NCBI GenBank assembly: GCA_964464555.1 | Contig: CAYXGM010000007.1 | Location: 1-59,706, forward strand | From: an uncultured Gemmatimonadaceae bacterium | GTDB lineage: Bacteria; Gemmatimonadota; Gemmatimonadetes; Longimicrobiales; Gaopeijiaceae | DNA: 59,706 bases | Direction of reading: 5' to 3' | Shown: positions 1-59,706 of the stretch, one piece after another | How positions within the stretch are numbered: the stretch's first letter is position 1 | Layout: every line of letters begins with the position of its first letter | The notes under the pieces: model-generated | Seen by the model: only the letters and a program-made list of their open reading frames with translations | The model's database searches: none | Told to the model about the DNA's origin: nothing | Position numbers and translations under genes: made by a program

Positions 1-1221
1 GCTCGTCCCGCCCCCCCCCTCCCCATCCTCCCCTACCCCGGGTCGGTCCGTCCCCAGCCTCAGGTGCTCCGGACCCAGGGTGGCTCCCCGGGCCAGGATG
101 GACGCCCGGGTGAGGGCGTTCTCCAGCTCCCTGACGTTCCCGGGCCAGTCGTACTCCTCGAGCATGCGCATGGCCTCGGGGTGAATGCGGTGGACTTCCT
201 GCTGGGCCTCCTTCCGGATCCGGCCCAGGAGGTGTCGGGCCAGGTCGGGAATGTCCCCCCTCCGCTCACGGAGGGGAGGCACCACGATCTCCACCACCCT
301 CAGCCGAAAGTAGAGGTCTTCCCGAAAGCCCCCCTCCTCCACCTGGGCCTCCAGGTCCTGGTGGGTGGCGGTGATGATGCGGGCATCGGTGCGCCGGGCC
401 GTCTCCCCACCCACGGGGAAGAACGTCCTGTCCTGGAGGACCCGGAGGAGCTTGGTCTGGAACTCCAGGGTCGTGTCGCCGATCTCGTCCAGGAAGATGG
501 TCCCGGTCCCGGCGAGCTCGAAGTACCCCTTCCGGCCCGACACGGCCCCGGTAAAGGCCCCCTTCACATGGCCGAAGAGCTCGGACTCCAGGAGGGTGTC
601 GCTGAGTGCCGTGCAGTTCACGGCGATGAACGGCTCGTCGGCATGGAGGGAGTGGTTGTGGATGGCCCGGGCCATGACCTCCTTCCCCGTCCCCGTCTCT
701 CCCCGGACCAGGACGGTAGAGCGGTTCCTGGCCAGGACACCGATCATCTTGAAGATCTCCATGAGCCGGGGATCGGTGCCGATGACCCTGCTCTCCCCGG
801 TCCCAGCTTCCTCCTCTTCGTCTCCACCTTCCCGGGCCCGGGCCCGGAGGTTCAGCTCCCGCTCCCGGAGACACCGGGAGACGAGCTCCTGGAGGGCGCC
901 CACCTCGATGGGCTTCACGACGTAGTCGAAGGCCCCGCCCTTCATGGCCCGGATGGCGGACGTCATGTCCTCGTGCCCGGTCATGACGATGACTTCCACC
1001 CCCTCCATCCCTTCCCGGGCACGCTCCAGGAGCTCCACCCCGTCCATCCCCGGCAGTCGCAAGTCGGTGAGGACCAACGCAGGATCGAACTCGTGGATCC
1101 TGGCCAGGGCCTGCTCGGCGTCCTCGGCCCGCTCCACCTCGTAGCCGCTGCCCTCCAGGATGGAGCTGACCACCTCCAGGTGATCCGGATCGTCGTCTAC
1201 AACCAGAACTCTGTGAGCCAT
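1..1221 (-). CDS. sigma-54-dependent two-component response regulator (NtrC family); C-terminal end lies beyond the window start
   Basis: The minus-strand frame has ATG at 1219-1221 and no stop before position 1, which is why it is missing from the ORF track. Translation begins MAHRVLVVDDDPDHLEVV...LTDLRLPGMDG (receiver domain). It continues into a sigma-54 AAA+ core with Walker A GETGTGKE and the signature ESELFGHVKGAFTGA around 541-600. The plus-strand ORF 64..1446 is its antisense shadow. Confidence 0.85.
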   Translation of the reverse strand, partial: MAHRVLVVDDDPDHLEVVSSILEGSGYEVERAEDAEQALARIHEFDPALVLTDLRLPGMDGVELLERAREGMEGVEVIVMTGHEDMTSAIRAMKGGAFDYVVKPIEVGALQELVSRCLRERELNLRARAREGGDEEEEAGTGESRVIGTDPRLMEIFKMIGVLARNRSTVLVRGETGTGKEVMARAIHNHSLHADEPFIAVNCTALSDTLLESELFGHVKGAFTGAVSGRKGYFELAGTGTIFLDEIGDTTLEFQTKLLRVLQDRTFFPVGGETARRTDARIITATHQDLEAQVEEGGFREDLYFRLRVVEIVVPPLRERRGDIPDLARHLLGRIRKEAQQEVHRIHPEAMRMLEEYDWPGNVRELENALTRASILARGATLGPEHLRLGTDRPGVGEDGEGGGGTS

Positions 1222-1246
1222 GTTCGGCGAATCCTCGTCCATGTCC

Positions 1247-2323
1247 TCAACCGGGGCCCCGGTCCTTCCTCTCCGGACCGACGTCGCCCCCCCTTTCTTC
1301 CTTCACGTCCCCGTCAACGCCCCCGCTCCCCTCCCTACCCCCTTCATCGGGGGCATGAGCCCAGTAGGCCGGCTGGTCCGGGGGCTCGGTGGCACGCAAT
1401 CTGGCCATGGCCTCCCGGTTCCGCTTTTTCCGGACCCTCGCCATGAGGAGAAGGGCCAGGGTCAGAACCAGCCAGAAGGCGGTGGAGTGGGAGAGAACGA
1501 AGAGCCATCCGTACCGCCGCTTCACGTACTTTTTCCAGTCCTCCTCGAACTGCCCCAGCGTGACGCCGTACACCCTCCGAAAGGCCGCCGGAAAGGACCG
1601 CTCTTCCCTCCACCGCTGCAGGAGGAGCTCCAGTCCCCTCTCTCCGCTCTCCGCCACGAGGTACTCCACCGCCGTGGCGGAGAGGAGATAGGCCAGCTCG
1701 GCCGACGCCCTGTCCCTGGGCCAGGCCAGGACCAGGGAATCCAGGGGCGGTGCTCGTCCCATGGCGAAGGCGACCCGAAGACGCCACCCGTCGGTGAACG
1801 CCCATCCCCCCGATGTCCATTGGCTGAAGCCCTCGTCGAACCAGCGGGGAACCCTGAGGCCCTGGAGATATTGCTGGAGGGCTACGTGAGCCCACTCGTG
1901 CTTCAGGACCCGGGCCTCGTCCCAGCCCCTGGTCCGCTGGACCCCGAAGCCGGGCATGATGATCCGGCCCCTGGAGGGAAGGGCTACGCCGGCCCCCCAC
2001 TCCGGCACCGTACCCCCGGCCAGGGAGTCGAAGGCCGGGCGGTTCGGGGCGATGTAGACGCTCACCCCCGAGGGGAGGGTGTCGGGGAGAGCCGGAAAGG
2101 GGGGAAGAGACTGGAGGAGAGCCAGGATCCGGCGGGCCCTGAGGGAGTCCCCTCCACGGTAGCCCACCCGCACACGATCCCCCTGCGCCCAACGGTAGGA
2201 GGCCGCCTGGGGCAAGGCCTGCAGGTACGCCGACGAGCCGGAAGATTCCGGTGGCCGCCCATGGAAGGGCGCGGCCGCCGTCCCCACCACCAATAGCACG
2301 GAAGAAAGGATCGGGAGCCTCAC
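1247..2323 (-). CDS. putative secreted/membrane-anchored zinc metalloprotease (HExxH motif; peptidase MA-like)
   Basis: N-terminal signal-peptide-like MRLPILSSVLLVVGTAAAP. An HEWAH zinc-binding motif. A C-terminal hydrophobic helix (WLFVLSHSTAFWLVLTLALLLMA) followed by a basic stretch. I did not recognise a close family. Confidence 0.5.
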   Translation of the reverse strand: MRLPILSSVLLVVGTAAAPFHGRPPESSGSSAYLQALPQAASYRWAQGDRVRVGYRGGDSLRARRILALLQSLPPFPALPDTLPSGVSVYIAPNRPAFDSLAGGTVPEWGAGVALPSRGRIIMPGFGVQRTRGWDEARVLKHEWAHVALQQYLQGLRVPRWFDEGFSQWTSGGWAFTDGWRLRVAFAMGRAPPLDSLVLAWPRDRASAELAYLLSATAVEYLVAESGERGLELLLQRWREERSFPAAFRRVYGVTLGQFEEDWKKYVKRRYGWLFVLSHSTAFWLVLTLALLLMARVRKKRNREAMARLRATEPPDQPAYWAHAPDEGGREGSGGVDGDVKEERGGDVGPERKDRGPG

Positions 2324-2339
2324 GAGCCCCCCCCGGCCC

Positions 2340-3962
2340 TCAGGGTAACGCCGACAGACCCCCCAGATGGACCCGGGCGTCGGCGTTCTCGGGGTTCAGC
2401 TCCATGGCCCGCCGCAGGAGGAGGATGGCCAGATCCTTGTCGGCTTCATCCAGGGCGATCTCACCCAGTCTGACGTAGACCTCGTCGCCCAGGGACGGGT
2501 CCATCTTCACGGCCCGCTCGTAGTGGGCCCGGGCTCCCATCTTGTCACCCCGCCGGTAGGCCTGGTCCCCCAGATTCTTGTGGGCCTGGGGCGGAGCCTC
2601 GGAGCCGGAGTTCAGGGCCCGGAGGAAGTACTGCTCTGCCGCCTCGTGATCCCCCTTCCGGTCCAGGACCACCCCGGTGTTCACCAGGATGGGCGGATCG
2701 GCGGGATGAGCCTGGAGCCCCTCCCGGCCCAGGGTGATGGCCTCTTCCAGGTACCCGGCGATGGCTGCGGCCAGGACGGCGAAGGTGAAGTAGAGGGCCG
2801 GGGGTTCTTCGTTTCCCAGGTCCTTCCGGTACTTCTTGAAGGTGGCCCGCGCGCTGGCTGCGTCGCCGGACTTGAGCTCGGCAATCCCCCGGGCCAGGGC
2901 CAGGCCCGGATCCCCGGTCTTCACCGTAGCAGCCTCGCCGAGATCTCTCAGGGCCTCGTCGAACCGTCCCAGGCGCTCCAGCGCCAGCGCCCGGTTTCTC
3001 AGGACGGCATATCCCCCGGCTTCCTCCTCGGGCATGGCGTCGAAGTGCTCCACGGCCTCCTCCGCCTCGTCGGAACGGAGGCTGATGAGGCCCAGATAGA
3101 AGCGGGCCGTGGGCTCGGAGGCGTTCCCCTCCACGGCCTCCCCGAACTCCCGGGCGGCGTCTTCCAGCATGCCGGCACGGTAGAAGGCCTGACCCAGGTT
3201 CACATGCTGATGAACGGCGGAGTCGTCCTTTTTTCCGGCCCTGGTTTCCTTCTTGCCCACCTGCTGGACGAAACCGGCCTGGATCAGCTCGAAGAGGGCC
3301 TTGCCCGTTTCGAACTCCACCAGTCCCGACTCCGATACCAGGTCGTCCACCGTCCGGGTACCATCCAGGAGGGGAAGGAGCTTCTTCTGGTTCGTGCTCA
3401 GCTCCACGTCCTCCTGTTCCGCCGGGTCCCGAACCAGCTTGAAGATGAGATCCATGGAGGGGATCTTCTTCGCGATGAGGCTCCACTCGTCCACGCGGCG
3501 GGCCCCCTCCATGAGGAGCCCGTCGGCGTTGAGAGAAACCAGGAAGACCTCGTCCTCATCCGGACTCTCGTCGGGATTGAAGTGGAAGGACCCCTTGTCC
3601 CAGGTGAAGAGGTGGTAGACCGCCTCCTCGATCTGGGTGGTGATCCACGTCTCCAGCTCCTCCTGGGTGAGAGCGCCGAAACCGACGAGGATCTCTCCCA
3701 GCTTCTTTCCCCCCTGCCGGCTCTGTTCCTCCATGGCCCTGGAGAGATCTTCCCGCTCGATGGCGCCGTTCTTGACCAGGAGCTCGCCCAGGCGATCGGG
3801 TCGGTTCAGGACCGACGCATAGATCACTCTACCCTTGTCGAAGTAGATGTAGCCGAAGTTGGAACGGTCGGTGGTGGTGAGGCACCCGGTCTTCCTTCCC
3901 AGGGAGAGAAGCTGGCAGATGTCGGCCAGGCTGACGTCGGCGAGAGAGCCTTCGATAGCCAT
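2340..3962 (-). CDS. DUF4388 (PATAN-like) domain protein with C-terminal TPR repeats
   Basis: The N-terminus GSLADVSLADICQLLSLGRKTGCLT...GYIYFDKGRVIYAS fits the DUF4388 pattern. The C-terminal half is rich in TPR-like helical repeats (AEQYFLRALN..., AHYERAVKMDP..., LLLRRAMELNPENADA). The start ATG (3960-3962) overlaps the stop of the upstream DnaA-like gene by 1 nt (ATGA). Confidence 0.7.
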   Translation of the reverse strand: MAIEGSLADVSLADICQLLSLGRKTGCLTTTDRSNFGYIYFDKGRVIYASVLNRPDRLGELLVKNGAIEREDLSRAMEEQSRQGGKKLGEILVGFGALTQEELETWITTQIEEAVYHLFTWDKGSFHFNPDESPDEDEVFLVSLNADGLLMEGARRVDEWSLIAKKIPSMDLIFKLVRDPAEQEDVELSTNQKKLLPLLDGTRTVDDLVSESGLVEFETGKALFELIQAGFVQQVGKKETRAGKKDDSAVHQHVNLGQAFYRAGMLEDAAREFGEAVEGNASEPTARFYLGLISLRSDEAEEAVEHFDAMPEEEAGGYAVLRNRALALERLGRFDEALRDLGEAATVKTGDPGLALARGIAELKSGDAASARATFKKYRKDLGNEEPPALYFTFAVLAAAIAGYLEEAITLGREGLQAHPADPPILVNTGVVLDRKGDHEAAEQYFLRALNSGSEAPPQAHKNLGDQAYRRGDKMGARAHYERAVKMDPSLGDEVYVRLGEIALDEADKDLAILLLRRAMELNPENADARVHLGGLSALP

Positions 3963-5971
3963 CAGTCAACCTCCTCCACCAGACGCTCTTCCGGTCTCGG
4001 CCACTCCCAGATGACCCGCTCGGGCGACGGGAACCAATCCCCGGCCACCGGCGCCTCGGGCTCCTCGTCGTCGGCCGAAGCCTCCGTGGGGTCGGGCGCC
4101 TCCTTTTCCGATACGTCCCGGCCGAGCTGGACTCCGCCTCCGGCCGTGAAGGCCATGATGAACTCCCGGTCCAGGGCCCGGACATCCACCTCCTCCGACT
4201 CCTTCGGCCTCGTCCGTTCCGTCTCTTCGTCCTCCGTGGAGGGCTCGGGCTCCGAGGCCTTCGGAGAGGGCGGACCGAATCCCTCCCGGCTGTCCTCGTC
4301 CATAACGATCTGGTCCAGGGGTGGGATCATCCCCTCCTCCCGGGCGCCGGGAGCCTGCCCGCGGCCTCTCTCGCTGCCGGCCTCGATCTCCAGGACCAGC
4401 CCACCTTCGAACCGGGACCGGAGCCGGTCATCGATCTTGCCGATCTTGGCCGGAGGGCAGTCTGCCGCCACCATGATCTTGGCCCGGCGTCTCTGCAGGG
4501 CTTCGAAGAGGTGGAAGAACTCGTCCTGGGCCCGCTCCGTGGCCGAGAGATCCGCAGCGCCGTGCACGAGGAGAAGCTCCGCGGACCACCATCGCTCCCG
4601 CCAGGCACCGGCCACTCCGGAGGAAAGGGCGGCGATGAACTCCTCGGCGAACTCCAGGACCGAGACCATTGCCACCCGGGCCGTATCCTTCTCGGCCAGG
4701 TAGCTCCGTCCCGCCGCCTCCAGAAGGTCCTGGGCCGACCCGGGCTCTTCGCTCCAGACGTAGAGGGGGTTGTATTCCTGCCGGTCCGTGGTGATGAGCT
4801 GCTCTGCGGCGCGAACCACCAACTGTGGATATTTCCCGGCCAGGCCATCCAGCCCCGGGCCCGGAGGAAGCTTGGGAAAGGGGCGGGCCCGCTCCCGTGC
4901 CGACGCCAGGAGGGTCTCGGCCTCTTCCAGCCGGTCCGGATCCCGCAGGACGCCGTGTGCCGCCTCGGGCCAGGGGTTGCCCACCGAATCCAGCTCGGCC
5001 TTGATCTCGGCCAGGCGGCCGGTCACCTGCTTGAAACGCTCCACCGCCTCCACCACGCCCTCGGGTTCTTCCTCCTCCTCCATCAGACGCTGAAGCCTGG
5101 TGGTCTTGAATCCCTGAACTTCGGCCTCCTCCAAGGTCTCTCTCAGGAGCTTCCGCCAGGGTGCCTCCTGCCGCTGGACCTGTTCGGCCACGGTGCCGGA
5201 AATCTCGTCCATGAACTCGCCTACGTCCGACTCGCCGGCGAGGGACTCCTCCATGGCTTCCAACCCCAGCAGGGAGGAAGCCTCATCGGGGTTGACGGCG
5301 CGATTCTCCAGCTCCTGGATGGCCAGGATCCGGTTCAACGCGCCGCCCAGCTCACGGATGTTCTTGAAGGGGACCCGCCCGATGACCTCGGCAACTCCCG
5401 GGTCCAGAGCCTGTCCCCTGGCATCGGCCTGCTTGCGGAGAATGGCCACACGGGTCTCGTACTCGGGCGAGCCGATATCCACGAGAAGCCCGCCCTCGAA
5501 CCGGCTTCGAAGCCGGGCATCCAGCCCGTCGATGTCCACGGGAGGTCTGTCGCTGGCCAGGACCACCTGCTTTCCCTCGCCCGTCAGGCTGTCCAACGTC
5601 CGCAGTAGCATCTCCTGGGCCTCGGACTGCCCGGCGAGGAACTGGACATCGTCCATGAGGAGAATGTCCAGTTGCCCATACCGCCCCTTCACCCCCTCCC
5701 GATCCCCTCCCTGCAGAGCCTCCGTCAACTCCCCGAGGAATCCCTCCAGGGTCTGGTAGACCACGTCCTTGTCGGGCTGGTGTCGGGACACATGATGGGC
5801 GATGGCCCCCAGAATGTGCGTCTTCCCCAGGCCCGACGCGGAGTAGACGAAGAGAGGGTTGTAGCTGGCGCCCGGGCTCTCGGCCGCCCGGCGCGCCGCG
5901 GCGGACGCCAGCCGGTTGGCTGGGCCCACCACGAAGGTTTCGAAAGTGAATCGTGGATCCAAGTCCGTCAT
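3962..5971 (-). CDS. DnaA-paralog AAA+ protein with tandem DnaA-type modules (second degenerate) and no DnaA domain IV
   Basis: Module 1 has Walker A SASGLGKTHIL, Walker B DILLMDDVQFL, box VII RLRSRFEGGLLV and a lid (NIRELGGALNRI). Module 2 (YNPLYVWSEEPGSAQDLL...AKIMVAADCPP...DDRLRSRFEGGLVLEI) lacks the GKT P-loop but keeps the box VII arginine motif. The C-terminal tail is acidic. No RDHTTV-type DNA-binding motif is present. The track ORF extends to 6079 (MADGK...) but would then overlap rluD by 86 nt. ATG at 5969-5971 (MTDLDPRFTFETF...) is the preferred start. Confidence 0.65.
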   Translation of the reverse strand: MTDLDPRFTFETFVVGPANRLASAAARRAAESPGASYNPLFVYSASGLGKTHILGAIAHHVSRHQPDKDVVYQTLEGFLGELTEALQGGDREGVKGRYGQLDILLMDDVQFLAGQSEAQEMLLRTLDSLTGEGKQVVLASDRPPVDIDGLDARLRSRFEGGLLVDIGSPEYETRVAILRKQADARGQALDPGVAEVIGRVPFKNIRELGGALNRILAIQELENRAVNPDEASSLLGLEAMEESLAGESDVGEFMDEISGTVAEQVQRQEAPWRKLLRETLEEAEVQGFKTTRLQRLMEEEEEPEGVVEAVERFKQVTGRLAEIKAELDSVGNPWPEAAHGVLRDPDRLEEAETLLASARERARPFPKLPPGPGLDGLAGKYPQLVVRAAEQLITTDRQEYNPLYVWSEEPGSAQDLLEAAGRSYLAEKDTARVAMVSVLEFAEEFIAALSSGVAGAWRERWWSAELLLVHGAADLSATERAQDEFFHLFEALQRRRAKIMVAADCPPAKIGKIDDRLRSRFEGGLVLEIEAGSERGRGQAPGAREEGMIPPLDQIVMDEDSREGFGPPSPKASEPEPSTEDEETERTRPKESEEVDVRALDREFIMAFTAGGGVQLGRDVSEKEAPDPTEASADDEEPEAPVAGDWFPSPERVIWEWPRPEERLVEEVD

Positions 5972-5993
5972 GATCCCCGTATCGGCTCGACGG

Positions 5994-7070
5994 TCACGTC
6001 TCTTTAGGTTCTTCTCGTTTAAGCTCTTCGTGTGCACCGGCGTCCCGGCCCGAGCCCGGCGGCTCTTCCCATCCGCCACCCCTGGCCCAGGCCACGACCC
6101 TGGCGAAGTCCTCCGGCAGGGGCGCCCGGAACTGCATCTCGTCTCCCGTAGTGGGATGCCGGAAGCTCAGATCCGCAGCGTGGAGCAACTGCCTGCGGAC
6201 CATCTTGTCCAGTTCCCGGGCCCAGGCCCGGATCGAACCACTCATCCCCTTCGCCCGGCCTCCCCCATAGACCTCGTCACCCACCACCGGATGACCCAGA
6301 TGAGCCAGGTGCACCCTGATCTGATGGGTGCGCCCCGTCTTCAGGGACACGTCCAGGTACTCCGCCGCTTCCCACCGCTCCCGGACCCGGAGGCGGGTCA
6401 CCGCCCTGCGTCCCTCCTCGACGACGCCCATGCGCTTCCGGTCCCGGGGATCCCGGCCCACGGGAGCATCCACCGTCACCGGCGACTCCCGGAGGTGGCC
6501 CCAGGCGACGGCCCGGTAGACACGTCGAACTTCTCGCCTTCGGAGGGCGTTGGAAAGGGCCACGTGGGCATCATCTCCCTTGGCCACCACCAGAAGGCCC
6601 GATGTGTCCCGGTCCAGACGGTGCACGATGCCGGGGCGGAGCTTTCCCCCGATACCCGAAAGGTCCTCCACCCGGTGGAGCAGAGCATTCACCAGTGTCC
6701 CCCTCGGATGCCCCGGGGCCGGATGAACCACCAGACCCGCCTGTTTGTTCACCACCAGGAGCGCGGAATCCTCGTACACCACATCCAGCGGGATGTCCTC
6801 GGCTTCGGCCTCCAGGGGCTCGGGTGGAGGAATTCGCACCTCGATGGTCTGGCCCGGTGCCACAGCGCCGGACTTCCTCGCCGGCTTCCCGTCCACCCTC
6901 ACCCTTCCTTCCTGGATGAGGGTCGCGCACCGGGACCGGGAAAGGGACAGGGTCCCGGCCAGGTATCGGTCCAACCGGCCGTCGGCCCCCTCCGGTACCG
7001 TCAACCGGGCGACTTCCTCGCACTGGGAAGCCGTCGTGCTCTTCCCTCCTCCCGGTGGCGGCCGTTTCAC
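5994..7070 (-). CDS. rluD: 23S rRNA pseudouridine synthase, RluD/RluA family (S4 domain + catalytic domain)
   Basis: S4-like N-terminus (DGRLDRYLAG...RSRCATLIQEGRVRVDG). Catalytic motif VVHRLDRDTSGLLVVAK. GTG start overlaps the ileS stop (GTGA). Confidence 0.85.
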   Translation of the reverse strand: MKRPPPGGGKSTTASQCEEVARLTVPEGADGRLDRYLAGTLSLSRSRCATLIQEGRVRVDGKPARKSGAVAPGQTIEVRIPPPEPLEAEAEDIPLDVVYEDSALLVVNKQAGLVVHPAPGHPRGTLVNALLHRVEDLSGIGGKLRPGIVHRLDRDTSGLLVVAKGDDAHVALSNALRRREVRRVYRAVAWGHLRESPVTVDAPVGRDPRDRKRMGVVEEGRRAVTRLRVRERWEAAEYLDVSLKTGRTHQIRVHLAHLGHPVVGDEVYGGGRAKGMSGSIRAWARELDKMVRRQLLHAADLSFRHPTTGDEMQFRAPLPEDFARVVAWARGGGWEEPPGSGRDAGAHEELKREEPKET

Positions 7071-10000
7071 CCCTCCACCCTGGAAAGGGCGATCTGGGCC
7101 GGTATTCCGTCCAGATCCACCGTTCGGATCTCATCGAACCCCTCCCCTCCCTCATCGTCACCAACCTGATACTCCAGGGCCAGGGTCTCGCCGGAAATGA
7201 AGTTCCCAAAGGCCTCGGCGGCCTCCCGAACCGGGTCGGACCCGAAGATCCCCAGGCTGATCCGGTCCGAGATATCCAGCCCGGCGTCCTTCCGGAGGCG
7301 TTGAATCCGGTTCACCAGCTCCCGGGCCATCCCCTCCCTCCGAAGATCGTCATCCAGCTCCGGATCCAGCGCCGCCGTGAAACTCCCGTCGCTCTGGACC
7401 ACCAGACCTCCACGGGCTTCCTCCACGACCTCCAGGTCCTCGGCCTCGAGTCCGAAGCTCTCCTCTCCCACCTGAACCGAGACGGGATCTCCCCTCCGGT
7501 GGGCAGCCAGAGCCTCCTGGGAGAGGGCGCGAATGGCGGCGGCAGACTCCTCGGTCCGCTTCTGGAACCGGGGCCCAAGGGTCCGGTAGTTCGGTCGGGC
7601 CGCCAGGCTCACCAGACCCTCGGCGGAGTCCGTGAACTCCACCTTCTTCACGTTCAACTCGTCCCTGAGGAGGGCCAGCAGATCTCCGTCCAATACGCCG
7701 TCCCCGGGCGTCACGGCAATCATCCGCCCCAGGGGCTGCCGCACCCGGATCTGGACCTCCTCCCTGGCGGCCCGCCCCAGGGAAACCAGGGACCGGACAA
7801 CGTCCATTCCCCCTTCCAGCTCCCGGTCCATGGCCTCCCTCCCGGCGGAGGGGAAGGGCGCCAGGTGAACGCTGGATCCCTCCAGAGCCCTGTGAAGCCA
7901 GTCGGCCACGAAGGGCGTCACCGGAGCCACGAGGCGAGAGACCGTCACCAGGCTCTCCCAGAGGGTCCGGAAGGCTGCCCGGGCATCGCGGGTGTCGGCA
8001 TTGCCCCAGAAGCGGGGGCGGGACCTCCGGACGTACCAGTTGGAGAGGTCCTCGTTCAGGAAGTCTCCCACGGCCCGGTAGGCCCGGGTCAGGTGGTACC
8101 CCTCCAACTCCTCCTCCACCAGGAACACCAGGGTCGAGAGCCGGGAGAGGATCCAACGGTCGATGAGGGGCCGATCTTCCACGTCGGGATCCTCGTCCGA
8201 GGGGGACCACCCCTCCGCCGAGGCGTAGAGGGAAAAGAAGCGGTAGGTGTTGAAGAGGGTGTCGAAGTACTTCCGGGACGCCTCCCGCACCCCTTCCGGA
8301 TCATAACGCTTCGATGTCCCGGGTTGGCTCACGGTGACCAGATACCAGCGAACGGCATCGGCCCCGTGCTCCCCCACCGCATCCCAGGGATCCACCGCGT
8401 TCCCCCGGGATTTGGACATCTTCAGCCCCTCGGCGTCCAGGATGTGACCGTTCACGATGACGTTGTGGAAGGGTCTCCCCCTCCCCAGCATGACGGAGAT
8501 GGCCAGGAGGGAATAGAACCAGCCCCGGGTCTGGTCGATGGCCTCGCAGATGAAGTCCGCCGGGAAATGCCTCCCGAACTCCTCCTCGTGCTCGAAAGGA
8601 TAGTGCCACTGGGCGAAGGGCATGGCGCCGGAGTCGAACCAGACGTCGATGACGGCCGGAGAGCGGCGCATGGCCCCCCCGCACTCGGAGCAGCTCCAGC
8701 TCACCTCGTCGATGAAGGGACGGTGGGGATCGAATCCGGTGGGCAGCCCGCCGGCCCGCTCCCGGAGCTCCTCCAGCCCTCCGATCCACTCGGTGTGGTC
8801 GGGGTTCCTTTCGCACACCCAGACCGGGAGGGGCGTGCCCCAGTACCGGTCCCGGGAGAGGGCCCAATCGACGTTGTTCTCCAGCCACTCACCGAAGCGC
8901 TTCTCCCCCACTTCCGGAGGAAGCCAGTTGATGCTCCCGTTCTCCCGCAGCATCTCCTCCTTGAGCGTGGTGGTGGCCGCGAACCAGGAGTCACGGGCCA
9001 TATAGAGGAGGGGGGAGTCACAACGCCAGCAGTGGGGATAGGAGTGAACCATCGTCCCGATGGCATGGAGGTTTCCCCGGCGGTCCAGCTCCTCCACCAG
9101 GCGGGGGTCGGCGTCCTTAACGAACATCCCGCCCACCACGGGAATCTCCTCCTTGAAGCGCCCGGCGTCATCCACCGGTCGCAGGAGAGCCAGGTCGTGC
9201 TTCTGCCCCGCCGCGTAGTCGTCGGATCCGAAGGCCGGCGCCATGTGGACGATTCCCGTGCCCTCCTCGTCGCTGACGAAGTCCTCCAGGACCACCGTCC
9301 AACTGTTGCCCGGATCCTCGGGCTCGGGAACCAGGTCCAGAGGCCGCTGGTAGCGGACCCCCTCCAACTCCGGGGCGGAGTACTCCCTCAGAATTTCCGC
9401 GTCCTCCCCCAGGACCTTCTCCACCAGCGAACGGGCCAGGATGACCCGTCCTCCCTCGGTGGCGGCCTCGGCGTACCGGAGGTCCGGGTGAATGGCCAGT
9501 CCCACGTTGGAGGGAACCGTCCACGGAGTCGTGGTCCAGGCCAGGAAGGCCCGGCCCTCCGCATCGGGCTGGCCCTCCTCCCCCTGAAGGGGGCAGAGGA
9601 AGAAGAGGGAGGCGTCCTCGACCTCCTGGTATCCCTGGGCCACCTCGTGGGACGAGAGCGCCGTCCCGCAGCGGGGGCAGTAGGGCACGCTCTTGTAGCC
9701 TCGATAGAGGAGGTTCCGGTCCGCCAGCTCCTTGAGAATCCACCACACCGACTCGATGTACTCGGTGTGGAAGGTCACGTAGGGACGGGAGTAGTCCAGC
9801 CAGTACCCGATGCGCTCGCTCAGGCGCTCCCAATCTTCCTTGTAGGTGAAGACGGAGTCCCGGCACGCCTCGTTGAACCGGGCGATGCCCAGGGCCTCGA
9901 TCTCGGGCTTTCCGCTGATACCCAGCTTCCGCTCCGCTTCGATCTCCACCGGCAGGCCGTGGGTGTCCCAGCCGGCGATGCGTGTCACGCTCCGGCCCTT

Positions 10001-10219
10001 CATGGTCCGGTGCCGGCACACCAGATCCTTGAGGGTTCGGCTGATGATGTGGTGGAGCCCCGGCTTCCCGTTGGCCGTGGGAGGGCCTTCGTAGAACACG
10101 AACGGATCGCCCTGGGCCGTGGCGTCCAGGGTCTGCTTGAAGAGGTCTTCGGCCTGCCAACGGCGGAGGGTCTCCCCCTCCAGCTCCAGCAGGCTCTTGG
10201 GCAACTCCGGATAGCGCAT
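7067..10219 (-). CDS. ileS: isoleucine--tRNA ligase (type 2, about 1050 aa)
   Basis: The true start is MRYPELPKS at ATG 10217-10219. Class I motifs present: PPTANGKPGLHH (HIGH-like) and LKMSKSRGN (KMSKS). The track ORF to 10642 is an N-terminal artefact overlapping the PNP gene. Confidence 0.9.
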   Translation of the reverse strand: MRYPELPKSLLELEGETLRRWQAEDLFKQTLDATAQGDPFVFYEGPPTANGKPGLHHIISRTLKDLVCRHRTMKGRSVTRIAGWDTHGLPVEIEAERKLGISGKPEIEALGIARFNEACRDSVFTYKEDWERLSERIGYWLDYSRPYVTFHTEYIESVWWILKELADRNLLYRGYKSVPYCPRCGTALSSHEVAQGYQEVEDASLFFLCPLQGEEGQPDAEGRAFLAWTTTPWTVPSNVGLAIHPDLRYAEAATEGGRVILARSLVEKVLGEDAEILREYSAPELEGVRYQRPLDLVPEPEDPGNSWTVVLEDFVSDEEGTGIVHMAPAFGSDDYAAGQKHDLALLRPVDDAGRFKEEIPVVGGMFVKDADPRLVEELDRRGNLHAIGTMVHSYPHCWRCDSPLLYMARDSWFAATTTLKEEMLRENGSINWLPPEVGEKRFGEWLENNVDWALSRDRYWGTPLPVWVCERNPDHTEWIGGLEELRERAGGLPTGFDPHRPFIDEVSWSCSECGGAMRRSPAVIDVWFDSGAMPFAQWHYPFEHEEEFGRHFPADFICEAIDQTRGWFYSLLAISVMLGRGRPFHNVIVNGHILDAEGLKMSKSRGNAVDPWDAVGEHGADAVRWYLVTVSQPGTSKRYDPEGVREASRKYFDTLFNTYRFFSLYASAEGWSPSDEDPDVEDRPLIDRWILSRLSTLVFLVEEELEGYHLTRAYRAVGDFLNEDLSNWYVRRSRPRFWGNADTRDARAAFRTLWESLVTVSRLVAPVTPFVADWLHRALEGSSVHLAPFPSAGREAMDRELEGGMDVVRSLVSLGRAAREEVQIRVRQPLGRMIAVTPGDGVLDGDLLALLRDELNVKKVEFTDSAEGLVSLAARPNYRTLGPRFQKRTEESAAAIRALSQEALAAHRRGDPVSVQVGEESFGLEAEDLEVVEEARGGLVVQSDGSFTAALDPELDDDLRREGMARELVNRIQRLRKDAGLDISDRISLGIFGSDPVREAAEAFGNFISGETLALEYQVGDDEGGEGFDEIRTVDLDGIPAQIALSRVEG

Positions 10220-10262
10220 GAAAGAAACCGGTTCGAAGGTCGAAGGGAAACGAGGTCGGGGC

Positions 10263-11120
10263 TCAGAGCCGGGAGACCACATCCCCCACCAGGGTGGCCA
10301 GGCCGGGCTCGGCCTCGGCGGCAGTGCGAATGATGAGATCGATGTCCACGGGCTCCAGGGCATCCGGGAGACAGACGTCGGTGACGATGGAGATGGCCAG
10401 GACCCGCATCTCCATGTGCCGGGCCACGATGACCTCGGGGACCGTGGACATGCCCACCACATCCGCTCCCATGTCCCGGAGCATCCGGTACTCGGCCCGG
10501 GTTTCCAGGTTCGGTCCGGGAACGGCCACGTAGACCCCCCTGTGCAACCGAATTCCCCGATCCATGGCGGCCTCCACGGCCAGCTCCTGGAGCTCCCGGT
10601 CGTACGGCTCCGACATGTCCGGAAAGCGGGGACCGAGGGCATCGAGATTGGGTCCCACCAGGGGGTTGTCTCCCAGAAAGTTGATGTGGTCGTCCAGAAG
10701 GACCAGGGCGCCCAGCTCCATGAGGGGGTTCATCCCCCCGGTGGCGGCCGTGACCACCATAGTGTCGGCCCCCAGGAGCTTCATGATGCGCACCGGCAGG
10801 GTAACGGACTGGAGATCGTAGCCCTCGTAGCGGTGGAAGCGTCCCTGCATGGCCACCACCGGAACGTCCCGGAGGGTCCCGAAGAGGAGGCGTCCCTCAT
10901 GGGTCTCCACGGTGGCCACGGGGAAATTGGGGATCTCCGTGTAGGGGATGGCCGCGGCGATCTCCATCTCGTCGGCCAGGGCCCCCAGCCCCGTTCCCAG
11001 GATGATCCCCGCCCGGGGTTCCAGCTCCGTCCTGGCCCGGATGACCTCCAGGGCCTCCAGGAAGGGAGCCATGAGCTCGTCGCCGGGCTCGACCCCCGGA
11101 AGCACCATCCCTTCAGCCAT
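10263..11120 (-). CDS. purine nucleoside phosphorylase (PNP/MTAP family I)
   Basis: Full-length match to the trimeric PNP family: ...VAMQGRFHRYEGY..., ...VTAATGGMNP..., ...GMSTVPEVIVARHMEMRVLA... Confidence 0.85.
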   Translation of the reverse strand: MAEGMVLPGVEPGDELMAPFLEALEVIRARTELEPRAGIILGTGLGALADEMEIAAAIPYTEIPNFPVATVETHEGRLLFGTLRDVPVVAMQGRFHRYEGYDLQSVTLPVRIMKLLGADTMVVTAATGGMNPLMELGALVLLDDHINFLGDNPLVGPNLDALGPRFPDMSEPYDRELQELAVEAAMDRGIRLHRGVYVAVPGPNLETRAEYRMLRDMGADVVGMSTVPEVIVARHMEMRVLAISIVTDVCLPDALEPVDIDLIIRTAAEAEPGLATLVGDVVSRL

Positions 11121-11904
11121 CGAGCTTCTTCTCCCCGTCGTCGTCTTTCAGGAGGGAGGAGAGCCAGAGGGGCTCCCGGCCCGAGGCCCGCTCTTCGGAT
11201 GGCGCTTCCTCCTCCTGCATCCCGTCCCCGGGACCGTTCGCAGCCTCCTCCGGCGCCTCGGCTTCCGGCTCCTCGGGGTCCCCCTCCTCGGGTTCCCCCT
11301 CCTCGGAGTCCGCCTTCCCGGCTTCCGGTTCGGCGGCCCCCGGACTGCTCTCCGGAGGCGCCGACGGCGTCCAGCCCCGGAGGTTCAGATCCAGGGGGGC
11401 GTCCTCCAGGGGCCGTCGGGCCTCCTCCACCTCCACGGCATCCATCTCCCGCTCAAGGAGGCTCCGGAAGCCCTTCAGGAACTTCCGCCGGTTCCGCTCC
11501 AGATCCTCCAGGGCCCGCTGTCGCTCCCGGATGAGCCCCTCCGCCTCGGCCAGGCGGCGCTGAATCTCCGCCTCGGCCTGGGCCCTGACGATCTCCGCCT
11601 CCCTTCGAGCCTGGTCCTTGACACCTTCCGCCTCCCGGTGGCTCTGACTCTGAACGTCGTCCCGGAGCTTCTGGGCCGTCACCAGGGCGTCCTGGACGGC
11701 CTTCTCCCGCCCCTCCAGCGCCCTGAGCTGGCCTTCCATGCGCTGGTTGGACTCCGAGAGGGCCAGGTTCTCCCTCACCAACTCTTCCATGCGTTCGGCC
11801 GCCACCTCCAGGAAGGCGTCCACCTCCTCGGGATCATAGCCCCTGAGCTTGGGGCGGAAATCGCCCCTCTTCTTTCGAACATCAAGCGGCGTGAGGTCGA
11901 TCAT
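11113..11904 (-). CDS. divIVA: DivIVA domain cell-division protein with acidic C-terminal tail
   Basis: The N-terminus MIDLTPLDVRKKRGDFRPKLRGYDPEEVDAFLE is canonical DivIVA. It is followed by a long coiled coil and an Glu/Pro-rich tail. Confidence 0.8.
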   Translation of the reverse strand: MIDLTPLDVRKKRGDFRPKLRGYDPEEVDAFLEVAAERMEELVRENLALSESNQRMEGQLRALEGREKAVQDALVTAQKLRDDVQSQSHREAEGVKDQARREAEIVRAQAEAEIQRRLAEAEGLIRERQRALEDLERNRRKFLKGFRSLLEREMDAVEVEEARRPLEDAPLDLNLRGWTPSAPPESSPGAAEPEAGKADSEEGEPEEGDPEEPEAEAPEEAANGPGDGMQEEEAPSEERASGREPLWLSSLLKDDDGEKKLDG

Positions 11905-12611
11905 CGCGGACGCTCCCCAAAGAGTGCGGTCCCAATTCTGACCATGGTGCTTCCCTCCTCCACGGCCAGCTCGAAATCGTTGGTCATTCCCATGGAAAGC
12001 TCCCGGCCCTCATACCCCGGGAGTTCTTCGGCCTTCTCCTGTACGGCCCGCAGCCCCGCAAAGGTCCTGCGCAGCACGGTCTCGTCGTCCACGAAGGGGG
12101 CCATGGTCATGAGGCCCCCGACCTCCAGACCCGGCAACTCCAGGATCCGGTGGATGGCCTCCACGGCCTCCTCCGGGGCGAAGCCGCTCTTCGCCTCCTC
12201 CCCGCTCACGTTCACCTGGATGAGTCCCGAAAGAACCCGCTCATGCTCCAGGGCGAACTTCGAGAGCCTCCTGGCAAGCTTGAAGCGATCCACCGAGTGG
12301 ACCAGGTCGGCCAGCTCCACCGCCTGCCGGGCCTTCCGGCTCTGGATAGGGCCCACCATGTGCCAGGTGGCCCTCCCCCTCCCCAGCTCTCCGACCTTCT
12401 CCTCCATCTCTTCGAGCCGATTCTCCCCCAGATCGTGGATTCCCGCTCGGAGGGCGGCTTGGAGAGCCTCGAGAGGATGGGCCTTCGTAATCGCCACGAG
12501 CGTGACGTCAGCCTCGGTTCTTCCCGACCGAAGAGCCGCCGCGCCGATGGTCTCCCTCACCCGGGGCAGGTTCTCTCTGAGCTGGTCCGCGTATGTCTTC
12601 GTTTGCTGCAT
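11901..12611 (-). CDS. yggS: YggS-family pyridoxal-phosphate homeostasis protein
   Basis: Alanine-racemase N-terminal fold pattern with ...VTLVAITKAHP... (PLP lysine) and ...HMVGPIQSRKAR... Overlaps the divIVA start by 4 nt. Confidence 0.85.
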   Translation of the reverse strand: MQQTKTYADQLRENLPRVRETIGAAALRSGRTEADVTLVAITKAHPLEALQAALRAGIHDLGENRLEEMEEKVGELGRGRATWHMVGPIQSRKARQAVELADLVHSVDRFKLARRLSKFALEHERVLSGLIQVNVSGEEAKSGFAPEEAVEAIHRILELPGLEVGGLMTMAPFVDDETVLRRTFAGLRAVQEKAEELPGYEGRELSMGMTNDFELAVEEGSTMVRIGTALFGERPR

Positions 12612-12678
12612 AGATGTGTAGTTTAGCCGGTTTTGGGGGGTGAAGGAACCAGCGTCACCCCCTGGGCCCCGGCCGGCG

Positions 12679-12721
12679 GAAACACGAAAAGAGGCCCCGC
12701 CGGGGGCGCCGGCGAGGCCTC
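12679..12721 (-). terminator. intrinsic terminator downstream of tonB (hairpin plus U-tract on the minus-strand RNA)
   Basis: Plus-strand GAGGCCCCGCCGGGGGCGCCGGCGAGGCCTC (12691-12721) forms a ~12-bp GC stem. On the minus-strand RNA it is followed by UUUUCGUGUUU (plus 12679-12690). Confidence 0.5.
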
Positions 12722-12755
12722 GTTTCCTGGATGCTGGATGCCCCTGCGCCCGATC

Positions 12756-13448
12756 CTATCTGGTGGTGAAGGTAATGGGCAGGGAAATCCAGACCGGTAC
12801 CTGCTTGTCCCGGTTCAGGGCCGGCGAGAACTCGATGATGTCCGCCACGCGAATGGCGGCATCGTCCAGGGCCTTGTGACCCGAGGACTCGTTCACGAGG
12901 GTCCGCTGCACGGCCCCCTCCTCGTCGATGAAGAACCAGACCTGGACCGAGCCTCCGATGCCCGCGTCACGAAGCAGCGGGGGATACTCCCGCTCCAGGG
13001 CCCGGGCCACCTCGGCCCGGTTGCGGATGTCGGGGCGGACGGTGAAGGGCGTGAAGGTCGGAGCCGCAGCCAGATCGGTCTGAGCCACGTCTTCGGGTGG
13101 CGGCGGCAGGTCCTCCACCGGGTTGTCCTCGAAGGTGGTGGGCGCAATCGTGATGTCCTCGTCGATGTCCGCCGACGCGATCACCGGCGTGGCCGGCCTG
13201 GCAATGGCCTCGGGCGGGGGCGGAATCTCGATCTCCGGGGGTAGCTCGATGGCCTCCAGCTCGTCGGCCGTGTAGGAGACGTCCTCGGCCGTCAGCTCCG
13301 GAAAGAAGTAGAAGACGGAGAAATGGAGCAGTGTGGCGAGGATCATGGACCCCCAGAACCAGGATCCGAAGGACCGCTTGAACCGGTCGTTCGCCGTCGA
13401 AGTGACGGAGCTGATTCCGGACTCGTCGGGTACTGCTTGTGCACTCAT
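12756..13448 (-). CDS. tonB: energy transducer TonB (N-terminal membrane anchor, Pro-rich linker, TonB C-terminal domain)
   Basis: TM helix WFWGSMILATLLHFSVFYFF. A Pro/Glu-rich linker (PPEIEIPPPPEA...). A C-terminal TonB-type domain (...GGSVQVWFFIDEEGAV...VPVWISLPITF). The start overlaps the exbD stop. Confidence 0.75.
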   Translation of the reverse strand: MSAQAVPDESGISSVTSTANDRFKRSFGSWFWGSMILATLLHFSVFYFFPELTAEDVSYTADELEAIELPPEIEIPPPPEAIARPATPVIASADIDEDITIAPTTFEDNPVEDLPPPPEDVAQTDLAAAPTFTPFTVRPDIRNRAEVARALEREYPPLLRDAGIGGSVQVWFFIDEEGAVQRTLVNESSGHKALDDAAIRVADIIEFSPALNRDKQVPVWISLPITFTTR

Positions 13449-13894
13449 CGTCTTGCCCTCGTCATCTGCCGTTCCAGCTCGGTGGCGAACACCACGCGAA
13501 CCACCCCGGCCGCGACCAACTCTTTCTGCACCGCATCAATGTAGGTATACGGTGTCTCACGATCGGCTCTTACCGAGATCACCAGGTGCCGGTCGGACTG
13601 CGCGTAGAGGGGCGCAATCACGCCGGACACCTCGTCCATGGTGTATTCCTGATCGTTGATCCAGACGGAGCCGTCGCGCTCCACCCAGATGTTCAGGATG
13701 TTCTTCACCTTCTCGTCGATCTTCTGGGTGGCCTTGGCCTGGGCCCACTCGATGGGCCGCTCCCTGGACGTCCGAAAGACCGTGGTGACCATGAAGAAGA
13801 TGAGAAGCAGAAAAGCGATATCTGCCAATGAGGAGGACGGGATCTCCGAAGATGCCTTCGATTTACGGTCAAACCCGCCGGTTTTGATGGCCAT
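13445..13894 (-). CDS. exbD: biopolymer transport protein ExbD/TolR (copy 2)
   Basis: The N-terminal ...EIPSSSLADIAFLLLIFFMVTTVF... is a typical ExbD TM segment, with the expected size and periplasmic domain. Confidence 0.8.
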   Translation of the reverse strand: MAIKTGGFDRKSKASSEIPSSSLADIAFLLLIFFMVTTVFRTSRERPIEWAQAKATQKIDEKVKNILNIWVERDGSVWINDQEYTMDEVSGVIAPLYAQSDRHLVISVRADRETPYTYIDAVQKELVAAGVVRVVFATELERQMTRARR

Positions 13895-13896
13895 CG

Positions 13897-14322
13897 TTAT
13901 TCCTCCAGGATCTGCAGTGAGATCCGCTCCGCTCCGGCGGATTGAAGGGAGTCGAGAACGTCGATCATGAACCGGTGCGGCGCATCCGGATGGGTCTTCA
14001 CGGCAGCGATGAGATTCGGGTTGCCCGTCACCTCCTGACGCCAGAGGGACTCGATGTCGTCGGGCCGCATGGTTTGAATGGAGGTGCTCTCACCCCGCTT
14101 CACCTCCACCACGCCATCGGGACGGACGATGAGGTGAAGGATGTTGCTCTGGCTTACGGCCTGCTCCTCACCCTCCTCCGGGAGAACCACGCTGAGCCCC
14201 TTGTCCTTGGGGAAGACCGTGGTCACGAGGAAGAAGATGAGGAGAAGGAACGCGATGTCGGCCATGGACGACGTCGGGATCTCGTCGCTGACCTTCGATT
14301 TCTTCTGATTCAGGACGGCCAT
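13897..14322 (-). CDS. exbD: biopolymer transport protein ExbD/TolR (copy 1)
   Basis: ...EIPTSSMADIAFLLLIFFLVTTVF... This is paralogous to the adjacent copy. Confidence 0.8.
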   Translation of the reverse strand: MAVLNQKKSKVSDEIPTSSMADIAFLLLIFFLVTTVFPKDKGLSVVLPEEGEEQAVSQSNILHLIVRPDGVVEVKRGESTSIQTMRPDDIESLWRQEVTGNPNLIAAVKTHPDAPHRFMIDVLDSLQSAGAERISLQILEE

Positions 14323-14404
14323 GATATGTCTTCCTGTTGCCTCTCAAGTCCTTTACAGGGTCCCGGGGAACAAAGTTCCCTGGTGCCCGGATCGTCCCCC
14401 GGCC

Positions 14405-15220
14405 CTACTCCACGTCCGTGGGATGGTCGTCGGTGCCGATCTCCCCGGCGGTGTCGGGCTCCGAGGGGACGGAGGCTCCCCGCACCATGGGAGAGGAAGC
14501 CGAGCCCACGCCGGAGAGACTCCTGCGCATCTCTGCCTTTTTAACCACCTCGAGCTTCCCTTCCTTCTCGAAGTCCCAGGCCAGGTTGAGGATCTGCTGC
14601 GTGCCCTGCTCCATGTCCAGGATCAGGCTGTCGATGCGGGTCACGAAGTAGTTGTACCCGATGTTGACGGGGATGGCGATGGCCAGCCCCGTAGCGGTGG
14701 TCAGGAGCGCCACCTTGATCCCCCCGGCTACCAGCGCCGGATCCACGTCCCCCGCCGCCTCGATGGAGGCGAAGGCCATGATCATGCCGGCAACGGTGCC
14801 CAGGAAGCCCATGAGCGGAGCCACGTTGGCCACGGTGGCCAGGACCACCAGGCCCCGCTCCAGAAAGCCGAGCTCGATGGCACCCGTGGTGCTCACCGCC
14901 TTTTCCATCTCACCCTCGGCGATCTTGGCCGTGCGAATTCGCCGGAGGCCGGCCAGGAGGATGGCCGCTGTCGGTCCGGGGGTCTCGGACGCCAACTCGA
15001 TGGCCTCGTTCACCTGCCCCTCCCGGGCCAGCTCCTCAACGGAGCCCAGAACCTTCTTGGTGCTCCGGTGAGCCAGCCAGAGGGTCCATGCCTTGGCGAT
15101 CACGACGCCCAGGGCGATGAGGGAACACAGGACGAGGGGATACATCATGAACCCGCCGTCGGCGAAGAGCGTCAGCAGTTCGTACTGTGAGCCTGCCAAG
15201 GGGAACTCCTTTTCTTCCAA
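14405..15220 (-). CDS. exbB: MotA/TolQ/ExbB proton-channel protein
   Basis: Three TM segments and the MotA/ExbB signature region ...ATVANVAPLMGFLGTVAGMIMAF... It heads an exbB-exbD-exbD-tonB unit. The start could instead be the internal MMYPL. Confidence 0.8.
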   Translation of the reverse strand: MEEKEFPLAGSQYELLTLFADGGFMMYPLVLCSLIALGVVIAKAWTLWLAHRSTKKVLGSVEELAREGQVNEAIELASETPGPTAAILLAGLRRIRTAKIAEGEMEKAVSTTGAIELGFLERGLVVLATVANVAPLMGFLGTVAGMIMAFASIEAAGDVDPALVAGGIKVALLTTATGLAIAIPVNIGYNYFVTRIDSLILDMEQGTQQILNLAWDFEKEGKLEVVKKAEMRRSLSGVGSASSPMVRGASVPSEPDTAGEIGTDDHPTDVE

Positions 15221-15260
15221 TGCCCTGCGAGGAGGACATCAGTCTCCGGATTGAACCGCG

Positions 15261-15276
15261 CCAATCTAGGGATTGG
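15261..15276. promoter_or_regulatory. perfect 6-4-6 palindrome CCAATCtaggGATTGG upstream of exbB (candidate operator)
   Basis: Seen directly in the 122-nt intergenic region 15221-15341, which is relatively GC-poor. It lies 40-55 nt upstream of the exbB start. Confidence 0.3.
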
Positions 15277-15341
15277 CCGGGGATCATGTCAACGCGGACG
15301 AGGGGTCGCCTGCATTCTGAAACTAAGTCTTCAGATCACCC

Positions 15342-16106
15342 TTACCCAGGGGGTCCGCTGAGAATCTCCCGAAGGCGGCTCTCTTCCAGCCCCACCTCGA
15401 TCCGGCCACCCCTGGCGACGGACACCCGGCTCGTCTCTTCACTTACGACGATGACCGTCGCATCCGTCTCCTCGCTGAGCCCCACAGCGGCCCGGTGCCG
15501 CGTCCCCAGGGACCGATCCAGAATCGGAAGCTGGGTGAGGGGGAGGATGGCGCCGGCCGTGACGATCTTGCCCCCGTTGATGATGACGGCGCCGTCATGG
15601 AGAGGGGTGTAGGGGGTGAAGATGGTCTTCAGCAGCTCGGCCGAGATCGGGGCATTCACCGGACTTCCCGTCTCGGCATACTCCTCCAGGCCCACCTCCC
15701 CCTGGATGGCGATGATGGCCCCCCGCTTGAGGCGGGCCAGCTCCAGGACCGCCTCGAGGAGCTCTTCGGCTTCCTGGCTCTCTTCCATGGACCGGAGGTA
15801 CCGGATGAAGCGGCTCCGGCCCAGGCGGGCAAGTCCGGACCGGAGCTCGGGCTGAAAAACCACGAGGGCCGCGATGGCCCCGTACTGAAAGATGGTCTCC
15901 AGGAGATAGCGGATGAGGGCAAAATCCAGGAGCCGGGCCACGAAATAGATGCCCACGAGGAGGAATGCTCCCAGGAGCATCTGCATGGCCCGGGTCCGCT
16001 GGAGGAGGAGGAGGAGCCGATAGAAGAGAGCCGCGACGATGAGGATCTCGATGAGGTCTCCCCATCCCGGGCGCAGGAATTGAAGCTGGTCCCAGACTCC
16101 GCTCAT
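15342..16106 (-). CDS. cdaA: diadenylate cyclase CdaA (c-di-AMP synthase, membrane-anchored DAC domain)
   Basis: N-terminal TM helices. DAC motifs ...PLHDGAVIING... and ...LGTRHRAAVGLSEETDA... Confidence 0.85.
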   Translation of the reverse strand: MSGVWDQLQFLRPGWGDLIEILIVAALFYRLLLLLQRTRAMQMLLGAFLLVGIYFVARLLDFALIRYLLETIFQYGAIAALVVFQPELRSGLARLGRSRFIRYLRSMEESQEAEELLEAVLELARLKRGAIIAIQGEVGLEEYAETGSPVNAPISAELLKTIFTPYTPLHDGAVIINGGKIVTAGAILPLTQLPILDRSLGTRHRAAVGLSEETDATVIVVSEETSRVSVARGGRIEVGLEESRLREILSGPPG

Positions 16107-16196
16107 GCTGCCCGACCTCGCATGGTCCTCTCCACCTCGTACTCCGTCCTTCCGGCGATTCCCCCCGCGGCTCTACCGGGAGGCTGACGGAATCGA

Positions 16197-16234
16197 AGAC
16201 GGGGACCGAGTGCCCCCGGCACTTCGGTCCCCGT
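16197..16234 (-). terminator. long GC hairpin between ftsH and cdaA (candidate terminator/attenuator; no clear U-tract)
   Basis: GACGGGGACCGAGTGCC-ccc-GGCACTtCGGTCCCCGTC forms a 17-bp stem with one bulge. It lies in the 160-nt gap downstream of the ftsH stop. Confidence 0.35.
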
Positions 16235-16266
16235 CCTTCCCAGGCTGATTCCCGCGGCCTCGTCCA

Positions 16267-18444
16267 TCAGGGATTGCGCTCCCTTTCCGCCCCACCGAGC
16301 TGGAGCTCCTCCTGCGTGTCCCCGTCCCCGTCATCCGGCGTGTCGTCGGTCCCGGCCGTCTCCCCCTCGGAAGGGGCAGCCGCCGGCTCCGGCTCCTCCG
16401 CGGTAGCTGCCCCGGAGGCCGGCCCTTCCCGCGCCTCTTCCCCGGGGACCACCGGTGCCCGGAGCCCGGAATCCTTCACCTCCGGCAGCTCCCCCGAATC
16501 GGGCACCTCCGGCGGAGCCAGGGAACCTCCTCCCGGCGGGGTCCCGGGGATGACGAGGGTCTCCAGGGGCGGGAGGGGTTGTCCTTCGGCCAGAAGATCG
16601 ATCTCGCTCCGGTCCAGGGTTTCCCGCTCCAGGAGGGCCTCGGCGATGCGCTCAAGGAGGTCCCTCTCTCGCTCCAGGATGTCCCGGGCCCGATCATGGG
16701 CCTCGTCCAGGATCCGCTTGATCTCCGTGTCGACCTGGCGAGCGGTATGCTCGGATACGTCCTGCCGCTGAACGATCTCACGGCCGAGGAAGACCTCGTG
16801 CTCGCCGTTCCCCACGGACATGAGCCCGATGATGTCCGACATCCCGAACTGAGTGACCATGCGCCGGGCCATGGAGGTGGCCCGTTCGATGTCGTTCCCC
16901 GCCCCGGTGGTGATGCGCTCCATCCCGAAGATCATCTCCTCGGCCACCCGGCCACCGAAGAGCATGGCCAACTGACCCTCCAACCACTCCTTGGTATAGG
17001 TGTGCCGGTCCTCCTCCGGAAGAGAGGCCGTGATGCCCAGGGCTCGGCCCCGGGGCACGATGGTCACCTTGTGGACGGGATCCAGCCCCGGGATTCGCAG
17101 GCCCAGGACCGCGTGTCCGGCCTCGTGATACGCCGTGAGCTTCCTCTCGTTCTCGTTGAGGACCATGCTCTTTCGCTCGGCCCCCAGCATGACCTTGTCC
17201 TTGGCCCGCTCGAAGTGATCCATGAGGACCCGGGTGGCGTCTTCCCGGGCCGCCAGGAGGGCGGCCTCGTTGCAGATGTTCTCCAGGTCCGCCCCGCTCA
17301 GCCCCGGCGTGCCCTTGGCGATGATCCCCAGATCCACGTCCTCGTCCAGAGGAAGCTTTTTCGCGTGGACCCTGAGGATTCCCTCCCGGCCCTTCACGTC
17401 CGGGGAGTCCACCACCACCTGACGGTCGAACCGACCGGGCCGCAGCAGCGCCGGATCCAGGACGTCGGGGCGGTTGGTGGCCGCCAGGAGGATCACACCC
17501 TCGTTGGCCTCGAAGCCGTCCATCTCCACCAGGAGGGCGTTCAGGGTCTGCTCCCGCTCGTCGTGGCCTCCACCCAACCCCGCCCCCCGGTGGCGACCCA
17601 CGGCGTCGATCTCGTCCACGAAGATGATGCAGGGCGCGTGGGCCTTTCCCTGGTCGAAGAGATCCCGGACCCGGGACGCACCCACGCCCACGAACATCTC
17701 GACGAAATCCGAGCCGGACATCTGGAAGAAGGGCCGGGCCGCCTCCCCGGCCACGGCCCGGGCCAGGAGGGTCTTCCCCGTGCCCGGTGGCCCCACCAGG
17801 AGGACCCCCTTGGGAAGCCTCCCGCCCAGGCGGGAGAACTTCTGCGGGTCCTTGAGGAACTCGATGATCTCTTCGAGCTCCACCTTGGCCTCGTCAGCCC
17901 CAGCCACGTCGGCGAAGGTGACCTGGGGGGTATCGGGGGAGATGAGCTTGGCCTTGGAACGACCGAACTGGAAGGCCTTGTTGCCCCCGGACTGCATGGT
18001 CCGGAAGATCCAGATCCAGAAGGCCAGGAAGAGGAGCCAGGGGAGGGCCGAGATGAGGATGGTCCCCCATCCCTGCCGGGCCCCCTCGGCGTCGATGATG
18101 ACACCCTGCTGGTCCAGCCTCTCCAGAAGGCTCTCGGTGACCTCCCCCGGGAGCATGCTCGTGAAGCGGAAGTACTCCCGGCCGTCCTCCGTCACCTGGG
18201 ACCGGAGCTCCCCTTCGATCTCCCGCCCGTCGATGACGGTGACCTCGAGGATGTTCCCGCCCTCGAGCTGCTCGATGAACTCGGTGTACTTGAGCTCCGC
18301 CGCGGCCTCCTGTTCTCCGCTGAAAACCTGAAGGGCAACGATGGTCAGCAGGGCCAGAAGGACCCAGAACGAGGCCGTCCGGGACACCCGTGCAAAGCGG
18401 TTGTTGTCGCCAGGATCTTTCTGAGAGGGTTCTCGATCAGCCAT
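16267..18444 (-). CDS. ftsH: ATP-dependent zinc metalloprotease FtsH with about 100-aa acidic C-terminal extension
   Basis: Walker [22 protein letters not shown] region and HEAGHAV zinc site. N-terminal TM helix. Long Glu/Pro/Asp-rich tail. Confidence 0.9.
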
Positions 18445-18533
18445 TCCGTCTCAACTTTCGGCCCCGTCGGCTCGGTAGTCGTCCCCCCGGGCACCGGACC
18501 CGCTTCCGCCCCGGGGAAAAGACCCGACTGGAT

Positions 18534-18579
18534 GAGCCTGTCGGAGTAATGCGGCGAGCCGCGTTACGCGGACAGGCTC
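18534..18579 (-). terminator. nested hairpin overlapping the hpt stop codon, between hpt and ftsH
   Basis: GAGCCTGTC...GACAGGCTC (9-bp stem) encloses an inner GCGGCgaGCCGC hairpin. On the minus RNA it is followed by a weak UCUUUUCC tract. Confidence 0.3.
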
Positions 18580-19129
18580 AGATGCTCCCGATGAAGGGGA
18601 GATGTCGGAAGTTCTCACTGTAATCCAATCCGTAGCCCACCAGGAACTCCTGGGGAGCCTCGAAGCCCACCCACTCGGGCTCCCGATCCAGCTCCGCCAC
18701 CTTCTTGTGGAGAAGGGCGCAAACTTCCAGGGTCCGGGGGCCCCGCTCCTCGAGCATGGGAAGGAGACGGTTCAGGGTGGCGCCGGAATCGATGATGTCC
18801 TCTACAAGGATAACACTCCGACCCTCGAGGGAGGCCTCCGGATCGTAGAGAAGGTCCACCTTTCCGCTGCTCTTCTTCGCACTCCCGTAACTCGAAGCCA
18901 CCAGGAAGTCGACCTGGAGGGGACGCTGGATGCGTCGAACCAGGTCTGCCAGGAAGATGAAGGATCCCTTGAGAAGCCCCAGCACCAGAAGTTCTTCTTC
19001 CGGCCCGTAGGCATCCGCGATATCCTGGGCCATCTCCAGCACGCGGGCCTGGATCTCCACTTCGGTGAAGACGATCCGCTTCAACTCGGTTCCGGCTTGT
19101 GCCGTGGCGAGCTCAGGATTCACGGGCAT
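18578..19129 (-). CDS. hpt: hypoxanthine phosphoribosyltransferase
   Basis: PRPP-binding motif ...SVILVEDIIDSGATL... Conserved tilS-hpt-ftsH neighbourhood. Confidence 0.85.
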   Translation of the reverse strand: MPVNPELATAQAGTELKRIVFTEVEIQARVLEMAQDIADAYGPEEELLVLGLLKGSFIFLADLVRRIQRPLQVDFLVASSYGSAKKSSGKVDLLYDPEASLEGRSVILVEDIIDSGATLNRLLPMLEERGPRTLEVCALLHKKVAELDREPEWVGFEAPQEFLVGYGLDYSENFRHLPFIGSI

Positions 19130-20507
19130 TGCAGGTCCCCAGTAAGAAGTCCGTATCGTCAGCGTCCCCCTCCTCGTCCAGGAGTGAAGACGTCAGATTC
19201 AGCACCCAGAGGATCCGGCCTTCGGCATCGGCAAGCACCGGAATCCTGTCCCTCTCGGAGGCCGGGATTCTGGCCTCGGCGAAAAGCCTCTTCAGCTTCT
19301 TGCGACCGTAGGGCAGGCGAACCCGGTCCCCGGGGGCCCGTCCCCTCAGACGGAGGGGAAACCTCAGGAGACATCGAGGCGCCCGAAAAACCGCCTCGAC
19401 ACCATCGGGAAGCCTCGTGCCCCACTGGAAGGCCATGCATCGTCCCCCCACGACCACCTCCCCCGCTCCCTCCGAAGGCCCGGGAATGATGAGAGGTCGA
19501 TCTCTTTCCCGATCCGGCTTCGGACACAGAACCAGTCGATCGAATTCCCTGACCAGCCTGAATCCTCCGGGGAGGTCCATGCCCCCCCCACTGACGCCGG
19601 TTCTTGTAAACTCCAGTGCAGCCCGGGTTCCTGCCGCCCCGGGGCGGATTCCCCGGCGTCGGAAGAGCTCCCGAAGAAGCCGGTTCCGGACTGCCGGATG
19701 ATAGGCCAGAAAGCCAGACCGGACAACGACGAGATCCTCCCCGTCCGACTCCACGAGCCCCTCCAGAAGGGAGGGCAGGATGCTGGCCCAGGCCGTCTCG
19801 TTATCCCGTGCGATCCCCGCCAACCGATTCAGGGCCTTTCGGGCCCCCGGGGCCACCGACTCCTCGACCATGGGGATGACCCGGTGGCGCAGGAGGTTCC
19901 TGGGGATGGTCAGGTCCCGGTTCGTGGGATCGTCCCGGCATCCGAGACCGTGTTTCCCTGCATAGTCCGAGATCTCGTCCCTGGAGAAGGCGAGAAGGGG
20001 CCGGTAGATGCCCGGCCAGCGCCTCCCGGGGATTCCGGCCAGCCCCCGGAGACCGGTGCCACGGAGGACCCGGAACAAAACCGTCTCGGCCTGGTCGTCG
20101 GCGTGATGAGCCGTGAGGATGGCCGATGCGCCTTCCTCCGCCGCGATCCGGGCCAGGAAGGAGTACCTGGCTTCCCGGGCAGCCTCCTCCGAGGTCGGAG
20201 GTTCCCCGGCCCGCTCGCTCCGGAGGGGAACCTGCCAGGCCCGGCAAAGCCCGCGCACCCAGGAAGCATCCCTCCCGCTTCCCTCCCTCATGGCGTGGTC
20301 GAAGTGGGCGGCTATCAGTTCCAGCTCCGGGAAGCCGGGGTCGAAGCGGAGGAGGTGGAGGAGGACCACCGAGTCCATGCCCCCGGAGAGGGCCACCAGA
20401 GCCCGGTCGCCCCGGGACAGGACCCCGTGGGCCCGGAGGGCCTGGGCGGCGTCCCGGGCGAACCCTGCTGCCGAGGGCCCGGGGGGCGGGGAGGAAAGGC
20501 GACTCAC
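19113..20507 (-). CDS. tilS: tRNA(Ile)-lysidine synthetase
   Basis: PP-loop ALVALSGGMDSVVLLHLL. TilS substrate and C-terminal domains. Proposed start is a GTG that overlaps the upstream GDPD stop (GTGA). The 683-aa track ORF is an upstream read-through. Confidence 0.85.
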   Translation of the reverse strand: MSRLSSPPPGPSAAGFARDAAQALRAHGVLSRGDRALVALSGGMDSVVLLHLLRFDPGFPELELIAAHFDHAMREGSGRDASWVRGLCRAWQVPLRSERAGEPPTSEEAAREARYSFLARIAAEEGASAILTAHHADDQAETVLFRVLRGTGLRGLAGIPGRRWPGIYRPLLAFSRDEISDYAGKHGLGCRDDPTNRDLTIPRNLLRHRVIPMVEESVAPGARKALNRLAGIARDNETAWASILPSLLEGLVESDGEDLVVVRSGFLAYHPAVRNRLLRELFRRRGIRPGAAGTRAALEFTRTGVSGGGMDLPGGFRLVREFDRLVLCPKPDRERDRPLIIPGPSEGAGEVVVGGRCMAFQWGTRLPDGVEAVFRAPRCLLRFPLRLRGRAPGDRVRLPYGRKKLKRLFAEARIPASERDRIPVLADAEGRILWVLNLTSSLLDEEGDADDTDFLLGTCNARES

Positions 20508-21427
20508 CGGGACGCCTCCGGCGGGGCCTCCGCCGCCCCCTCCCTTTCCTCCGGCTCCGGGCCGGCTCCCCGTCCAGCCCCACGGCCCAGGCAGGGAGCG
20601 GGGGGGCGGCCCACCCGTTCCGTCAGCAGAGAGGCCAGAAGGTCCGGCCGATCGGTCTGGATCCCGGCCACGCCCCAGTCCAGGAGACGGGCCATGTCCG
20701 CCGGATCGTCCACCGTCCACACGTGGATGGGGAGATTCCTCCGGTGTGCCTCCCGGATGAACCTGGCAGAAAGGACCCGGATGCCCCTGTGCGTCTCCGG
20801 GACCTGGAGGGCGTCGCATCCGGGGGTGTACCACCGGCCGAAGGGCGTGTGGATGAGGAGGAAAAAGAGGCTGAGCTGGCGTCTCGACGCTCCCCACGGC
20901 CCCGAAAAACCCCTGACGCTTCGACGGTTCTTCTCCCACTCCGAAGCCACCAGGACCCGGTCCTCCGCATCGAATCGTAGAATGGCCTCCACGAGTCCCG
21001 GAGCCGACCGGCTGTCCTTCGTCTCCACGTTCAGCCGAACCCGGGGGAGGGCCTCCAGGACCTCCTCGAACCGGGGAATCCGAACGCCGCGTCCCCGGAA
21101 GGCGGCCCTTCCCAGGGGGTCCCTGAAATGGAATCCCGCATCCAGCTCCCGGAGCTCCGCCCAACTCAACTCCGCCACCCGCCCGGACCCGTCGGTCGTG
21201 CGGTCCACCGTGTCATCGTGGAACACCACCACTTCCCCGTCCCGGGTCGTGCGGACGTCCATCTCCAGCATGTCGGCACCCCAGTCCTCCACGGCGCTCC
21301 GGAAAGCCTCCAGAGTGTTTTCCGGAGCCAGAGCGGCCCCACCCCGATGAGCGATGAGGAGGGGGCCGCCGGCCAGGTAGGGATGTCCGGGTCGCACCCG
21401 GGGAAAGTCCGTCAACAGCAACCTCAC
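20504..21427 (-). CDS. glycerophosphodiester phosphodiesterase family protein
   Basis: GDPD motifs ...LLIAHRGGAALAPENTLEAF... and ...EMDVRTTRDGEVVVFHDDT... Confidence 0.8.
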   Translation of the reverse strand: MRLLLTDFPRVRPGHPYLAGGPLLIAHRGGAALAPENTLEAFRSAVEDWGADMLEMDVRTTRDGEVVVFHDDTVDRTTDGSGRVAELSWAELRELDAGFHFRDPLGRAAFRGRGVRIPRFEEVLEALPRVRLNVETKDSRSAPGLVEAILRFDAEDRVLVASEWEKNRRSVRGFSGPWGASRRQLSLFFLLIHTPFGRWYTPGCDALQVPETHRGIRVLSARFIREAHRRNLPIHVWTVDDPADMARLLDWGVAGIQTDRPDLLASLLTERVGRPPAPCLGRGAGRGAGPEPEEREGAAEAPPEASR

Positions 21428-21939
21428 GCAGAGAGGAGGGCGGTCTCCACCGTTTCCACCTCCTCGGGCATCAACCCGTAGAGGTCGTAAAGAACGAAGT
21501 CGATGAGACGGCTCGTCATCTCCAGCTCGACTTCCCGTTGTTCCCGTTCCTCACCCTCCAGGAGCTCCTTGCCCTCTTCCAGCTCCACCACGCGGATGGC
21601 CAGGAAGTCCAGGATCTCCCGGACGACCTCGGGGCTGGGTCGGGGAGGAGCCAGGGAATCGGGCATGGTCTCGGCGAGGAGAAGGCCCCGGACGAAGGCC
21701 AGAAGTCCGGGAAAGGCCAACTCGGTAAGAAAGGCCTCATCCAGGCGCTCCTCTCCGGTAAGCTTCTCCCACTCCAGCTCGTTCCAGTAGAGCTCCTCGG
21801 CACTCTCCCGCAGGTGAGCCAGCTCCTCCCCGCTCAGAGCGGTTTGGGCCGGGGGGGCTTCGAGCTCCAGCGCGCGTCCCAGGATCTGCTCCATCCGTTT
21901 GACCCGTCCATCGATGAGGGTCGATTGCCGATTTGTCAT
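21424..21939 (-). CDS. hypothetical protein (acidic, helical; no family recognised)
   Basis: Coding-like minus-strand ORF whose stop overlaps the GDPD start (4-nt overlap). 171 aa. Confidence 0.5.
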   Translation of the reverse strand: MTNRQSTLIDGRVKRMEQILGRALELEAPPAQTALSGEELAHLRESAEELYWNELEWEKLTGEERLDEAFLTELAFPGLLAFVRGLLLAETMPDSLAPPRPSPEVVREILDFLAIRVVELEEGKELLEGEEREQREVELEMTSRLIDFVLYDLYGLMPEEVETVETALLSA

Positions 21940-22109
21940 GGCCAGCCGATGATGACGAAGATGTCCCTTGTGCGCCCGGGAAAGATCGTCCCCAGCAGAG
22001 GGATCGGCCCCCGGCGCCCGATGCAGCGAGGAAAACTACCTGTCTCATGCCACGGACCGAAAGGGCAAGCAGGGGATGGCGGCCCCCTCCGAGCTCGCCT
22101 CCAAGGGTC

Positions 22110-22910
22110 TCACTCCCGGGGATCCGGAACGCCGCCGGCCTCCGGGGACTTGTCTCGCCTGATCCGTCCGGCGATTCCGTCATAGAGAACCCGGGGGAAG
22201 ACCCGGGCCGTCCAGGCGATGGCCGCCAGGGGCCAGGGAAATGCCACGGTCTTCTTCCGGCGCAGGATGCCCCGGACCATGATGTCCATGGCCGGCTCCA
22301 GTTCCATGAGGAAGGGCATGGGATGCCGGTTGTGATCGGTCATGGGGGTCTGCACGAAGCCCGGTGACACCACCGTCACGTCCACGCCCGTCTCTCTCAA
22401 ATCCAGCCGAAGGCTTTCGAAGAAGTTGAACATGGCCGCCTTGCTGGCCGAGTAGGCGGCGGATTTCGGAAGCCCCCCGAACCCGGCCACGCTGGAGATG
22501 GCCACCAGGTGCCCCCGGTCCCGCTCGAGCATCCCGGGGAGGACGGCCCCGGCGGCGTAGATGGCGCCCATGAGGTTCACCCTCAGGACATACTCCACTT
22601 CCTCCACGTCGAAGTCCTCCACCCGCGTGAGGATGCTGAGGCCGGCGTTGGCGATGAGGAGGTCCACGGGTCCCAACTCGTCCCGGCACCGGCTCACCGC
22701 CCCGAAGACCTCCTCCTTCTCGGAGACGTCGCAGGGGTAGATGCCTGCCGATCCTCCCTCCGATTCGATCTCCTCGGCCAGCTCCCGGAGCCGGTCCCTG
22801 CGCCGGGCCGCCAGAGCGACCGCATATCCCTCCCGCGCCATTCGGAGGGCAAAGGCCTCTCCGAACCCCGAGGATGCCCCGGTGATGAAGCAGACGGGTC
22901 GTTGGCCCAT
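22110..22910 (-). CDS. SDR-family short-chain dehydrogenase/reductase
   Basis: N-terminal Rossmann motif ...CFITGASSGFGEA... Catalytic YxxxK (YSASKAA). Confidence 0.8.
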   Translation of the reverse strand: MGQRPVCFITGASSGFGEAFALRMAREGYAVALAARRRDRLRELAEEIESEGGSAGIYPCDVSEKEEVFGAVSRCRDELGPVDLLIANAGLSILTRVEDFDVEEVEYVLRVNLMGAIYAAGAVLPGMLERDRGHLVAISSVAGFGGLPKSAAYSASKAAMFNFFESLRLDLRETGVDVTVVSPGFVQTPMTDHNRHPMPFLMELEPAMDIMVRGILRRKKTVAFPWPLAAIAWTARVFPRVLYDGIAGRIRRDKSPEAGGVPDPRE

Positions 22911-23021
22911 GGATGTCCTTTCCTGTCGATTCCGTTGGCGGGATTCCCGGCCATGACCGGGGGCCGGGGCGTGGGCGGCTTCGTCCCTGACCGGCCCGCC
23001 TTCGTCATTGACGGGCCCGCT

Positions 23022-23870
23022 TCATCCTCCCGAGGGCGGGCCCTGGTTCACCCTGATCTCCTTCACCTGCACCGTGAAGTCCATGCCCCCGGAGGCCAGC
23101 ATCTCCTCCATCTGCTCCATCTGTCCCCCCATCATCCCTTCCATCATCCTCCGCTGGGCCTCGGGCATGTTCTCCATCTGGGCTTGCATCTCTTCCAGGG
23201 ACCGGCGCATCTCGGCCACCTCCTCCTCGGACATCTGCGGACCGAATCCCTCGTTGGTGACCTGGGTCTCGAAGGGGTGCATGAGCCCCTCCACCTCCCG
23301 ATAGTCCCGCATGTGGGCGGTGAAGGAGGCTTCACTTGGGGCCCCCTGCATGGTGGCCGTGCCCTGAATGGTCATCTTTCGGACGAGGTAGTCGTCCGTA
23401 TCGACCCAGAAGGTAGCTTCCCGTGCCTCGAACCCTCCCGTGCCACCGCTCTCCACGGGCCCCATGAAACCGGCGTCTTCCAGGTTGTCCAGTTTCACGA
23501 CGTAGCAGTCCTCGCCGTCCGCGGACTCGGTGCCCTCGTTCGAGGCGTGTTCCGCCGCTTCAAGGAAAGCCCGGTAGGGATCGCCGGGGCCCTGCTGTCC
23601 CGCCTCGCTGCCCAGTTGGGACCGGGGCACGAAGGTCACGTGGCCATCCACCTCCTCCTTCTCGAAGTAGATGGACGACTCGAATCCCATGACCTCCTGG
23701 ACGAGGGTGTAGTTCTCGATTCCCGCCATCCGCTCCTCGTGCCGCTCCAGGGCCGTGCGTAGGATCTCGGCACCACTTTGAGCCGAAAGGCCCGAAGAAA
23801 GGACGGGAAGGGCGGAGGCGACGAAGAGGAGAACTCCGAGAACCGTCGATTGGACCGGAGACTTCTTCAT
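23022..23870 (-). CDS. secreted protein with Met-rich C-terminal region (possible periplasmic metal/Cu-binding protein)
   Basis: Start at ATG 23868-23870 (MKKSPVQSTVLGVLLFVASALPVLSSGLSAQS signal peptide). The C-terminus is MRRSLEEMQAQMENMPEAQRRMMEGMMGGQMEQMEEM. The first 42 aa of the track ORF lie upstream of the signal peptide and are probably not translated. Confidence 0.55.
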   Translation of the reverse strand: MKKSPVQSTVLGVLLFVASALPVLSSGLSAQSGAEILRTALERHEERMAGIENYTLVQEVMGFESSIYFEKEEVDGHVTFVPRSQLGSEAGQQGPGDPYRAFLEAAEHASNEGTESADGEDCYVVKLDNLEDAGFMGPVESGGTGGFEAREATFWVDTDDYLVRKMTIQGTATMQGAPSEASFTAHMRDYREVEGLMHPFETQVTNEGFGPQMSEEEVAEMRRSLEEMQAQMENMPEAQRRMMEGMMGGQMEQMEEMLASGGMDFTVQVKEIRVNQGPPSGG

Positions 23871-24015
23871 AGGGAGGTTCCCTTTCGTTTGTTGGAATGA
23901 CTGGGAATGATAACCCGGACCCCGGCTCGAGGTTCGGAGGATCACCCCTGTGGGAGCGTGTTTGAGCAGGTGGGGCGGACCCGGATACCCAGACACGCCT
24001 CTCTACCTGAAATCT

Positions 24016-24062
24016 GCAACAAAGAACGAGGCGGCACAAAGCTCCTGGCTCTGCGCCGCCTC
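24016..24062 (-). terminator. rho-independent terminator downstream of the tRNA gene
   Basis: Minus-strand RNA GAGGCGGCgcagagccaggagcuuugUGCCGCCUC followed by GUUCUUUGUUGC (plus 24016-24027). Confidence 0.55.
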
Positions 24063-24076
24063 AGCCTTCTTTCCAA

Positions 24077-24150
24077 TGCCGGAGGAGGGACTCGAACCCC
24101 CGACTCGCGGATTATGATTCCGCTGCTCTAACCAGCTGAGCTACTCCGGC
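24077..24150 (-). tRNA. tRNA with CAU anticodon (elongator tRNA-Met, or tRNA-Ile2 if lysidinylated); CCA not encoded
   Basis: Manual cloverleaf of GCCGGAGUAGCUCAGCUGGUUAGAGCAGCGGAAUCAUAAUCCGCGAGUCGGGGGUUCGAGUCCCUCCUCCGGCA. 7-bp acceptor stem with G1-C72 paired, so not an initiator. Standard D arm. Anticodon loop AUCAUAA. T-loop GGUUCGAGUCC. Confidence 0.85.
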
Positions 24151-24435
24151 TCGGTCCTCAAAGCTCATCCGGCCCCCAGGGGGTGTCAAGGGGCCCGGAA
24201 CACACCCCGCTTTCTCCCTTGCGGGCCGCCCGGAACCTCCCGAAAACCCGGGCCTTCCGGGTGAGATGAAAGCCCTCATCCTTGCGTACCGGCCCGTGCT
24301 GCCGCAAGAATTCAGCATCGGCAGGGTCGTGGGGCATGAAGACCGTGCCGGCAGCCGCCGTACTCCGACACAGAACGTACGCTTCGCCTCCGAGGCCCGG
24401 CGTCCGGTCACCGCCCCCTCGAAAAGGAGAACGCC

Positions 24436-25407
24436 ATGGATCCCTCCGCCATCTTCATCCCCCTGGCCGCCGTGGGTCTCGGCGCCCTCTTCACCTCCCT
24501 CCGCATCCTCTGGGAGTACGAACGGGGGGTGATCTTCCGCCTGGGCAAGCTCACACGGGCCAAAGGGCCGGGACTCATCTTCCTGGTCCCTTTCGGTGTG
24601 GAGCGCATGCGGAAGATGGATCTGAGGATCGTGGCCCTGGACATCCCGCCCCAGGACACCATCACCAAGGACAACGTGAGTCTCTCGGTGAATGCCGTGG
24701 TCTACTTCCGCGTGTCGGACCCCGCCAAGGCCGTGGTGGAGATCGAGGACTACTACTTCGCCACCAGCCAGCTCGCCCAGACCACCCTCCGAAGCGTCAT
24801 CGGCCAGTCCGAGCTGGACGAGCTCCTGGCCGAGCGGGAGCGCATCAACGAGATCGTGCGGGAGATCATCGACGAGGGCACGGACCCCTGGGGCATCGAC
24901 GTCACCGGGGTGGAGATCAAGGACATCGACCTCCCCAAGGAGATGAAGCGGGCCATGGCCAAGCAGGCCGAGGCCGAGCGGGAGCGCCGGGGAAAGGTCA
25001 TCGCCGCCGAGGGTGAGTACCAGGCTTCCAAGAAGCTGGCCCTGGCCGCCAACACCATCGAGAAGCACCCGGTGGCCGTCCAGCTCCGCTTCATGCAGAC
25101 CGCCGTGGAGATCGCCGCCGAGAACAACTCCACCACCGTCTTCCCCATCCCCCTGGACCTCTTCGGGTCCATCACCAAGGGGTCGGCGGGAGAGATGACC
25201 GAGGAGGAGATCGCGGAGCTGGAAGCCGAGGGCGCCGAAGACCTGGAGGCCCTCCCGGGAGAGACGGGAACCCAGTTCCTCGCCGAAACCGCCAAGTCAA
25301 TCCTGGGGCTCGGCTCGGGGAAGACGGAGAAGAAGGCCCGTGCGGAGGAAGAGGCCGAAACCGCCGGGGGCGAGGAAGGGGGGAAGGCCCGGGACCAGGA
25401 AGGGTAG
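24436..25407 (+). CDS. SPFH/band-7 (stomatin-like) membrane protein
   Basis: N-terminal TM, then an SPFH core (...[10 protein letters not shown]...[20 protein letters not shown]...) and a C-terminal coiled coil. SD AAAAGGAG 6 nt upstream of the ATG. One of only two plus-strand genes in the window. Confidence 0.8.
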
Positions 25408-25435
25408 AGGTCCCGGACGGAACCCGGCGCCGAAC

Positions 25436-27072
<1,637 letters not shown>

Positions 27073-27852
27073 TCATTTTGTTCCGGAGGCCTCCATCCCG
27101 GCCTCCCCTTCGGAACGCTTCCTTTCCTCCCCGGACAGCTCACCTTCCCCCTTCAGCTCGTAGATGGCCTTCCAGCTCTCATTCAGAAGGCGATTCCGGT
27201 CCCTCAGGGTGGCGCCCTCGGTGGGGATGGGCTCACCGATGCGAATCCGGATCTCCCCGGAGCGCACACGGAGCCTGCCCTTGGGCATGATGCTCCTGCT
27301 TCCCAGCACTGCCACCGGCACCAGGGGCACCTGGCCCTGCACCGCCATCACGAAGGCGCCCTTCTTGAATTTCTTGAGCCGGCCGTCCGGGGAACGGGTT
27401 CCCTCGGGAAAGAGGATCATGGTGAGGCGGTCCTCGTGGATCTCCTTCCAGGCCTGATCCAGGGCCTCGATGGCGGCCTCCCGGTTTCCACGGTCCACGG
27501 AGACGTGTCCGCAGGCCATCCACGCCGACCCGAAGACGGGGATGTCCCCGAGCTCCTTCTTGGCCACGAAGCGGTACCGGACCGGAAGCTCGGCGGCCAG
27601 AGCGAAGACGTCGAACCAGGACTGGTGATTGGAGACCACGATCTGGGGAGCGTCGGTATCGAGATTCTCCAACCCTTCCAGGACCACCCGGACCCCTGCG
27701 GCCCAGAGTAGGTTCCTGGCCCAACCCCGGGCCGCCCGGTCGCAGGCCGCGTGGAGGTTCCTGCGCCAGAAGTAGGTCCTGAGGACCACGTTCCCGGCAT
27801 GAAAGAGCGTCGCAGCGGCGCCCACGACGTACACCCAAACGGTTCGGATCAC
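27073..27852 (-). CDS. plsC: 1-acyl-sn-glycerol-3-phosphate acyltransferase
   Basis: Acyltransferase motifs NHQSWFD (HX4D) and FPEGTRS. GTG start at 27850-27852 preceded by GGAGGAGGA. Track ORF start at 27933. Confidence 0.8.
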   Translation of the reverse strand: MIRTVWVYVVGAAATLFHAGNVVLRTYFWRRNLHAACDRAARGWARNLLWAAGVRVVLEGLENLDTDAPQIVVSNHQSWFDVFALAAELPVRYRFVAKKELGDIPVFGSAWMACGHVSVDRGNREAAIEALDQAWKEIHEDRLTMILFPEGTRSPDGRLKKFKKGAFVMAVQGQVPLVPVAVLGSRSIMPKGRLRVRSGEIRIRIGEPIPTEGATLRDRNRLLNESWKAIYELKGEGELSGEERKRSEGEAGMEASGTK

Positions 27853-27874
27853 TCCTCGTCCTCCTCCCGGCCGA

Positions 27875-28933
27875 TCACTCGTCCGTTCCTTCCCCGAGAT
27901 GCTGGAACCCACGCTCCCGAAGGCGGCGCACATCCCCGTTCGCCCCTTCCAGGAGAACCCCTTCCCCCTCTTCCACCCGGCCCACCCGGGTCAGGAGGAG
28001 CTCGAAGGTATCCACGAACTCCTCCACCCGCCCCTCCTCCAGGGCCTTCGGGGGAGCGGTGAAGCAGAGCTCGTAGTCCTCACCCCCGGAGAGGGCCAGC
28101 CGGAGGGCACCCGGGGAGTCTCCCAGGAGCTCCCGGACCCCGGAGTGGATGGGAACGGCCGTTTCCTCCAGGACCAGGGCCACACCCGAGGCGGCGGCCA
28201 GGTGGGCCGCATCCCCCCCCAGGCCGTCGGACAGGTCGATGGCGGCGCTGGGAATCTCACGCTCCGCCAGCCACAGGGCCTCCCGGATCCGGGCAGCCGG
28301 ACGGGCGAAGGCGTTTCGCAGCTCGGGAGCCGGCGTCTGGCCCAGCGTCCAGAGATCCACGCATGCCCCGGCTCCTCCCAGCCGACCGGTGACCCAGACG
28401 TGGTCCCCTGGACGGCATCCGCTTCGAAGCATGGGAGACGGTGCCCGTCCCAGGACCGCGACGTCCAGGATGAGGGGATCCGGGGAGCCGGTGAGGTCTC
28501 CTCCGATGATCGCCGTATCCACGGCCCGGCAGGCCTCCCGGGCACCCTCCACCACGGCCTCCCCCACCTCCGCCTTCCCCGAGGAGCCCAGCCCCAGGGA
28601 AACGAGGACACCCAGGGGCTCGGCACCCATGGCGGCCAGGTCGCTCAGCGCCGCCGTGACTCCCCGGAATCCCACCTCCTCCCAGCGGATCCAGCCGGAG
28701 CGGAAGTGCACGTCCTCCACGATCATGTCGGTACTCACCACCAGCCCGCCCTCCAGCACGACGGCGTCGTCCCCGGGGCCCACCAAAACACCGGGAAGCG
28801 ATTCTCCCCCATCGCCCATAAACCGGCGAATGAGGTCGAACTCCCGTCCCGGGCCCAGGGCCGTGCGGGGAACGGAAGAAGTCCGGGGCCCCATCAGACT
28901 GAACGTTCTCCGGCCAGGAAAGTCACCGTTCAC
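27875..28933 (-). CDS. thiL: thiamine-monophosphate kinase
   Basis: N-terminal ...GREFDLIRRF... and the AIR-synthase-related fold (...GPGDDAAVL...ALSDLAAMGAEP...). The start could instead be the internal ATG at about 28894. Confidence 0.8.
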   Translation of the reverse strand: MNGDFPGRRTFSLMGPRTSSVPRTALGPGREFDLIRRFMGDGGESLPGVLVGPGDDAVVLEGGLVVSTDMIVEDVHFRSGWIRWEEVGFRGVTAALSDLAAMGAEPLGVLVSLGLGSSGKAEVGEAVVEGAREACRAVDTAIIGGDLTGSPDPLILDVAVLGRAPSPMLRSGCRPGDHVWVTGRLGGAGACVDLWTLGQTPAPELRNAFARPAARIREALWLAEREIPSAAIDLSDGLGGDAAHLAAASGVALVLEETAVPIHSGVRELLGDSPGALRLALSGGEDYELCFTAPPKALEEGRVEEFVDTFELLLTRVGRVEEGEGVLLEGANGDVRRLRERGFQHLGEGTDE

Positions 28934-28963
28934 CTCCCGGTCCGGCCGGGGCCGCGCCCGTCC

Positions 28964-30559
28964 TCACCGGGCCGGATCCTGGTCGAAGAGGAGGAAGGGG
29001 AAGTCCAGCTCGGTGCTGCCCTCGCCCTCTTCCCTCAGGGCGGCGGGCATGTGCTCCACAACGTCCTCGGGCGTGAGGCTGACGCCGAGCTCCGCCCGGA
29101 CGGCGGCCCGGCCGGAAGTGTGGAGCCCCAGGGCGGCGGCCTCCACGGCCGAGGACCCCTGGGCCAGGAAAGCGGCGATCACCCCCGAGAGGACGTCGCC
29201 CATGCCCGCGGCGGCCAGATCCGAGCTCCCCACCGTATCCACCAGGAGCCGGTCCCGGGGATCCGCTACCAGGGACGGGGCCCCCTTGAGGAGGACGGCG
29301 CACCCTGTCTCCCCCGCCAGCTCCAGGGCGACCTCGGGGCGGCGCTCCGTGACCTCCTTCGGACTCGTCCCGGTGAGGCGGGCCATCTCTCCCGGATGGG
29401 GCGTGAGGATCACCTCCCGCTCCCGTGCGATCTCCTGCAGGGGCGCCGCCTCCCCCCGGGCCACCAGGTTCAGAGCGTCGGCATCCAGGAGGATGGGCTC
29501 GGTCACCGCCGCCGTCAGGACCCGGTCCAGGATCTCCCTTCCCTCGTCTCCCGTACCCAACCCCGGCCCGATGCCCAGGGCCCTGGAAGAGGAGACCGCC
29601 TCCTTCACCGCCCCGGCATCCGAAGCATCCACGTAGACGGCCTCGGGCAAGGCTTCCTGTAGGATGGCCCGGTTGTCCGGAGGGGAAGCCACCCTGACGA
29701 AGCCGACCCCGGACCGGAGAGCCGCCCGGGCCGCCAGGATGGCCGCACCGGCCATGCCCGAATGGCCGGCCACCAGGAGGAGGGCGCCGACGGCGTTCTT
29801 GTGGGTGTCCGGGTCCCTGCGGGGGAGCCGGCGCCGGACCCAGCCGGGTGTGATGAGATTGGCCCGGAAGGTGTCTTCCTCCACGGGGGGAAAACCGATC
29901 TCCACCACCACCAATCGTCCCACCAACTTCCTGGCCGGGTGCAGAAGGCTCCCCAGCTTGGCCCCGCCGAAGGCCACCGTGACCTCCGCCTCCACGGCGT
30001 CGCCGGGGACCGCCCCCGTCACCGCATCCACGCCGGAGGGGACGTCCAGGGCCACGACCGGGGCCGAGGACCGGTTCATGGCATCGATGACGAAGGCCTG
30101 CCGCTCCCGGGCCGGTCCGCTGATCCCGGTCCCCAGGACCCCGTCCACCAGGACTGCCGAGCCGGCCAGCTCACCGTCCAGGAGATCACCCCGACCCTCG
30201 AAATCGGTGTCGTTCAGCGTACGGATCCCCCACCCATGCAGGAGATCCTCGTCCCCTCCCCGATCCCCCACGAGAATGGCCGTAACCGGCCGCCCCCACG
30301 CCGCCAGGTTCCGAAGGAGGACCAGCCCGTCCCCCCCGTTGTTGCCCGTTCCCACCAGCGCGGTGACGTGTCCACGGGGATGGAGACGCTGGAGGATGAC
30401 GGCGGCGGACCGGCCGGCATTCTCCATGAGGGTGTCCTGGGGCACCCCCAGCTCCTGGATGGCGTACCGGTCGAAGTCGGCGCTTTCCTGCCCCGTCGGC
30501 GCGCCTACGAGGGTCCGCCCGTAAGGACGAACGGGAAGTTGCTCGGACGGATTCATCAA
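28964..30559 (-). CDS. nnr: bifunctional NAD(P)H-hydrate epimerase / ADP-dependent dehydratase (YjeF N+C)
   Basis: YjeF-N (...TALVGTGNNGGDGLV...) and a carbohydrate-kinase-like YjeF-C domain (...AVLLKGAPSLVA...GSSDLAAAGMGDVLSG...). Confidence 0.85.
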   Translation of the reverse strand: MMNPSEQLPVRPYGRTLVGAPTGQESADFDRYAIQELGVPQDTLMENAGRSAAVILQRLHPRGHVTALVGTGNNGGDGLVLLRNLAAWGRPVTAILVGDRGGDEDLLHGWGIRTLNDTDFEGRGDLLDGELAGSAVLVDGVLGTGISGPARERQAFVIDAMNRSSAPVVALDVPSGVDAVTGAVPGDAVEAEVTVAFGGAKLGSLLHPARKLVGRLVVVEIGFPPVEEDTFRANLITPGWVRRRLPRRDPDTHKNAVGALLLVAGHSGMAGAAILAARAALRSGVGFVRVASPPDNRAILQEALPEAVYVDASDAGAVKEAVSSSRALGIGPGLGTGDEGREILDRVLTAAVTEPILLDADALNLVARGEAAPLQEIAREREVILTPHPGEMARLTGTSPKEVTERRPEVALELAGETGCAVLLKGAPSLVADPRDRLLVDTVGSSDLAAAGMGDVLSGVIAAFLAQGSSAVEAAALGLHTSGRAAVRAELGVSLTPEDVVEHMPAALREEGEGSTELDFPFLLFDQDPAR

Positions 30560-30646
30560 AGTCCCCCGGGATGGAGGGAGGTCGAAAAGTTGAAAGCTGG
30601 AGAGCCCGCCCCCCGCCAGTCGACGGGGATCGGGTCCGGTAGAGAG

Positions 30647-30871
30647 CTACTTGTAGCTCTGGCCGATGGTGCGGCCGAAGGTGATCTCTCCGTTGTCGAT
30701 GCGGATGTTGAAGCCGCAGTCGGGGCTCGAGCACACCCACGCTTTGTAGCGGATCGGTGCCCCGTCCCGGCCGTAGTCCGAGAGGGGGATGAGAATCCCG
30801 TTGTCACATTTCTGGCATTTGGGGTATCCGCTGTCTTCCACCATGGTCAGCCCCTCCCAAAAACAGGTCAA
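30647..30871 (-). CDS. small zinc-ribbon protein (CxxC...CxxxxC; YgiT/MqsA-N-like)
   Basis: 65-74 aa with four Cys (KCQKCDNG ... VCSSPDCGF). Coding-like codon usage. Start may be the internal MVEDSG. Confidence 0.45.
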   Translation of the reverse strand: MTCFWEGLTMVEDSGYPKCQKCDNGILIPLSDYGRDGAPIRYKAWVCSSPDCGFNIRIDNGEITFGRTIGQSYK

Positions 30872-30925
30872 TCACTGGGCCCTGCCCGGGTATGTCCCGC
30901 GGACCCCCCGACACCCTCCCCGGGG

Positions 30926-31306
30926 TCAGATCCTCCCGCCCCAGGGATAGTTGCGCTCGAAGGCCTCCTCGAAATCGAAGAGGCCGCAGAAATCGTCCCG
31001 GCTGTCTTCTTCCCTCTTGATGAGGACTCCGCACTCCACCATGGCAAACACGATGTCCCCCAGATCTTCGGTGGAGTGGATTCCCCAATGAGCCAGCACC
31101 GTGCGGGCCATGGGACCGTACTGCCTCAGTGCAAGGTCCTTTGCCCCCCGGGCCAACTCTTTCCCGGAAATGTGCCGAGGTTCCTCGAGTCCGTCCAACA
31201 CTTCGTGGAGGGCGGAGAGGAGAAAGAGATAGGCCTTCCCGTGGAAGCGGGGGTTCCGCTCCAGGAGATGGTCGAGAATCTCTTCGGCAACTTGCAGATC
31301 CGGCAT
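30926..31306 (-). CDS. hypothetical conserved small protein (126 aa)
   Basis: Clean minus-strand ORF. It faintly resembles a small conserved family (Minf_1886-like). Recognition is weak. Confidence 0.45.
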   Translation of the reverse strand: MPDLQVAEEILDHLLERNPRFHGKAYLFLLSALHEVLDGLEEPRHISGKELARGAKDLALRQYGPMARTVLAHWGIHSTEDLGDIVFAMVECGVLIKREEDSRDDFCGLFDFEEAFERNYPWGGRI

Positions 31307-31425
31307 GGGTGAAAACTTACGCTCTGGCCGACGGGACGCCAGCCTTGGGTAGAGACCGAGGAGGCCGGGGCCGGGGAGACTTCCCTTTTCGGCCCCGGGG
31401 TCAGGGGGCGGTAGCCCGTGCCATG

Positions 31426-32688
31426 CTACTCCAGGGAGACGAGATCCTGGTAGAGGGGAAAGGCCCCGCAGAGCTCCGTTACCCCACCGCGAACCTCCCC
31501 GATGAGCGCTTCGTTGGTGGGGGCGTCCAGGATCTGCAACATCCAGGCGGCAATCCGGCGCATCTCCTCCGTCCCCATCCCCCGTGTCGTGAGGGCCGGT
31601 GTGCCGATGCGGAGTCCCGAGGTGACGAAGGGCGAGCGGGTCTCCCCCGGGACCGTGTTCTTGTTCACGGTGATTCCCGCCGCCTCCAGGGCGTGCTCGG
31701 CGTCCTTCCCGGGAAGATCCGGGTGGCTGGGCCTCAGATCCACCAGGAGGAGGTGGTTGTCGGTCCCGTCGCTCACCAGCTTCAGTCCCCGGTCCATGAG
31801 CCCCCCGGCCAGGGCCTGGGCATTGTCCACCACCTTCTGCGTGTACTCCTTGAACCCCGGCTCCAGGGCCTCCTTGAAGGCCACGGCCTTGGCGGTGATG
31901 ACGTGCATGAGGGGACCGCCCTGGGTCCCGGGGAAGACGGCTTTGTCGATGGCCTTGGCGTGCTCCTCCTTGCAGAGGATGAGCCCGCCGCGGGGCCCCC
32001 GAAGGGTCTTGTGGGTGGTAGTGGTCACCACGTCGGCGTGGGGAACCGGGCTGGGGTGCACCCCGGTGGCCACCAATCCGGCGATGTGAGCCATGTCCAC
32101 CAGGAGAACGGCGCCCACCTCCTTCGCCACGGAGGCGAAGGCCTCGAAGTCGATGACCCTGGGATAGGCGCTGGCGCCGGCGATGATGAGTTGGGGCTTC
32201 TCTTCCAGGGCCTGGTCCCTGAGGGCTTCGTAGTCGATCCGTCCGTCGGATTCCCGCACCCCGTAGGCCCCCACCTCGAAGAGGGTGCCGCTGAAATTCA
32301 CCGGCGAGCCGTGGGTCAGGTGTCCGCCGTGGCTCAGATCCATGCCCAGAATGCGATCGCCGGCCTTCAGGAAGGCCAGATAGGCCGCCATGTTGGCCTG
32401 GGCCCCGGCGTGGGGCTGGACATTGGCATGGTCGGCCCTGAAGAGGATCTTCGCCCGTTCACGGGCCAGATCCTCGGCCACATCCACATGCTCGCACCCG
32501 CCGTAGTAGCGCTTGGACGGGAGCCCCTCGGCATACTTGTTCGTGAGAACGGTTCCCATGGCTTCCAGGACCGCCCGGGATACGAAGTTCTCGCTGGCGA
32601 TGAGCTCGAGCTGAGAGGCCTGGCGGCGGGTCTCGGCCTGCACGGCCGCATACGCCTCGGGATCGGTGGACTTCAGATGATCCAACAT
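31426..32688 (-). CDS. glyA: serine hydroxymethyltransferase
   Basis: ...[15 protein letters not shown]...[15 protein letters not shown]... (PLP lysine region). Full length. Confidence 0.9.
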
Positions 32689-32812
32689 TCGTGCTTCTCG
32701 TTTCTCGGGTGTGTTCCATGAGGCTGCCGGGACTCCGGCATCGGGGCCCCGGCAACCGAAGGTTCAAGAAAACGGGGACCGGGCCGCCCGGCACGGACCG
32801 GACCGGTCAACC

Positions 32813-33889
32813 TCAACTGTCGTAGTCCAGGCAGCTCAGCTCGGTGCGATGGAGGTACCGGATCTCTTCCATCCGCTGCTCCGCCACCCTGTCCGCAGCT
32901 TCGGCCGAGGTGATTTTCTCCTCACCGGCCAGCTCCAGGATCCGGATGAGCGTGTGATAGATCTCGCCGGCCTTCCGGAGACTCCGCTCCGAGGGCCATC
33001 CCTCGATCTCGGCGTACACGTTGATGAGGCCCCCGGCGTTCACCAGGTAGTCGGGTCCGTAGAGGATGCCCCTGTCTTCCACTTCCTTGGCATGCCGGGG
33101 CTCGGCGAGCTGGTTGTTGGCTCCACCCACGACGATGTCCACGTCCAGGACCTCGAGGGTGTCGTCGTTCAGGATGGCGCCCAGGGCGCAGGGGGCGAAG
33201 ATGTGGGCGTCCACGGCGTAGATCTCATCGGGCTTCACGGCGGTGGCCCCGAACTCGTCCCCCACCACCTTCACCTTCTCTTCGTCGATGTCGGTGACGG
33301 TGAGCCGGGCCCCTTCCTCCGCCAGGTCCTGGCAAAGGAAATAGCCGACATGTCCGACGCCCTGGACCGTAACGTGCTTACCCTCCAGGGAGTCGCTTCC
33401 GTATTTGTACAGGGCTGCGGCCTTCATGGCCTGATAAACCCCGAAGGCCGTCACCGGGGAGGGATCGCCGGACTTGCCCATGAGCCCCACCACGTGGTCC
33501 GTCTCCATGTGGACGAAGTCCATGTCGGCGGGAGAGGTACCCACGTCCTCGGCGGTGATGTAGCGGCCGGCCAGGGACTCCACGGCCCGGCCGTGGGCCC
33601 GGAAGATCATCTCCCGGTCGCGGGTGTTGGGGTCCCCGACGATGACCGACTTGCCTCCGCCCAGATTCAGCCCCGCCAGGGCGGACTTATAGGTCATGCC
33701 CCGAGCCAGGCGGAGGGCGTCCTCGATGGCCTCGCCGTCGGTGTCGTAGTCCCAGAACCGGGTTCCACCCAGGGCCGGGCCCAGAGTGGTGTCATGAATG
33801 GCAATGATGCCTTTGTAGCCGATTCGGGGCTCGTTCCAGAACACCAACTGTTCGTGCTCCCGCTGGCTCATCCTTTCAAAAATCTCCAT
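32813..33889 (-). CDS. Leu/Val/Phe dehydrogenase family (Glu/Leu/Phe/Val dehydrogenase superfamily)
   Basis: ...GPALGGTRFWDY...LAGLNLGGGKSVIVG... and an NAD-binding region GVGHVGYFL. Confidence 0.8.
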   Translation of the reverse strand: MEIFERMSQREHEQLVFWNEPRIGYKGIIAIHDTTLGPALGGTRFWDYDTDGEAIEDALRLARGMTYKSALAGLNLGGGKSVIVGDPNTRDREMIFRAHGRAVESLAGRYITAEDVGTSPADMDFVHMETDHVVGLMGKSGDPSPVTAFGVYQAMKAAALYKYGSDSLEGKHVTVQGVGHVGYFLCQDLAEEGARLTVTDIDEEKVKVVGDEFGATAVKPDEIYAVDAHIFAPCALGAILNDDTLEVLDVDIVVGGANNQLAEPRHAKEVEDRGILYGPDYLVNAGGLINVYAEIEGWPSERSLRKAGEIYHTLIRILELAGEEKITSAEAADRVAEQRMEEIRYLHRTELSCLDYDS

Positions 33890-33937
33890 TCGGGCTTCCT
33901 CCCGGTTATGGGGTCCGTTCCATGTTGAAAAAGCTCT

Positions 33938-35104
33938 TCAGGCCCTGCCTTCGCCCAGGGCGTCCCTGGCGATGACGAGCCTCATGATCTCGCTCGTTCC
34001 CTCGTAGATCTCCGTCCCCTTGGCATCCCGCAGGAGCTTCTCCACGGGATAGTCCCGCATGTAGCCGTAGCCCCCGAAGATCTGCACGGCCTCGTCGGTG
34101 ATCCACACCGAAGACTCGGAAGCTACCAATTTGGCCATGGCCGCCAAAGCCCTCGCCGAGGGCGCCTCCGAATCTCCCCGTCCTTCCAGGGCCTCGGCAG
34201 CGGACCGGGACACCGAGCGCGCCGACGTGAGGCGTGTTTGCATTTCGGCCAGCTTGAACCGGGTAGCCTGAAACTCGGTGAGAGCCCGGCCGAACTGGAC
34301 TCTTTCCAGGGCGTACTCCCGGGCGTGCTCGAAGGCGGCCCGGGCAATGCCCATGGACTGGACGGCGATGCCCAGCCGGCCCACGTCCAGGGAGGCCATG
34401 GCGTACCTCAAGCCCGCCCCCTCCTCCCCCAGGAGCCCCTCCGGCCCCAACCGGTAGTCCTCCAGGTGGACTTCCACGGTATGGGACCCGGCCAGGCCCA
34501 TGGTGACCTCCCGTTTTCCCACCCGGTACCCGGGAAGTCGGGGATCCACCAGAAAAGCGCTGATGGCCTTTCCCTCCTTCTCACGGGCGAAGAGGACCAC
34601 GAGTCCTTCCCGGTCCCCGTTGGTCACCCACTTCTTGGTTCCGTTCAGGACCCACCCGTCTCCGTCCCGGGTCCAGGTGGTCCGGAGGTTGGCGGCATCG
34701 CTCCCGGCCTCGGCCTCGGAGAGGGCAAAGGCACCCAGGCGTTCCCCCGAGGCCAGAGACGGAAGGTAGCGCTCCTTCTGTTCGTCGGTCCCGTAGCCGG
34801 TGAGGAGAAAGGGCACCGGGCCCGAGTGGATGGCCACGGTCAACGCCACGCTGGCGTCTCCCCAGGCCAGCTCCTCCAGGACCAGGAGGTAGGTGACGAG
34901 ATCCAGCTCCAGCCCCCCATAGGCCTCGGGAACCAGCATTCCCATGAATCCCAGCTCACCCAGCTTGGAGAAGATCTCGGGATCCAACTCCCGCCGCTCA
35001 TCCCACTCGGCGGCGTAGGGCCGGATCTCACCCAGGGCGAACTCCCGGGCCAGGGCCCGGATCTCCCTCTGTTCCTCCGTCAACTGAAGGGTCACGGCAT
35101 GCAC
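33938..35104 (-). CDS. acyl-CoA dehydrogenase
   Basis: Full-length acyl-CoA dehydrogenase pattern, including the C-terminal catalytic region ...QIFGGYGYMRDYPVEKLLRDAKGTEIYEGTSEI... Confidence 0.85.
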   Translation of the reverse strand: MHAVTLQLTEEQREIRALAREFALGEIRPYAAEWDERRELDPEIFSKLGELGFMGMLVPEAYGGLELDLVTYLLVLEELAWGDASVALTVAIHSGPVPFLLTGYGTDEQKERYLPSLASGERLGAFALSEAEAGSDAANLRTTWTRDGDGWVLNGTKKWVTNGDREGLVVLFAREKEGKAISAFLVDPRLPGYRVGKREVTMGLAGSHTVEVHLEDYRLGPEGLLGEEGAGLRYAMASLDVGRLGIAVQSMGIARAAFEHAREYALERVQFGRALTEFQATRFKLAEMQTRLTSARSVSRSAAEALEGRGDSEAPSARALAAMAKLVASESSVWITDEAVQIFGGYGYMRDYPVEKLLRDAKGTEIYEGTSEIMRLVIARDALGEGRA

Positions 35105-35152
35105 CTCGACGTCGGCGGCAACGAGAAAGGAGGGCGGGTCACCGTGCGCACC

Positions 35153-36010
35153 TCAGCCCTCGTACCCGTAGAAGCCCTTCCCGGACTTCCGGCCCAGCCA
35201 ACCCGCTGCCACGTACTTCCGGAGCAGGGGGCAGGGCCGGTAGCGATCGTCCCCCAGGTCCCGGTGCAGGACCTCCAGGATGCTCAGACAGGTGTCCAGA
35301 CCGATGAGGTCGGCCAGAGCCAGAGGGCCCATGGGATGGGCCATGCCCAGCTTCATGACCGTGTCGATGGCCTCGGCCTCGGCGACGCCTTCCATGAGGG
35401 CGAAGACCGCCTCGTTGATCATGGGCATGAGAACCCGATTCGACACGAATCCGGGGAAATCGTTCACCTCCACCGGAGTCTTTCCCAGCTCCTCGGAGAG
35501 GGTCATGACGGCCTGGGTGGTGTCATCGTCGGTGGCCAGGCCCCGGATGACCTCCACCAGCTTCATCATGGGCACCGGGTTCATGAAATGCATCCCGATG
35601 ACCTTCTCCGGCCTGGCAGTGAAGGCGGCAATCTCGGTGATGGAGATGGAGGAGGTGTTGGAGGCCAGGATGGCGCCCTCGGGGGCGAACTCATCCAGGA
35701 TCTTGAAGATTCGCTCCTTCAGCTCCAGCGATTCGGGCACGGCCTCCACCACCAACTCGATTCCCTTCACTCCGTCCTCCAGGGAGGTCGTGGTGTTGAT
35801 CCGCCCCATGGCGGCATCCCTGTCGTCCTGGGTGATCTTCTCCTTCTTCACCTGCCGGTCCATGTTCTTGCTGATGGTGGCCAGGGCCTTCTCCAGGAGC
35901 TCGTCGCTCATGTCCACCAGGGTTACCTCGCGGCCTGCCTGGGCCGCTACGTGGACGATGCCGTTTCCCATGGTTCCGCCACCGACGACGGTGATCTTCT
36001 CGACACTCAT
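35153..36010 (-). CDS. hbd: 3-hydroxybutyryl-CoA / 3-hydroxyacyl-CoA dehydrogenase
   Basis: The N-terminal Rossmann motif [12 protein letters not shown] and the rest match the Hbd family. Confidence 0.85.
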
Positions 36011-36909
36011 GGATTCCTCCGAAACTCATCAGGTTCAAAGGTCCCCTCTTCCCCCCCCGAAACCGGTGAGACACCGGCGCCGGAAAGGATGAGGGGCCGC
36101 GTTTCCTTTGCTGCTTCCCCGGGGGCGAGCCGCGGTGTCCGCCAGAGAACGAGGGCCGCCAGACCCACCAGGACCGTGGCCACCAGCGACCCTTCGGGCC
36201 CGAACGCACCTCCTGTGAGCCAGTCCGGACCCACGACCCGAGGCTCCAGCAGGGGCGCATCCACCAACTCCAGACCGCTGACGGGAAGATCCGCCAGAAA
36301 GCCCAACGCCCAGTTCCACCCCAGGTGGGCCCCCGTGGCCCACCAGAGGCTGGCCGTCTTCAGGTAGACCACGCCCAGAAAGAGGCCGGCCACCACCAGG
36401 TTGACCATCCCCAGGGCGCTCAGACTCGGGTTCGTGAAGTGCAGGAACCCGAAGAGGATGGCGGTGACCCACAGGGCCTCCACCCTTCCAACCCCCTCTG
36501 CCAGCGCCTGGAAGACATACCCTCGCAGGAGAGCCTCCTCCGCCGCCGCCGGGACGGTGAAGAGCCAGAGGGAAGACGCGGCCTCTCTCAGGTACTCCGC
36601 CGGGCTCCCGCCCTGAGCGGTCCACCGGAGGCCCCCACCCCCCACCATGCCCAGGATGACCATCCCCCCTACCACCACGCCGACCCCGATCCCCTTCGCC
36701 ACCTCTCCCAGCGCCGAAGGGTGCAGGTAGAAGCCCAGAGCGCCCGGCTCCCGCCCGTCCAGGGCCAGGAGGTACCACCCGGCCAGGAGGGCGCCCACCA
36801 GGACCGGGAGCGTCCGCCCCGGGAGTCCCGGGATGGGGACCAGTGCAACCGGTACGGCACACGCCGTGAAGAGGACCAGGAAGAGGGTGATCCTCCACCC
36901 CAGCCGCAT
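36007..36909 (-). CDS. CPBP-family intramembrane metalloprotease (CAAX protease/Abi)
   Basis: Multi-TM protein with motifs EEALLRGY and FGFLH. Likely start is [14 protein letters not shown]. Overlaps the hbd start by 4 nt. Confidence 0.7.
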
Positions 36910-37008
36910 CCTCGGACCGTCTGTTGTCAAGGTCCCCAAAACCATCGCCCCCGGAGCTCCGTCCCACCGAAAAAGCCCCGGGAACCGAAGGCGCCCGGGG
37001 CTCATGAC

Positions 37009-38220
<1,212 letters not shown>

Positions 38221-38376
38221 GAATCGTCCTCTCCCTCTTCCATGGTTCGTCCTCTTCGACACCGGCCCCGGACGAGCCGGGGGCGGACAAAATAGGGTCT
38301 TGTCAGCCTCGGGGCACGCCCTCGGCGGGTCGTCACCCCCCCGAGGAGGCCCGCCACCCCCTTTCCCGTCAGCCTC

Positions 38377-39324
38377 CTACGGGCCCCGGCCCTCCAGGGG
38401 CAACAGGACCGGGCGTTCCTCCTTCGGATCCATGCGGCCCCAGGGCACCTCCACGTCATGCTGAAAGATGAGGATCCAGCCCTCGTCCCGAAGGGTGTCC
38501 CAGAGCCCCTTCTTCGTCTCCAGCGTCACCAGGGGCTCCAGGTCGTACCCCATGATCCAGGGGAGGGGGAGGTGGGCCGCCGTGGGACAGAGGTCCGCCA
38601 GGAAGATGGCCTTCTCCCCACCGCTCTCCAGGACGATGGACTGGTGATGGGGGGTGTGCCCCGGGGTGGGGAGGAGGCGGAGGCCTTCCGCCGGCTCCGT
38701 GACCCCGTCCACCGCATCCACCAGACCCTCCTCCACCAGGGGAAGGAAGTTACGGGCCATGTAGGAGGCCCTGACCCGTTCGTTGGGACTCACGGCGAAG
38801 TCCAGCTCTCCTCTCTGCACCACGTATCGGGCCCGGGGAAAAGCGGGGGCGGTGCTCCCGTCCTCCTCACGTACCAGATTCCCTCCGGCGTGGTCGAAGT
38901 GGAGGTGGGTGTTGATCACCATCTCCACATCCTCGGGGGCGTGACCGGCGGCCCGGACGGCGTCCTCCAGGCGGGTGGGCGAGCCATCGTTGTCCACCCC
39001 GTAGATGTTCATGAACTTCTCCGATTCCTTGTTGCCGATCCCCGTATCCACCAGCACCAGGGCCGAGGGCGTCTCCACCAGGAGGCACCGGAGGGCCAGG
39101 GGAATCCTGTGACGGTGGTCCGGGGCGATCTTGCGTTCCCAGAGGGGTCGGGGAACGACCCCGAACATGGCGCCCCCGTCCAGCCACTGGACCCCGGCCT
39201 CCAGGGCATGGATGACCAGGTTCCCGAGCTCCAGGGTCCGCGAGAGGGGAAGATCGTCGGCCCGGATCCGGGTCGACGGGGAAGATTCAACCTTCATGAA
39301 ATTGTCCTTTCCGGACGGTGTCAT
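38377..39324 (-). CDS. MBL-fold metallo-hydrolase
   Basis: HxHxDH motif THLHFDHAGG. The start ATG overlaps the rsmA stop (ATGA). An alternative start is at 39297. Confidence 0.7.
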   Translation of the reverse strand: MTPSGKDNFMKVESSPSTRIRADDLPLSRTLELGNLVIHALEAGVQWLDGGAMFGVVPRPLWERKIAPDHRHRIPLALRCLLVETPSALVLVDTGIGNKESEKFMNIYGVDNDGSPTRLEDAVRAAGHAPEDVEMVINTHLHFDHAGGNLVREEDGSTAPAFPRARYVVQRGELDFAVSPNERVRASYMARNFLPLVEEGLVDAVDGVTEPAEGLRLLPTPGHTPHHQSIVLESGGEKAIFLADLCPTAAHLPLPWIMGYDLEPLVTLETKKGLWDTLRDEGWILIFQHDVEVPWGRMDPKEERPVLLPLEGRGP

Positions 39325-40145
39325 CGTTTCCCCTTCCGGCTCGGAAGGAGGCGCCGGGAGAGGGCCAGGAGCTCGTCGGTGGAGAGCGTTCCGGGCCGCC
39401 GGGTCAGATCCAGCCCCGTCACCCCCTCCAGGGCCTGCACCTCCTCCCGGGACAGGCGAGTCCGGGGGTGATTGCGAAGGATGCTCTGGATCTGCTTGCG
39501 CCGCTGTCCGAACACCATCCGGGTGAGCTCCCGGAGAGCCCCCTCCTCCGCCCGGGAAAGGGGCTCGGGGCGCACGGGGCGGACCCGGATCACCATGGAG
39601 TCCACGGCGGGAACGGGACGAAAAGCCGAGGCCGGGACCTCGAGGACCTTCTCCACGTCCGCCACGCTCCGGACGCCCACGGAAAGGGCCCCGTAAGCCG
39701 ACGAGCCCGGAGGAGCCATGATCCGCTCCGCCACCTCCTTCTGGACCATGAGGAGGATCTCCCGCGGCCGGGGCGTGGCCAGGAGGTGAAAGAGGATGGG
39801 CGTGGTGATGTTGTAGGGGATGTTCCCCACGACCTTGAGCTCCGCCACGCCCTCGGTGAGCTCCTCCAGATCCACCTCCAGGATGTCCCGGTTCAGAACG
39901 CTCAGACCAGGAACGCCCCCGTGCTCGGCCTCCAGGGCGGCGGCCAGATCACGGTCCAGCTCCACCAGGAAGAGCCGCCCGCACCGCCCCACCAGGTGCT
40001 GCGTGAGCGCACCCTTCCCCGGTCCCACCTCCAGGACCTCGTCCCCGGGGGCGGGATCGAGTGCCTCCACGATCTTCCGCTGGAGGTTTCCGTCCACCAG
40101 AAAATTCTGTCCCAGGGATCGCTTGGGGCGGTGGTGAGGCGACAC
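39321..40145 (-). CDS. rsmA: 16S rRNA (adenine1518/1519-N6)-dimethyltransferase
   Basis: ...LGQNFLVD...VLEVGPGKGALT... with a SAM-binding fold. Confidence 0.85.
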   Translation of the reverse strand: MSPHHRPKRSLGQNFLVDGNLQRKIVEALDPAPGDEVLEVGPGKGALTQHLVGRCGRLFLVELDRDLAAALEAEHGGVPGLSVLNRDILEVDLEELTEGVAELKVVGNIPYNITTPILFHLLATPRPREILLMVQKEVAERIMAPPGSSAYGALSVGVRSVADVEKVLEVPASAFRPVPAVDSMVIRVRPVRPEPLSRAEEGALRELTRMVFGQRRKQIQSILRNHPRTRLSREEVQALEGVTGLDLTRRPGTLSTDELLALSRRLLPSRKGKR

Positions 40146-40188
40146 GGCAGAGGATCCGTTCGGCGGCTCCGGGGGTGGGACCCGGATC

Positions 40189-41784
40189 TCAGACTCTCAA
40201 GACCAGGGCGGTCCTGTCGTCGGCGGGGATGGACGGACTGACTCCTTCGGCGGCACTGAAGAGCCCTTCCACGATCCCCTCCAACTTCCCGTTCCGACCC
40301 TCGACGGCGGCCTCCAACACCACCTCCTCCCCGTTCCCTCCGTGGACGGCGGCCAGGGTGTCGCTGAGCCCGTCGGTGAAGAGGAGGAGGAGATCCTCGC
40401 CGGTCTGCCAGGGGACGACCCGGTCCTCGAAGGCATCGGGGCCGGCGATGCCCACCGGGGGGTCGGTGGCATTCAGCCGCTCGGAGCTTCCGTCGGCGTG
40501 GATGATGAAGGCGTGGGGGTGGCCCGCGTTGGAGTAGATCAACTCCCCATTCACCGGGTCCAGGACACCGTAGAAGAGGGAGAGGTACATCTCGGTGGTC
40601 TCCAGCTCGTCCCGGAGGGCGTCGTCCAGGTCCCGGAGGACCCGGCCGGGCCGACCCACCTCCAGCGCGTAGATGGCTGCCGCGCTCATGGAGAGGGCCA
40701 TGATGAGGGCTGCGGGGAACCCGTGGCTGGAGACGTCCCCGATCATGACGCCGATACGCCCCTCCGAGAGGTGGAGGAGGTGGAAAAAGTCTCCGCCCAC
40801 CTGCTCCGCGGGCTGCACCCGGGCCGCCACGTCGGCCCCCTCGAAGGCCTCGGCCACGGGGAGGAGCTTCATCTGGAGGTTGTGGGCCAACTCCATCTCC
40901 TTCGTGACCCGCTCCTGGGCCAGGCTTTCCCGGATGAGCCGGTGGTTCTCCAGGGCCGCCCCCACCTGGCTGGCGATGGCCGAAAGGAGCTTCTGGTCCG
41001 AGGCGGTGAAGCGGCCGCCCCGCTTTCGGCCGATGAGGTTCATCACGCCCACTGTCCGGGGCTCTCCCGCCGGGGGCGTGTACCGGATGGGGACCGAAAG
41101 GAGGGAGTCGCCCCGGTCCCGCAGGGGAAGACGGGTCTCTCCCGGCTCGGCCAGCTCTCCCACGATGACGGACCGGCCTTCCCGGAACACCCGGGCCGTC
41201 ACGGCCTGGGAGTCCGAGACGGGGAGGGGCCCGTCCAGGCCGCGATCTCCCACGGCCGCCACCAGGGCCAGGAGGTCCTCGTCGGGTTCGTAGACCCAGA
41301 GAGACCCCCGGCGGGCACCCAGGACGTCGCACACCTCTCCCAGGATCACCCGGGCCGCGTCGTCGAGCCGGAGGAGGGAGCCCAGGGTCTCGCTGATGGA
41401 ATAGAGGAGGTTGATCTCCTCGTAGCGCTCGCTGAGCTCATAGGTGAAGAAGCGGACCTCGAGGCTGAACTCGAAGGCCCGCTCCAGGAGGTTGCCCACC
41501 AGGGCCGCAGCAGCTTCCTGGCGCTCGTCGGGGACCCCTTCGATCTCCAGGCGCAGGTCCGGACCCTCCCGGGGCCGGAGGGTCCGCTTCACAGTGAGGC
41601 CGGTGGGTTGGCACTTCAGAAGCGTCTCGCCCGCGGGGTTTTCCGTTTCGTAGACAAGCTCGTCCTTCTCGCCCTCCTCCTCCCGCCAGACGCGGAAGGT
41701 CACGGAGAGAATCTGTTCGAAGTCGTGGAGGGTCTCGAGAACGGGGTCGGGAAGGGTGCGAAGAGCCGGAAGCTCCGGGGTCAT
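40189..41784 (-). CDS. GAF-domain PP2C-type serine phosphatase (RsbU/SpoIIE-like)
   Basis: Start at MTPELPALRTL. The ATG overlaps the upstream kinase stop (ATGA). A GAF-like middle region. A C-terminal PP2C/SpoIIE domain (...GDVSSHGFPAALIMA...LFTDGLSD...). The 654-aa track ORF is a read-through extension. Confidence 0.8.
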   Translation of the reverse strand: MTPELPALRTLPDPVLETLHDFEQILSVTFRVWREEEGEKDELVYETENPAGETLLKCQPTGLTVKRTLRPREGPDLRLEIEGVPDERQEAAAALVGNLLERAFEFSLEVRFFTYELSERYEEINLLYSISETLGSLLRLDDAARVILGEVCDVLGARRGSLWVYEPDEDLLALVAAVGDRGLDGPLPVSDSQAVTARVFREGRSVIVGELAEPGETRLPLRDRGDSLLSVPIRYTPPAGEPRTVGVMNLIGRKRGGRFTASDQKLLSAIASQVGAALENHRLIRESLAQERVTKEMELAHNLQMKLLPVAEAFEGADVAARVQPAEQVGGDFFHLLHLSEGRIGVMIGDVSSHGFPAALIMALSMSAAAIYALEVGRPGRVLRDLDDALRDELETTEMYLSLFYGVLDPVNGELIYSNAGHPHAFIIHADGSSERLNATDPPVGIAGPDAFEDRVVPWQTGEDLLLLFTDGLSDTLAAVHGGNGEEVVLEAAVEGRNGKLEGIVEGLFSAAEGVSPSIPADDRTALVLRV

Positions 41785-42230
41785 GCCGAGGCCTCGGTTT
41801 CGGACAGGGGAGGACCCTCCTCGGGGGGAAGCCGGAGGACCAGGGTCACGCTGTTTCCCTGGTCGTTGAAGTGGACCTCGTCCAGGAGCTTCCGCATGAG
41901 GAAGATCCCCCGGCCACAGACCTTCATGAGGTTGGCGGGACGGGTCGGATCGGGCAGGCAGAAGGGGTCGAACCCGTTCCCCTCGTCGGTGATCCGTGCG
42001 GTGATGGCCGACTCCTGGAAGGCCACCTCCATCTTCACCGTCTTCGAGGGATCCCGATCGTTTCCGTAGAGCATGGCGTTGGCCAGCGCCTCGGTGAGGC
42101 CGACCCTCAGGTTGAGCCGGAGCCTGCGAGGATGGGTTTCCACGGCCGTGCACTGTTCCACGACGTAGTCCACCGCCTCCTCGATGGAGGAGAGGTCGTT
42201 GGGGATGTCCAGGACGAGATCCGGAGCCAT
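41781..42230 (-). CDS. anti-sigma regulatory factor / serine protein kinase (HATPase_c; RsbW/SpoIIAB-like)
   Basis: ...RVGLTEALANAMLYG... and ...ITDEGNGFDP...GRGIFLMRKL... (Bergerat-fold ATPase). Confidence 0.75.
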   Translation of the reverse strand: MAPDLVLDIPNDLSSIEEAVDYVVEQCTAVETHPRRLRLNLRVGLTEALANAMLYGNDRDPSKTVKMEVAFQESAITARITDEGNGFDPFCLPDPTRPANLMKVCGRGIFLMRKLLDEVHFNDQGNSVTLVLRLPPEEGPPLSETEASA

Positions 42231-42285
42231 TGGCTGGGAGATCAGGTGTCCGTGTCTTCCGGGCCGAGTCAGGCGATACCCGGGA

Positions 42286-42618
42286 TCAGAGGCCCTGGAG
42301 GGCTTCGTCCCGGGACTCGGCGATCTGGAAAAGCGTGTCGAGCTTGGTGAGCTCGAAGAGGGTCCGCAGATCCTCGTTGAGGTTCGCCAGGCGGAGCTCC
42401 CCTCCCTGCTCCCGGATCTTCTTGGAGAGGCTCACCAGGACCCCCAGTCCCGACGAATCGATGTAACCGGTCTTTTCGAAGTCGATGACGAACTTCCGCT
42501 CGCCCTTTTCCAACTCTTCCAGGACCTTCTGCTTCAGCTCCTGGCGATTCCCGACGATGAGCTGGCCCTCCACGTCCACGACCAACACATCGCTCACCTT
42601 CTCAACCTGGAAACCCAT
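42286..42618 (-). CDS. STAS-domain anti-sigma-factor antagonist (SpoIIAA-like)
   Basis: Start at MGFQVEKV, preceded by GGAGGA. ...YIDSSGLGVLVSL... contains the conserved phosphorylatable Ser. The track ORF start (42717) is an upstream extension. Confidence 0.75.
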   Translation of the reverse strand: MGFQVEKVSDVLVVDVEGQLIVGNRQELKQKVLEELEKGERKFVIDFEKTGYIDSSGLGVLVSLSKKIREQGGELRLANLNEDLRTLFELTKLDTLFQIAESRDEALQGL

Positions 42619-42794
42619 GGGTCCTCCGTGAATTGGATCGCACCCCCGGCGGAGACATCGACGACGGGCCCCGATCCGCCCGGACGCCGAGGAAAGATGA
42701 ACAACGATAAGCGCCAAGGGGACCTTCGATCAAGGGAGGTGTGGCCGTCCGGCGTGGCTCCCCGGAGGTCCCCGGGTACCCCGGGGAGCCCTCT

Positions 42795-43298
42795 TCAGCC
42801 CTCCATCTTCTCCTGCATGGCCCGGAGCACCGGGGAGGAGACGAAGGCCGAGACATCGCCCCCCAGGGCGGCCACCTCACGGACCAGGGAGGCCGAGAGA
42901 AAGGAAAAGGGGGTGTCGGGGGTCAGAAAGACCGTCTCCACATCGGCCCAGAGCTCCCGGTTCATCTGGGCCATCTGGAACTCGTACTCGAAGTCCGACA
43001 CGGCCCTGAGACCCCGAATGATGCAGTGGGCTTTCCGCTCCCGGGCAAAGTCCATGAGGAGCCCCGAAAAGGCCGCGCACTCCACCCGCTCCTCTTTTTC
43101 GAAGACTTCCCGGAGCATGGCCAGCCTCTCCTCCACCGAGAAGAGAGGCGATTTGGCCTGCGTCGCGGTCTCCGCCACGGCGATGATCAGCCGGTCGGCC
43201 AGGTGAAGGGTCCGGCGGGCGATGTCCTCATGACCCAGGGTGATGGGATCGAAGGACCCCGGATAGATGGCCAGTACCTCTCTCTTCAGCGAGCTCAT
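42795..43298 (-). CDS. coaD: phosphopantetheine adenylyltransferase
   Basis: Start at MSSLKREVLAIYPGSFDPITLGHEDI (H/TxGH motif). The 250-aa track ORF is an upstream extension. The start overlaps the rsmD stop (ATGA). Confidence 0.85.
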   Translation of the reverse strand: MSSLKREVLAIYPGSFDPITLGHEDIARRTLHLADRLIIAVAETATQAKSPLFSVEERLAMLREVFEKEERVECAAFSGLLMDFARERKAHCIIRGLRAVSDFEYEFQMAQMNRELWADVETVFLTPDTPFSFLSASLVREVAALGGDVSAFVSSPVLRAMQEKMEG

Positions 43299-43822
43299 CG
43301 GCCCCTCGTTACGATGGAAAGTGCGGTGTCTCCATACCGACGCTGACGAAGGCCGTCCACCGCCGGAATGGTCTCGGCCGTCCGATGCTCCACCCACAAC
43401 GCTCCGGCGAACCCCGTCCGGGCAAACAGCTCCACCAGCTCCCCGGCCAGCCCCCGGTCGTAGGGGGGATCGGCCAGGGCGATGTCGAAAGCCCCGGCTT
43501 CCAGACCTCGGGCGTAGGACATGGCATCCCCCCGGACGACGCGGCAACTCCCGTCGGCCCCCAGAAGACGGATGTTGGCTTCCAGGGTGGCCAGGGCCCC
43601 CCGGGCCCGCTCCACGAAGACCACCTCATGGCCTCCCCGGGAGAGCGCTTCCAGTCCCAGTGCCCCCGACCCGGCGAAAAGATCCAGGATCCGGGCCTCC
43701 AGGAGATCACCCCCCAGGGCCGACATCCAGGCCTCCCGGATCCGGTCGGTGGTCGGCCGGACTTTCTTCCCCCGGATGGCCTTCAACCGATGCCCCCTCC
43801 AGCGCCCGGCAATGATCCTCAT
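43295..43822 (-). CDS. rsmD: 16S rRNA (guanine966-N2)-methyltransferase
   Basis: Start at MRIIAGRWRGHRL. ...LDLFAGSGALGLEALSRG... and DPPY motif. The canonical rsmD-coaD pair. Confidence 0.8.
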   Translation of the reverse strand: MRIIAGRWRGHRLKAIRGKKVRPTTDRIREAWMSALGGDLLEARILDLFAGSGALGLEALSRGGHEVVFVERARGALATLEANIRLLGADGSCRVVRGDAMSYARGLEAGAFDIALADPPYDRGLAGELVELFARTGFAGALWVEHRTAETIPAVDGLRQRRYGDTALSIVTRGR

Positions 43823-45654
43823 CGCCGGACGTCCTTCAAGCCCGCCTGGAGGCTCACCACCCCCCGGTATTCGTTTTCCCGGATCTGGAAGGCCACGTCC
43901 AGGGGGCCCCGGCCCAGCTCCGCCGGCGAGATGCGCCTGGCGAGCTGAAAACCGATCCCGTCCAACTCGGCCCCGCCCTGCCGAAAGCGCATCTTGAGGT
44001 GGTGGGTCCCCACGATCCGGGCCTCTCTCGCCAACCTCACCCCCCGGGCGAGGAATACGGGCGTGGGATTCCCTATCCCATGGGGGCCCATGTACTTCAG
44101 ATAGCGGTGGAGGTCGGCGGTGACCTCCGCCAGCTCGATCTCCACCTCCGGGGCGATCTCCGGGCTCAATACCTGGCCGCGCAGAGCTGCGCCAGCTTCC
44201 CGGTTGAAGGCTTCCCGAAAAGCCTCCATCCGATCCGCCCGGATCTCCAGCCCCGCCGCCTGGCTGTGGCCGCCGAACCGCTCCAGGAGGTGCCCGCACT
44301 CCCGGATGGCCTTCAGAAGATCGAAGCCCGGGATGGACCGGCCGCTCCCCCTCCCACGGTCTCCGTCCATGGCCACCAGAATGGCGGGGCGATGAAGCTG
44401 CTCCGTGACCCTGGAGGCCACGATACCCACCACCCCGGGATGCCAGTCCCGGGACGCCAAAACCAGGCCGAAATCCGTCTCCGGGTCGTAGTCCCTGGCC
44501 AGGAGCCGAAGGGCCTCGTCCAGCGTCTGCCGGTCGGTGGCCTGACGGGTCCGGTTCAGCTCCTCGGCCTCCCTGGCCAGCTCGGCGGCTTCCCCGGCAT
44601 GGTCGGTCAGGAGGAGCTTCAGTGCCGCCATGGGCTCCCCCAGCCGCCCCACGGCGTTCAGCCGGGGAGCCAGGGCGAAGGCCACGGCCCCGGCCGAGAG
44701 CTCCCGGTTGTCCAGGCCCGCCTGGTTGATGAGGGCCCGAAGCCCGGGATTGGAGGTCCGGGCCATGGCCCGAAGTCCGTACCGGGCCAGGATCCTGTTC
44801 TCCCCCCGGAGGGGGACCAGATCGGCGATGGTGGCCAGGCCCACCAGGTCCAGGAAGCCGTAGAGATCCTCCCGGGGTAATCCACGGGCCGCTGCCAGCC
44901 CCTGGCACAGCTTGAAGGCCACGCCGGCGCCGCAGAGGCCCGGATTCGGGTAGGAGCAGTCCTCCCGGCCGGGATTCAGGACGGCCAGGGCCGGGGGAAG
45001 ACGGTCTCCCGGCGTGTGGTGGTCCGTGACGATGACGTCCAGGTCCGCCGCCACCGCCTTCTCCACGGCCTCGTGGGCCAGGATCCCGCAATCCACGGTG
45101 ATGAGAAGCCGGGCCCCGGCCTGGAGCGCCGCCTCCACTCCTCCCGGGCCCAGGTCGTACCCGTCCCTCAACCGGTGAGGGATGAAGGGCACGACCTCGC
45201 CCCCCAGGGATTGCAGCCAGCGGGTGAGGAGGGCCGTCCCGGCCATTCCGTCCACGTCGTAGTCCCCATGGACGAAGAGGGTCTCCCCGGCCGCCAGGGC
45301 CCGGAGGATGCGGTCCACGGCCACGGGAAGATCCGTGAGAGCCTCGGGATCGTGGAGATCGTCCAAACGTGGCCGCAGGAAGGCCTTCGCCCCTTCGGGG
45401 TCGGCCAGCCCCCGAGCTACCAGGAGGGCACAGAGGGCCCCGGGGAGCTTCAACTCCGCCTCCAGGGCCGACACGGCTTCCGGATCCCGCCGGGGCGGCT
45501 CCGCCCAGCGGGGTGCCGGGGGAGGGGGGAGGGAACGGGCGCTCAGAGGGGCTCCTCCCCGGGGCTCAGGAGGACGCCGCAGGCCTCGCAGGTGATGAGG
45601 GCGCCGGTCTCCCGAAGCTCGTTCCGGATCTGGATGGGAACCATGCTGAAGCAA
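43819..45654 (-). CDS. recJ: single-stranded-DNA-specific exonuclease RecJ
   Basis: DHH motifs ...FVHGDYDVDGM... and ...ITVDCG...VIVTDHH..., plus a DHHA1 region. The start is uncertain. The track ATG at 45654 overlaps the upstream gene by about 110 nt. Confidence 0.8.
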   Translation of the reverse strand: MLQHGSHPDPERASGDRRPHHLRGLRRPPEPRGGAPLSARSLPPPPAPRWAEPPRRDPEAVSALEAELKLPGALCALLVARGLADPEGAKAFLRPRLDDLHDPEALTDLPVAVDRILRALAAGETLFVHGDYDVDGMAGTALLTRWLQSLGGEVVPFIPHRLRDGYDLGPGGVEAALQAGARLLITVDCGILAHEAVEKAVAADLDVIVTDHHTPGDRLPPALAVLNPGREDCSYPNPGLCGAGVAFKLCQGLAAARGLPREDLYGFLDLVGLATIADLVPLRGENRILARYGLRAMARTSNPGLRALINQAGLDNRELSAGAVAFALAPRLNAVGRLGEPMAALKLLLTDHAGEAAELAREAEELNRTRQATDRQTLDEALRLLARDYDPETDFGLVLASRDWHPGVVGIVASRVTEQLHRPAILVAMDGDRGRGSGRSIPGFDLLKAIRECGHLLERFGGHSQAAGLEIRADRMEAFREAFNREAGAALRGQVLSPEIAPEVEIELAEVTADLHRYLKYMGPHGIGNPTPVFLARGVRLAREARIVGTHHLKMRFRQGGAELDGIGFQLARRISPAELGRGPLDVAFQIRENEYRGVVSLQAGLKDVRR

Positions 45655-46268
45655 TTCCCGCAGGCGCCGTCGGGCGTGACCTCGGCCACCGCCACCGAGC
45701 GGCCTCCTCCCTTGATGCGCTCGTAGCTCTCCAGGGCACGGGAGGGCACGTCGGAGGCAAGCTCCCCCCTCTTCATTTCCAGGTTCCGGACCTCCCTTCT
45801 CAGGTCCTCCTGCTCCTTCTCCAGCTCCTGGCGCCGGGGCTCCACGGCGGCCCGAGCTTCTTCCAGGGCCTCCTCCACCTCCTCCATTCGGAGCTCCATC
45901 TTCCGGATCTGGTCCAGGAGGGTGAGCGCCTCCTGCTCCTCCCCTTCCAGCGCGCTTTTCAGAAGGTCCATCTCGGCCTGGACCGCGGCTTCCTCCCGGA
46001 GGTTTCGAACGGACTTCAGACGCTCCTGGAGCTTTTTCATCCGAGCCCTCCGGCCATCGGCCGAGTGCTCCAGCCGCCGCTCCTCGAGTTTCATCTCCTG
46101 CAGGCGTTTCTGGAGGATGGCCAGCTCCTGCTCCATGGTCAGGACCGGTTCCTCCACCTCGGCCAGAAGGGGTTCGAACTCCTCGATCCTTCGGCGGGTC
46201 TTTTCTATCTGGAGGTCCAGATCCTGCAGCTCCTTCAGCTTTTCCGAGCTATGGTCCGTCATCGGCAT
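45543..46268 (-). CDS. C4-type zinc-ribbon coiled-coil protein (COG1579-like)
   Basis: Long coiled coil and a C-terminal CGNC...CEAC zinc ribbon. Confidence 0.7.
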   Translation of the reverse strand: MPMTDHSSEKLKELQDLDLQIEKTRRRIEEFEPLLAEVEEPVLTMEQELAILQKRLQEMKLEERRLEHSADGRRARMKKLQERLKSVRNLREEAAVQAEMDLLKSALEGEEQEALTLLDQIRKMELRMEEVEEALEEARAAVEPRRQELEKEQEDLRREVRNLEMKRGELASDVPSRALESYERIKGGGRSVAVAEVTPDGACGNCFSMVPIQIRNELRETGALITCEACGVLLSPGEEPL

Positions 46269-48087
46269 TACCGCTCATGATGGGGGGTTCAAAAGGATCC
46301 TGGCGCTTCCGCACGGCGGGGCGCCAGTCGGTCTTCAACTCCCGGCGCAGGCGAGCCAGCTCCTGGAGTTCCCTGGCCATGGTGCGCTGCTCCTCCGGAT
46401 CGTCCTCGGAGCGCATCCTGTCCCGGAGCTCCTGAGCCCGGCGTTCATACTCCCGCTCCTTCATCTGCCCCAGGGAATCGTCCAGTACCCTGGAGGCCTC
46501 GGAGAGGCGCTCCGGGTCGGCCAGGAGGGCTTCCAGCTCCCGGGCCGCCACCGGATCCATCCCCGGAGGGGGATGGGTGAGGTCCGGATCCGCCACCAGG
46601 GTCCGGAACACCTCCCGGTTGGTGGGATCGGTGAAGTCCTCCGGACCCAGACGCTCCACCGCAACCTCCAGGAGCTCCCGGTACTGGACCAGGAGGAGGA
46701 GGATCTTCTTCTCCGGCCCCATCCGGACCGGGCGGTGGGAGGGCACCGAGGGAGTGGGGGCCGAGCGGGCGCTTTTCCCGGAACTCGAGGATGGGAGACC
46801 CGGTGAGCGCCGGATCTCCTCCTCCAGCGTTTCCCGGCGCACGCCCGTCCGTTCCGCCACCTTGGCCACGTAGATGTCCCGGAGGGCCGGGTCCTTCGCG
46901 GCCCGGAGGGTGGGAAGAAGGCGGTCCACGGCCCCCCGGGTTCCCTCGATGCTGGAGAAATGGTCTCGCTCCTCCAGGATCTGGAGCTTTCGGTCCAGGA
47001 CGTCAACCGCCTGGTTCAGGTACTCGCGGATGCCGTCCGGCCCCTCCTTGCGGACGATGGTGTCCGGATCCTCACCCGGCGGGAGTGTCACCACCGCCGG
47101 ATGGAGCCCGGCGGTGAGGAGAATGTCCGCAGCCCGGAAGGTCGCCTTGAGCCCGGCGGGGTCACTGTCGAAGAGGATGTAGATCCGCGAGCAGTAGCGG
47201 GCCAGGAGCCGGGCCTGCTCCTGGGTCATGGAAGTGCCCAGGGGGGCGACGGCGTTCTCGATGCCCCCGGCCCCCAGGGAGACGGCGTCCATGTATCCTT
47301 CCACCACCAGGGCTCCCTCCTCCCTCCGGATGGCGTTCTTGGCCCAGCTCAACCCGTACAGGATCTCCCCCTTGTGGTAGATGGGGCTCTCGGGGGAGTT
47401 CAGGTACTTGGGGACTTTCTTCCCCGCCTTTCCCAACGTCCGTCCCCCGAAGGCGAGAACGCGGCCGGAAGCGGATTCGATGGGGAAGATGATCCGGTTG
47501 CGGAACCGATCGTAAGGCTCCTTCCCGTCGTCCCTCTGGATGAGGAGCCCCACCTCCAGGAGGACCTGGTCGTCCATTTCGTGCTTCGCCGCGGCCTCCC
47601 GCAAAAAGCGCCACTGGTCGGGAGCGAACCCCAGGCCGAAGCTCTCGGCCACCTCCCGGCCGATGCCCCGGCCCTCCAGGTAGGATCGGGCCGCCCGCCC
47701 CATCGTTTCGTCCCGGAGGGCGTTCTGGAAGGTCTGCTGGGCGAAGGCGTTGATCTCGTAGAGATGCCGGTTCGGATCCTCCCCCCCCGGCCGCTTCGTT
47801 TCCCTGATCTCCACGCCGGCCCGCTCGGCCACGTACTTTACCGCGTCCACGAAGCTGAGTCCCTGACGCTTCATGAGAAAGGAGAAGACGTCTCCGGATT
47901 CTCCGCACCCGAAGCACTTGTAGAACCCCTTTGCGGGCACCACGTAGAAGCTCGGAGTCCGCTCCTCGTGGAAGGGACACCGGGCCTTGTACTCCTTCCC
48001 GGCCTTCTTCAAGGCGACGTGCTCCCCCACGATCTCGACGATGTCGGCCCGGGCCCGGACCTCCTCCACCACGTCGTCGGGAATCAT
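46249..48087 (-). CDS. dnaG: DNA primase
   Basis: Zinc ribbon CPFHEERTPSF...CFGCG. TOPRIM region ...EGYMDAVSL... Confidence 0.9.
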   Translation of the reverse strand: MIPDDVVEEVRARADIVEIVGEHVALKKAGKEYKARCPFHEERTPSFYVVPAKGFYKCFGCGESGDVFSFLMKRQGLSFVDAVKYVAERAGVEIRETKRPGGEDPNRHLYEINAFAQQTFQNALRDETMGRAARSYLEGRGIGREVAESFGLGFAPDQWRFLREAAAKHEMDDQVLLEVGLLIQRDDGKEPYDRFRNRIIFPIESASGRVLAFGGRTLGKAGKKVPKYLNSPESPIYHKGEILYGLSWAKNAIRREEGALVVEGYMDAVSLGAGGIENAVAPLGTSMTQEQARLLARYCSRIYILFDSDPAGLKATFRAADILLTAGLHPAVVTLPPGEDPDTIVRKEGPDGIREYLNQAVDVLDRKLQILEERDHFSSIEGTRGAVDRLLPTLRAAKDPALRDIYVAKVAERTGVRRETLEEEIRRSPGLPSSSSGKSARSAPTPSVPSHRPVRMGPEKKILLLLVQYRELLEVAVERLGPEDFTDPTNREVFRTLVADPDLTHPPPGMDPVAARELEALLADPERLSEASRVLDDSLGQMKEREYERRAQELRDRMRSEDDPEEQRTMARELQELARLRRELKTDWRPAVRKRQDPFEPPIMSGNADDGP

Positions 48088-48145
48088 GCCTTGACTCCGT
48101 CCGTCACCGTCTACGCCTCTCCTCCATGGTCCATGTCGGGGCTCC

Positions 48146-50542
48146 TCATCCCTTGAGTCGAATGATGGTCACGCCGGCGCCTCCCTCCCCGTGGAGGCCC
48201 AGCCGGTACTCCTCCACCCGGGGGTCCCGGGTCAGGATCTCCGCCACGCGCTCCCGGAGGGCTCCCGTTCCCTTTCCGTGAATGATGCGCATCTGTCCGA
48301 GCCCCCCGAGCACGGCCCGGTCCAGGGCCCGGTCCACCTCGATACCCACCTCGTCGACCCGGTACCCCCGAAGGTCCACCTCCGGATCCGCTTCGGCCTC
48401 GGGCCCCTGCCAGGTGGAGGCCTCCTCCTTCTTGCTTTTCCTGGCCTCCCCACTCCTTTCCTCATGGGAGCTCCGGAAGACCAGATCGGCCAGGGGAACC
48501 TGCATACGCAGCCCCCCGGTCTCCACCACCGCCCTCCCTTCCCGGATCTCCACCACCCTTCCCCTGGCTCCCGTCTCGGCCAGGCTCACCCGGTCCCCCG
48601 GCGAGAGGTCCGCCGGAGCCGGGGCCGGCTTTCTGGGGCTCGGTTTCTTCTCCCTCTGCCGTCTGGCCGCCTCCTCCACCTTCCGCCGGGCCCTGCGACT
48701 CACCTCGTCCAGGGCATCCTCTTCTTCCAGACCCTCCTCCGCCGCCGAGCGCACGTCCCGGATGGCCTCCTCCACCTCCTGCCTCGCGTCCAGGAGGAGC
48801 CGCCTCGCCTCTTCCCGGGCACGAGACTCGGCGGTCACCTCCCGCTCCTCGAGCTCCTCCTCCCGTGCTTTCAGCTCCCTCCTCAGGCGGGTGACCGTCT
48901 TCCGCTCGGCCTCCAGGGAGGCCACCAGCTCCGAAGCTTCCTTCTCCTTTCGTTCCAGGGTGGCCAGGAGCTCCTCCATCCGCGCTTCCTCCCGGGGGAG
49001 GTGCCCCTCGGCCCGGTCCAGAAGCTCGTCCGGAAAGCCCAGGCGCCTGGCGATGGCCAGTCCGTAGCTCCGTCCCGGCCGTCCCTTCTGGAGCCGGTAG
49101 GTGGGCTCGATACGGTCCGGGTCGAACTGGAGGGAGGCGTTCACGATCCCGCTGCCGGGAGTGTCAAGCCGCTTCAGCGCCCCCAGGTGGGAGGTCACCA
49201 CCGCCAGGGTGCCCCGATCCACCAGCTCCTCCAGGATGGACCGGGAGAGGGCCGCTCCCTCGCCGGGATCCGTTCCCGTCCCCATCTCGTCGATGAGCAC
49301 CAGGGCATCGGGCCCCGCCTCCAGGACGATCTCCTTCAGGTTTTCCAGGTGGGCCGAGAAGGTGGAGAGGTTCTCGGCGATGGACTGCTCGTCACCGATG
49401 TCCGCGAACACGTCGGCGAACACGGGGAGTCGGGTCCCCTTCCCCACCGGGGGGATGATCCCCGCCTGGGCCATGGTGGCCACCAGCCCCAGGGCCTTGA
49501 GAAAGACGCTCTTTCCCCCCGTGTTGGGTCCCGAGACCACCAGGGCCCGCTCCCCGGGGTCCAGGCTCAGGTGAAAGGGGACCACCTCTCCCTCCTCCCG
49601 GGCCAGAAGAAGGGGATGCCGCCCGGCCACCACCGCCAGCTCCCGGGTTCCCCGGGGAAGGAGGGCGGGGGCCCTTCCGTCCCAGGCCATGGCCGTCTTC
49701 GCCCGGGCATGGAGGGTGTCGAAAACCACCAGCGCCTCCTGGCTTCCCTGAAGGCCGGCTCGAATCGGCGCCAGGGCCTCGGTTTGCTCCCGTAGGATGG
49801 CATGGATCTCCCGGGTCTCGTCCCGTTCCAGCTCCCTGAGCTCGGCCGTGAGCTGAAGGGCCAGGGGCGGCTCCACGAAGACGGTGGCGCCGGTGGCGGA
49901 TTCGTCCAGGACCACGCCACCCACCTCCCCCCTCCCCTCCCTTCGCACCGGGATCACGTACCGGCCCTCCCGGATGGTCACCGAGGCGTCGGGCACGAGG
50001 ATCCGGTCCGGGAGGGAGGCCAGGAGCTTCTCCAGGGCCCGGACGATCCCCTTGTGGGCCCGGTTGAGGCTGGCGCGAATCCGGGCCAGTTCCTTGCTGG
50101 CCGAGTCCAGGACGGTTCCGTCCTCGTCCACGATGCTCCGGATCCTCTTCTCCATGCCCCGATCCTCGTGGAGAAGGTCCAGGAGAAAGAGGAGGGCATC
50201 CAGCTCGCCCCGTTCCTCGGAGAGGGCCTTCCTCAGCTCCCGGCCGGAGGTGAGGAGGCGGCCCAGGTCCCTGAGCTCCACGGCCTCCAGGACGTTTCCG
50301 TCCAGGGCCAGCCGGTCCAGACCCGCCCGGGCATCGGGGATGTACGGCACGGCCCAGTCCCGGTTCCTGTTCAGGAGGGAGGCCATCTCCTCCACCCGGG
50401 CCAGCTCCACCTGAATGGTCTTCCGGTTGGTTCCCGGCTCCATCTCCAGGATCCGCTCACGCCCCAACTCGCTCATGGCCCGCCCCCCCACCAGATCCAG
50501 CACCTCGGGGAACTCCAGGACCCTCAGGGCATGGGCGTTCAC
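48146..50542 (-). CDS. mutS2: endonuclease MutS2 (MutS domains plus C-terminal Smr)
   Basis: Walker A GPNTGGKSVFLK. Smr domain ...VDLRGYRVDEV...IIHGKGTGALR... Proposed GTG start at VNAHALRVLEF. The track ORF extends to 50734. Positions here may be off by about 1 nt (see summary). Confidence 0.85.
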   Translation of the reverse strand: MNAHALRVLEFPEVLDLVGGRAMSELGRERILEMEPGTNRKTIQVELARVEEMASLLNRNRDWAVPYIPDARAGLDRLALDGNVLEAVELRDLGRLLTSGRELRKALSEERGELDALLFLLDLLHEDRGMEKRIRSIVDEDGTVLDSASKELARIRASLNRAHKGIVRALEKLLASLPDRILVPDASVTIREGRYVIPVRREGRGEVGGVVLDESATGATVFVEPPLALQLTAELRELERDETREIHAILREQTEALAPIRAGLQGSQEALVVFDTLHARAKTAMAWDGRAPALLPRGTRELAVVAGRHPLLLAREEGEVVPFHLSLDPGERALVVSGPNTGGKSVFLKALGLVATMAQAGIIPPVGKGTRLPVFADVFADIGDEQSIAENLSTFSAHLENLKEIVLEAGPDALVLIDEMGTGTDPGEGAALSRSILEELVDRGTLAVVTSHLGALKRLDTPGSGIVNASLQFDPDRIEPTYRLQKGRPGRSYGLAIARRLGFPDELLDRAEGHLPREEARMEELLATLERKEKEASELVASLEAERKTVTRLRRELKAREEELEEREVTAESRAREEARRLLLDARQEVEEAIRDVRSAAEEGLEEEDALDEVSRRARRKVEEAARRQREKKPSPRKPAPAPADLSPGDRVSLAETGARGRVVEIREGRAVVETGGLRMQVPLADLVFRSSHEERSGEARKSKKEEASTWQGPEAEADPEVDLRGYRVDEVGIEVDRALDRAVLGGLGQMRIIHGKGTGALRERVAEILTRDPRVEEYRLGLHGEGGAGVTIIRLKG

Positions 50543-50687
50543 AGGCGCCCCCCCGGTGATCCTCTCTTCGGGCCCGGGGTGGAGGGCCGTGGAAAGAGCC
50601 TCCCCCTGCCCCAAAATAGAGGACGGGCGCCGGCCCGTCGGCCAGCGCCCGTTCCCGGACGTACGCGGAGGGAGGCGAGGGCTCCCA

Positions 50688-51128
50688 TCACCGGGCCAAC
50701 TCCTCCCGGACAATTCGATTGGCCTCCTTCCCATCGAATCGTCCCTCGAGCCGGGGCATGAGCCGGCCCATGACGGGGCCCAACTCCCGGGGACCCTCCG
50801 CCAGGATCTCCCGCACCATCTCCCGCACCTCCTCTTCCGAAAGGCCTTCCGGGAGATAGGCCGAGAGGATCTCGGCTTCGGCTTCTTCCTTTTCGGCCAG
50901 CTCCGACCGTCCCCCTGACCTCATCTGATCGGCCGCCTCCTTCCGGCTCTTGACGGCCTTCGTCAACACGGAGATGACCTCTTGGTCATCGGCCTCCGTC
51001 CCGGCATCGATTTCCCGGTTCCGGAGCTCGGAGAGCGTGGTGGAAAGGACCAGGGTGCGAAGCTTGTCCCGGTCCTTCCTCGCCGTATTCAGGTCCGCCC
51101 GAAGACGGGTTTTGAGGGCGCTGCTCAA
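50688..51128 (-). CDS. GatB/YqeY domain protein
   Basis: Full-length YqeY pattern (...RDKLRTLVLSTTLSELRN...LSAYLPEGLSEEEVREMVREIL...). Confidence 0.75.
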   Translation of the reverse strand: MSSALKTRLRADLNTARKDRDKLRTLVLSTTLSELRNREIDAGTEADDQEVISVLTKAVKSRKEAADQMRSGGRSELAEKEEAEAEILSAYLPEGLSEEEVREMVREILAEGPRELGPVMGRLMPRLEGRFDGKEANRIVREELAR

Positions 51129-51199
51129 GGTGGACGACCTCCTTGAAAGGGTGGATGGAAGCTACCCGGAGCCCACGGGGCGGTCAACGACGGGAGGCA

Positions 51200-51550
51200 T
51201 CAACCCGGAGGCCACTCCATGGATCGGCCTCCCAGGAGGTGGAGGTGGATGTGAAAGACCGTCTGCCCGGCATCGGCGCCGACGTTCACCACCATCCGGT
51301 AGCCCCCCTCCCGGATCTCCTCCTCCTCGGCGAGCTCCCGGGCCATGAGAAAGAGCTTGCCCATGATCCCGGCGTCCTCCGGGGCCAGATCGGACACCGA
51401 GGGAATGTGTTTCCGGGGGATGATGAGGATGTGGGTGGGAGCCTGGGGGTTGATGTCCCGGAAGGCCACCACGTCGGGCGTGCTTCGAACGATCTCTGCC
51501 GGGATCTCCCCGTCCGAGATTCGACAGAAGAGACAGGTTGAGTCGGACAA
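51200..51550 (-). CDS. histidine triad (HIT) family nucleotide hydrolase
   Basis: HIT motif HIHLHLLGG. The N-terminus (M)SDSTCLFCRISDGEIPAEIV is canonical if translation starts at a TTG preceded by GAGGAGGA. The 160-aa track ORF would add an atypical extension. Confidence 0.75.
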   Translation of the reverse strand: MSDSTCLFCRISDGEIPAEIVRSTPDVVAFRDINPQAPTHILIIPRKHIPSVSDLAPEDAGIMGKLFLMARELAEEEEIREGGYRMVVNVGADAGQTVFHIHLHLLGGRSMEWPPG

Positions 51551-51778
51551 CGAATCCTCCTCTGAAAAGGTCGGGTCGGGATCCCCGGGATCATGGCCCG
51601 AAGAAGGGGTCGGATGCAATCCCGGGGGGCATGTGGGAATGGGACAGAATCCGTCCCCGGACCCCATGGGATCGCCCGGCATACGGACCGATCATGGGAC
51701 TCCGACACCCGGTGGGGTCCCCGGAATCCGGCCAGGGCCGCGCCGGGAACCCGGCCCCCACGAACAAGGAGGACGACC

Positions 51779-52231
51779 ATGGACGGATGGGTGAGCGCCA
51801 CCCGGCGCATCCTGGCCAGGGCACCGACCCGAGCCCTTCCCCTTACCCTGCTCATGGAGGAGCTCAAAGCCGACGGCTCCCCCGTGGAGGGCCGGGAGGA
51901 GTGGCTCCTGCAGATCCTCCGGAACCACCCGGACACCTTCGTCATCCTGGCCGGACGGCTGGGCCCCTGGGCCCGCTCCTCCACGGACCCCTGGATCATC
52001 CTCCTGGAGGATCCCCCGCCGGCGTTCAGCTCCATGGAGCGGGGGCTGCGCCGTCTCCAGGCCGGGCTCCGGGCCTGGGGCAGGACGCTGGACCGGGGCT
52101 CCCAGGCCGCCGTGGCCCGGTGGATCCGGGGAACCCGGGAGATGGAAGGGACCCTGCGGACCCTCATGGGCGGGGAACCGGAGGGCTGCGACGGTGCTCC
52201 CCTTCACCCCCGTTCCGGGAGACGATCCTGA
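51779..52231 (+). CDS. hypothetical protein (about 150 aa), plus strand
   Basis: ATG preceded by AAGGAGGA at 6-nt spacing (MDGWVSATRRILARAP...). No family recognised. Its 3' end overlaps the prmA 3' end convergently by about 27 nt. Confidence 0.5.
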   Translation: MDGWVSATRRILARAPTRALPLTLLMEELKADGSPVEGREEWLLQILRNHPDTFVILAGRLGPWARSSTDPWIILLEDPPPAFSSMERGLRRLQAGLRAWGRTLDRGSQAAVARWIRGTREMEGTLRTLMGGEPEGCDGAPLHPRSGRRS

Positions 52232-53142
52232 CCGGCCCGGGCGGAGGGCAGACCGAAGGCCCCGGACCACCACTCCCCCTCCTCGTCGTCGCCCTCGTGG
52301 GTGAAGCCCGTCCCGGCGGCAGCCTTCAGGACCTCGGCCCGCTCCTCCCGGAGGCTCCCGCTGAGGAGAAGCCAGCCCCCGGGACGGAGCCCGGCCAGGA
52401 AGGCGGGGAGGAGGGGGAGGAGAACCGTCCGCTGGATGTTGGCCATGATCCCGTCGGCCGGGTCCGGACAGAGGGGGGCGCCCGGCTCCACCATGCGTCG
52501 GACGATCCGGACCCGGCCGGCCACCCCGTTGATCCTCACGTTCTCTTCGGCGGCCTGGCACGCTGATGGGTCCACCTCCAGGGCCAGGGCCTCCCCGGCG
52601 CCCAGGAGGACGGCGGCGATGGAGAGGATACCGGAGCCGGCTCCCACGTCCACCACCCGGTCCCCCTCACGGATCCGCTCGTCCATGAGCCGGAGGCATC
52701 CCCGGGTGGTGGGGTGTTCGGCGGTCCCGAAGGCCACGCCCGGATCCAGGGTCAGGAGGACCTCACCGGCCTCGAGGACCGGCGGGTCCCAGGAGGGGGC
52801 CACCACCAGGCGGGAGGTGACACGGCGGGGCCCCAGACCCTCCCGCCAGATCCGGTCCCAGTCCTCCTGGGGTTGCCAGCGCCAGCGGACCTCCAGGTGC
52901 ATCCCGCCGGTGGCCTCCTCCAGGCGGCGCCGGGCCCGGGCCGCCGTTGCATCGGGATCCTCGGGAGGTTCCAGATAGGTGGTGAAGGTCCCGCCCTCCT
53001 CTTCCACGCCCCGTCCCCCCAGCTCCAGGAGCGCCTGGGGGATCAGCTCCTCGGGAAGGGAGGGGTCGGGGTCACCGGCGGTGGGTTCCGCCGGGCACTC
53101 CGGGAGAGACACGGAGAGGGCGAGCCAGCGGTCGGGGAGCAT
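52204..53142 (-). CDS. prmA: ribosomal protein L11 methyltransferase
   Basis: ...GTAEHPTTRGCL... and the SAM motif VVDVGAGSGILSIAA. Confidence 0.85.
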   Translation of the reverse strand: MLPDRWLALSVSLPECPAEPTAGDPDPSLPEELIPQALLELGGRGVEEEGGTFTTYLEPPEDPDATAARARRRLEEATGGMHLEVRWRWQPQEDWDRIWREGLGPRRVTSRLVVAPSWDPPVLEAGEVLLTLDPGVAFGTAEHPTTRGCLRLMDERIREGDRVVDVGAGSGILSIAAVLLGAGEALALEVDPSACQAAEENVRINGVAGRVRIVRRMVEPGAPLCPDPADGIMANIQRTVLLPLLPAFLAGLRPGGWLLLSGSLREERAEVLKAAAGTGFTHEGDDEEGEWWSGAFGLPSARAGQDRLPERG

Positions 53143-53169
53143 GGGGGTCGGGAGGGGCTCGGGAGGGGC

Positions 53170-54324
53170 TCAGGAGAAGGCTTCCTTCACCCTCGACCAG
53201 AAGCCGCCTCCCCCCTCCTCGCCCGCGTTCTCGGGCGGAGCCTCCTCCACCTCCCTGAGCTGCTCGAGGATCTCCTCCTGCTCCCTGGTGAGCCTGCGGG
53301 GAATCCAGACCTTGACCCGCACCAGCTCGTCTCCCCGGCCCCGGCCATGAAGGCCCGGCAGACCCTGCCCTCTCAGGCGGAGAATCTCCCCGCTCTGGGT
53401 ACCGGGAGGAATGGTGAGGCGAACCTTCCCGGTGACGGTGGGCACCTCCACCTCGTCGCCCATGGCCGCCTGGGTGAAGGTCACCGGGAGTTGATAGAGG
53501 AGGTTCTCTCCATCCCGCACGAAGCGGGGATCGTCCTTGACCTCCAGGAGGACGACGATGTCTCCCCGAGGCCCTCCCCTGGGGCCCGCATTCCCCTGCC
53601 CCCGGAGGGTCAGGAAGTTCTCCGAGCTCACGCCTGCGGGGATCTCCACTTCCACTTCCTGCTCCGTCCGGACCCGGGTGTCCCCTTTGCACGCCGGACA
53701 GGGTTCCTCCACCATGCGTCCCTCCCCGCCGCAGACCCGGCAGGGGCCCACCGACACGAACTGGCCGAAGACGGAGCGTTGCACTTGCCGCTCCTCGCCG
53801 GTTCCTCCGCAGTTACGGCAGGGGACCGGCGAAGTCCCCGGCGCCGCTCCCGTTCCCCCGCACTCCTCGCACGGATCCAGGAGCGCAACCCGGATGTTCT
53901 TCTTCACCCCCGTGACCACCTCTTGCAGGGTGAGGGGCACACGGGCCCGGACGGTCTGGCCCCTGCCCGGCGTCTGCCGGCCGCCTCCTCCCCTCCGCCC
54001 ACCGAAGACCTCCTCGAATCCGCCGAATCCCCCGAAGTCCCGCATGAAGACTTCGATGGCGTCGGCGAAGTCGAAGCCTCCGAAGCCCGCGCCACCGGGG
54101 CCTCCTTTGAGACCTTGCTCCCCGTAGCGATCGTACATGGCCCGCTTCTCGGGGTCTCTGAGAACCTCGTAGGCCTCCGTGACCTCCTTGAACCGCGCCT
54201 CGGCTTCCTTGGAGCCGTCGTTCCGGTCCGGATGGTACTTCAGGGCCAGCTTCCGGTACGCCTTCTTCACCTCTTCGGCGCCGGCATCCCGGGAGATCCC
54301 CAGACGTTCGTAGTAGTCAGCCAT
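53170..54324 (-). CDS. dnaJ: molecular chaperone DnaJ
   Basis: J domain with HPD (KYHPDRN). Gly-rich linker. Four CxxCxGxG zinc-finger repeats. Confidence 0.9.
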
Positions 54325-54414
54325 TCCCCATATACCTTGGGGCCTTCCGTTCCCGCGCGTTCCTGCCGGGAGGGAGGACCCCCGTCAATCCGTCGATGTT
54401 GGTCGAGCCTAGTC

Positions 54415-55470
54415 TCAGGAGCCCAGAATCCGGTTTACCAGGGACGAGGTGGAATCCACGATGGCGATGACCTTGTGGTAGGGCATCCGCGTGGGTCCGA
54501 TGATCCCGATGACCCCCTTCAGGCCCCCGATGTGGTATTCCGCCGTCACCAGGGTGAAGTCCTCCAGCTCCTCCTCGGTGTTTTCCCCCCCGATGGTGAT
54601 CCGGAGCCCCTTCTGGTGGTTCCGGTCCGAGAGGGCCCGGCTCAGGAGCTCCCGTCTCTCGGTGAGCTCCAGGAGTCGCTTGAGCCGCTCCCCGGAGGTG
54701 AACTCCGGCTGTGCCGCAAGGAGGCTGGTCTGGCCCAGGAGGATCTCTCCCTGCTCCAGGTCCGGCCAGTTGAAGAGATCCGAGCCAGACTCGATGAAGA
54801 TGTTCAGCAACTCTTCGGCCGCCGACGTCTCGTCGGGCCGGGCGTCCCGGAGCCGCTCCGGGAGGGTCTCCCGGATCTGCCGGAGGGTCAACCCCGCCAG
54901 GCGCTCGTTCAGGAGGAGGGTGAGAGCCGCCAGCGTGTCCTCGGGGATCTCCCCCTCGAAGTCCACATAGAGGGTCCGGACCAGTCCGCTCCGGATGGTG
55001 GCCACCAGGAGCACTTTGTCGGCGGAGACCTTCATGAGCTCCAGCTTCTCCAGAACGGCCTCGTCCAGCCGCGGGGCCAGGCCCACGCCCAGCTCCAGGG
55101 AGAGAAGGCTCAGGGCCCGCGCCGCCCTGCGAATGAGGCGTTCCACTCCCGTCGCCCCTCCGGCATCCAACTCCCGGATGAGCTGGGTCTCCTCCTCGGG
55201 GCTCAGACCGGGCATGCGGATGAGCTGATCCACATGGAAGCGATAGGCCTGATCCGTGGGCACCCGGCCGGCGGAGGTGTGGGGATGGGAGAGGTACCCC
55301 TTTTCCTCCAGGTCGCTCATGGTGTTGCGGATGGTGGCCGGGGAAACGCCCAGCCCGCTGATGCGGGCCACGGTGCGGCTCCCCGCCGGCTCCGCCGTTT
55401 CCACGTAGGCCCGCACCACGGCCTCCAGAACGCGGATTTCCCGGTCCGTGAGGTCGTGATCCACCTGCAT
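54415..55470 (-). CDS. hrcA: heat-inducible transcriptional repressor HrcA
   Basis: ...LTDREIRVLEAVVRAYVETAEPAGSRTVA... (winged-helix N-terminus) and the HrcA C-terminal domain. Start may be the upstream MMMKK (55497). Confidence 0.8.
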   Translation of the reverse strand: MQVDHDLTDREIRVLEAVVRAYVETAEPAGSRTVARISGLGVSPATIRNTMSDLEEKGYLSHPHTSAGRVPTDQAYRFHVDQLIRMPGLSPEEETQLIRELDAGGATGVERLIRRAARALSLLSLELGVGLAPRLDEAVLEKLELMKVSADKVLLVATIRSGLVRTLYVDFEGEIPEDTLAALTLLLNERLAGLTLRQIRETLPERLRDARPDETSAAEELLNIFIESGSDLFNWPDLEQGEILLGQTSLLAAQPEFTSGERLKRLLELTERRELLSRALSDRNHQKGLRITIGGENTEEELEDFTLVTAEYHIGGLKGVIGIIGPTRMPYHKVIAIVDSTSSLVNRILGS

Positions 55471-55500
55471 GACGCGTCCGGTCTTCTTCATCATCATGGC

Positions 55501-56691
55501 TCAAGAAGATCGAAGCGGCCCCGATGCACCGTCAACCCACGAAGCGCTTCCTTCATCCCAGGCCTCATCCAGTTCCACGGTCAGGCGGTCGAGCCGAAGC
55601 CATCCCCGGGGGGTGAGGGCGAGGGTGTCCTCCTCCAGTCGGGCGAGGCCCTGTCGCTGCCAGGCCCGGGCCCGGCGGCGGACCGCTTCAGGCGCCCCCT
55701 TCAGGGAACAGCCCCGTGCCGAGCGCAGGCCCAGCCAGAGGCTCTCCATCCGGGTCTGCTCCGGGGTCAGCACCTCCTGGCCCTCCACCGGGGTGCGACC
55801 CGCTTCGACCGCTCTCTGGTATGCGTCCCAGCCCCTCAGGTTCCACCGCCGAAGGGGGTGCAGGAAGGAGTGGGCGCCGTTGCCAAGCCCTACATACGGG
55901 CGAAGCTCCCAGCAGGCCAGGTTGTGCCGCGCCTCCCGGCCGGGGAGAGCGAAGTTCGAAACCTCATAGTGCCCATAGCCGGCCGTCGAGAGGAGTTCCG
56001 TCGCCTTCAGGTACTCGTCCCGGTAGCGTTCGTCGGAGCAGGGCGTCAGCCTTCCGGCCCGAACGTCCCGGCCCAGGGGGGTACCCGGCTCCACCGTGAG
56101 CCCGTAGAGGCTCAGGTGGGGCACCTCCAGGGCCAGGGCCCCCTCCAGCTCCAGGCGCCAGTCCCGCTCCACCTCGTCGGGGAGGCCGAAGATGAGGTCC
56201 AAGCTCAGGTTTTCGATCCCCGCCTCGCGGGCCCGGGCCACCGCCCGGCTCGGCTCCTCGGCGCCGTGGATCCGCCCCATCCAGCCCAGCACCGAGGGCT
56301 GGAAGCTCTGAGCTCCCAGGCTCACCCGGGTCACGCCGGCGGCCCTCCATCCCTCCGCCACCTCCCGGGTGAAGGATTCGGCGTTGGCTTCCCCGGTCCA
56401 CTCCAGGCCGGGAGCCTTCAAGCGCCCGGGACCCAGGACCGCGGCCAGGCCGGCCATGGCTCCCGGCCCCAGGTAGGACGGCGTACCTCCCCCCACGAAA
56501 AGGGTGTCGAAGGAAGAGGCGACGGGAATCCGGCCCTCGTCCAGGATCCCCCACCACTCCACCTTCAGCGCCTCCAGCCAGGCCTCCGGGTCCGGGGAGG
56601 CCGTCACCGCGACGGCAAAGTCGCAGTAGCCGCAGCGGCTGGGACAGAAGGGGGCGTGGACGTAGAGGGAGGTCGCTGCGGCCGCAGTCAT
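55501..56691 (-). CDS. hemW: radical SAM heme chaperone HemW (HemN-like)
   Basis: Start at MTAAAATSLYVHAPFCPSRCGYCDF (CxxxCxxC radical-SAM motif). The ATG overlaps the dprA stop (ATGA). Confidence 0.85.
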   Translation of the reverse strand: MTAAAATSLYVHAPFCPSRCGYCDFAVAVTASPDPEAWLEALKVEWWGILDEGRIPVASSFDTLFVGGGTPSYLGPGAMAGLAAVLGPGRLKAPGLEWTGEANAESFTREVAEGWRAAGVTRVSLGAQSFQPSVLGWMGRIHGAEEPSRAVARAREAGIENLSLDLIFGLPDEVERDWRLELEGALALEVPHLSLYGLTVEPGTPLGRDVRAGRLTPCSDERYRDEYLKATELLSTAGYGHYEVSNFALPGREARHNLACWELRPYVGLGNGAHSFLHPLRRWNLRGWDAYQRAVEAGRTPVEGQEVLTPEQTRMESLWLGLRSARGCSLKGAPEAVRRRARAWQRQGLARLEEDTLALTPRGWLRLDRLTVELDEAWDEGSASWVDGASGPLRSS

Positions 56692-57851
56692 CCCACGCCG
56701 TCCTGCCTGCGAAAGCGGAGCCCCGGACACTGGACCGCCCACCCTCCCAGCTCCAGGGCCAGAAGACCCGCCAGGACCCGCCCCGAATCCAGCCCGGCCT
56801 CCCGGGCCAGCGTTTCCGCCGTCCTGGGCTCGGTGGAGAGTCCGGCGAAGAGGGGACGCAGCTCCCGGGGAACCGCGGCCTCGGACCTCGCCCCCTCCCC
56901 GGCGCCACCGCCCCCTTCCCTCTTCAGATCCGGGAACAGCTCCCCCACCACCGGGAGGATCGCCTCGGGATGGGGGACGGCCCGGGCCCCGTCACCCAGG
57001 AGGGCATTGGTGCCCCGGGCCAGCGGGCTCTCCACGGAGCCGGGAACGGCGAAGATCTCCCGGCCCAGATCCAGGGCGTGGTCCACGGTGATGAGGGCGC
57101 CGCTCTTCTCTCCGGCCTCCACCACGACCACCGCCCGGACCAGGGCAGCGATGATCCTGTTCCGCCTGGGGAAGTGATGGGGGAGGGAGGCCTCCGGCGG
57201 AAGGAACTCGGACACGAGGAGGCCCATTTTCCCGATCTCCCGGGAGAGACCCCTGTGGGAGGGGGGATGCACCCGGGCCAGCCCCGAGCCCAGGACGGCG
57301 AGGGTGTCGCCCCCCACGGCCAGGGCCCCCCGATGGGCCGCCCCGTCGATCCCCAGAGCCATCCCGCTCACCACCGTCACGCCCGCCTCCCCCAGCACCC
57401 TCCCCAGCGCTTCGGCGGTCCTGCGGCCCACCTCCGTGGCCCGCCGAGCGCCTACAACGGCAACGGCGGGCCGGTAGAGGAGATCTTCCCGGCCCCGAAG
57501 AAAGAGGAGGGGCGGCGGATCGACCAGATCGTGCAGGACCGCCGGATAGTCCGGGGAGGTCATGGGGAGGATCCGGTAGGCGCCCCGATCCCAGGAGGGC
57601 AGGTCCTCGGCAGGCGCATGGACCCGCCGTCCCTTCCGGACCTTTTTCCGGAAGGCCTCGGGTCCTCCCTGGCGCCGGAAGGTGGCCAGGGCCGCCTCGC
57701 CCGTGCCGCAGACGTCCACCAGCTGCCGGATGCCCCGGTCCCCCAGCCCCGGCACCCCCTTCAACTCCAGGAAGGCGTCCACCTCGGCCTGCAGAAAGGC
57801 GTGGTCCTCTCGCTGGGGCGGGGAGCCGCCGGCTACTCCGGCACCCACCAC
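56688..57851 (-). CDS. dprA: DNA-processing protein DprA (Smf)
   Basis: HhH-like LKGVPGLGDRGIRQL. Rossmann-like DprA core ...VVSGMALGIDGAAHRGAL... and ...VVVEAGEKSGALITVDHAL... Proposed GTG start (GAGGAA upstream) overlaps the obg 3' end. The 588-aa track ORF is an upstream extension. Confidence 0.8.
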   Translation of the reverse strand: MVGAGVAGGSPPQREDHAFLQAEVDAFLELKGVPGLGDRGIRQLVDVCGTGEAALATFRRQGGPEAFRKKVRKGRRVHAPAEDLPSWDRGAYRILPMTSPDYPAVLHDLVDPPPLLFLRGREDLLYRPAVAVVGARRATEVGRRTAEALGRVLGEAGVTVVSGMALGIDGAAHRGALAVGGDTLAVLGSGLARVHPPSHRGLSREIGKMGLLVSEFLPPEASLPHHFPRRNRIIAALVRAVVVVEAGEKSGALITVDHALDLGREIFAVPGSVESPLARGTNALLGDGARAVPHPEAILPVVGELFPDLKREGGGGAGEGARSEAAVPRELRPLFAGLSTEPRTAETLAREAGLDSGRVLAGLLALELGGWAVQCPGLRFRRQDGVG

Positions 57852-58870
57852 TTTTCCTCGTCCTCGCCCTCCCCTGCCCTCTCCTCCTCCCGGTCGGCCC
57901 GGACCCGGGAGTCCAGGGCCTCCAGAAGGGGGTCCAGCCCCTTTCGGGCCACGGAGCTCACGGGGAAGGTCCCCCAGGCATCCGGAGCCTCCACCTCGGG
58001 CGTTGAATCCTCCGGACCCAGGAGATCCACCTTGGTCAGGACCAGGCAATGAGGTCGGGCCGCCAGCTCGGAGGAGTGGCTCCGCAGCTCCTCCCGGAGC
58101 TGGTCGTACTCCTCCTGGGGGTCGGCGGCGTCCACGGGGATGAGGTAGGCCAGAGCCCGGGTCCGCTCGATGTGCCGGAGAAACTGCAGCCCCAGCCCCT
58201 TCCCCTCGTGGGCCCCCTCGATGATGCCCGGAATGTCCGCTACCACGAAGGAGCGGTAGTCGGAGAGCTGCACCACGCCCAGGTTGGGCGTGAGGGTCGT
58301 GAAGGGATAGTCCGCCACCTTCGGATGGGCCGCGGAGATGCTGGCCAGCAGGGTGGATTTTCCGGCATTGGGCTGCCCCACCAGCCCCACGTCGGCGATG
58401 AGCTTCAGCTCCAGCTCCAGCCGCCTGGACACCCCTTCCTCTCCCGGTTCCCATCTGCGCGGAGCCTGATGGGTGGGTGTGGCGAAGCGGGCGTTTCCCC
58501 GCCCTCCCCGCCCACCCGGGGCCACGACCATCCGGTCTCCGGCGGCCAGAAGCTCCCCCAGGAGATCGCCGGTGTCGGCATCCCTCACCACCGTGCCGGG
58601 GGGCACCGCCACTTCCATGTCTTCCCCGCTCCGGCCGGTCCTGTTGCTCCCCTCGCCGTGCTGTCCCCTCGGGGCCTTGTAGTGGGGCCGGTGGGTCAGG
58701 TCCAGGAGGGTGGAGAGCTGGGGATTGGCGACGAGGATCACGCTCCCTCCATCTCCCCCGTCCCCGCCGGAGGGGCCGCCCCAGGGCACTCCCTTCTCCC
58801 TGCGGAAGGCCTCGGCCCCGGATCCGCCGGTGCCCCCCTCCACGTGGATGACCGTCCGATCAACGAACAT
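57833..58870 (-). CDS. obg: GTPase Obg/CgtA
   Basis: Start at MFVDRTVIHVEGGTGGSG (Obg fold, Gly-rich). G1 GQPNAGKST. G3 DIPG. Confidence 0.85.
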   Translation of the reverse strand: MFVDRTVIHVEGGTGGSGAEAFRREKGVPWGGPSGGDGGDGGSVILVANPQLSTLLDLTHRPHYKAPRGQHGEGSNRTGRSGEDMEVAVPPGTVVRDADTGDLLGELLAAGDRMVVAPGGRGGRGNARFATPTHQAPRRWEPGEEGVSRRLELELKLIADVGLVGQPNAGKSTLLASISAAHPKVADYPFTTLTPNLGVVQLSDYRSFVVADIPGIIEGAHEGKGLGLQFLRHIERTRALAYLIPVDAADPQEEYDQLREELRSHSSELAARPHCLVLTKVDLLGPEDSTPEVEAPDAWGTFPVSSVARKGLDPLLEALDSRVRADREEERAGEGEDEEKWWVPE

Positions 58871-59546
58871 GGTCTGGATCTCCTTCCTCCGGTCCTTTCG
58901 CCATGAAGCTGGCGGCGGCATGGGCCGAGCGTTCCCGGACCCGCCGCCAGACGGCCCACATCTGGTCCCGCCTCTCCCCGTCCACCTTCCCCTCCGCTTC
59001 CCGGAGAGTCTCCGTCACCTCCCCGGGCGTCCCGCCGGCGTTGAGGGCCCCCCGCAGGTGGGAATAGAGCTGACGGGGCGTTCCCAGGACAGCCAGAAGG
59101 GCAACGATGCAGAGCTCCCGGGTCCGGAGTGAAAGCCCGGGTCGCCCCAGGACCTTTCCGTATCCCTCCACCACCATCCAGCGTTCCATGTCGGGGTGGA
59201 GAGCCCGGACGTTCGTCCGGAGGCCGCCGTACTGACCCCCATAGACCGTGCGGCAGACTTCCTTTCCCCGGGCCTCCCAGGCCGACCAGTCGTCGGCCAC
59301 TCCCTCCCCGGCCTCCCGGCCCGAAACCTCCCGCCAGAGGCCGAAGGCGTTCAGCGCCGCCGGATAGCCCAGGAAGAGGTAGCTCTGGAGGATGACCTCC
59401 TCCACCTCTCGGGCATCGGCCTCCCGGACGCAGGCCTCCATGGCCTCCCGGAGCCCCCGGGGCTCGCCGTGAGCAAGAGCGGCGCTCAGCCGGACCAGGT
59501 GCCGCCCGGGCAAACCCGGACGCACTTCGGAATTGCCGTCTCTCAA
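58860..59546 (-). CDS. carboxymuconolactone decarboxylase (AhpD-like) family protein
   Basis: ...ELCIVALLAVLGTPRQLYSHLRGAL... resembles the CMD/AhpD core. Its 3' end overlaps the obg start by about 10 nt. Confidence 0.6.
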   Translation of the reverse strand: MRDGNSEVRPGLPGRHLVRLSAALAHGEPRGLREAMEACVREADAREVEEVILQSYLFLGYPAALNAFGLWREVSGREAGEGVADDWSAWEARGKEVCRTVYGGQYGGLRTNVRALHPDMERWMVVEGYGKVLGRPGLSLRTRELCIVALLAVLGTPRQLYSHLRGALNAGGTPGEVTETLREAEGKVDGERRDQMWAVWRRVRERSAHAAASFMAKGPEEGDPDHVR

Positions 59547-59586
59547 GAGCCTGTCCTTCCTTCCGGGAGCCCGTCCGCACAGGCTC

Positions 59587-59706
59587 CTATCTGAGCTGAA
59601 AGGTCGCTTCCATCGTCCCCACGACCTCCCCCCGGGTATTGGTCATCTCCACCCTGCGGAAGGGCTCCAGGGCGGGCTTGCGGCCCTCGCCCCAGAACCA
59701 GATCTG
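59587..59706 (-). CDS. C-terminal fragment of an unidentified protein (gene start beyond window end)
   Basis: Open minus-strand frame from the window edge ...IWFWGEGRKPALEPFRRVEMTNTRGEVVGTMEATFQLR ending in TAG. Too short to assign. Confidence 0.3.
   Translation of the reverse strand, partial: QIWFWGEGRKPALEPFRRVEMTNTRGEVVGTMEATFQLR

Follow-up and report, generated by a model that had tools for sequence, protein, structure and literature searches.

Why should a gene derived from the replication initiator DnaA be joined, stop to start, to a gene for a PATAN-TPR protein? The question is raised by a 59.7-kb stretch of DNA from an uncultured Gemmatimonadaceae bacterium (the whole of this stretch is called the window), in which four genes follow one another on the minus strand: a DnaA paralog (DnaA2), PATAN-TPR, a Peptidase_MA_2 metalloprotease and a sigma-54 response regulator. 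An earlier note on this DNA had taken the four for a signalling or cell-cycle module. All four genes were confirmed at their coordinates (Table 1), and the conserved core proves to be DnaA2 plus PATAN-TPR with Peptidase_MA_2 close by; the sigma-54 regulator, which accompanies the pair only in the window's clade, drops out. Of the two proposed roles signalling is the best reading, and cell cycle gives way because the Che, small GTPase and Roadblock genes around the pair in relatives shift the likely role to polarity or chemosensory output. There is, in our estimate, about an even chance that the block represents, in reduced form, a signalling module specific to Gemmatimonadota, and that it acts as a nucleotide-driven switch or scaffold of the polarity/chemosensory kind.

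Table 1. Features of the DnaA2/PATAN-TPR locus, by position in the window
Feature	Position (nt)	Strand	Basis or remark
NtrC-type response regulator gene	1..1221	-	C-terminus cut by window edge
Peptidase_MA_2 metalloprotease gene	1247..2323	-	358 aa
PATAN(DUF4388/PatA_N)-TPR gene	2340..3962	-	540 aa; PF14332 + TPR families
TPR array (res 247-537, about 14 helices)	2352..3224	-	Pfam; AF2 pLDDT >90
MshEN-like helical insertion in PATAN (res 57-110)	3633..3794	-	NF053729 and MshEN matches
TGATG stop/start junction	3960..3964	-	1-nt overlap
DnaA2 (tandem DnaA-domain-III paralog) gene	3962..5971	-	669 aa; stop TGA 3964-3962
Conserved C-terminal peptide WFPSPERVIWEWPRPEERLVEEVD of DnaA2	3965..4039	-	conservation in both subfamilies
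D2 (res 397-528), degenerate DnaA core	4388..4783	-	blastp vs D1
Helical linker (res 240-395)	4787..5254	-	conservation in 119 homologs; AF2
D1 (res 1-235), complete DnaA AAA+ module	5267..5971	-	PDB 8bv3 match, AF2, motifs
rluD (context)	5994..7070	-	anchor upstream of module in both architectures

The coupling of the pair is real and tight, with some correction of detail. The junction reads ...GAGGAGGTTGAC TGA TGG..., so that a TGATG with a single shared nucleotide, and not a 4-nt ATGA, joins the DnaA2 stop to the ATG (3962-3960) of PATAN-TPR, and an AGGAGG Shine-Dalgarno sequence lies 7 nt 5' of that ATG. The comparison drew on 86 fetched loci and the window, adjacency being counted over the 85 loci that have upstream DNA: DnaA2 is immediately 5' of PATAN-TPR in every one, with a stop/start overlap in 44 and a gap of 0-30 nt in 34 (together 78). 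Adjacency persists in loci whose proteins are 45-80% identical, and across two gene contexts, the RluD and the Che/GTPase architecture, and it exceeds chance by far. Conservation of the neighbours had been expected across phyla, and here the expectation was borne out for adjacency and not for breadth: the taxon labels of pair-bearing loci are Gemmatimonadota save for two short MAG contigs, and both families appear confined to one phylum. No description of a DnaA-like ATPase paired with a PATAN-TPR protein was found in the searchable literature, in keeping with the pairing's being uncharacterised.

Adjacency may of course arise without common function. The DnaA2 gene stands in a divIVA-ileS-rluD neighbourhood, where the GTG start of rluD overlaps the ileS stop (GTGA), and the ileS-rluD-dnaA2-patan-pepMA-RR array has intergenic gaps of -4 to 25 nt; a convincing internal promoter or terminator was looked for in the array and none was found. 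With genes packed so tightly, co-transcription alone is weak evidence for common function, and the block could simply reflect the packing of a long housekeeping operon and inherited synteny, with no functional link. We regard this as extremely improbable, as the pair stays together in 85 of 85 loci while its surroundings differ between the two architectures, loss of the D2 motifs correlates with loss of neighbours, and both families are apparently restricted to the same phylum.

DnaA2 itself is readily mistaken for an initiator. Its start is very likely ATG 5971 (MTDLDPRFTF...), which matches the N-terminal consensus of 119 homologs and leaves a 22-nt gap behind the rluD stop; the GTG at 6079, at which the block had been thought to end, would overlap rluD by 86 nt. 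From that ATG the protein begins at the first residues of DnaA domain III, without domain I/II and without the DNA-binding domain IV, and ends in a second AAA+ core followed by a disordered tail. Among Pfam families Bac_DnaA matches in two stretches (271.6 bits), and nothing else DnaA-specific does, neither DnaA_N nor Bac_DnaA_C. The PGAP name for the family is "DnaA/Hda family protein". DnaA2 passes the TIGR00362 equivalog cutoff (363.5 vs 343.9 bits) by adding two partial domain-III matches that cover only model positions 102-336 of 437; the pass is an annotation trap and no evidence for initiator function.

The two modules have fared differently. D1 carries Walker A (GLGKTH), Walker B (LLMDD), sensor 1 (SDRPP), box VII (RLRSRFEGGL, with R157 kept in 119/120) and sensor 2 (NIRELGGAL), and it matches B. 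subtilis DnaA domain III (PDB 8bv3) at E 6e-62 by sequence; its AF2 model (pLDDT >90) superposes on 8bv3 at an rmsd of 1.6 A and a TM score of 0.92, with 46% identity in the structural alignment. D2 is recognisable from D1 by blastp (29% identity, E 3e-16), with SEEPGSAQ at Walker A, LLVHGA at Walker B, and neither lid nor sensor 2; its box VII arginines R516/R520 are nonetheless invariant (120/120), as is the motif GVAGAWRERWW. Judged by these motifs, the second module of the window's DnaA2 is a pseudo-ATPase. The linker between the modules, confidently modelled by AF2 as all-helical, has the family-specific motifs PWRK, GNPWPEAA and RDPxRLxEAE, conserved across the 119 homologs. Beyond D2 an acidic disordered tail of ~110 aa (4040-4387; pLDDT <50; 31 acidic vs 12 basic residues) precedes the C-terminal peptide, a motif that is kept in both subfamilies, also where the genes do not overlap. 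The relative orientation of the domains in the AF2 model is uncertain (pTM 0.51).

The partner protein bears out the assignment of DUF4388, which holds under HMM search: PF14332 (DUF4388/PatA_N) scores 129.9 bits vs a cutoff of 25, its model positions 1-122 mapping to residues 4-161 with an insertion, and many TPR families are also matched. Homologs (120, of ~540 aa) share 58-80% identity with it, and Gemmatimonadaceae orthologs 42-43%. The insertion (RLGELLVKNGAIEREDLSRAMEEQ, a 6-aa spacer, then KLGEILVGFGALTQEELETWITTQ) is recognised by NCBIfam NF053729 (49.6 bits vs a cutoff of 38) and matches the solved MshEN domains of PilF (6f8l, 3e-10), PilB (5zfr, 3e-8) and MshE (5htl, 3e-4); four helices are modelled by AF2 at residues 55-120. 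The strict MshEN motif comprises two 24-residue copies of RLGxx(L/V/I)(L/V/I)xxG(L/V/I)(L/V/I/F)xxxxLxxxLxxQ with a 5-residue spacer (PMC5013675). As a regex it finds no match in PATAN-TPR; the relaxed published form has two matches, at residues 57 and 87, separated by a 6-residue spacer, and of 120 orthologs only 63 keep both relaxed motifs. Being MshEN-like, the insertion is a candidate c-di-GMP site.

The third gene encodes a Peptidase_MA_2 protein (PF13485, 50.5 bits vs a cutoff of 32.4), and its description as a HExxH protease with a C-terminal membrane anchor stands: the window protein has a hydrophobic N-terminus (residues 1-21), the zinc motif HEWAH at residues 142-146 (nt 1886-1900), and a transmembrane segment at residues 273-297 (nt 1433-1507) before a cytoplasmic tail of ~60 aa, and HExxH with the C-terminal segment recurs in 66/66 complete orthologs. 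The regulator that follows begins 25 nt after the peptidase stop (1222-1246), not 26, or 4 nt after it if the alternative in-frame ATG at 1242 is used. Pfam finds in it Response_reg (102.9 bits), Sigma54_activat (220.4 bits) and AAA_lid_14, and the GAFTGA loop lies at residue 221; the reading frame leaves the window after residue 407. Two orthologs were viewed for a C-terminal HTH: L002 (487 aa) matches HTH_8 weakly, and for L003 (440 aa) none is recorded. Most RluD-context loci have a sigma-54 regulator 3' of the peptidase; no Che/GTPase-context locus does.

It is the relatives that suggest what the pair might do. In Gemmatimonadaceae, Longimicrobium and "Bacterium HR33" the pair occurs in a Che/Roadblock/GTPase context, and in the first two the core is flanked by genes for Roadblock proteins, for a Ras-like GTPase and for CheR-CheD-CheB. 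The full Che, small GTPase and Roadblock cluster comprises roughly 20 genes; around the pair are found a Ras/Arf-like GTPase, two Roadblock proteins with one weak Roadblock-like protein, and two PATAN proteins. In the one Gemmatimonadaceae locus that was viewed in full (L087), the order is CheW-CheY-CheA-CheC-TPR-PATAN-3x Roadblock-small GTPase, the pair, then CheR-CheD-CheB-CheW-TPR-peptidase, and the whole cluster directly follows rluD, as the block does in the window. From this shared position the window block is, by synteny, a reduced remnant of such a cluster. Loci without Che genes (L060, L073 and L084) are intermediate. Every one of the ~47 RluD-context loci has a degenerate D2 Walker A motif, whereas most Che/GTPase-context loci keep it intact, so that its loss tracks that of the GTPase and Che neighbours; in Longimicrobium D2 is wholly absent, with D1, the linker and the C-terminal motif retained. 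No Che, GTPase or Roadblock gene was found by tblastn and Pfam in the 59.7-kb window, so that its tie to the pathway runs only through homology to relatives.

Since the peptidase occurs downstream of the pair in both architectures, one may ask whether DnaA2 is an assembly or quality-control ATPase which, with its TPR adaptor, helps to build or regulate an envelope complex, be it the membrane peptidase or another, and takes no part in signalling. The peptidase does co-travel, with a fixed topology that includes the cytoplasmic tail, and TPR proteins are frequent assembly chaperones. In Che-type loci, however, four to six genes separate peptidase and pair, and AAA+ proteins of the initiator clade build open helical filaments, with no unfoldase or remodeller known to us among them. 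We hold this role to be highly unlikely.

The reading we prefer is that the pair is probably a repurposed molecular switch rather than a second initiator, as its place within a chemotaxis/small-GTPase cluster elsewhere in the phylum suggests; from the same setting, the pair most likely served ancestrally in a chemosensory/small-GTPase (polarity-type) pathway, as an output or scaffold step. The core would then consist of DnaA2, an initiator-clade AAA+ ATPase from DnaA domain III stripped of its DNA-recognition and helicase-loading domains; PATAN-TPR, a translationally coupled adaptor with a candidate c-di-GMP pocket of MshEN type; and the HExxH peptidase, predicted to be membrane-anchored and extracytoplasmic. 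D1 with ATP would assemble head-to-tail through arginine fingers in DnaA-like fashion, D2 acting as a built-in arginine-finger donor or a filament cap, and a complex so built would switch with nucleotide state. PATAN-TPR may bind DnaA2, possibly by docking the conserved free C-terminal peptide onto its TPR array, and may both supply c-di-GMP input and direct the complex to a partner machine. That PATAN genes occur next to mglA/mglB is documented (PMC4316618), and a preprint reports an interaction between PATAN response regulators and the type IV pilus motor (10.1101/2021.06.11.447907). In the window's lineage the Che and GTPase genes have been lost at this site, along with the Walker motifs and lid of D2, and a sigma-54 response regulator adjoins the core.

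The strong resemblance of D1 to DnaA (46% to B. subtilis domain III, and a protein that passes TIGR00362) means that D1 may interact with genuine DnaA, and replication control must therefore be weighed. DnaA2 would here be an Hda-like or anti-DnaA factor that co-assembles with domain III of genuine DnaA at the origin, giving an arginine finger or capping the filament, while PATAN-TPR relays c-di-GMP, polarity or chemosensory signals to initiation. Hda, a DnaA-derived AAA+ protein without DNA-binding domains, is a precedent; D1 is a near-canonical domain III, both modules retain invariant arginine fingers, including where D2 cannot bind ATP, and the gene lies in the divIVA-ileS-rluD neighbourhood. 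That position is probably historical synteny, however, and the genes conserved around the pair are of the Che, Roadblock, GTPase, PATAN and peptidase kinds, never replication genes. DnaA2 also falls far under the Hda model TIGR03420 (103.7 vs a cutoff of 194.8), its N-terminus shows no recognisable clamp-binding motif, and in 119/120 members of the window clade Gln replaces the basic B-motif residue (E. coli R245 / B. subtilis K222) that DnaA uses for ssDNA. Replication control is on balance rather unlikely, though still a serious rival. A combination of the two readings, in which a chemosensory/small-GTPase/c-di-GMP pathway has the DnaA-derived ATPase as its effector and this ATPase acts on genuine DnaA directly, strikes us as distinctly unlikely. 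If true, Gemmatimonadota would possess a new class of replication regulator, a dedicated "decoy initiator" that couples replication initiation to environmental or polarity signals, and the window version would be a streamlined form, either signal-independent or responsive to c-di-GMP only.

Set beside known systems, the switch proposed here has several partial likenesses. D1 shares with DnaA domain III the full set of Walker A/B, sensor 1, box VII arginine finger and sensor 2, whereas D2 retains box VII only. DnaA is a single AAA+ module with domain I/II (DnaB and regulator binding) and domain IV (the DnaA-box HTH); DnaA2 lacks both, is a tandem duplication with a helical linker, acidic tail and C-terminal peptide, and in the window clade has Gln for the basic B-motif residue. 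Hda/HdaA is, like DnaA2, a DnaA-derived AAA+ protein without DNA-binding domains in which the arginine finger is the key feature. Hda is one module of ~230 aa with an N-terminal clamp-binding motif, while DnaA2 is tandem and has another gene neighbourhood; it scores below the TIGR03420 cutoff and that of NF005982 (45.2 vs 268), and a regex for the beta-clamp motif (QL[SP]LPL-like) finds nothing at its N-terminus and only an internal QLDIL in the Walker B strand. The fourth gene is of NtrC type, with a receiver and a sigma-54 AAA+ domain bearing GAFTGA. With MshE/PilB/PilF the PATAN insertion shares two tandem 24-residue RLGxxLVxxG...LxxxLxxQ-like motifs and four helices (PMC5013675). MshEN forms the N-terminus of a secretion ATPase, whereas the insertion lies inside a PATAN domain; its spacer is 6 residues and not 5, three hydrophobic positions are taken by Ala, Met and Ile (motif 1: 11 and 21; motif 2: 21), Arg is replaced by Lys in motif 2, and the motifs are partly conserved among orthologs. 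The relatives' loci share Ras/Arf-like GTPase, Roadblock and PATAN genes with MglA/MglB-type modules, and keep both GTPase and Roadblock genes where the window locus has lost them. To our knowledge no DnaA-like ATPase has been described in MglA/MglB-PATAN systems. With the cyanobacterial PatA/PixG-type (Tax/Pix) systems the common feature is a PATAN protein encoded within a Che-type cluster; in PatA/PixG, PATAN is fused to a receiver, whereas in Gemmatimonadota the fusion is to TPRs and the protein has an AAA+ ATPase as its partner.

In bases 1-7070 of the window, minus-strand genes follow each other with hardly any DNA between them. There the gene for a tandem DnaA-domain-III paralog (DnaA2, 669 aa) is followed directly by one for a DUF4388/PatA_N-TPR protein (PATAN-TPR), and then by genes for a Peptidase_MA_2 protein and a sigma-54 response regulator. 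The gene coordinates in the earlier note are correct, but the DnaA2/PATAN-TPR junction, read there as ATGA, is actually a 1-nt overlap in TGATG, and the DnaA2 start at GTG 6079 is an over-extension, because the family consensus N-terminus MxDLDPRFTF falls at ATG 5971. The regulator could instead begin at an in-frame ATG at 1242 (MDEDSPNMAHRVLVVDD...), which would leave 4 nt, not 25, between it and the peptidase gene. Upstream of yggS, between it and tonB, lies a strong hairpin of terminator type (13 pairs, 11 of them G-C, with a T-rich tail). It may delimit at the 5' end a long unit on the minus strand, yggS-divIVA-(PNP-like ORF)-ileS-rluD-dnaA2-patan-pepMA-RR; the boundaries of transcription units are those that we infer from gene spacing.

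Features of the window, in forward-strand coordinates
Feature	Position	Strand	Remarks
Response-regulator gene	start 1221, continues beyond window edge	-	25 nt after peptidase stop
Peptidase gene	GTG 2323 to 1247	-	358 aa; begins 16 nt past PATAN-TPR stop
PATAN-TPR gene	ATG 3962-3960, end 2340	-	540 aa; shares A with DnaA2 TGA
DnaA2 gene	ATG 5971 to TGA 3964-3962	-	begins 22 nt past rluD stop
rluD	7070-5994	-	GTG start
ileS	end at 7067	-	stop overlapped by rluD GTG start as GTGA
yggS	11901-12611	-	
Terminator-like hairpin	12691-12721	-	
tonB	12756-13448	-	
exbB-exbD-exbD-tonB set	12756-15220	-	upstream of yggS-divIVA
cdaA-type diadenylate cyclase gene	15342-16106	-	CdaA_N + DAC; adjoins exbB-exbD-exbD-tonB set
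ORF of 324 aa	23022-23996	-	high GC3; no Pfam match at E<=1e-8
GAF + SpoIIE gene	40189-42153	-	654 aa; PP2C-type phosphatase

The order of cdaA, the exbB-exbD-exbD-tonB set and yggS-divIVA recurs in part in three fetched relatives (L001-L003). Elsewhere in the window, the GAF + SpoIIE gene is surrounded by the housekeeping genes ksgA, recJ, dnaG, mutS2, prmA, dnaJ and hrcA.

The pair formed by DnaA2 and PATAN-TPR is conserved as neighbours well beyond this genome. A PATAN-TPR profile, run against GTDB species represented by one genome each, found at least 548 relatives, and the best 80 of these, which were examined, are all labelled Gemmatimonadota except for two on short MAG contigs. Both proteins have abundant homologs, and where a taxon label exists, as it does for only a minority of the metagenomic proteins, it is always Gemmatimonadota (Longimicrobiales, Gemmatimonadales). 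Because the 80 examined are drawn from a total of at least 548 relatives, restriction to this phylum is not proven. The two exceptions (L061 and L063; 2.6 and 5.9 kb, in MAGs labelled Planctomycetota and Gammaproteobacteria) carry PATAN-TPR and other genes typical of the window's locus type, with DnaA2 upstream in the former and the peptidase downstream in the latter, and their labels are probably due to binning contamination.

Among 87 loci (86 fetched, plus the window) searched with tblastn, DnaA2 lies directly upstream of PATAN-TPR on the same strand in 85, and the other two end before the upstream gene. The adjacency is obligate wherever upstream DNA is present, and the refuting outcome foreseen in the earlier note, a pair not kept together elsewhere, did not occur. 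The two genes overlap in 44 loci, are 0-30 nt apart in 34, and are separated by 45-163 nt in seven. Three long contigs share the order divIVA-ileS-(lspA)-rluD-DnaA2-PATAN-TPR-peptidase, with the sigma-54 regulator present or absent. In one relative, L001 (12561-17974 of a 4.46-Mb contig), the regulator is absent and the peptidase is followed by an opposite-strand histidine kinase and a gas-vesicle cluster (GvpA/K/L/F). In another, L002, the PATAN-TPR ortholog (9902-11525) is called as two ORFs of 238 and 314 aa, which reflects a frameshift, an assembly error or a genuine split.

Two locus architectures were recognized. Type A (about 47 loci; the type of the window) has the order rluD-[DnaA2-PATAN-TPR-peptidase]-sigma-54 regulator. 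In type B (about 35 loci, from Gemmatimonadaceae, Longimicrobium and "Bacterium HR33") the pair is embedded in a large cluster, viewed in full in L087: rluD-CheW-CheY-CheA-CheC-900-aa TPR-second PATAN-TPR/Roadblock-Roadblock-Roadblock-like-Ras/Arf-like GTPase, then [DnaA2-PATAN-TPR]-CheR-CheD-CheB-CheW-CheW-TPR-peptidase. In the remaining type B loci the portion from CheC to the peptidase is seen up to the limit of their flanks. Intermediates (L060, L073 and L084) keep the GTPase/Roadblock part and lack the Che methylation genes, L060 being without CheR-CheD-CheB and the other two without any Che gene in view. The peptidase is found in both types and the sigma-54 regulator in type A only; no Che, GTPase or Roadblock gene occurs anywhere in the 59.7-kb window. 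In loci of either type whose flank is visible, rluD is followed at once by the module, and because this position is shared the window block appears to be a cut-down version of the larger cluster.

DnaA2 itself contains the Bac_DnaA ATPase in two stretches (Pfam), and neither DnaA_N nor Bac_DnaA_C was matched in Pfam or NCBIfam. Residues 1-235 form the first AAA+ module, D1, an entire DnaA domain III (Walker A GLGKTH; Walker B LLMDD; sensor 1 SDRPP; box VII RLRSRFEGGL; sensor 2 NIRELGGAL). In sequence its match to B. subtilis DnaA domain III (PDB 8bv3) has E 6e-62, and its AF2 model superimposes on that structure at 1.6 A (TM 0.92, 46% identity). Model pLDDT is above 90 across the folded parts of the protein, but the relative orientation of D1 and the second module, D2, is uncertain (pTM 0.51). 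That D1 is near-canonical and the arginine fingers invariant would fit the main rival to the signalling role discussed below, namely that DnaA2 acts in an Hda-like manner on genuine DnaA to control replication; we give this about half the weight of that role. Against it, Hda scores fall below threshold, the clamp motif was not found, the basic residue of the ssDNA B-motif is replaced by Gln in 119 of 120 sequences, and the neighbours are never replication genes. An IstB/IS21-like transposition helper was also considered as the identity of DnaA2 and rejected on weak scores, the lack of a transposase and the fixed chromosomal position. In a fold search with the model of the whole protein, the matches were to DnaA, to Hda and to tandem AAA+ proteins of a generic kind (p97 etc.). 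None was to the helical linker on its own (about 240-395), in which PWRK, GNPWPEAA and RDPxRLxEAE are conserved.

D2 (397-528) has 29% identity to the D1 core (E 3e-16), with the P-loop replaced by SEEPGSAQ, Walker B by LLVHGA, and no lid. Box VII R516 and R520 are nonetheless kept in all 120 homologs, and the motif GVAGAWRERWW is invariant among homologs. P-loops were extracted across the family by HMM anchoring, and 50%-identity representatives were aligned; the regular expression G.{4}GK[ST] missed the D1 P-loop, which begins with Ser or Ala. Decay of D2 is correlated with locus type. Most type B loci encode a D2 with intact GxxGxGK[ST], a DD Walker B and a lid that includes a sensor-2-like VRELQGA segment, whereas all type A loci have a degenerate D2, as do L067, L076 and L084, which are type B or intermediate. 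In Longimicrobium, D2 is wholly absent from a 391-aa protein consisting of D1, linker and C-terminal peptide, and these three elements are therefore the universal core of the family. In the locus L053 (Longimicrobium sp.; DnaA2 at 8824-9999), about 2.6 kb of unrelated ORFs lie between the GTPase and DnaA2 genes. Since a working ATPase was duplicated to give D2, its degenerate and absent states are presumably derived, and hence the window form is termed "reduced". The series from two active modules (Gemmatimonadaceae), through an active module with a pseudo-ATPase that keeps only the arginine finger (window clade), to a single module (Longimicrobium) amounts to a natural evolutionary experiment on the requirements of a tandem initiator-type ATPase.

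The DnaA2 tail comprises about 110 acidic residues of low model confidence and then a conserved peptide, WFPSPExVxWEWP...RL(I/V)EE.., whose GAGGAG codons double as the Shine-Dalgarno sequence of the downstream gene. The motif is retained in L005, a relative in which the pair genes are 153 nt apart, and for this reason is likely to be under protein-level constraint. Its terminal EEVD was considered as a eukaryote-style TPR-clamp ligand and dismissed: the family consensus is (I/V)EE(L/V/P)(D/E or K/R), which makes the perfect match to EEVD a coincidence. Docking of the peptide on the TPR of the partner is only a hypothesis.

In PATAN-TPR, the DUF4388 assignment of the earlier note stood up to HMM search, the failure of which that note had given as a ground for refutation, with DUF4388/PatA_N at 129.9 bits followed by a TPR array (Pfam). 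Profile searches of the PDB with the whole protein gave mostly TPR matches; with the N-terminal 240 residues alone they reached the MshEN domains of PilF (6f8l, 3e-10), PilB (5zfr, 3e-8) and MshE (5htl, 3e-4). The PATAN fold is modelled with low confidence (pLDDT about 50; AF2). Residues 57-110 match NF053729, an MshE-related c-di-GMP-binding motif (NCBIfam; 49.6 bits, cutoff 38), and form four helices in the model. By the published relaxed and strict definitions of the 24-residue MshEN motif (PMC5013675), the relaxed form occurs twice, at residues 57 and 87, and the strict form is not matched; the spacer is 6 residues rather than the published 5, and both relaxed motifs are kept in 63 of 120 orthologs. 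For these reasons the insertion is a candidate c-di-GMP site, not an established one. In the peptidase the N-terminus is hydrophobic, HEWAH is present and a single TM helix lies at the C-terminal end; HExxH with the C-terminal TM is present in all 66 complete orthologs. The regulator comprises receiver, sigma-54 AAA+ and lid, with GAFTGA at residue 221 (Pfam, NCBIfam).

The Che and GTPase genes around the pair in relatives point to signalling. DnaA2 would assemble head-to-tail and ATP-dependently via arginine fingers, as DnaA domain III does but without a reader of DNA sequence, and D2 might be an internal donor of a finger, or a cap. PATAN-TPR would bind DnaA2, possibly through the free C-terminal peptide, and the complex could be modulated by c-di-GMP. 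That the complex provides the output of a polarity/chemosensory pathway, or a scaffold within it, is a proposal to which we give roughly even chances.

The family also bears on annotation. DnaA2 passes the TIGR00362 "DnaA" equivalog cutoff (363.5 vs 343.9; NCBIfam) through the sum of two partial hits, the Gemmatimonadaceae form scores 529.5, and PGAP names the family "DnaA/Hda family protein" and JGI "chromosomal replication initiator protein". Because of the TIGR00362 pass and the JGI name, Gemmatimonadota genomes appear to have a second dnaA, a systematic mis-annotation risk that can also mislead dnaA-anchored origin prediction. In the literature searched, coverage of which is incomplete, no paper was found on the tandem DnaA2 family, nor any linking a DnaA-like ATPase to PATAN, MglA/MglB or Che clusters, which is absence of evidence only. 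An initiator ATPase module seems to have been exapted phylum-wide into a signalling/polarity module, a role in which the searchable literature does not describe the initiator-clade AAA+ fold, and the poorly understood PATAN domain gains testable candidate partners in PATAN-TPR, the MshEN-like pocket and the membrane peptidase. PATAN proteins are known to be encoded next to mglA/mglB (PMC4316618), and PATAN response regulators are reported to interact with the type IV pilus motor (10.1101/2021.06.11.447907). The parts are rated as members of known families, and the DnaA-derived subfamily and its set of partners as new.
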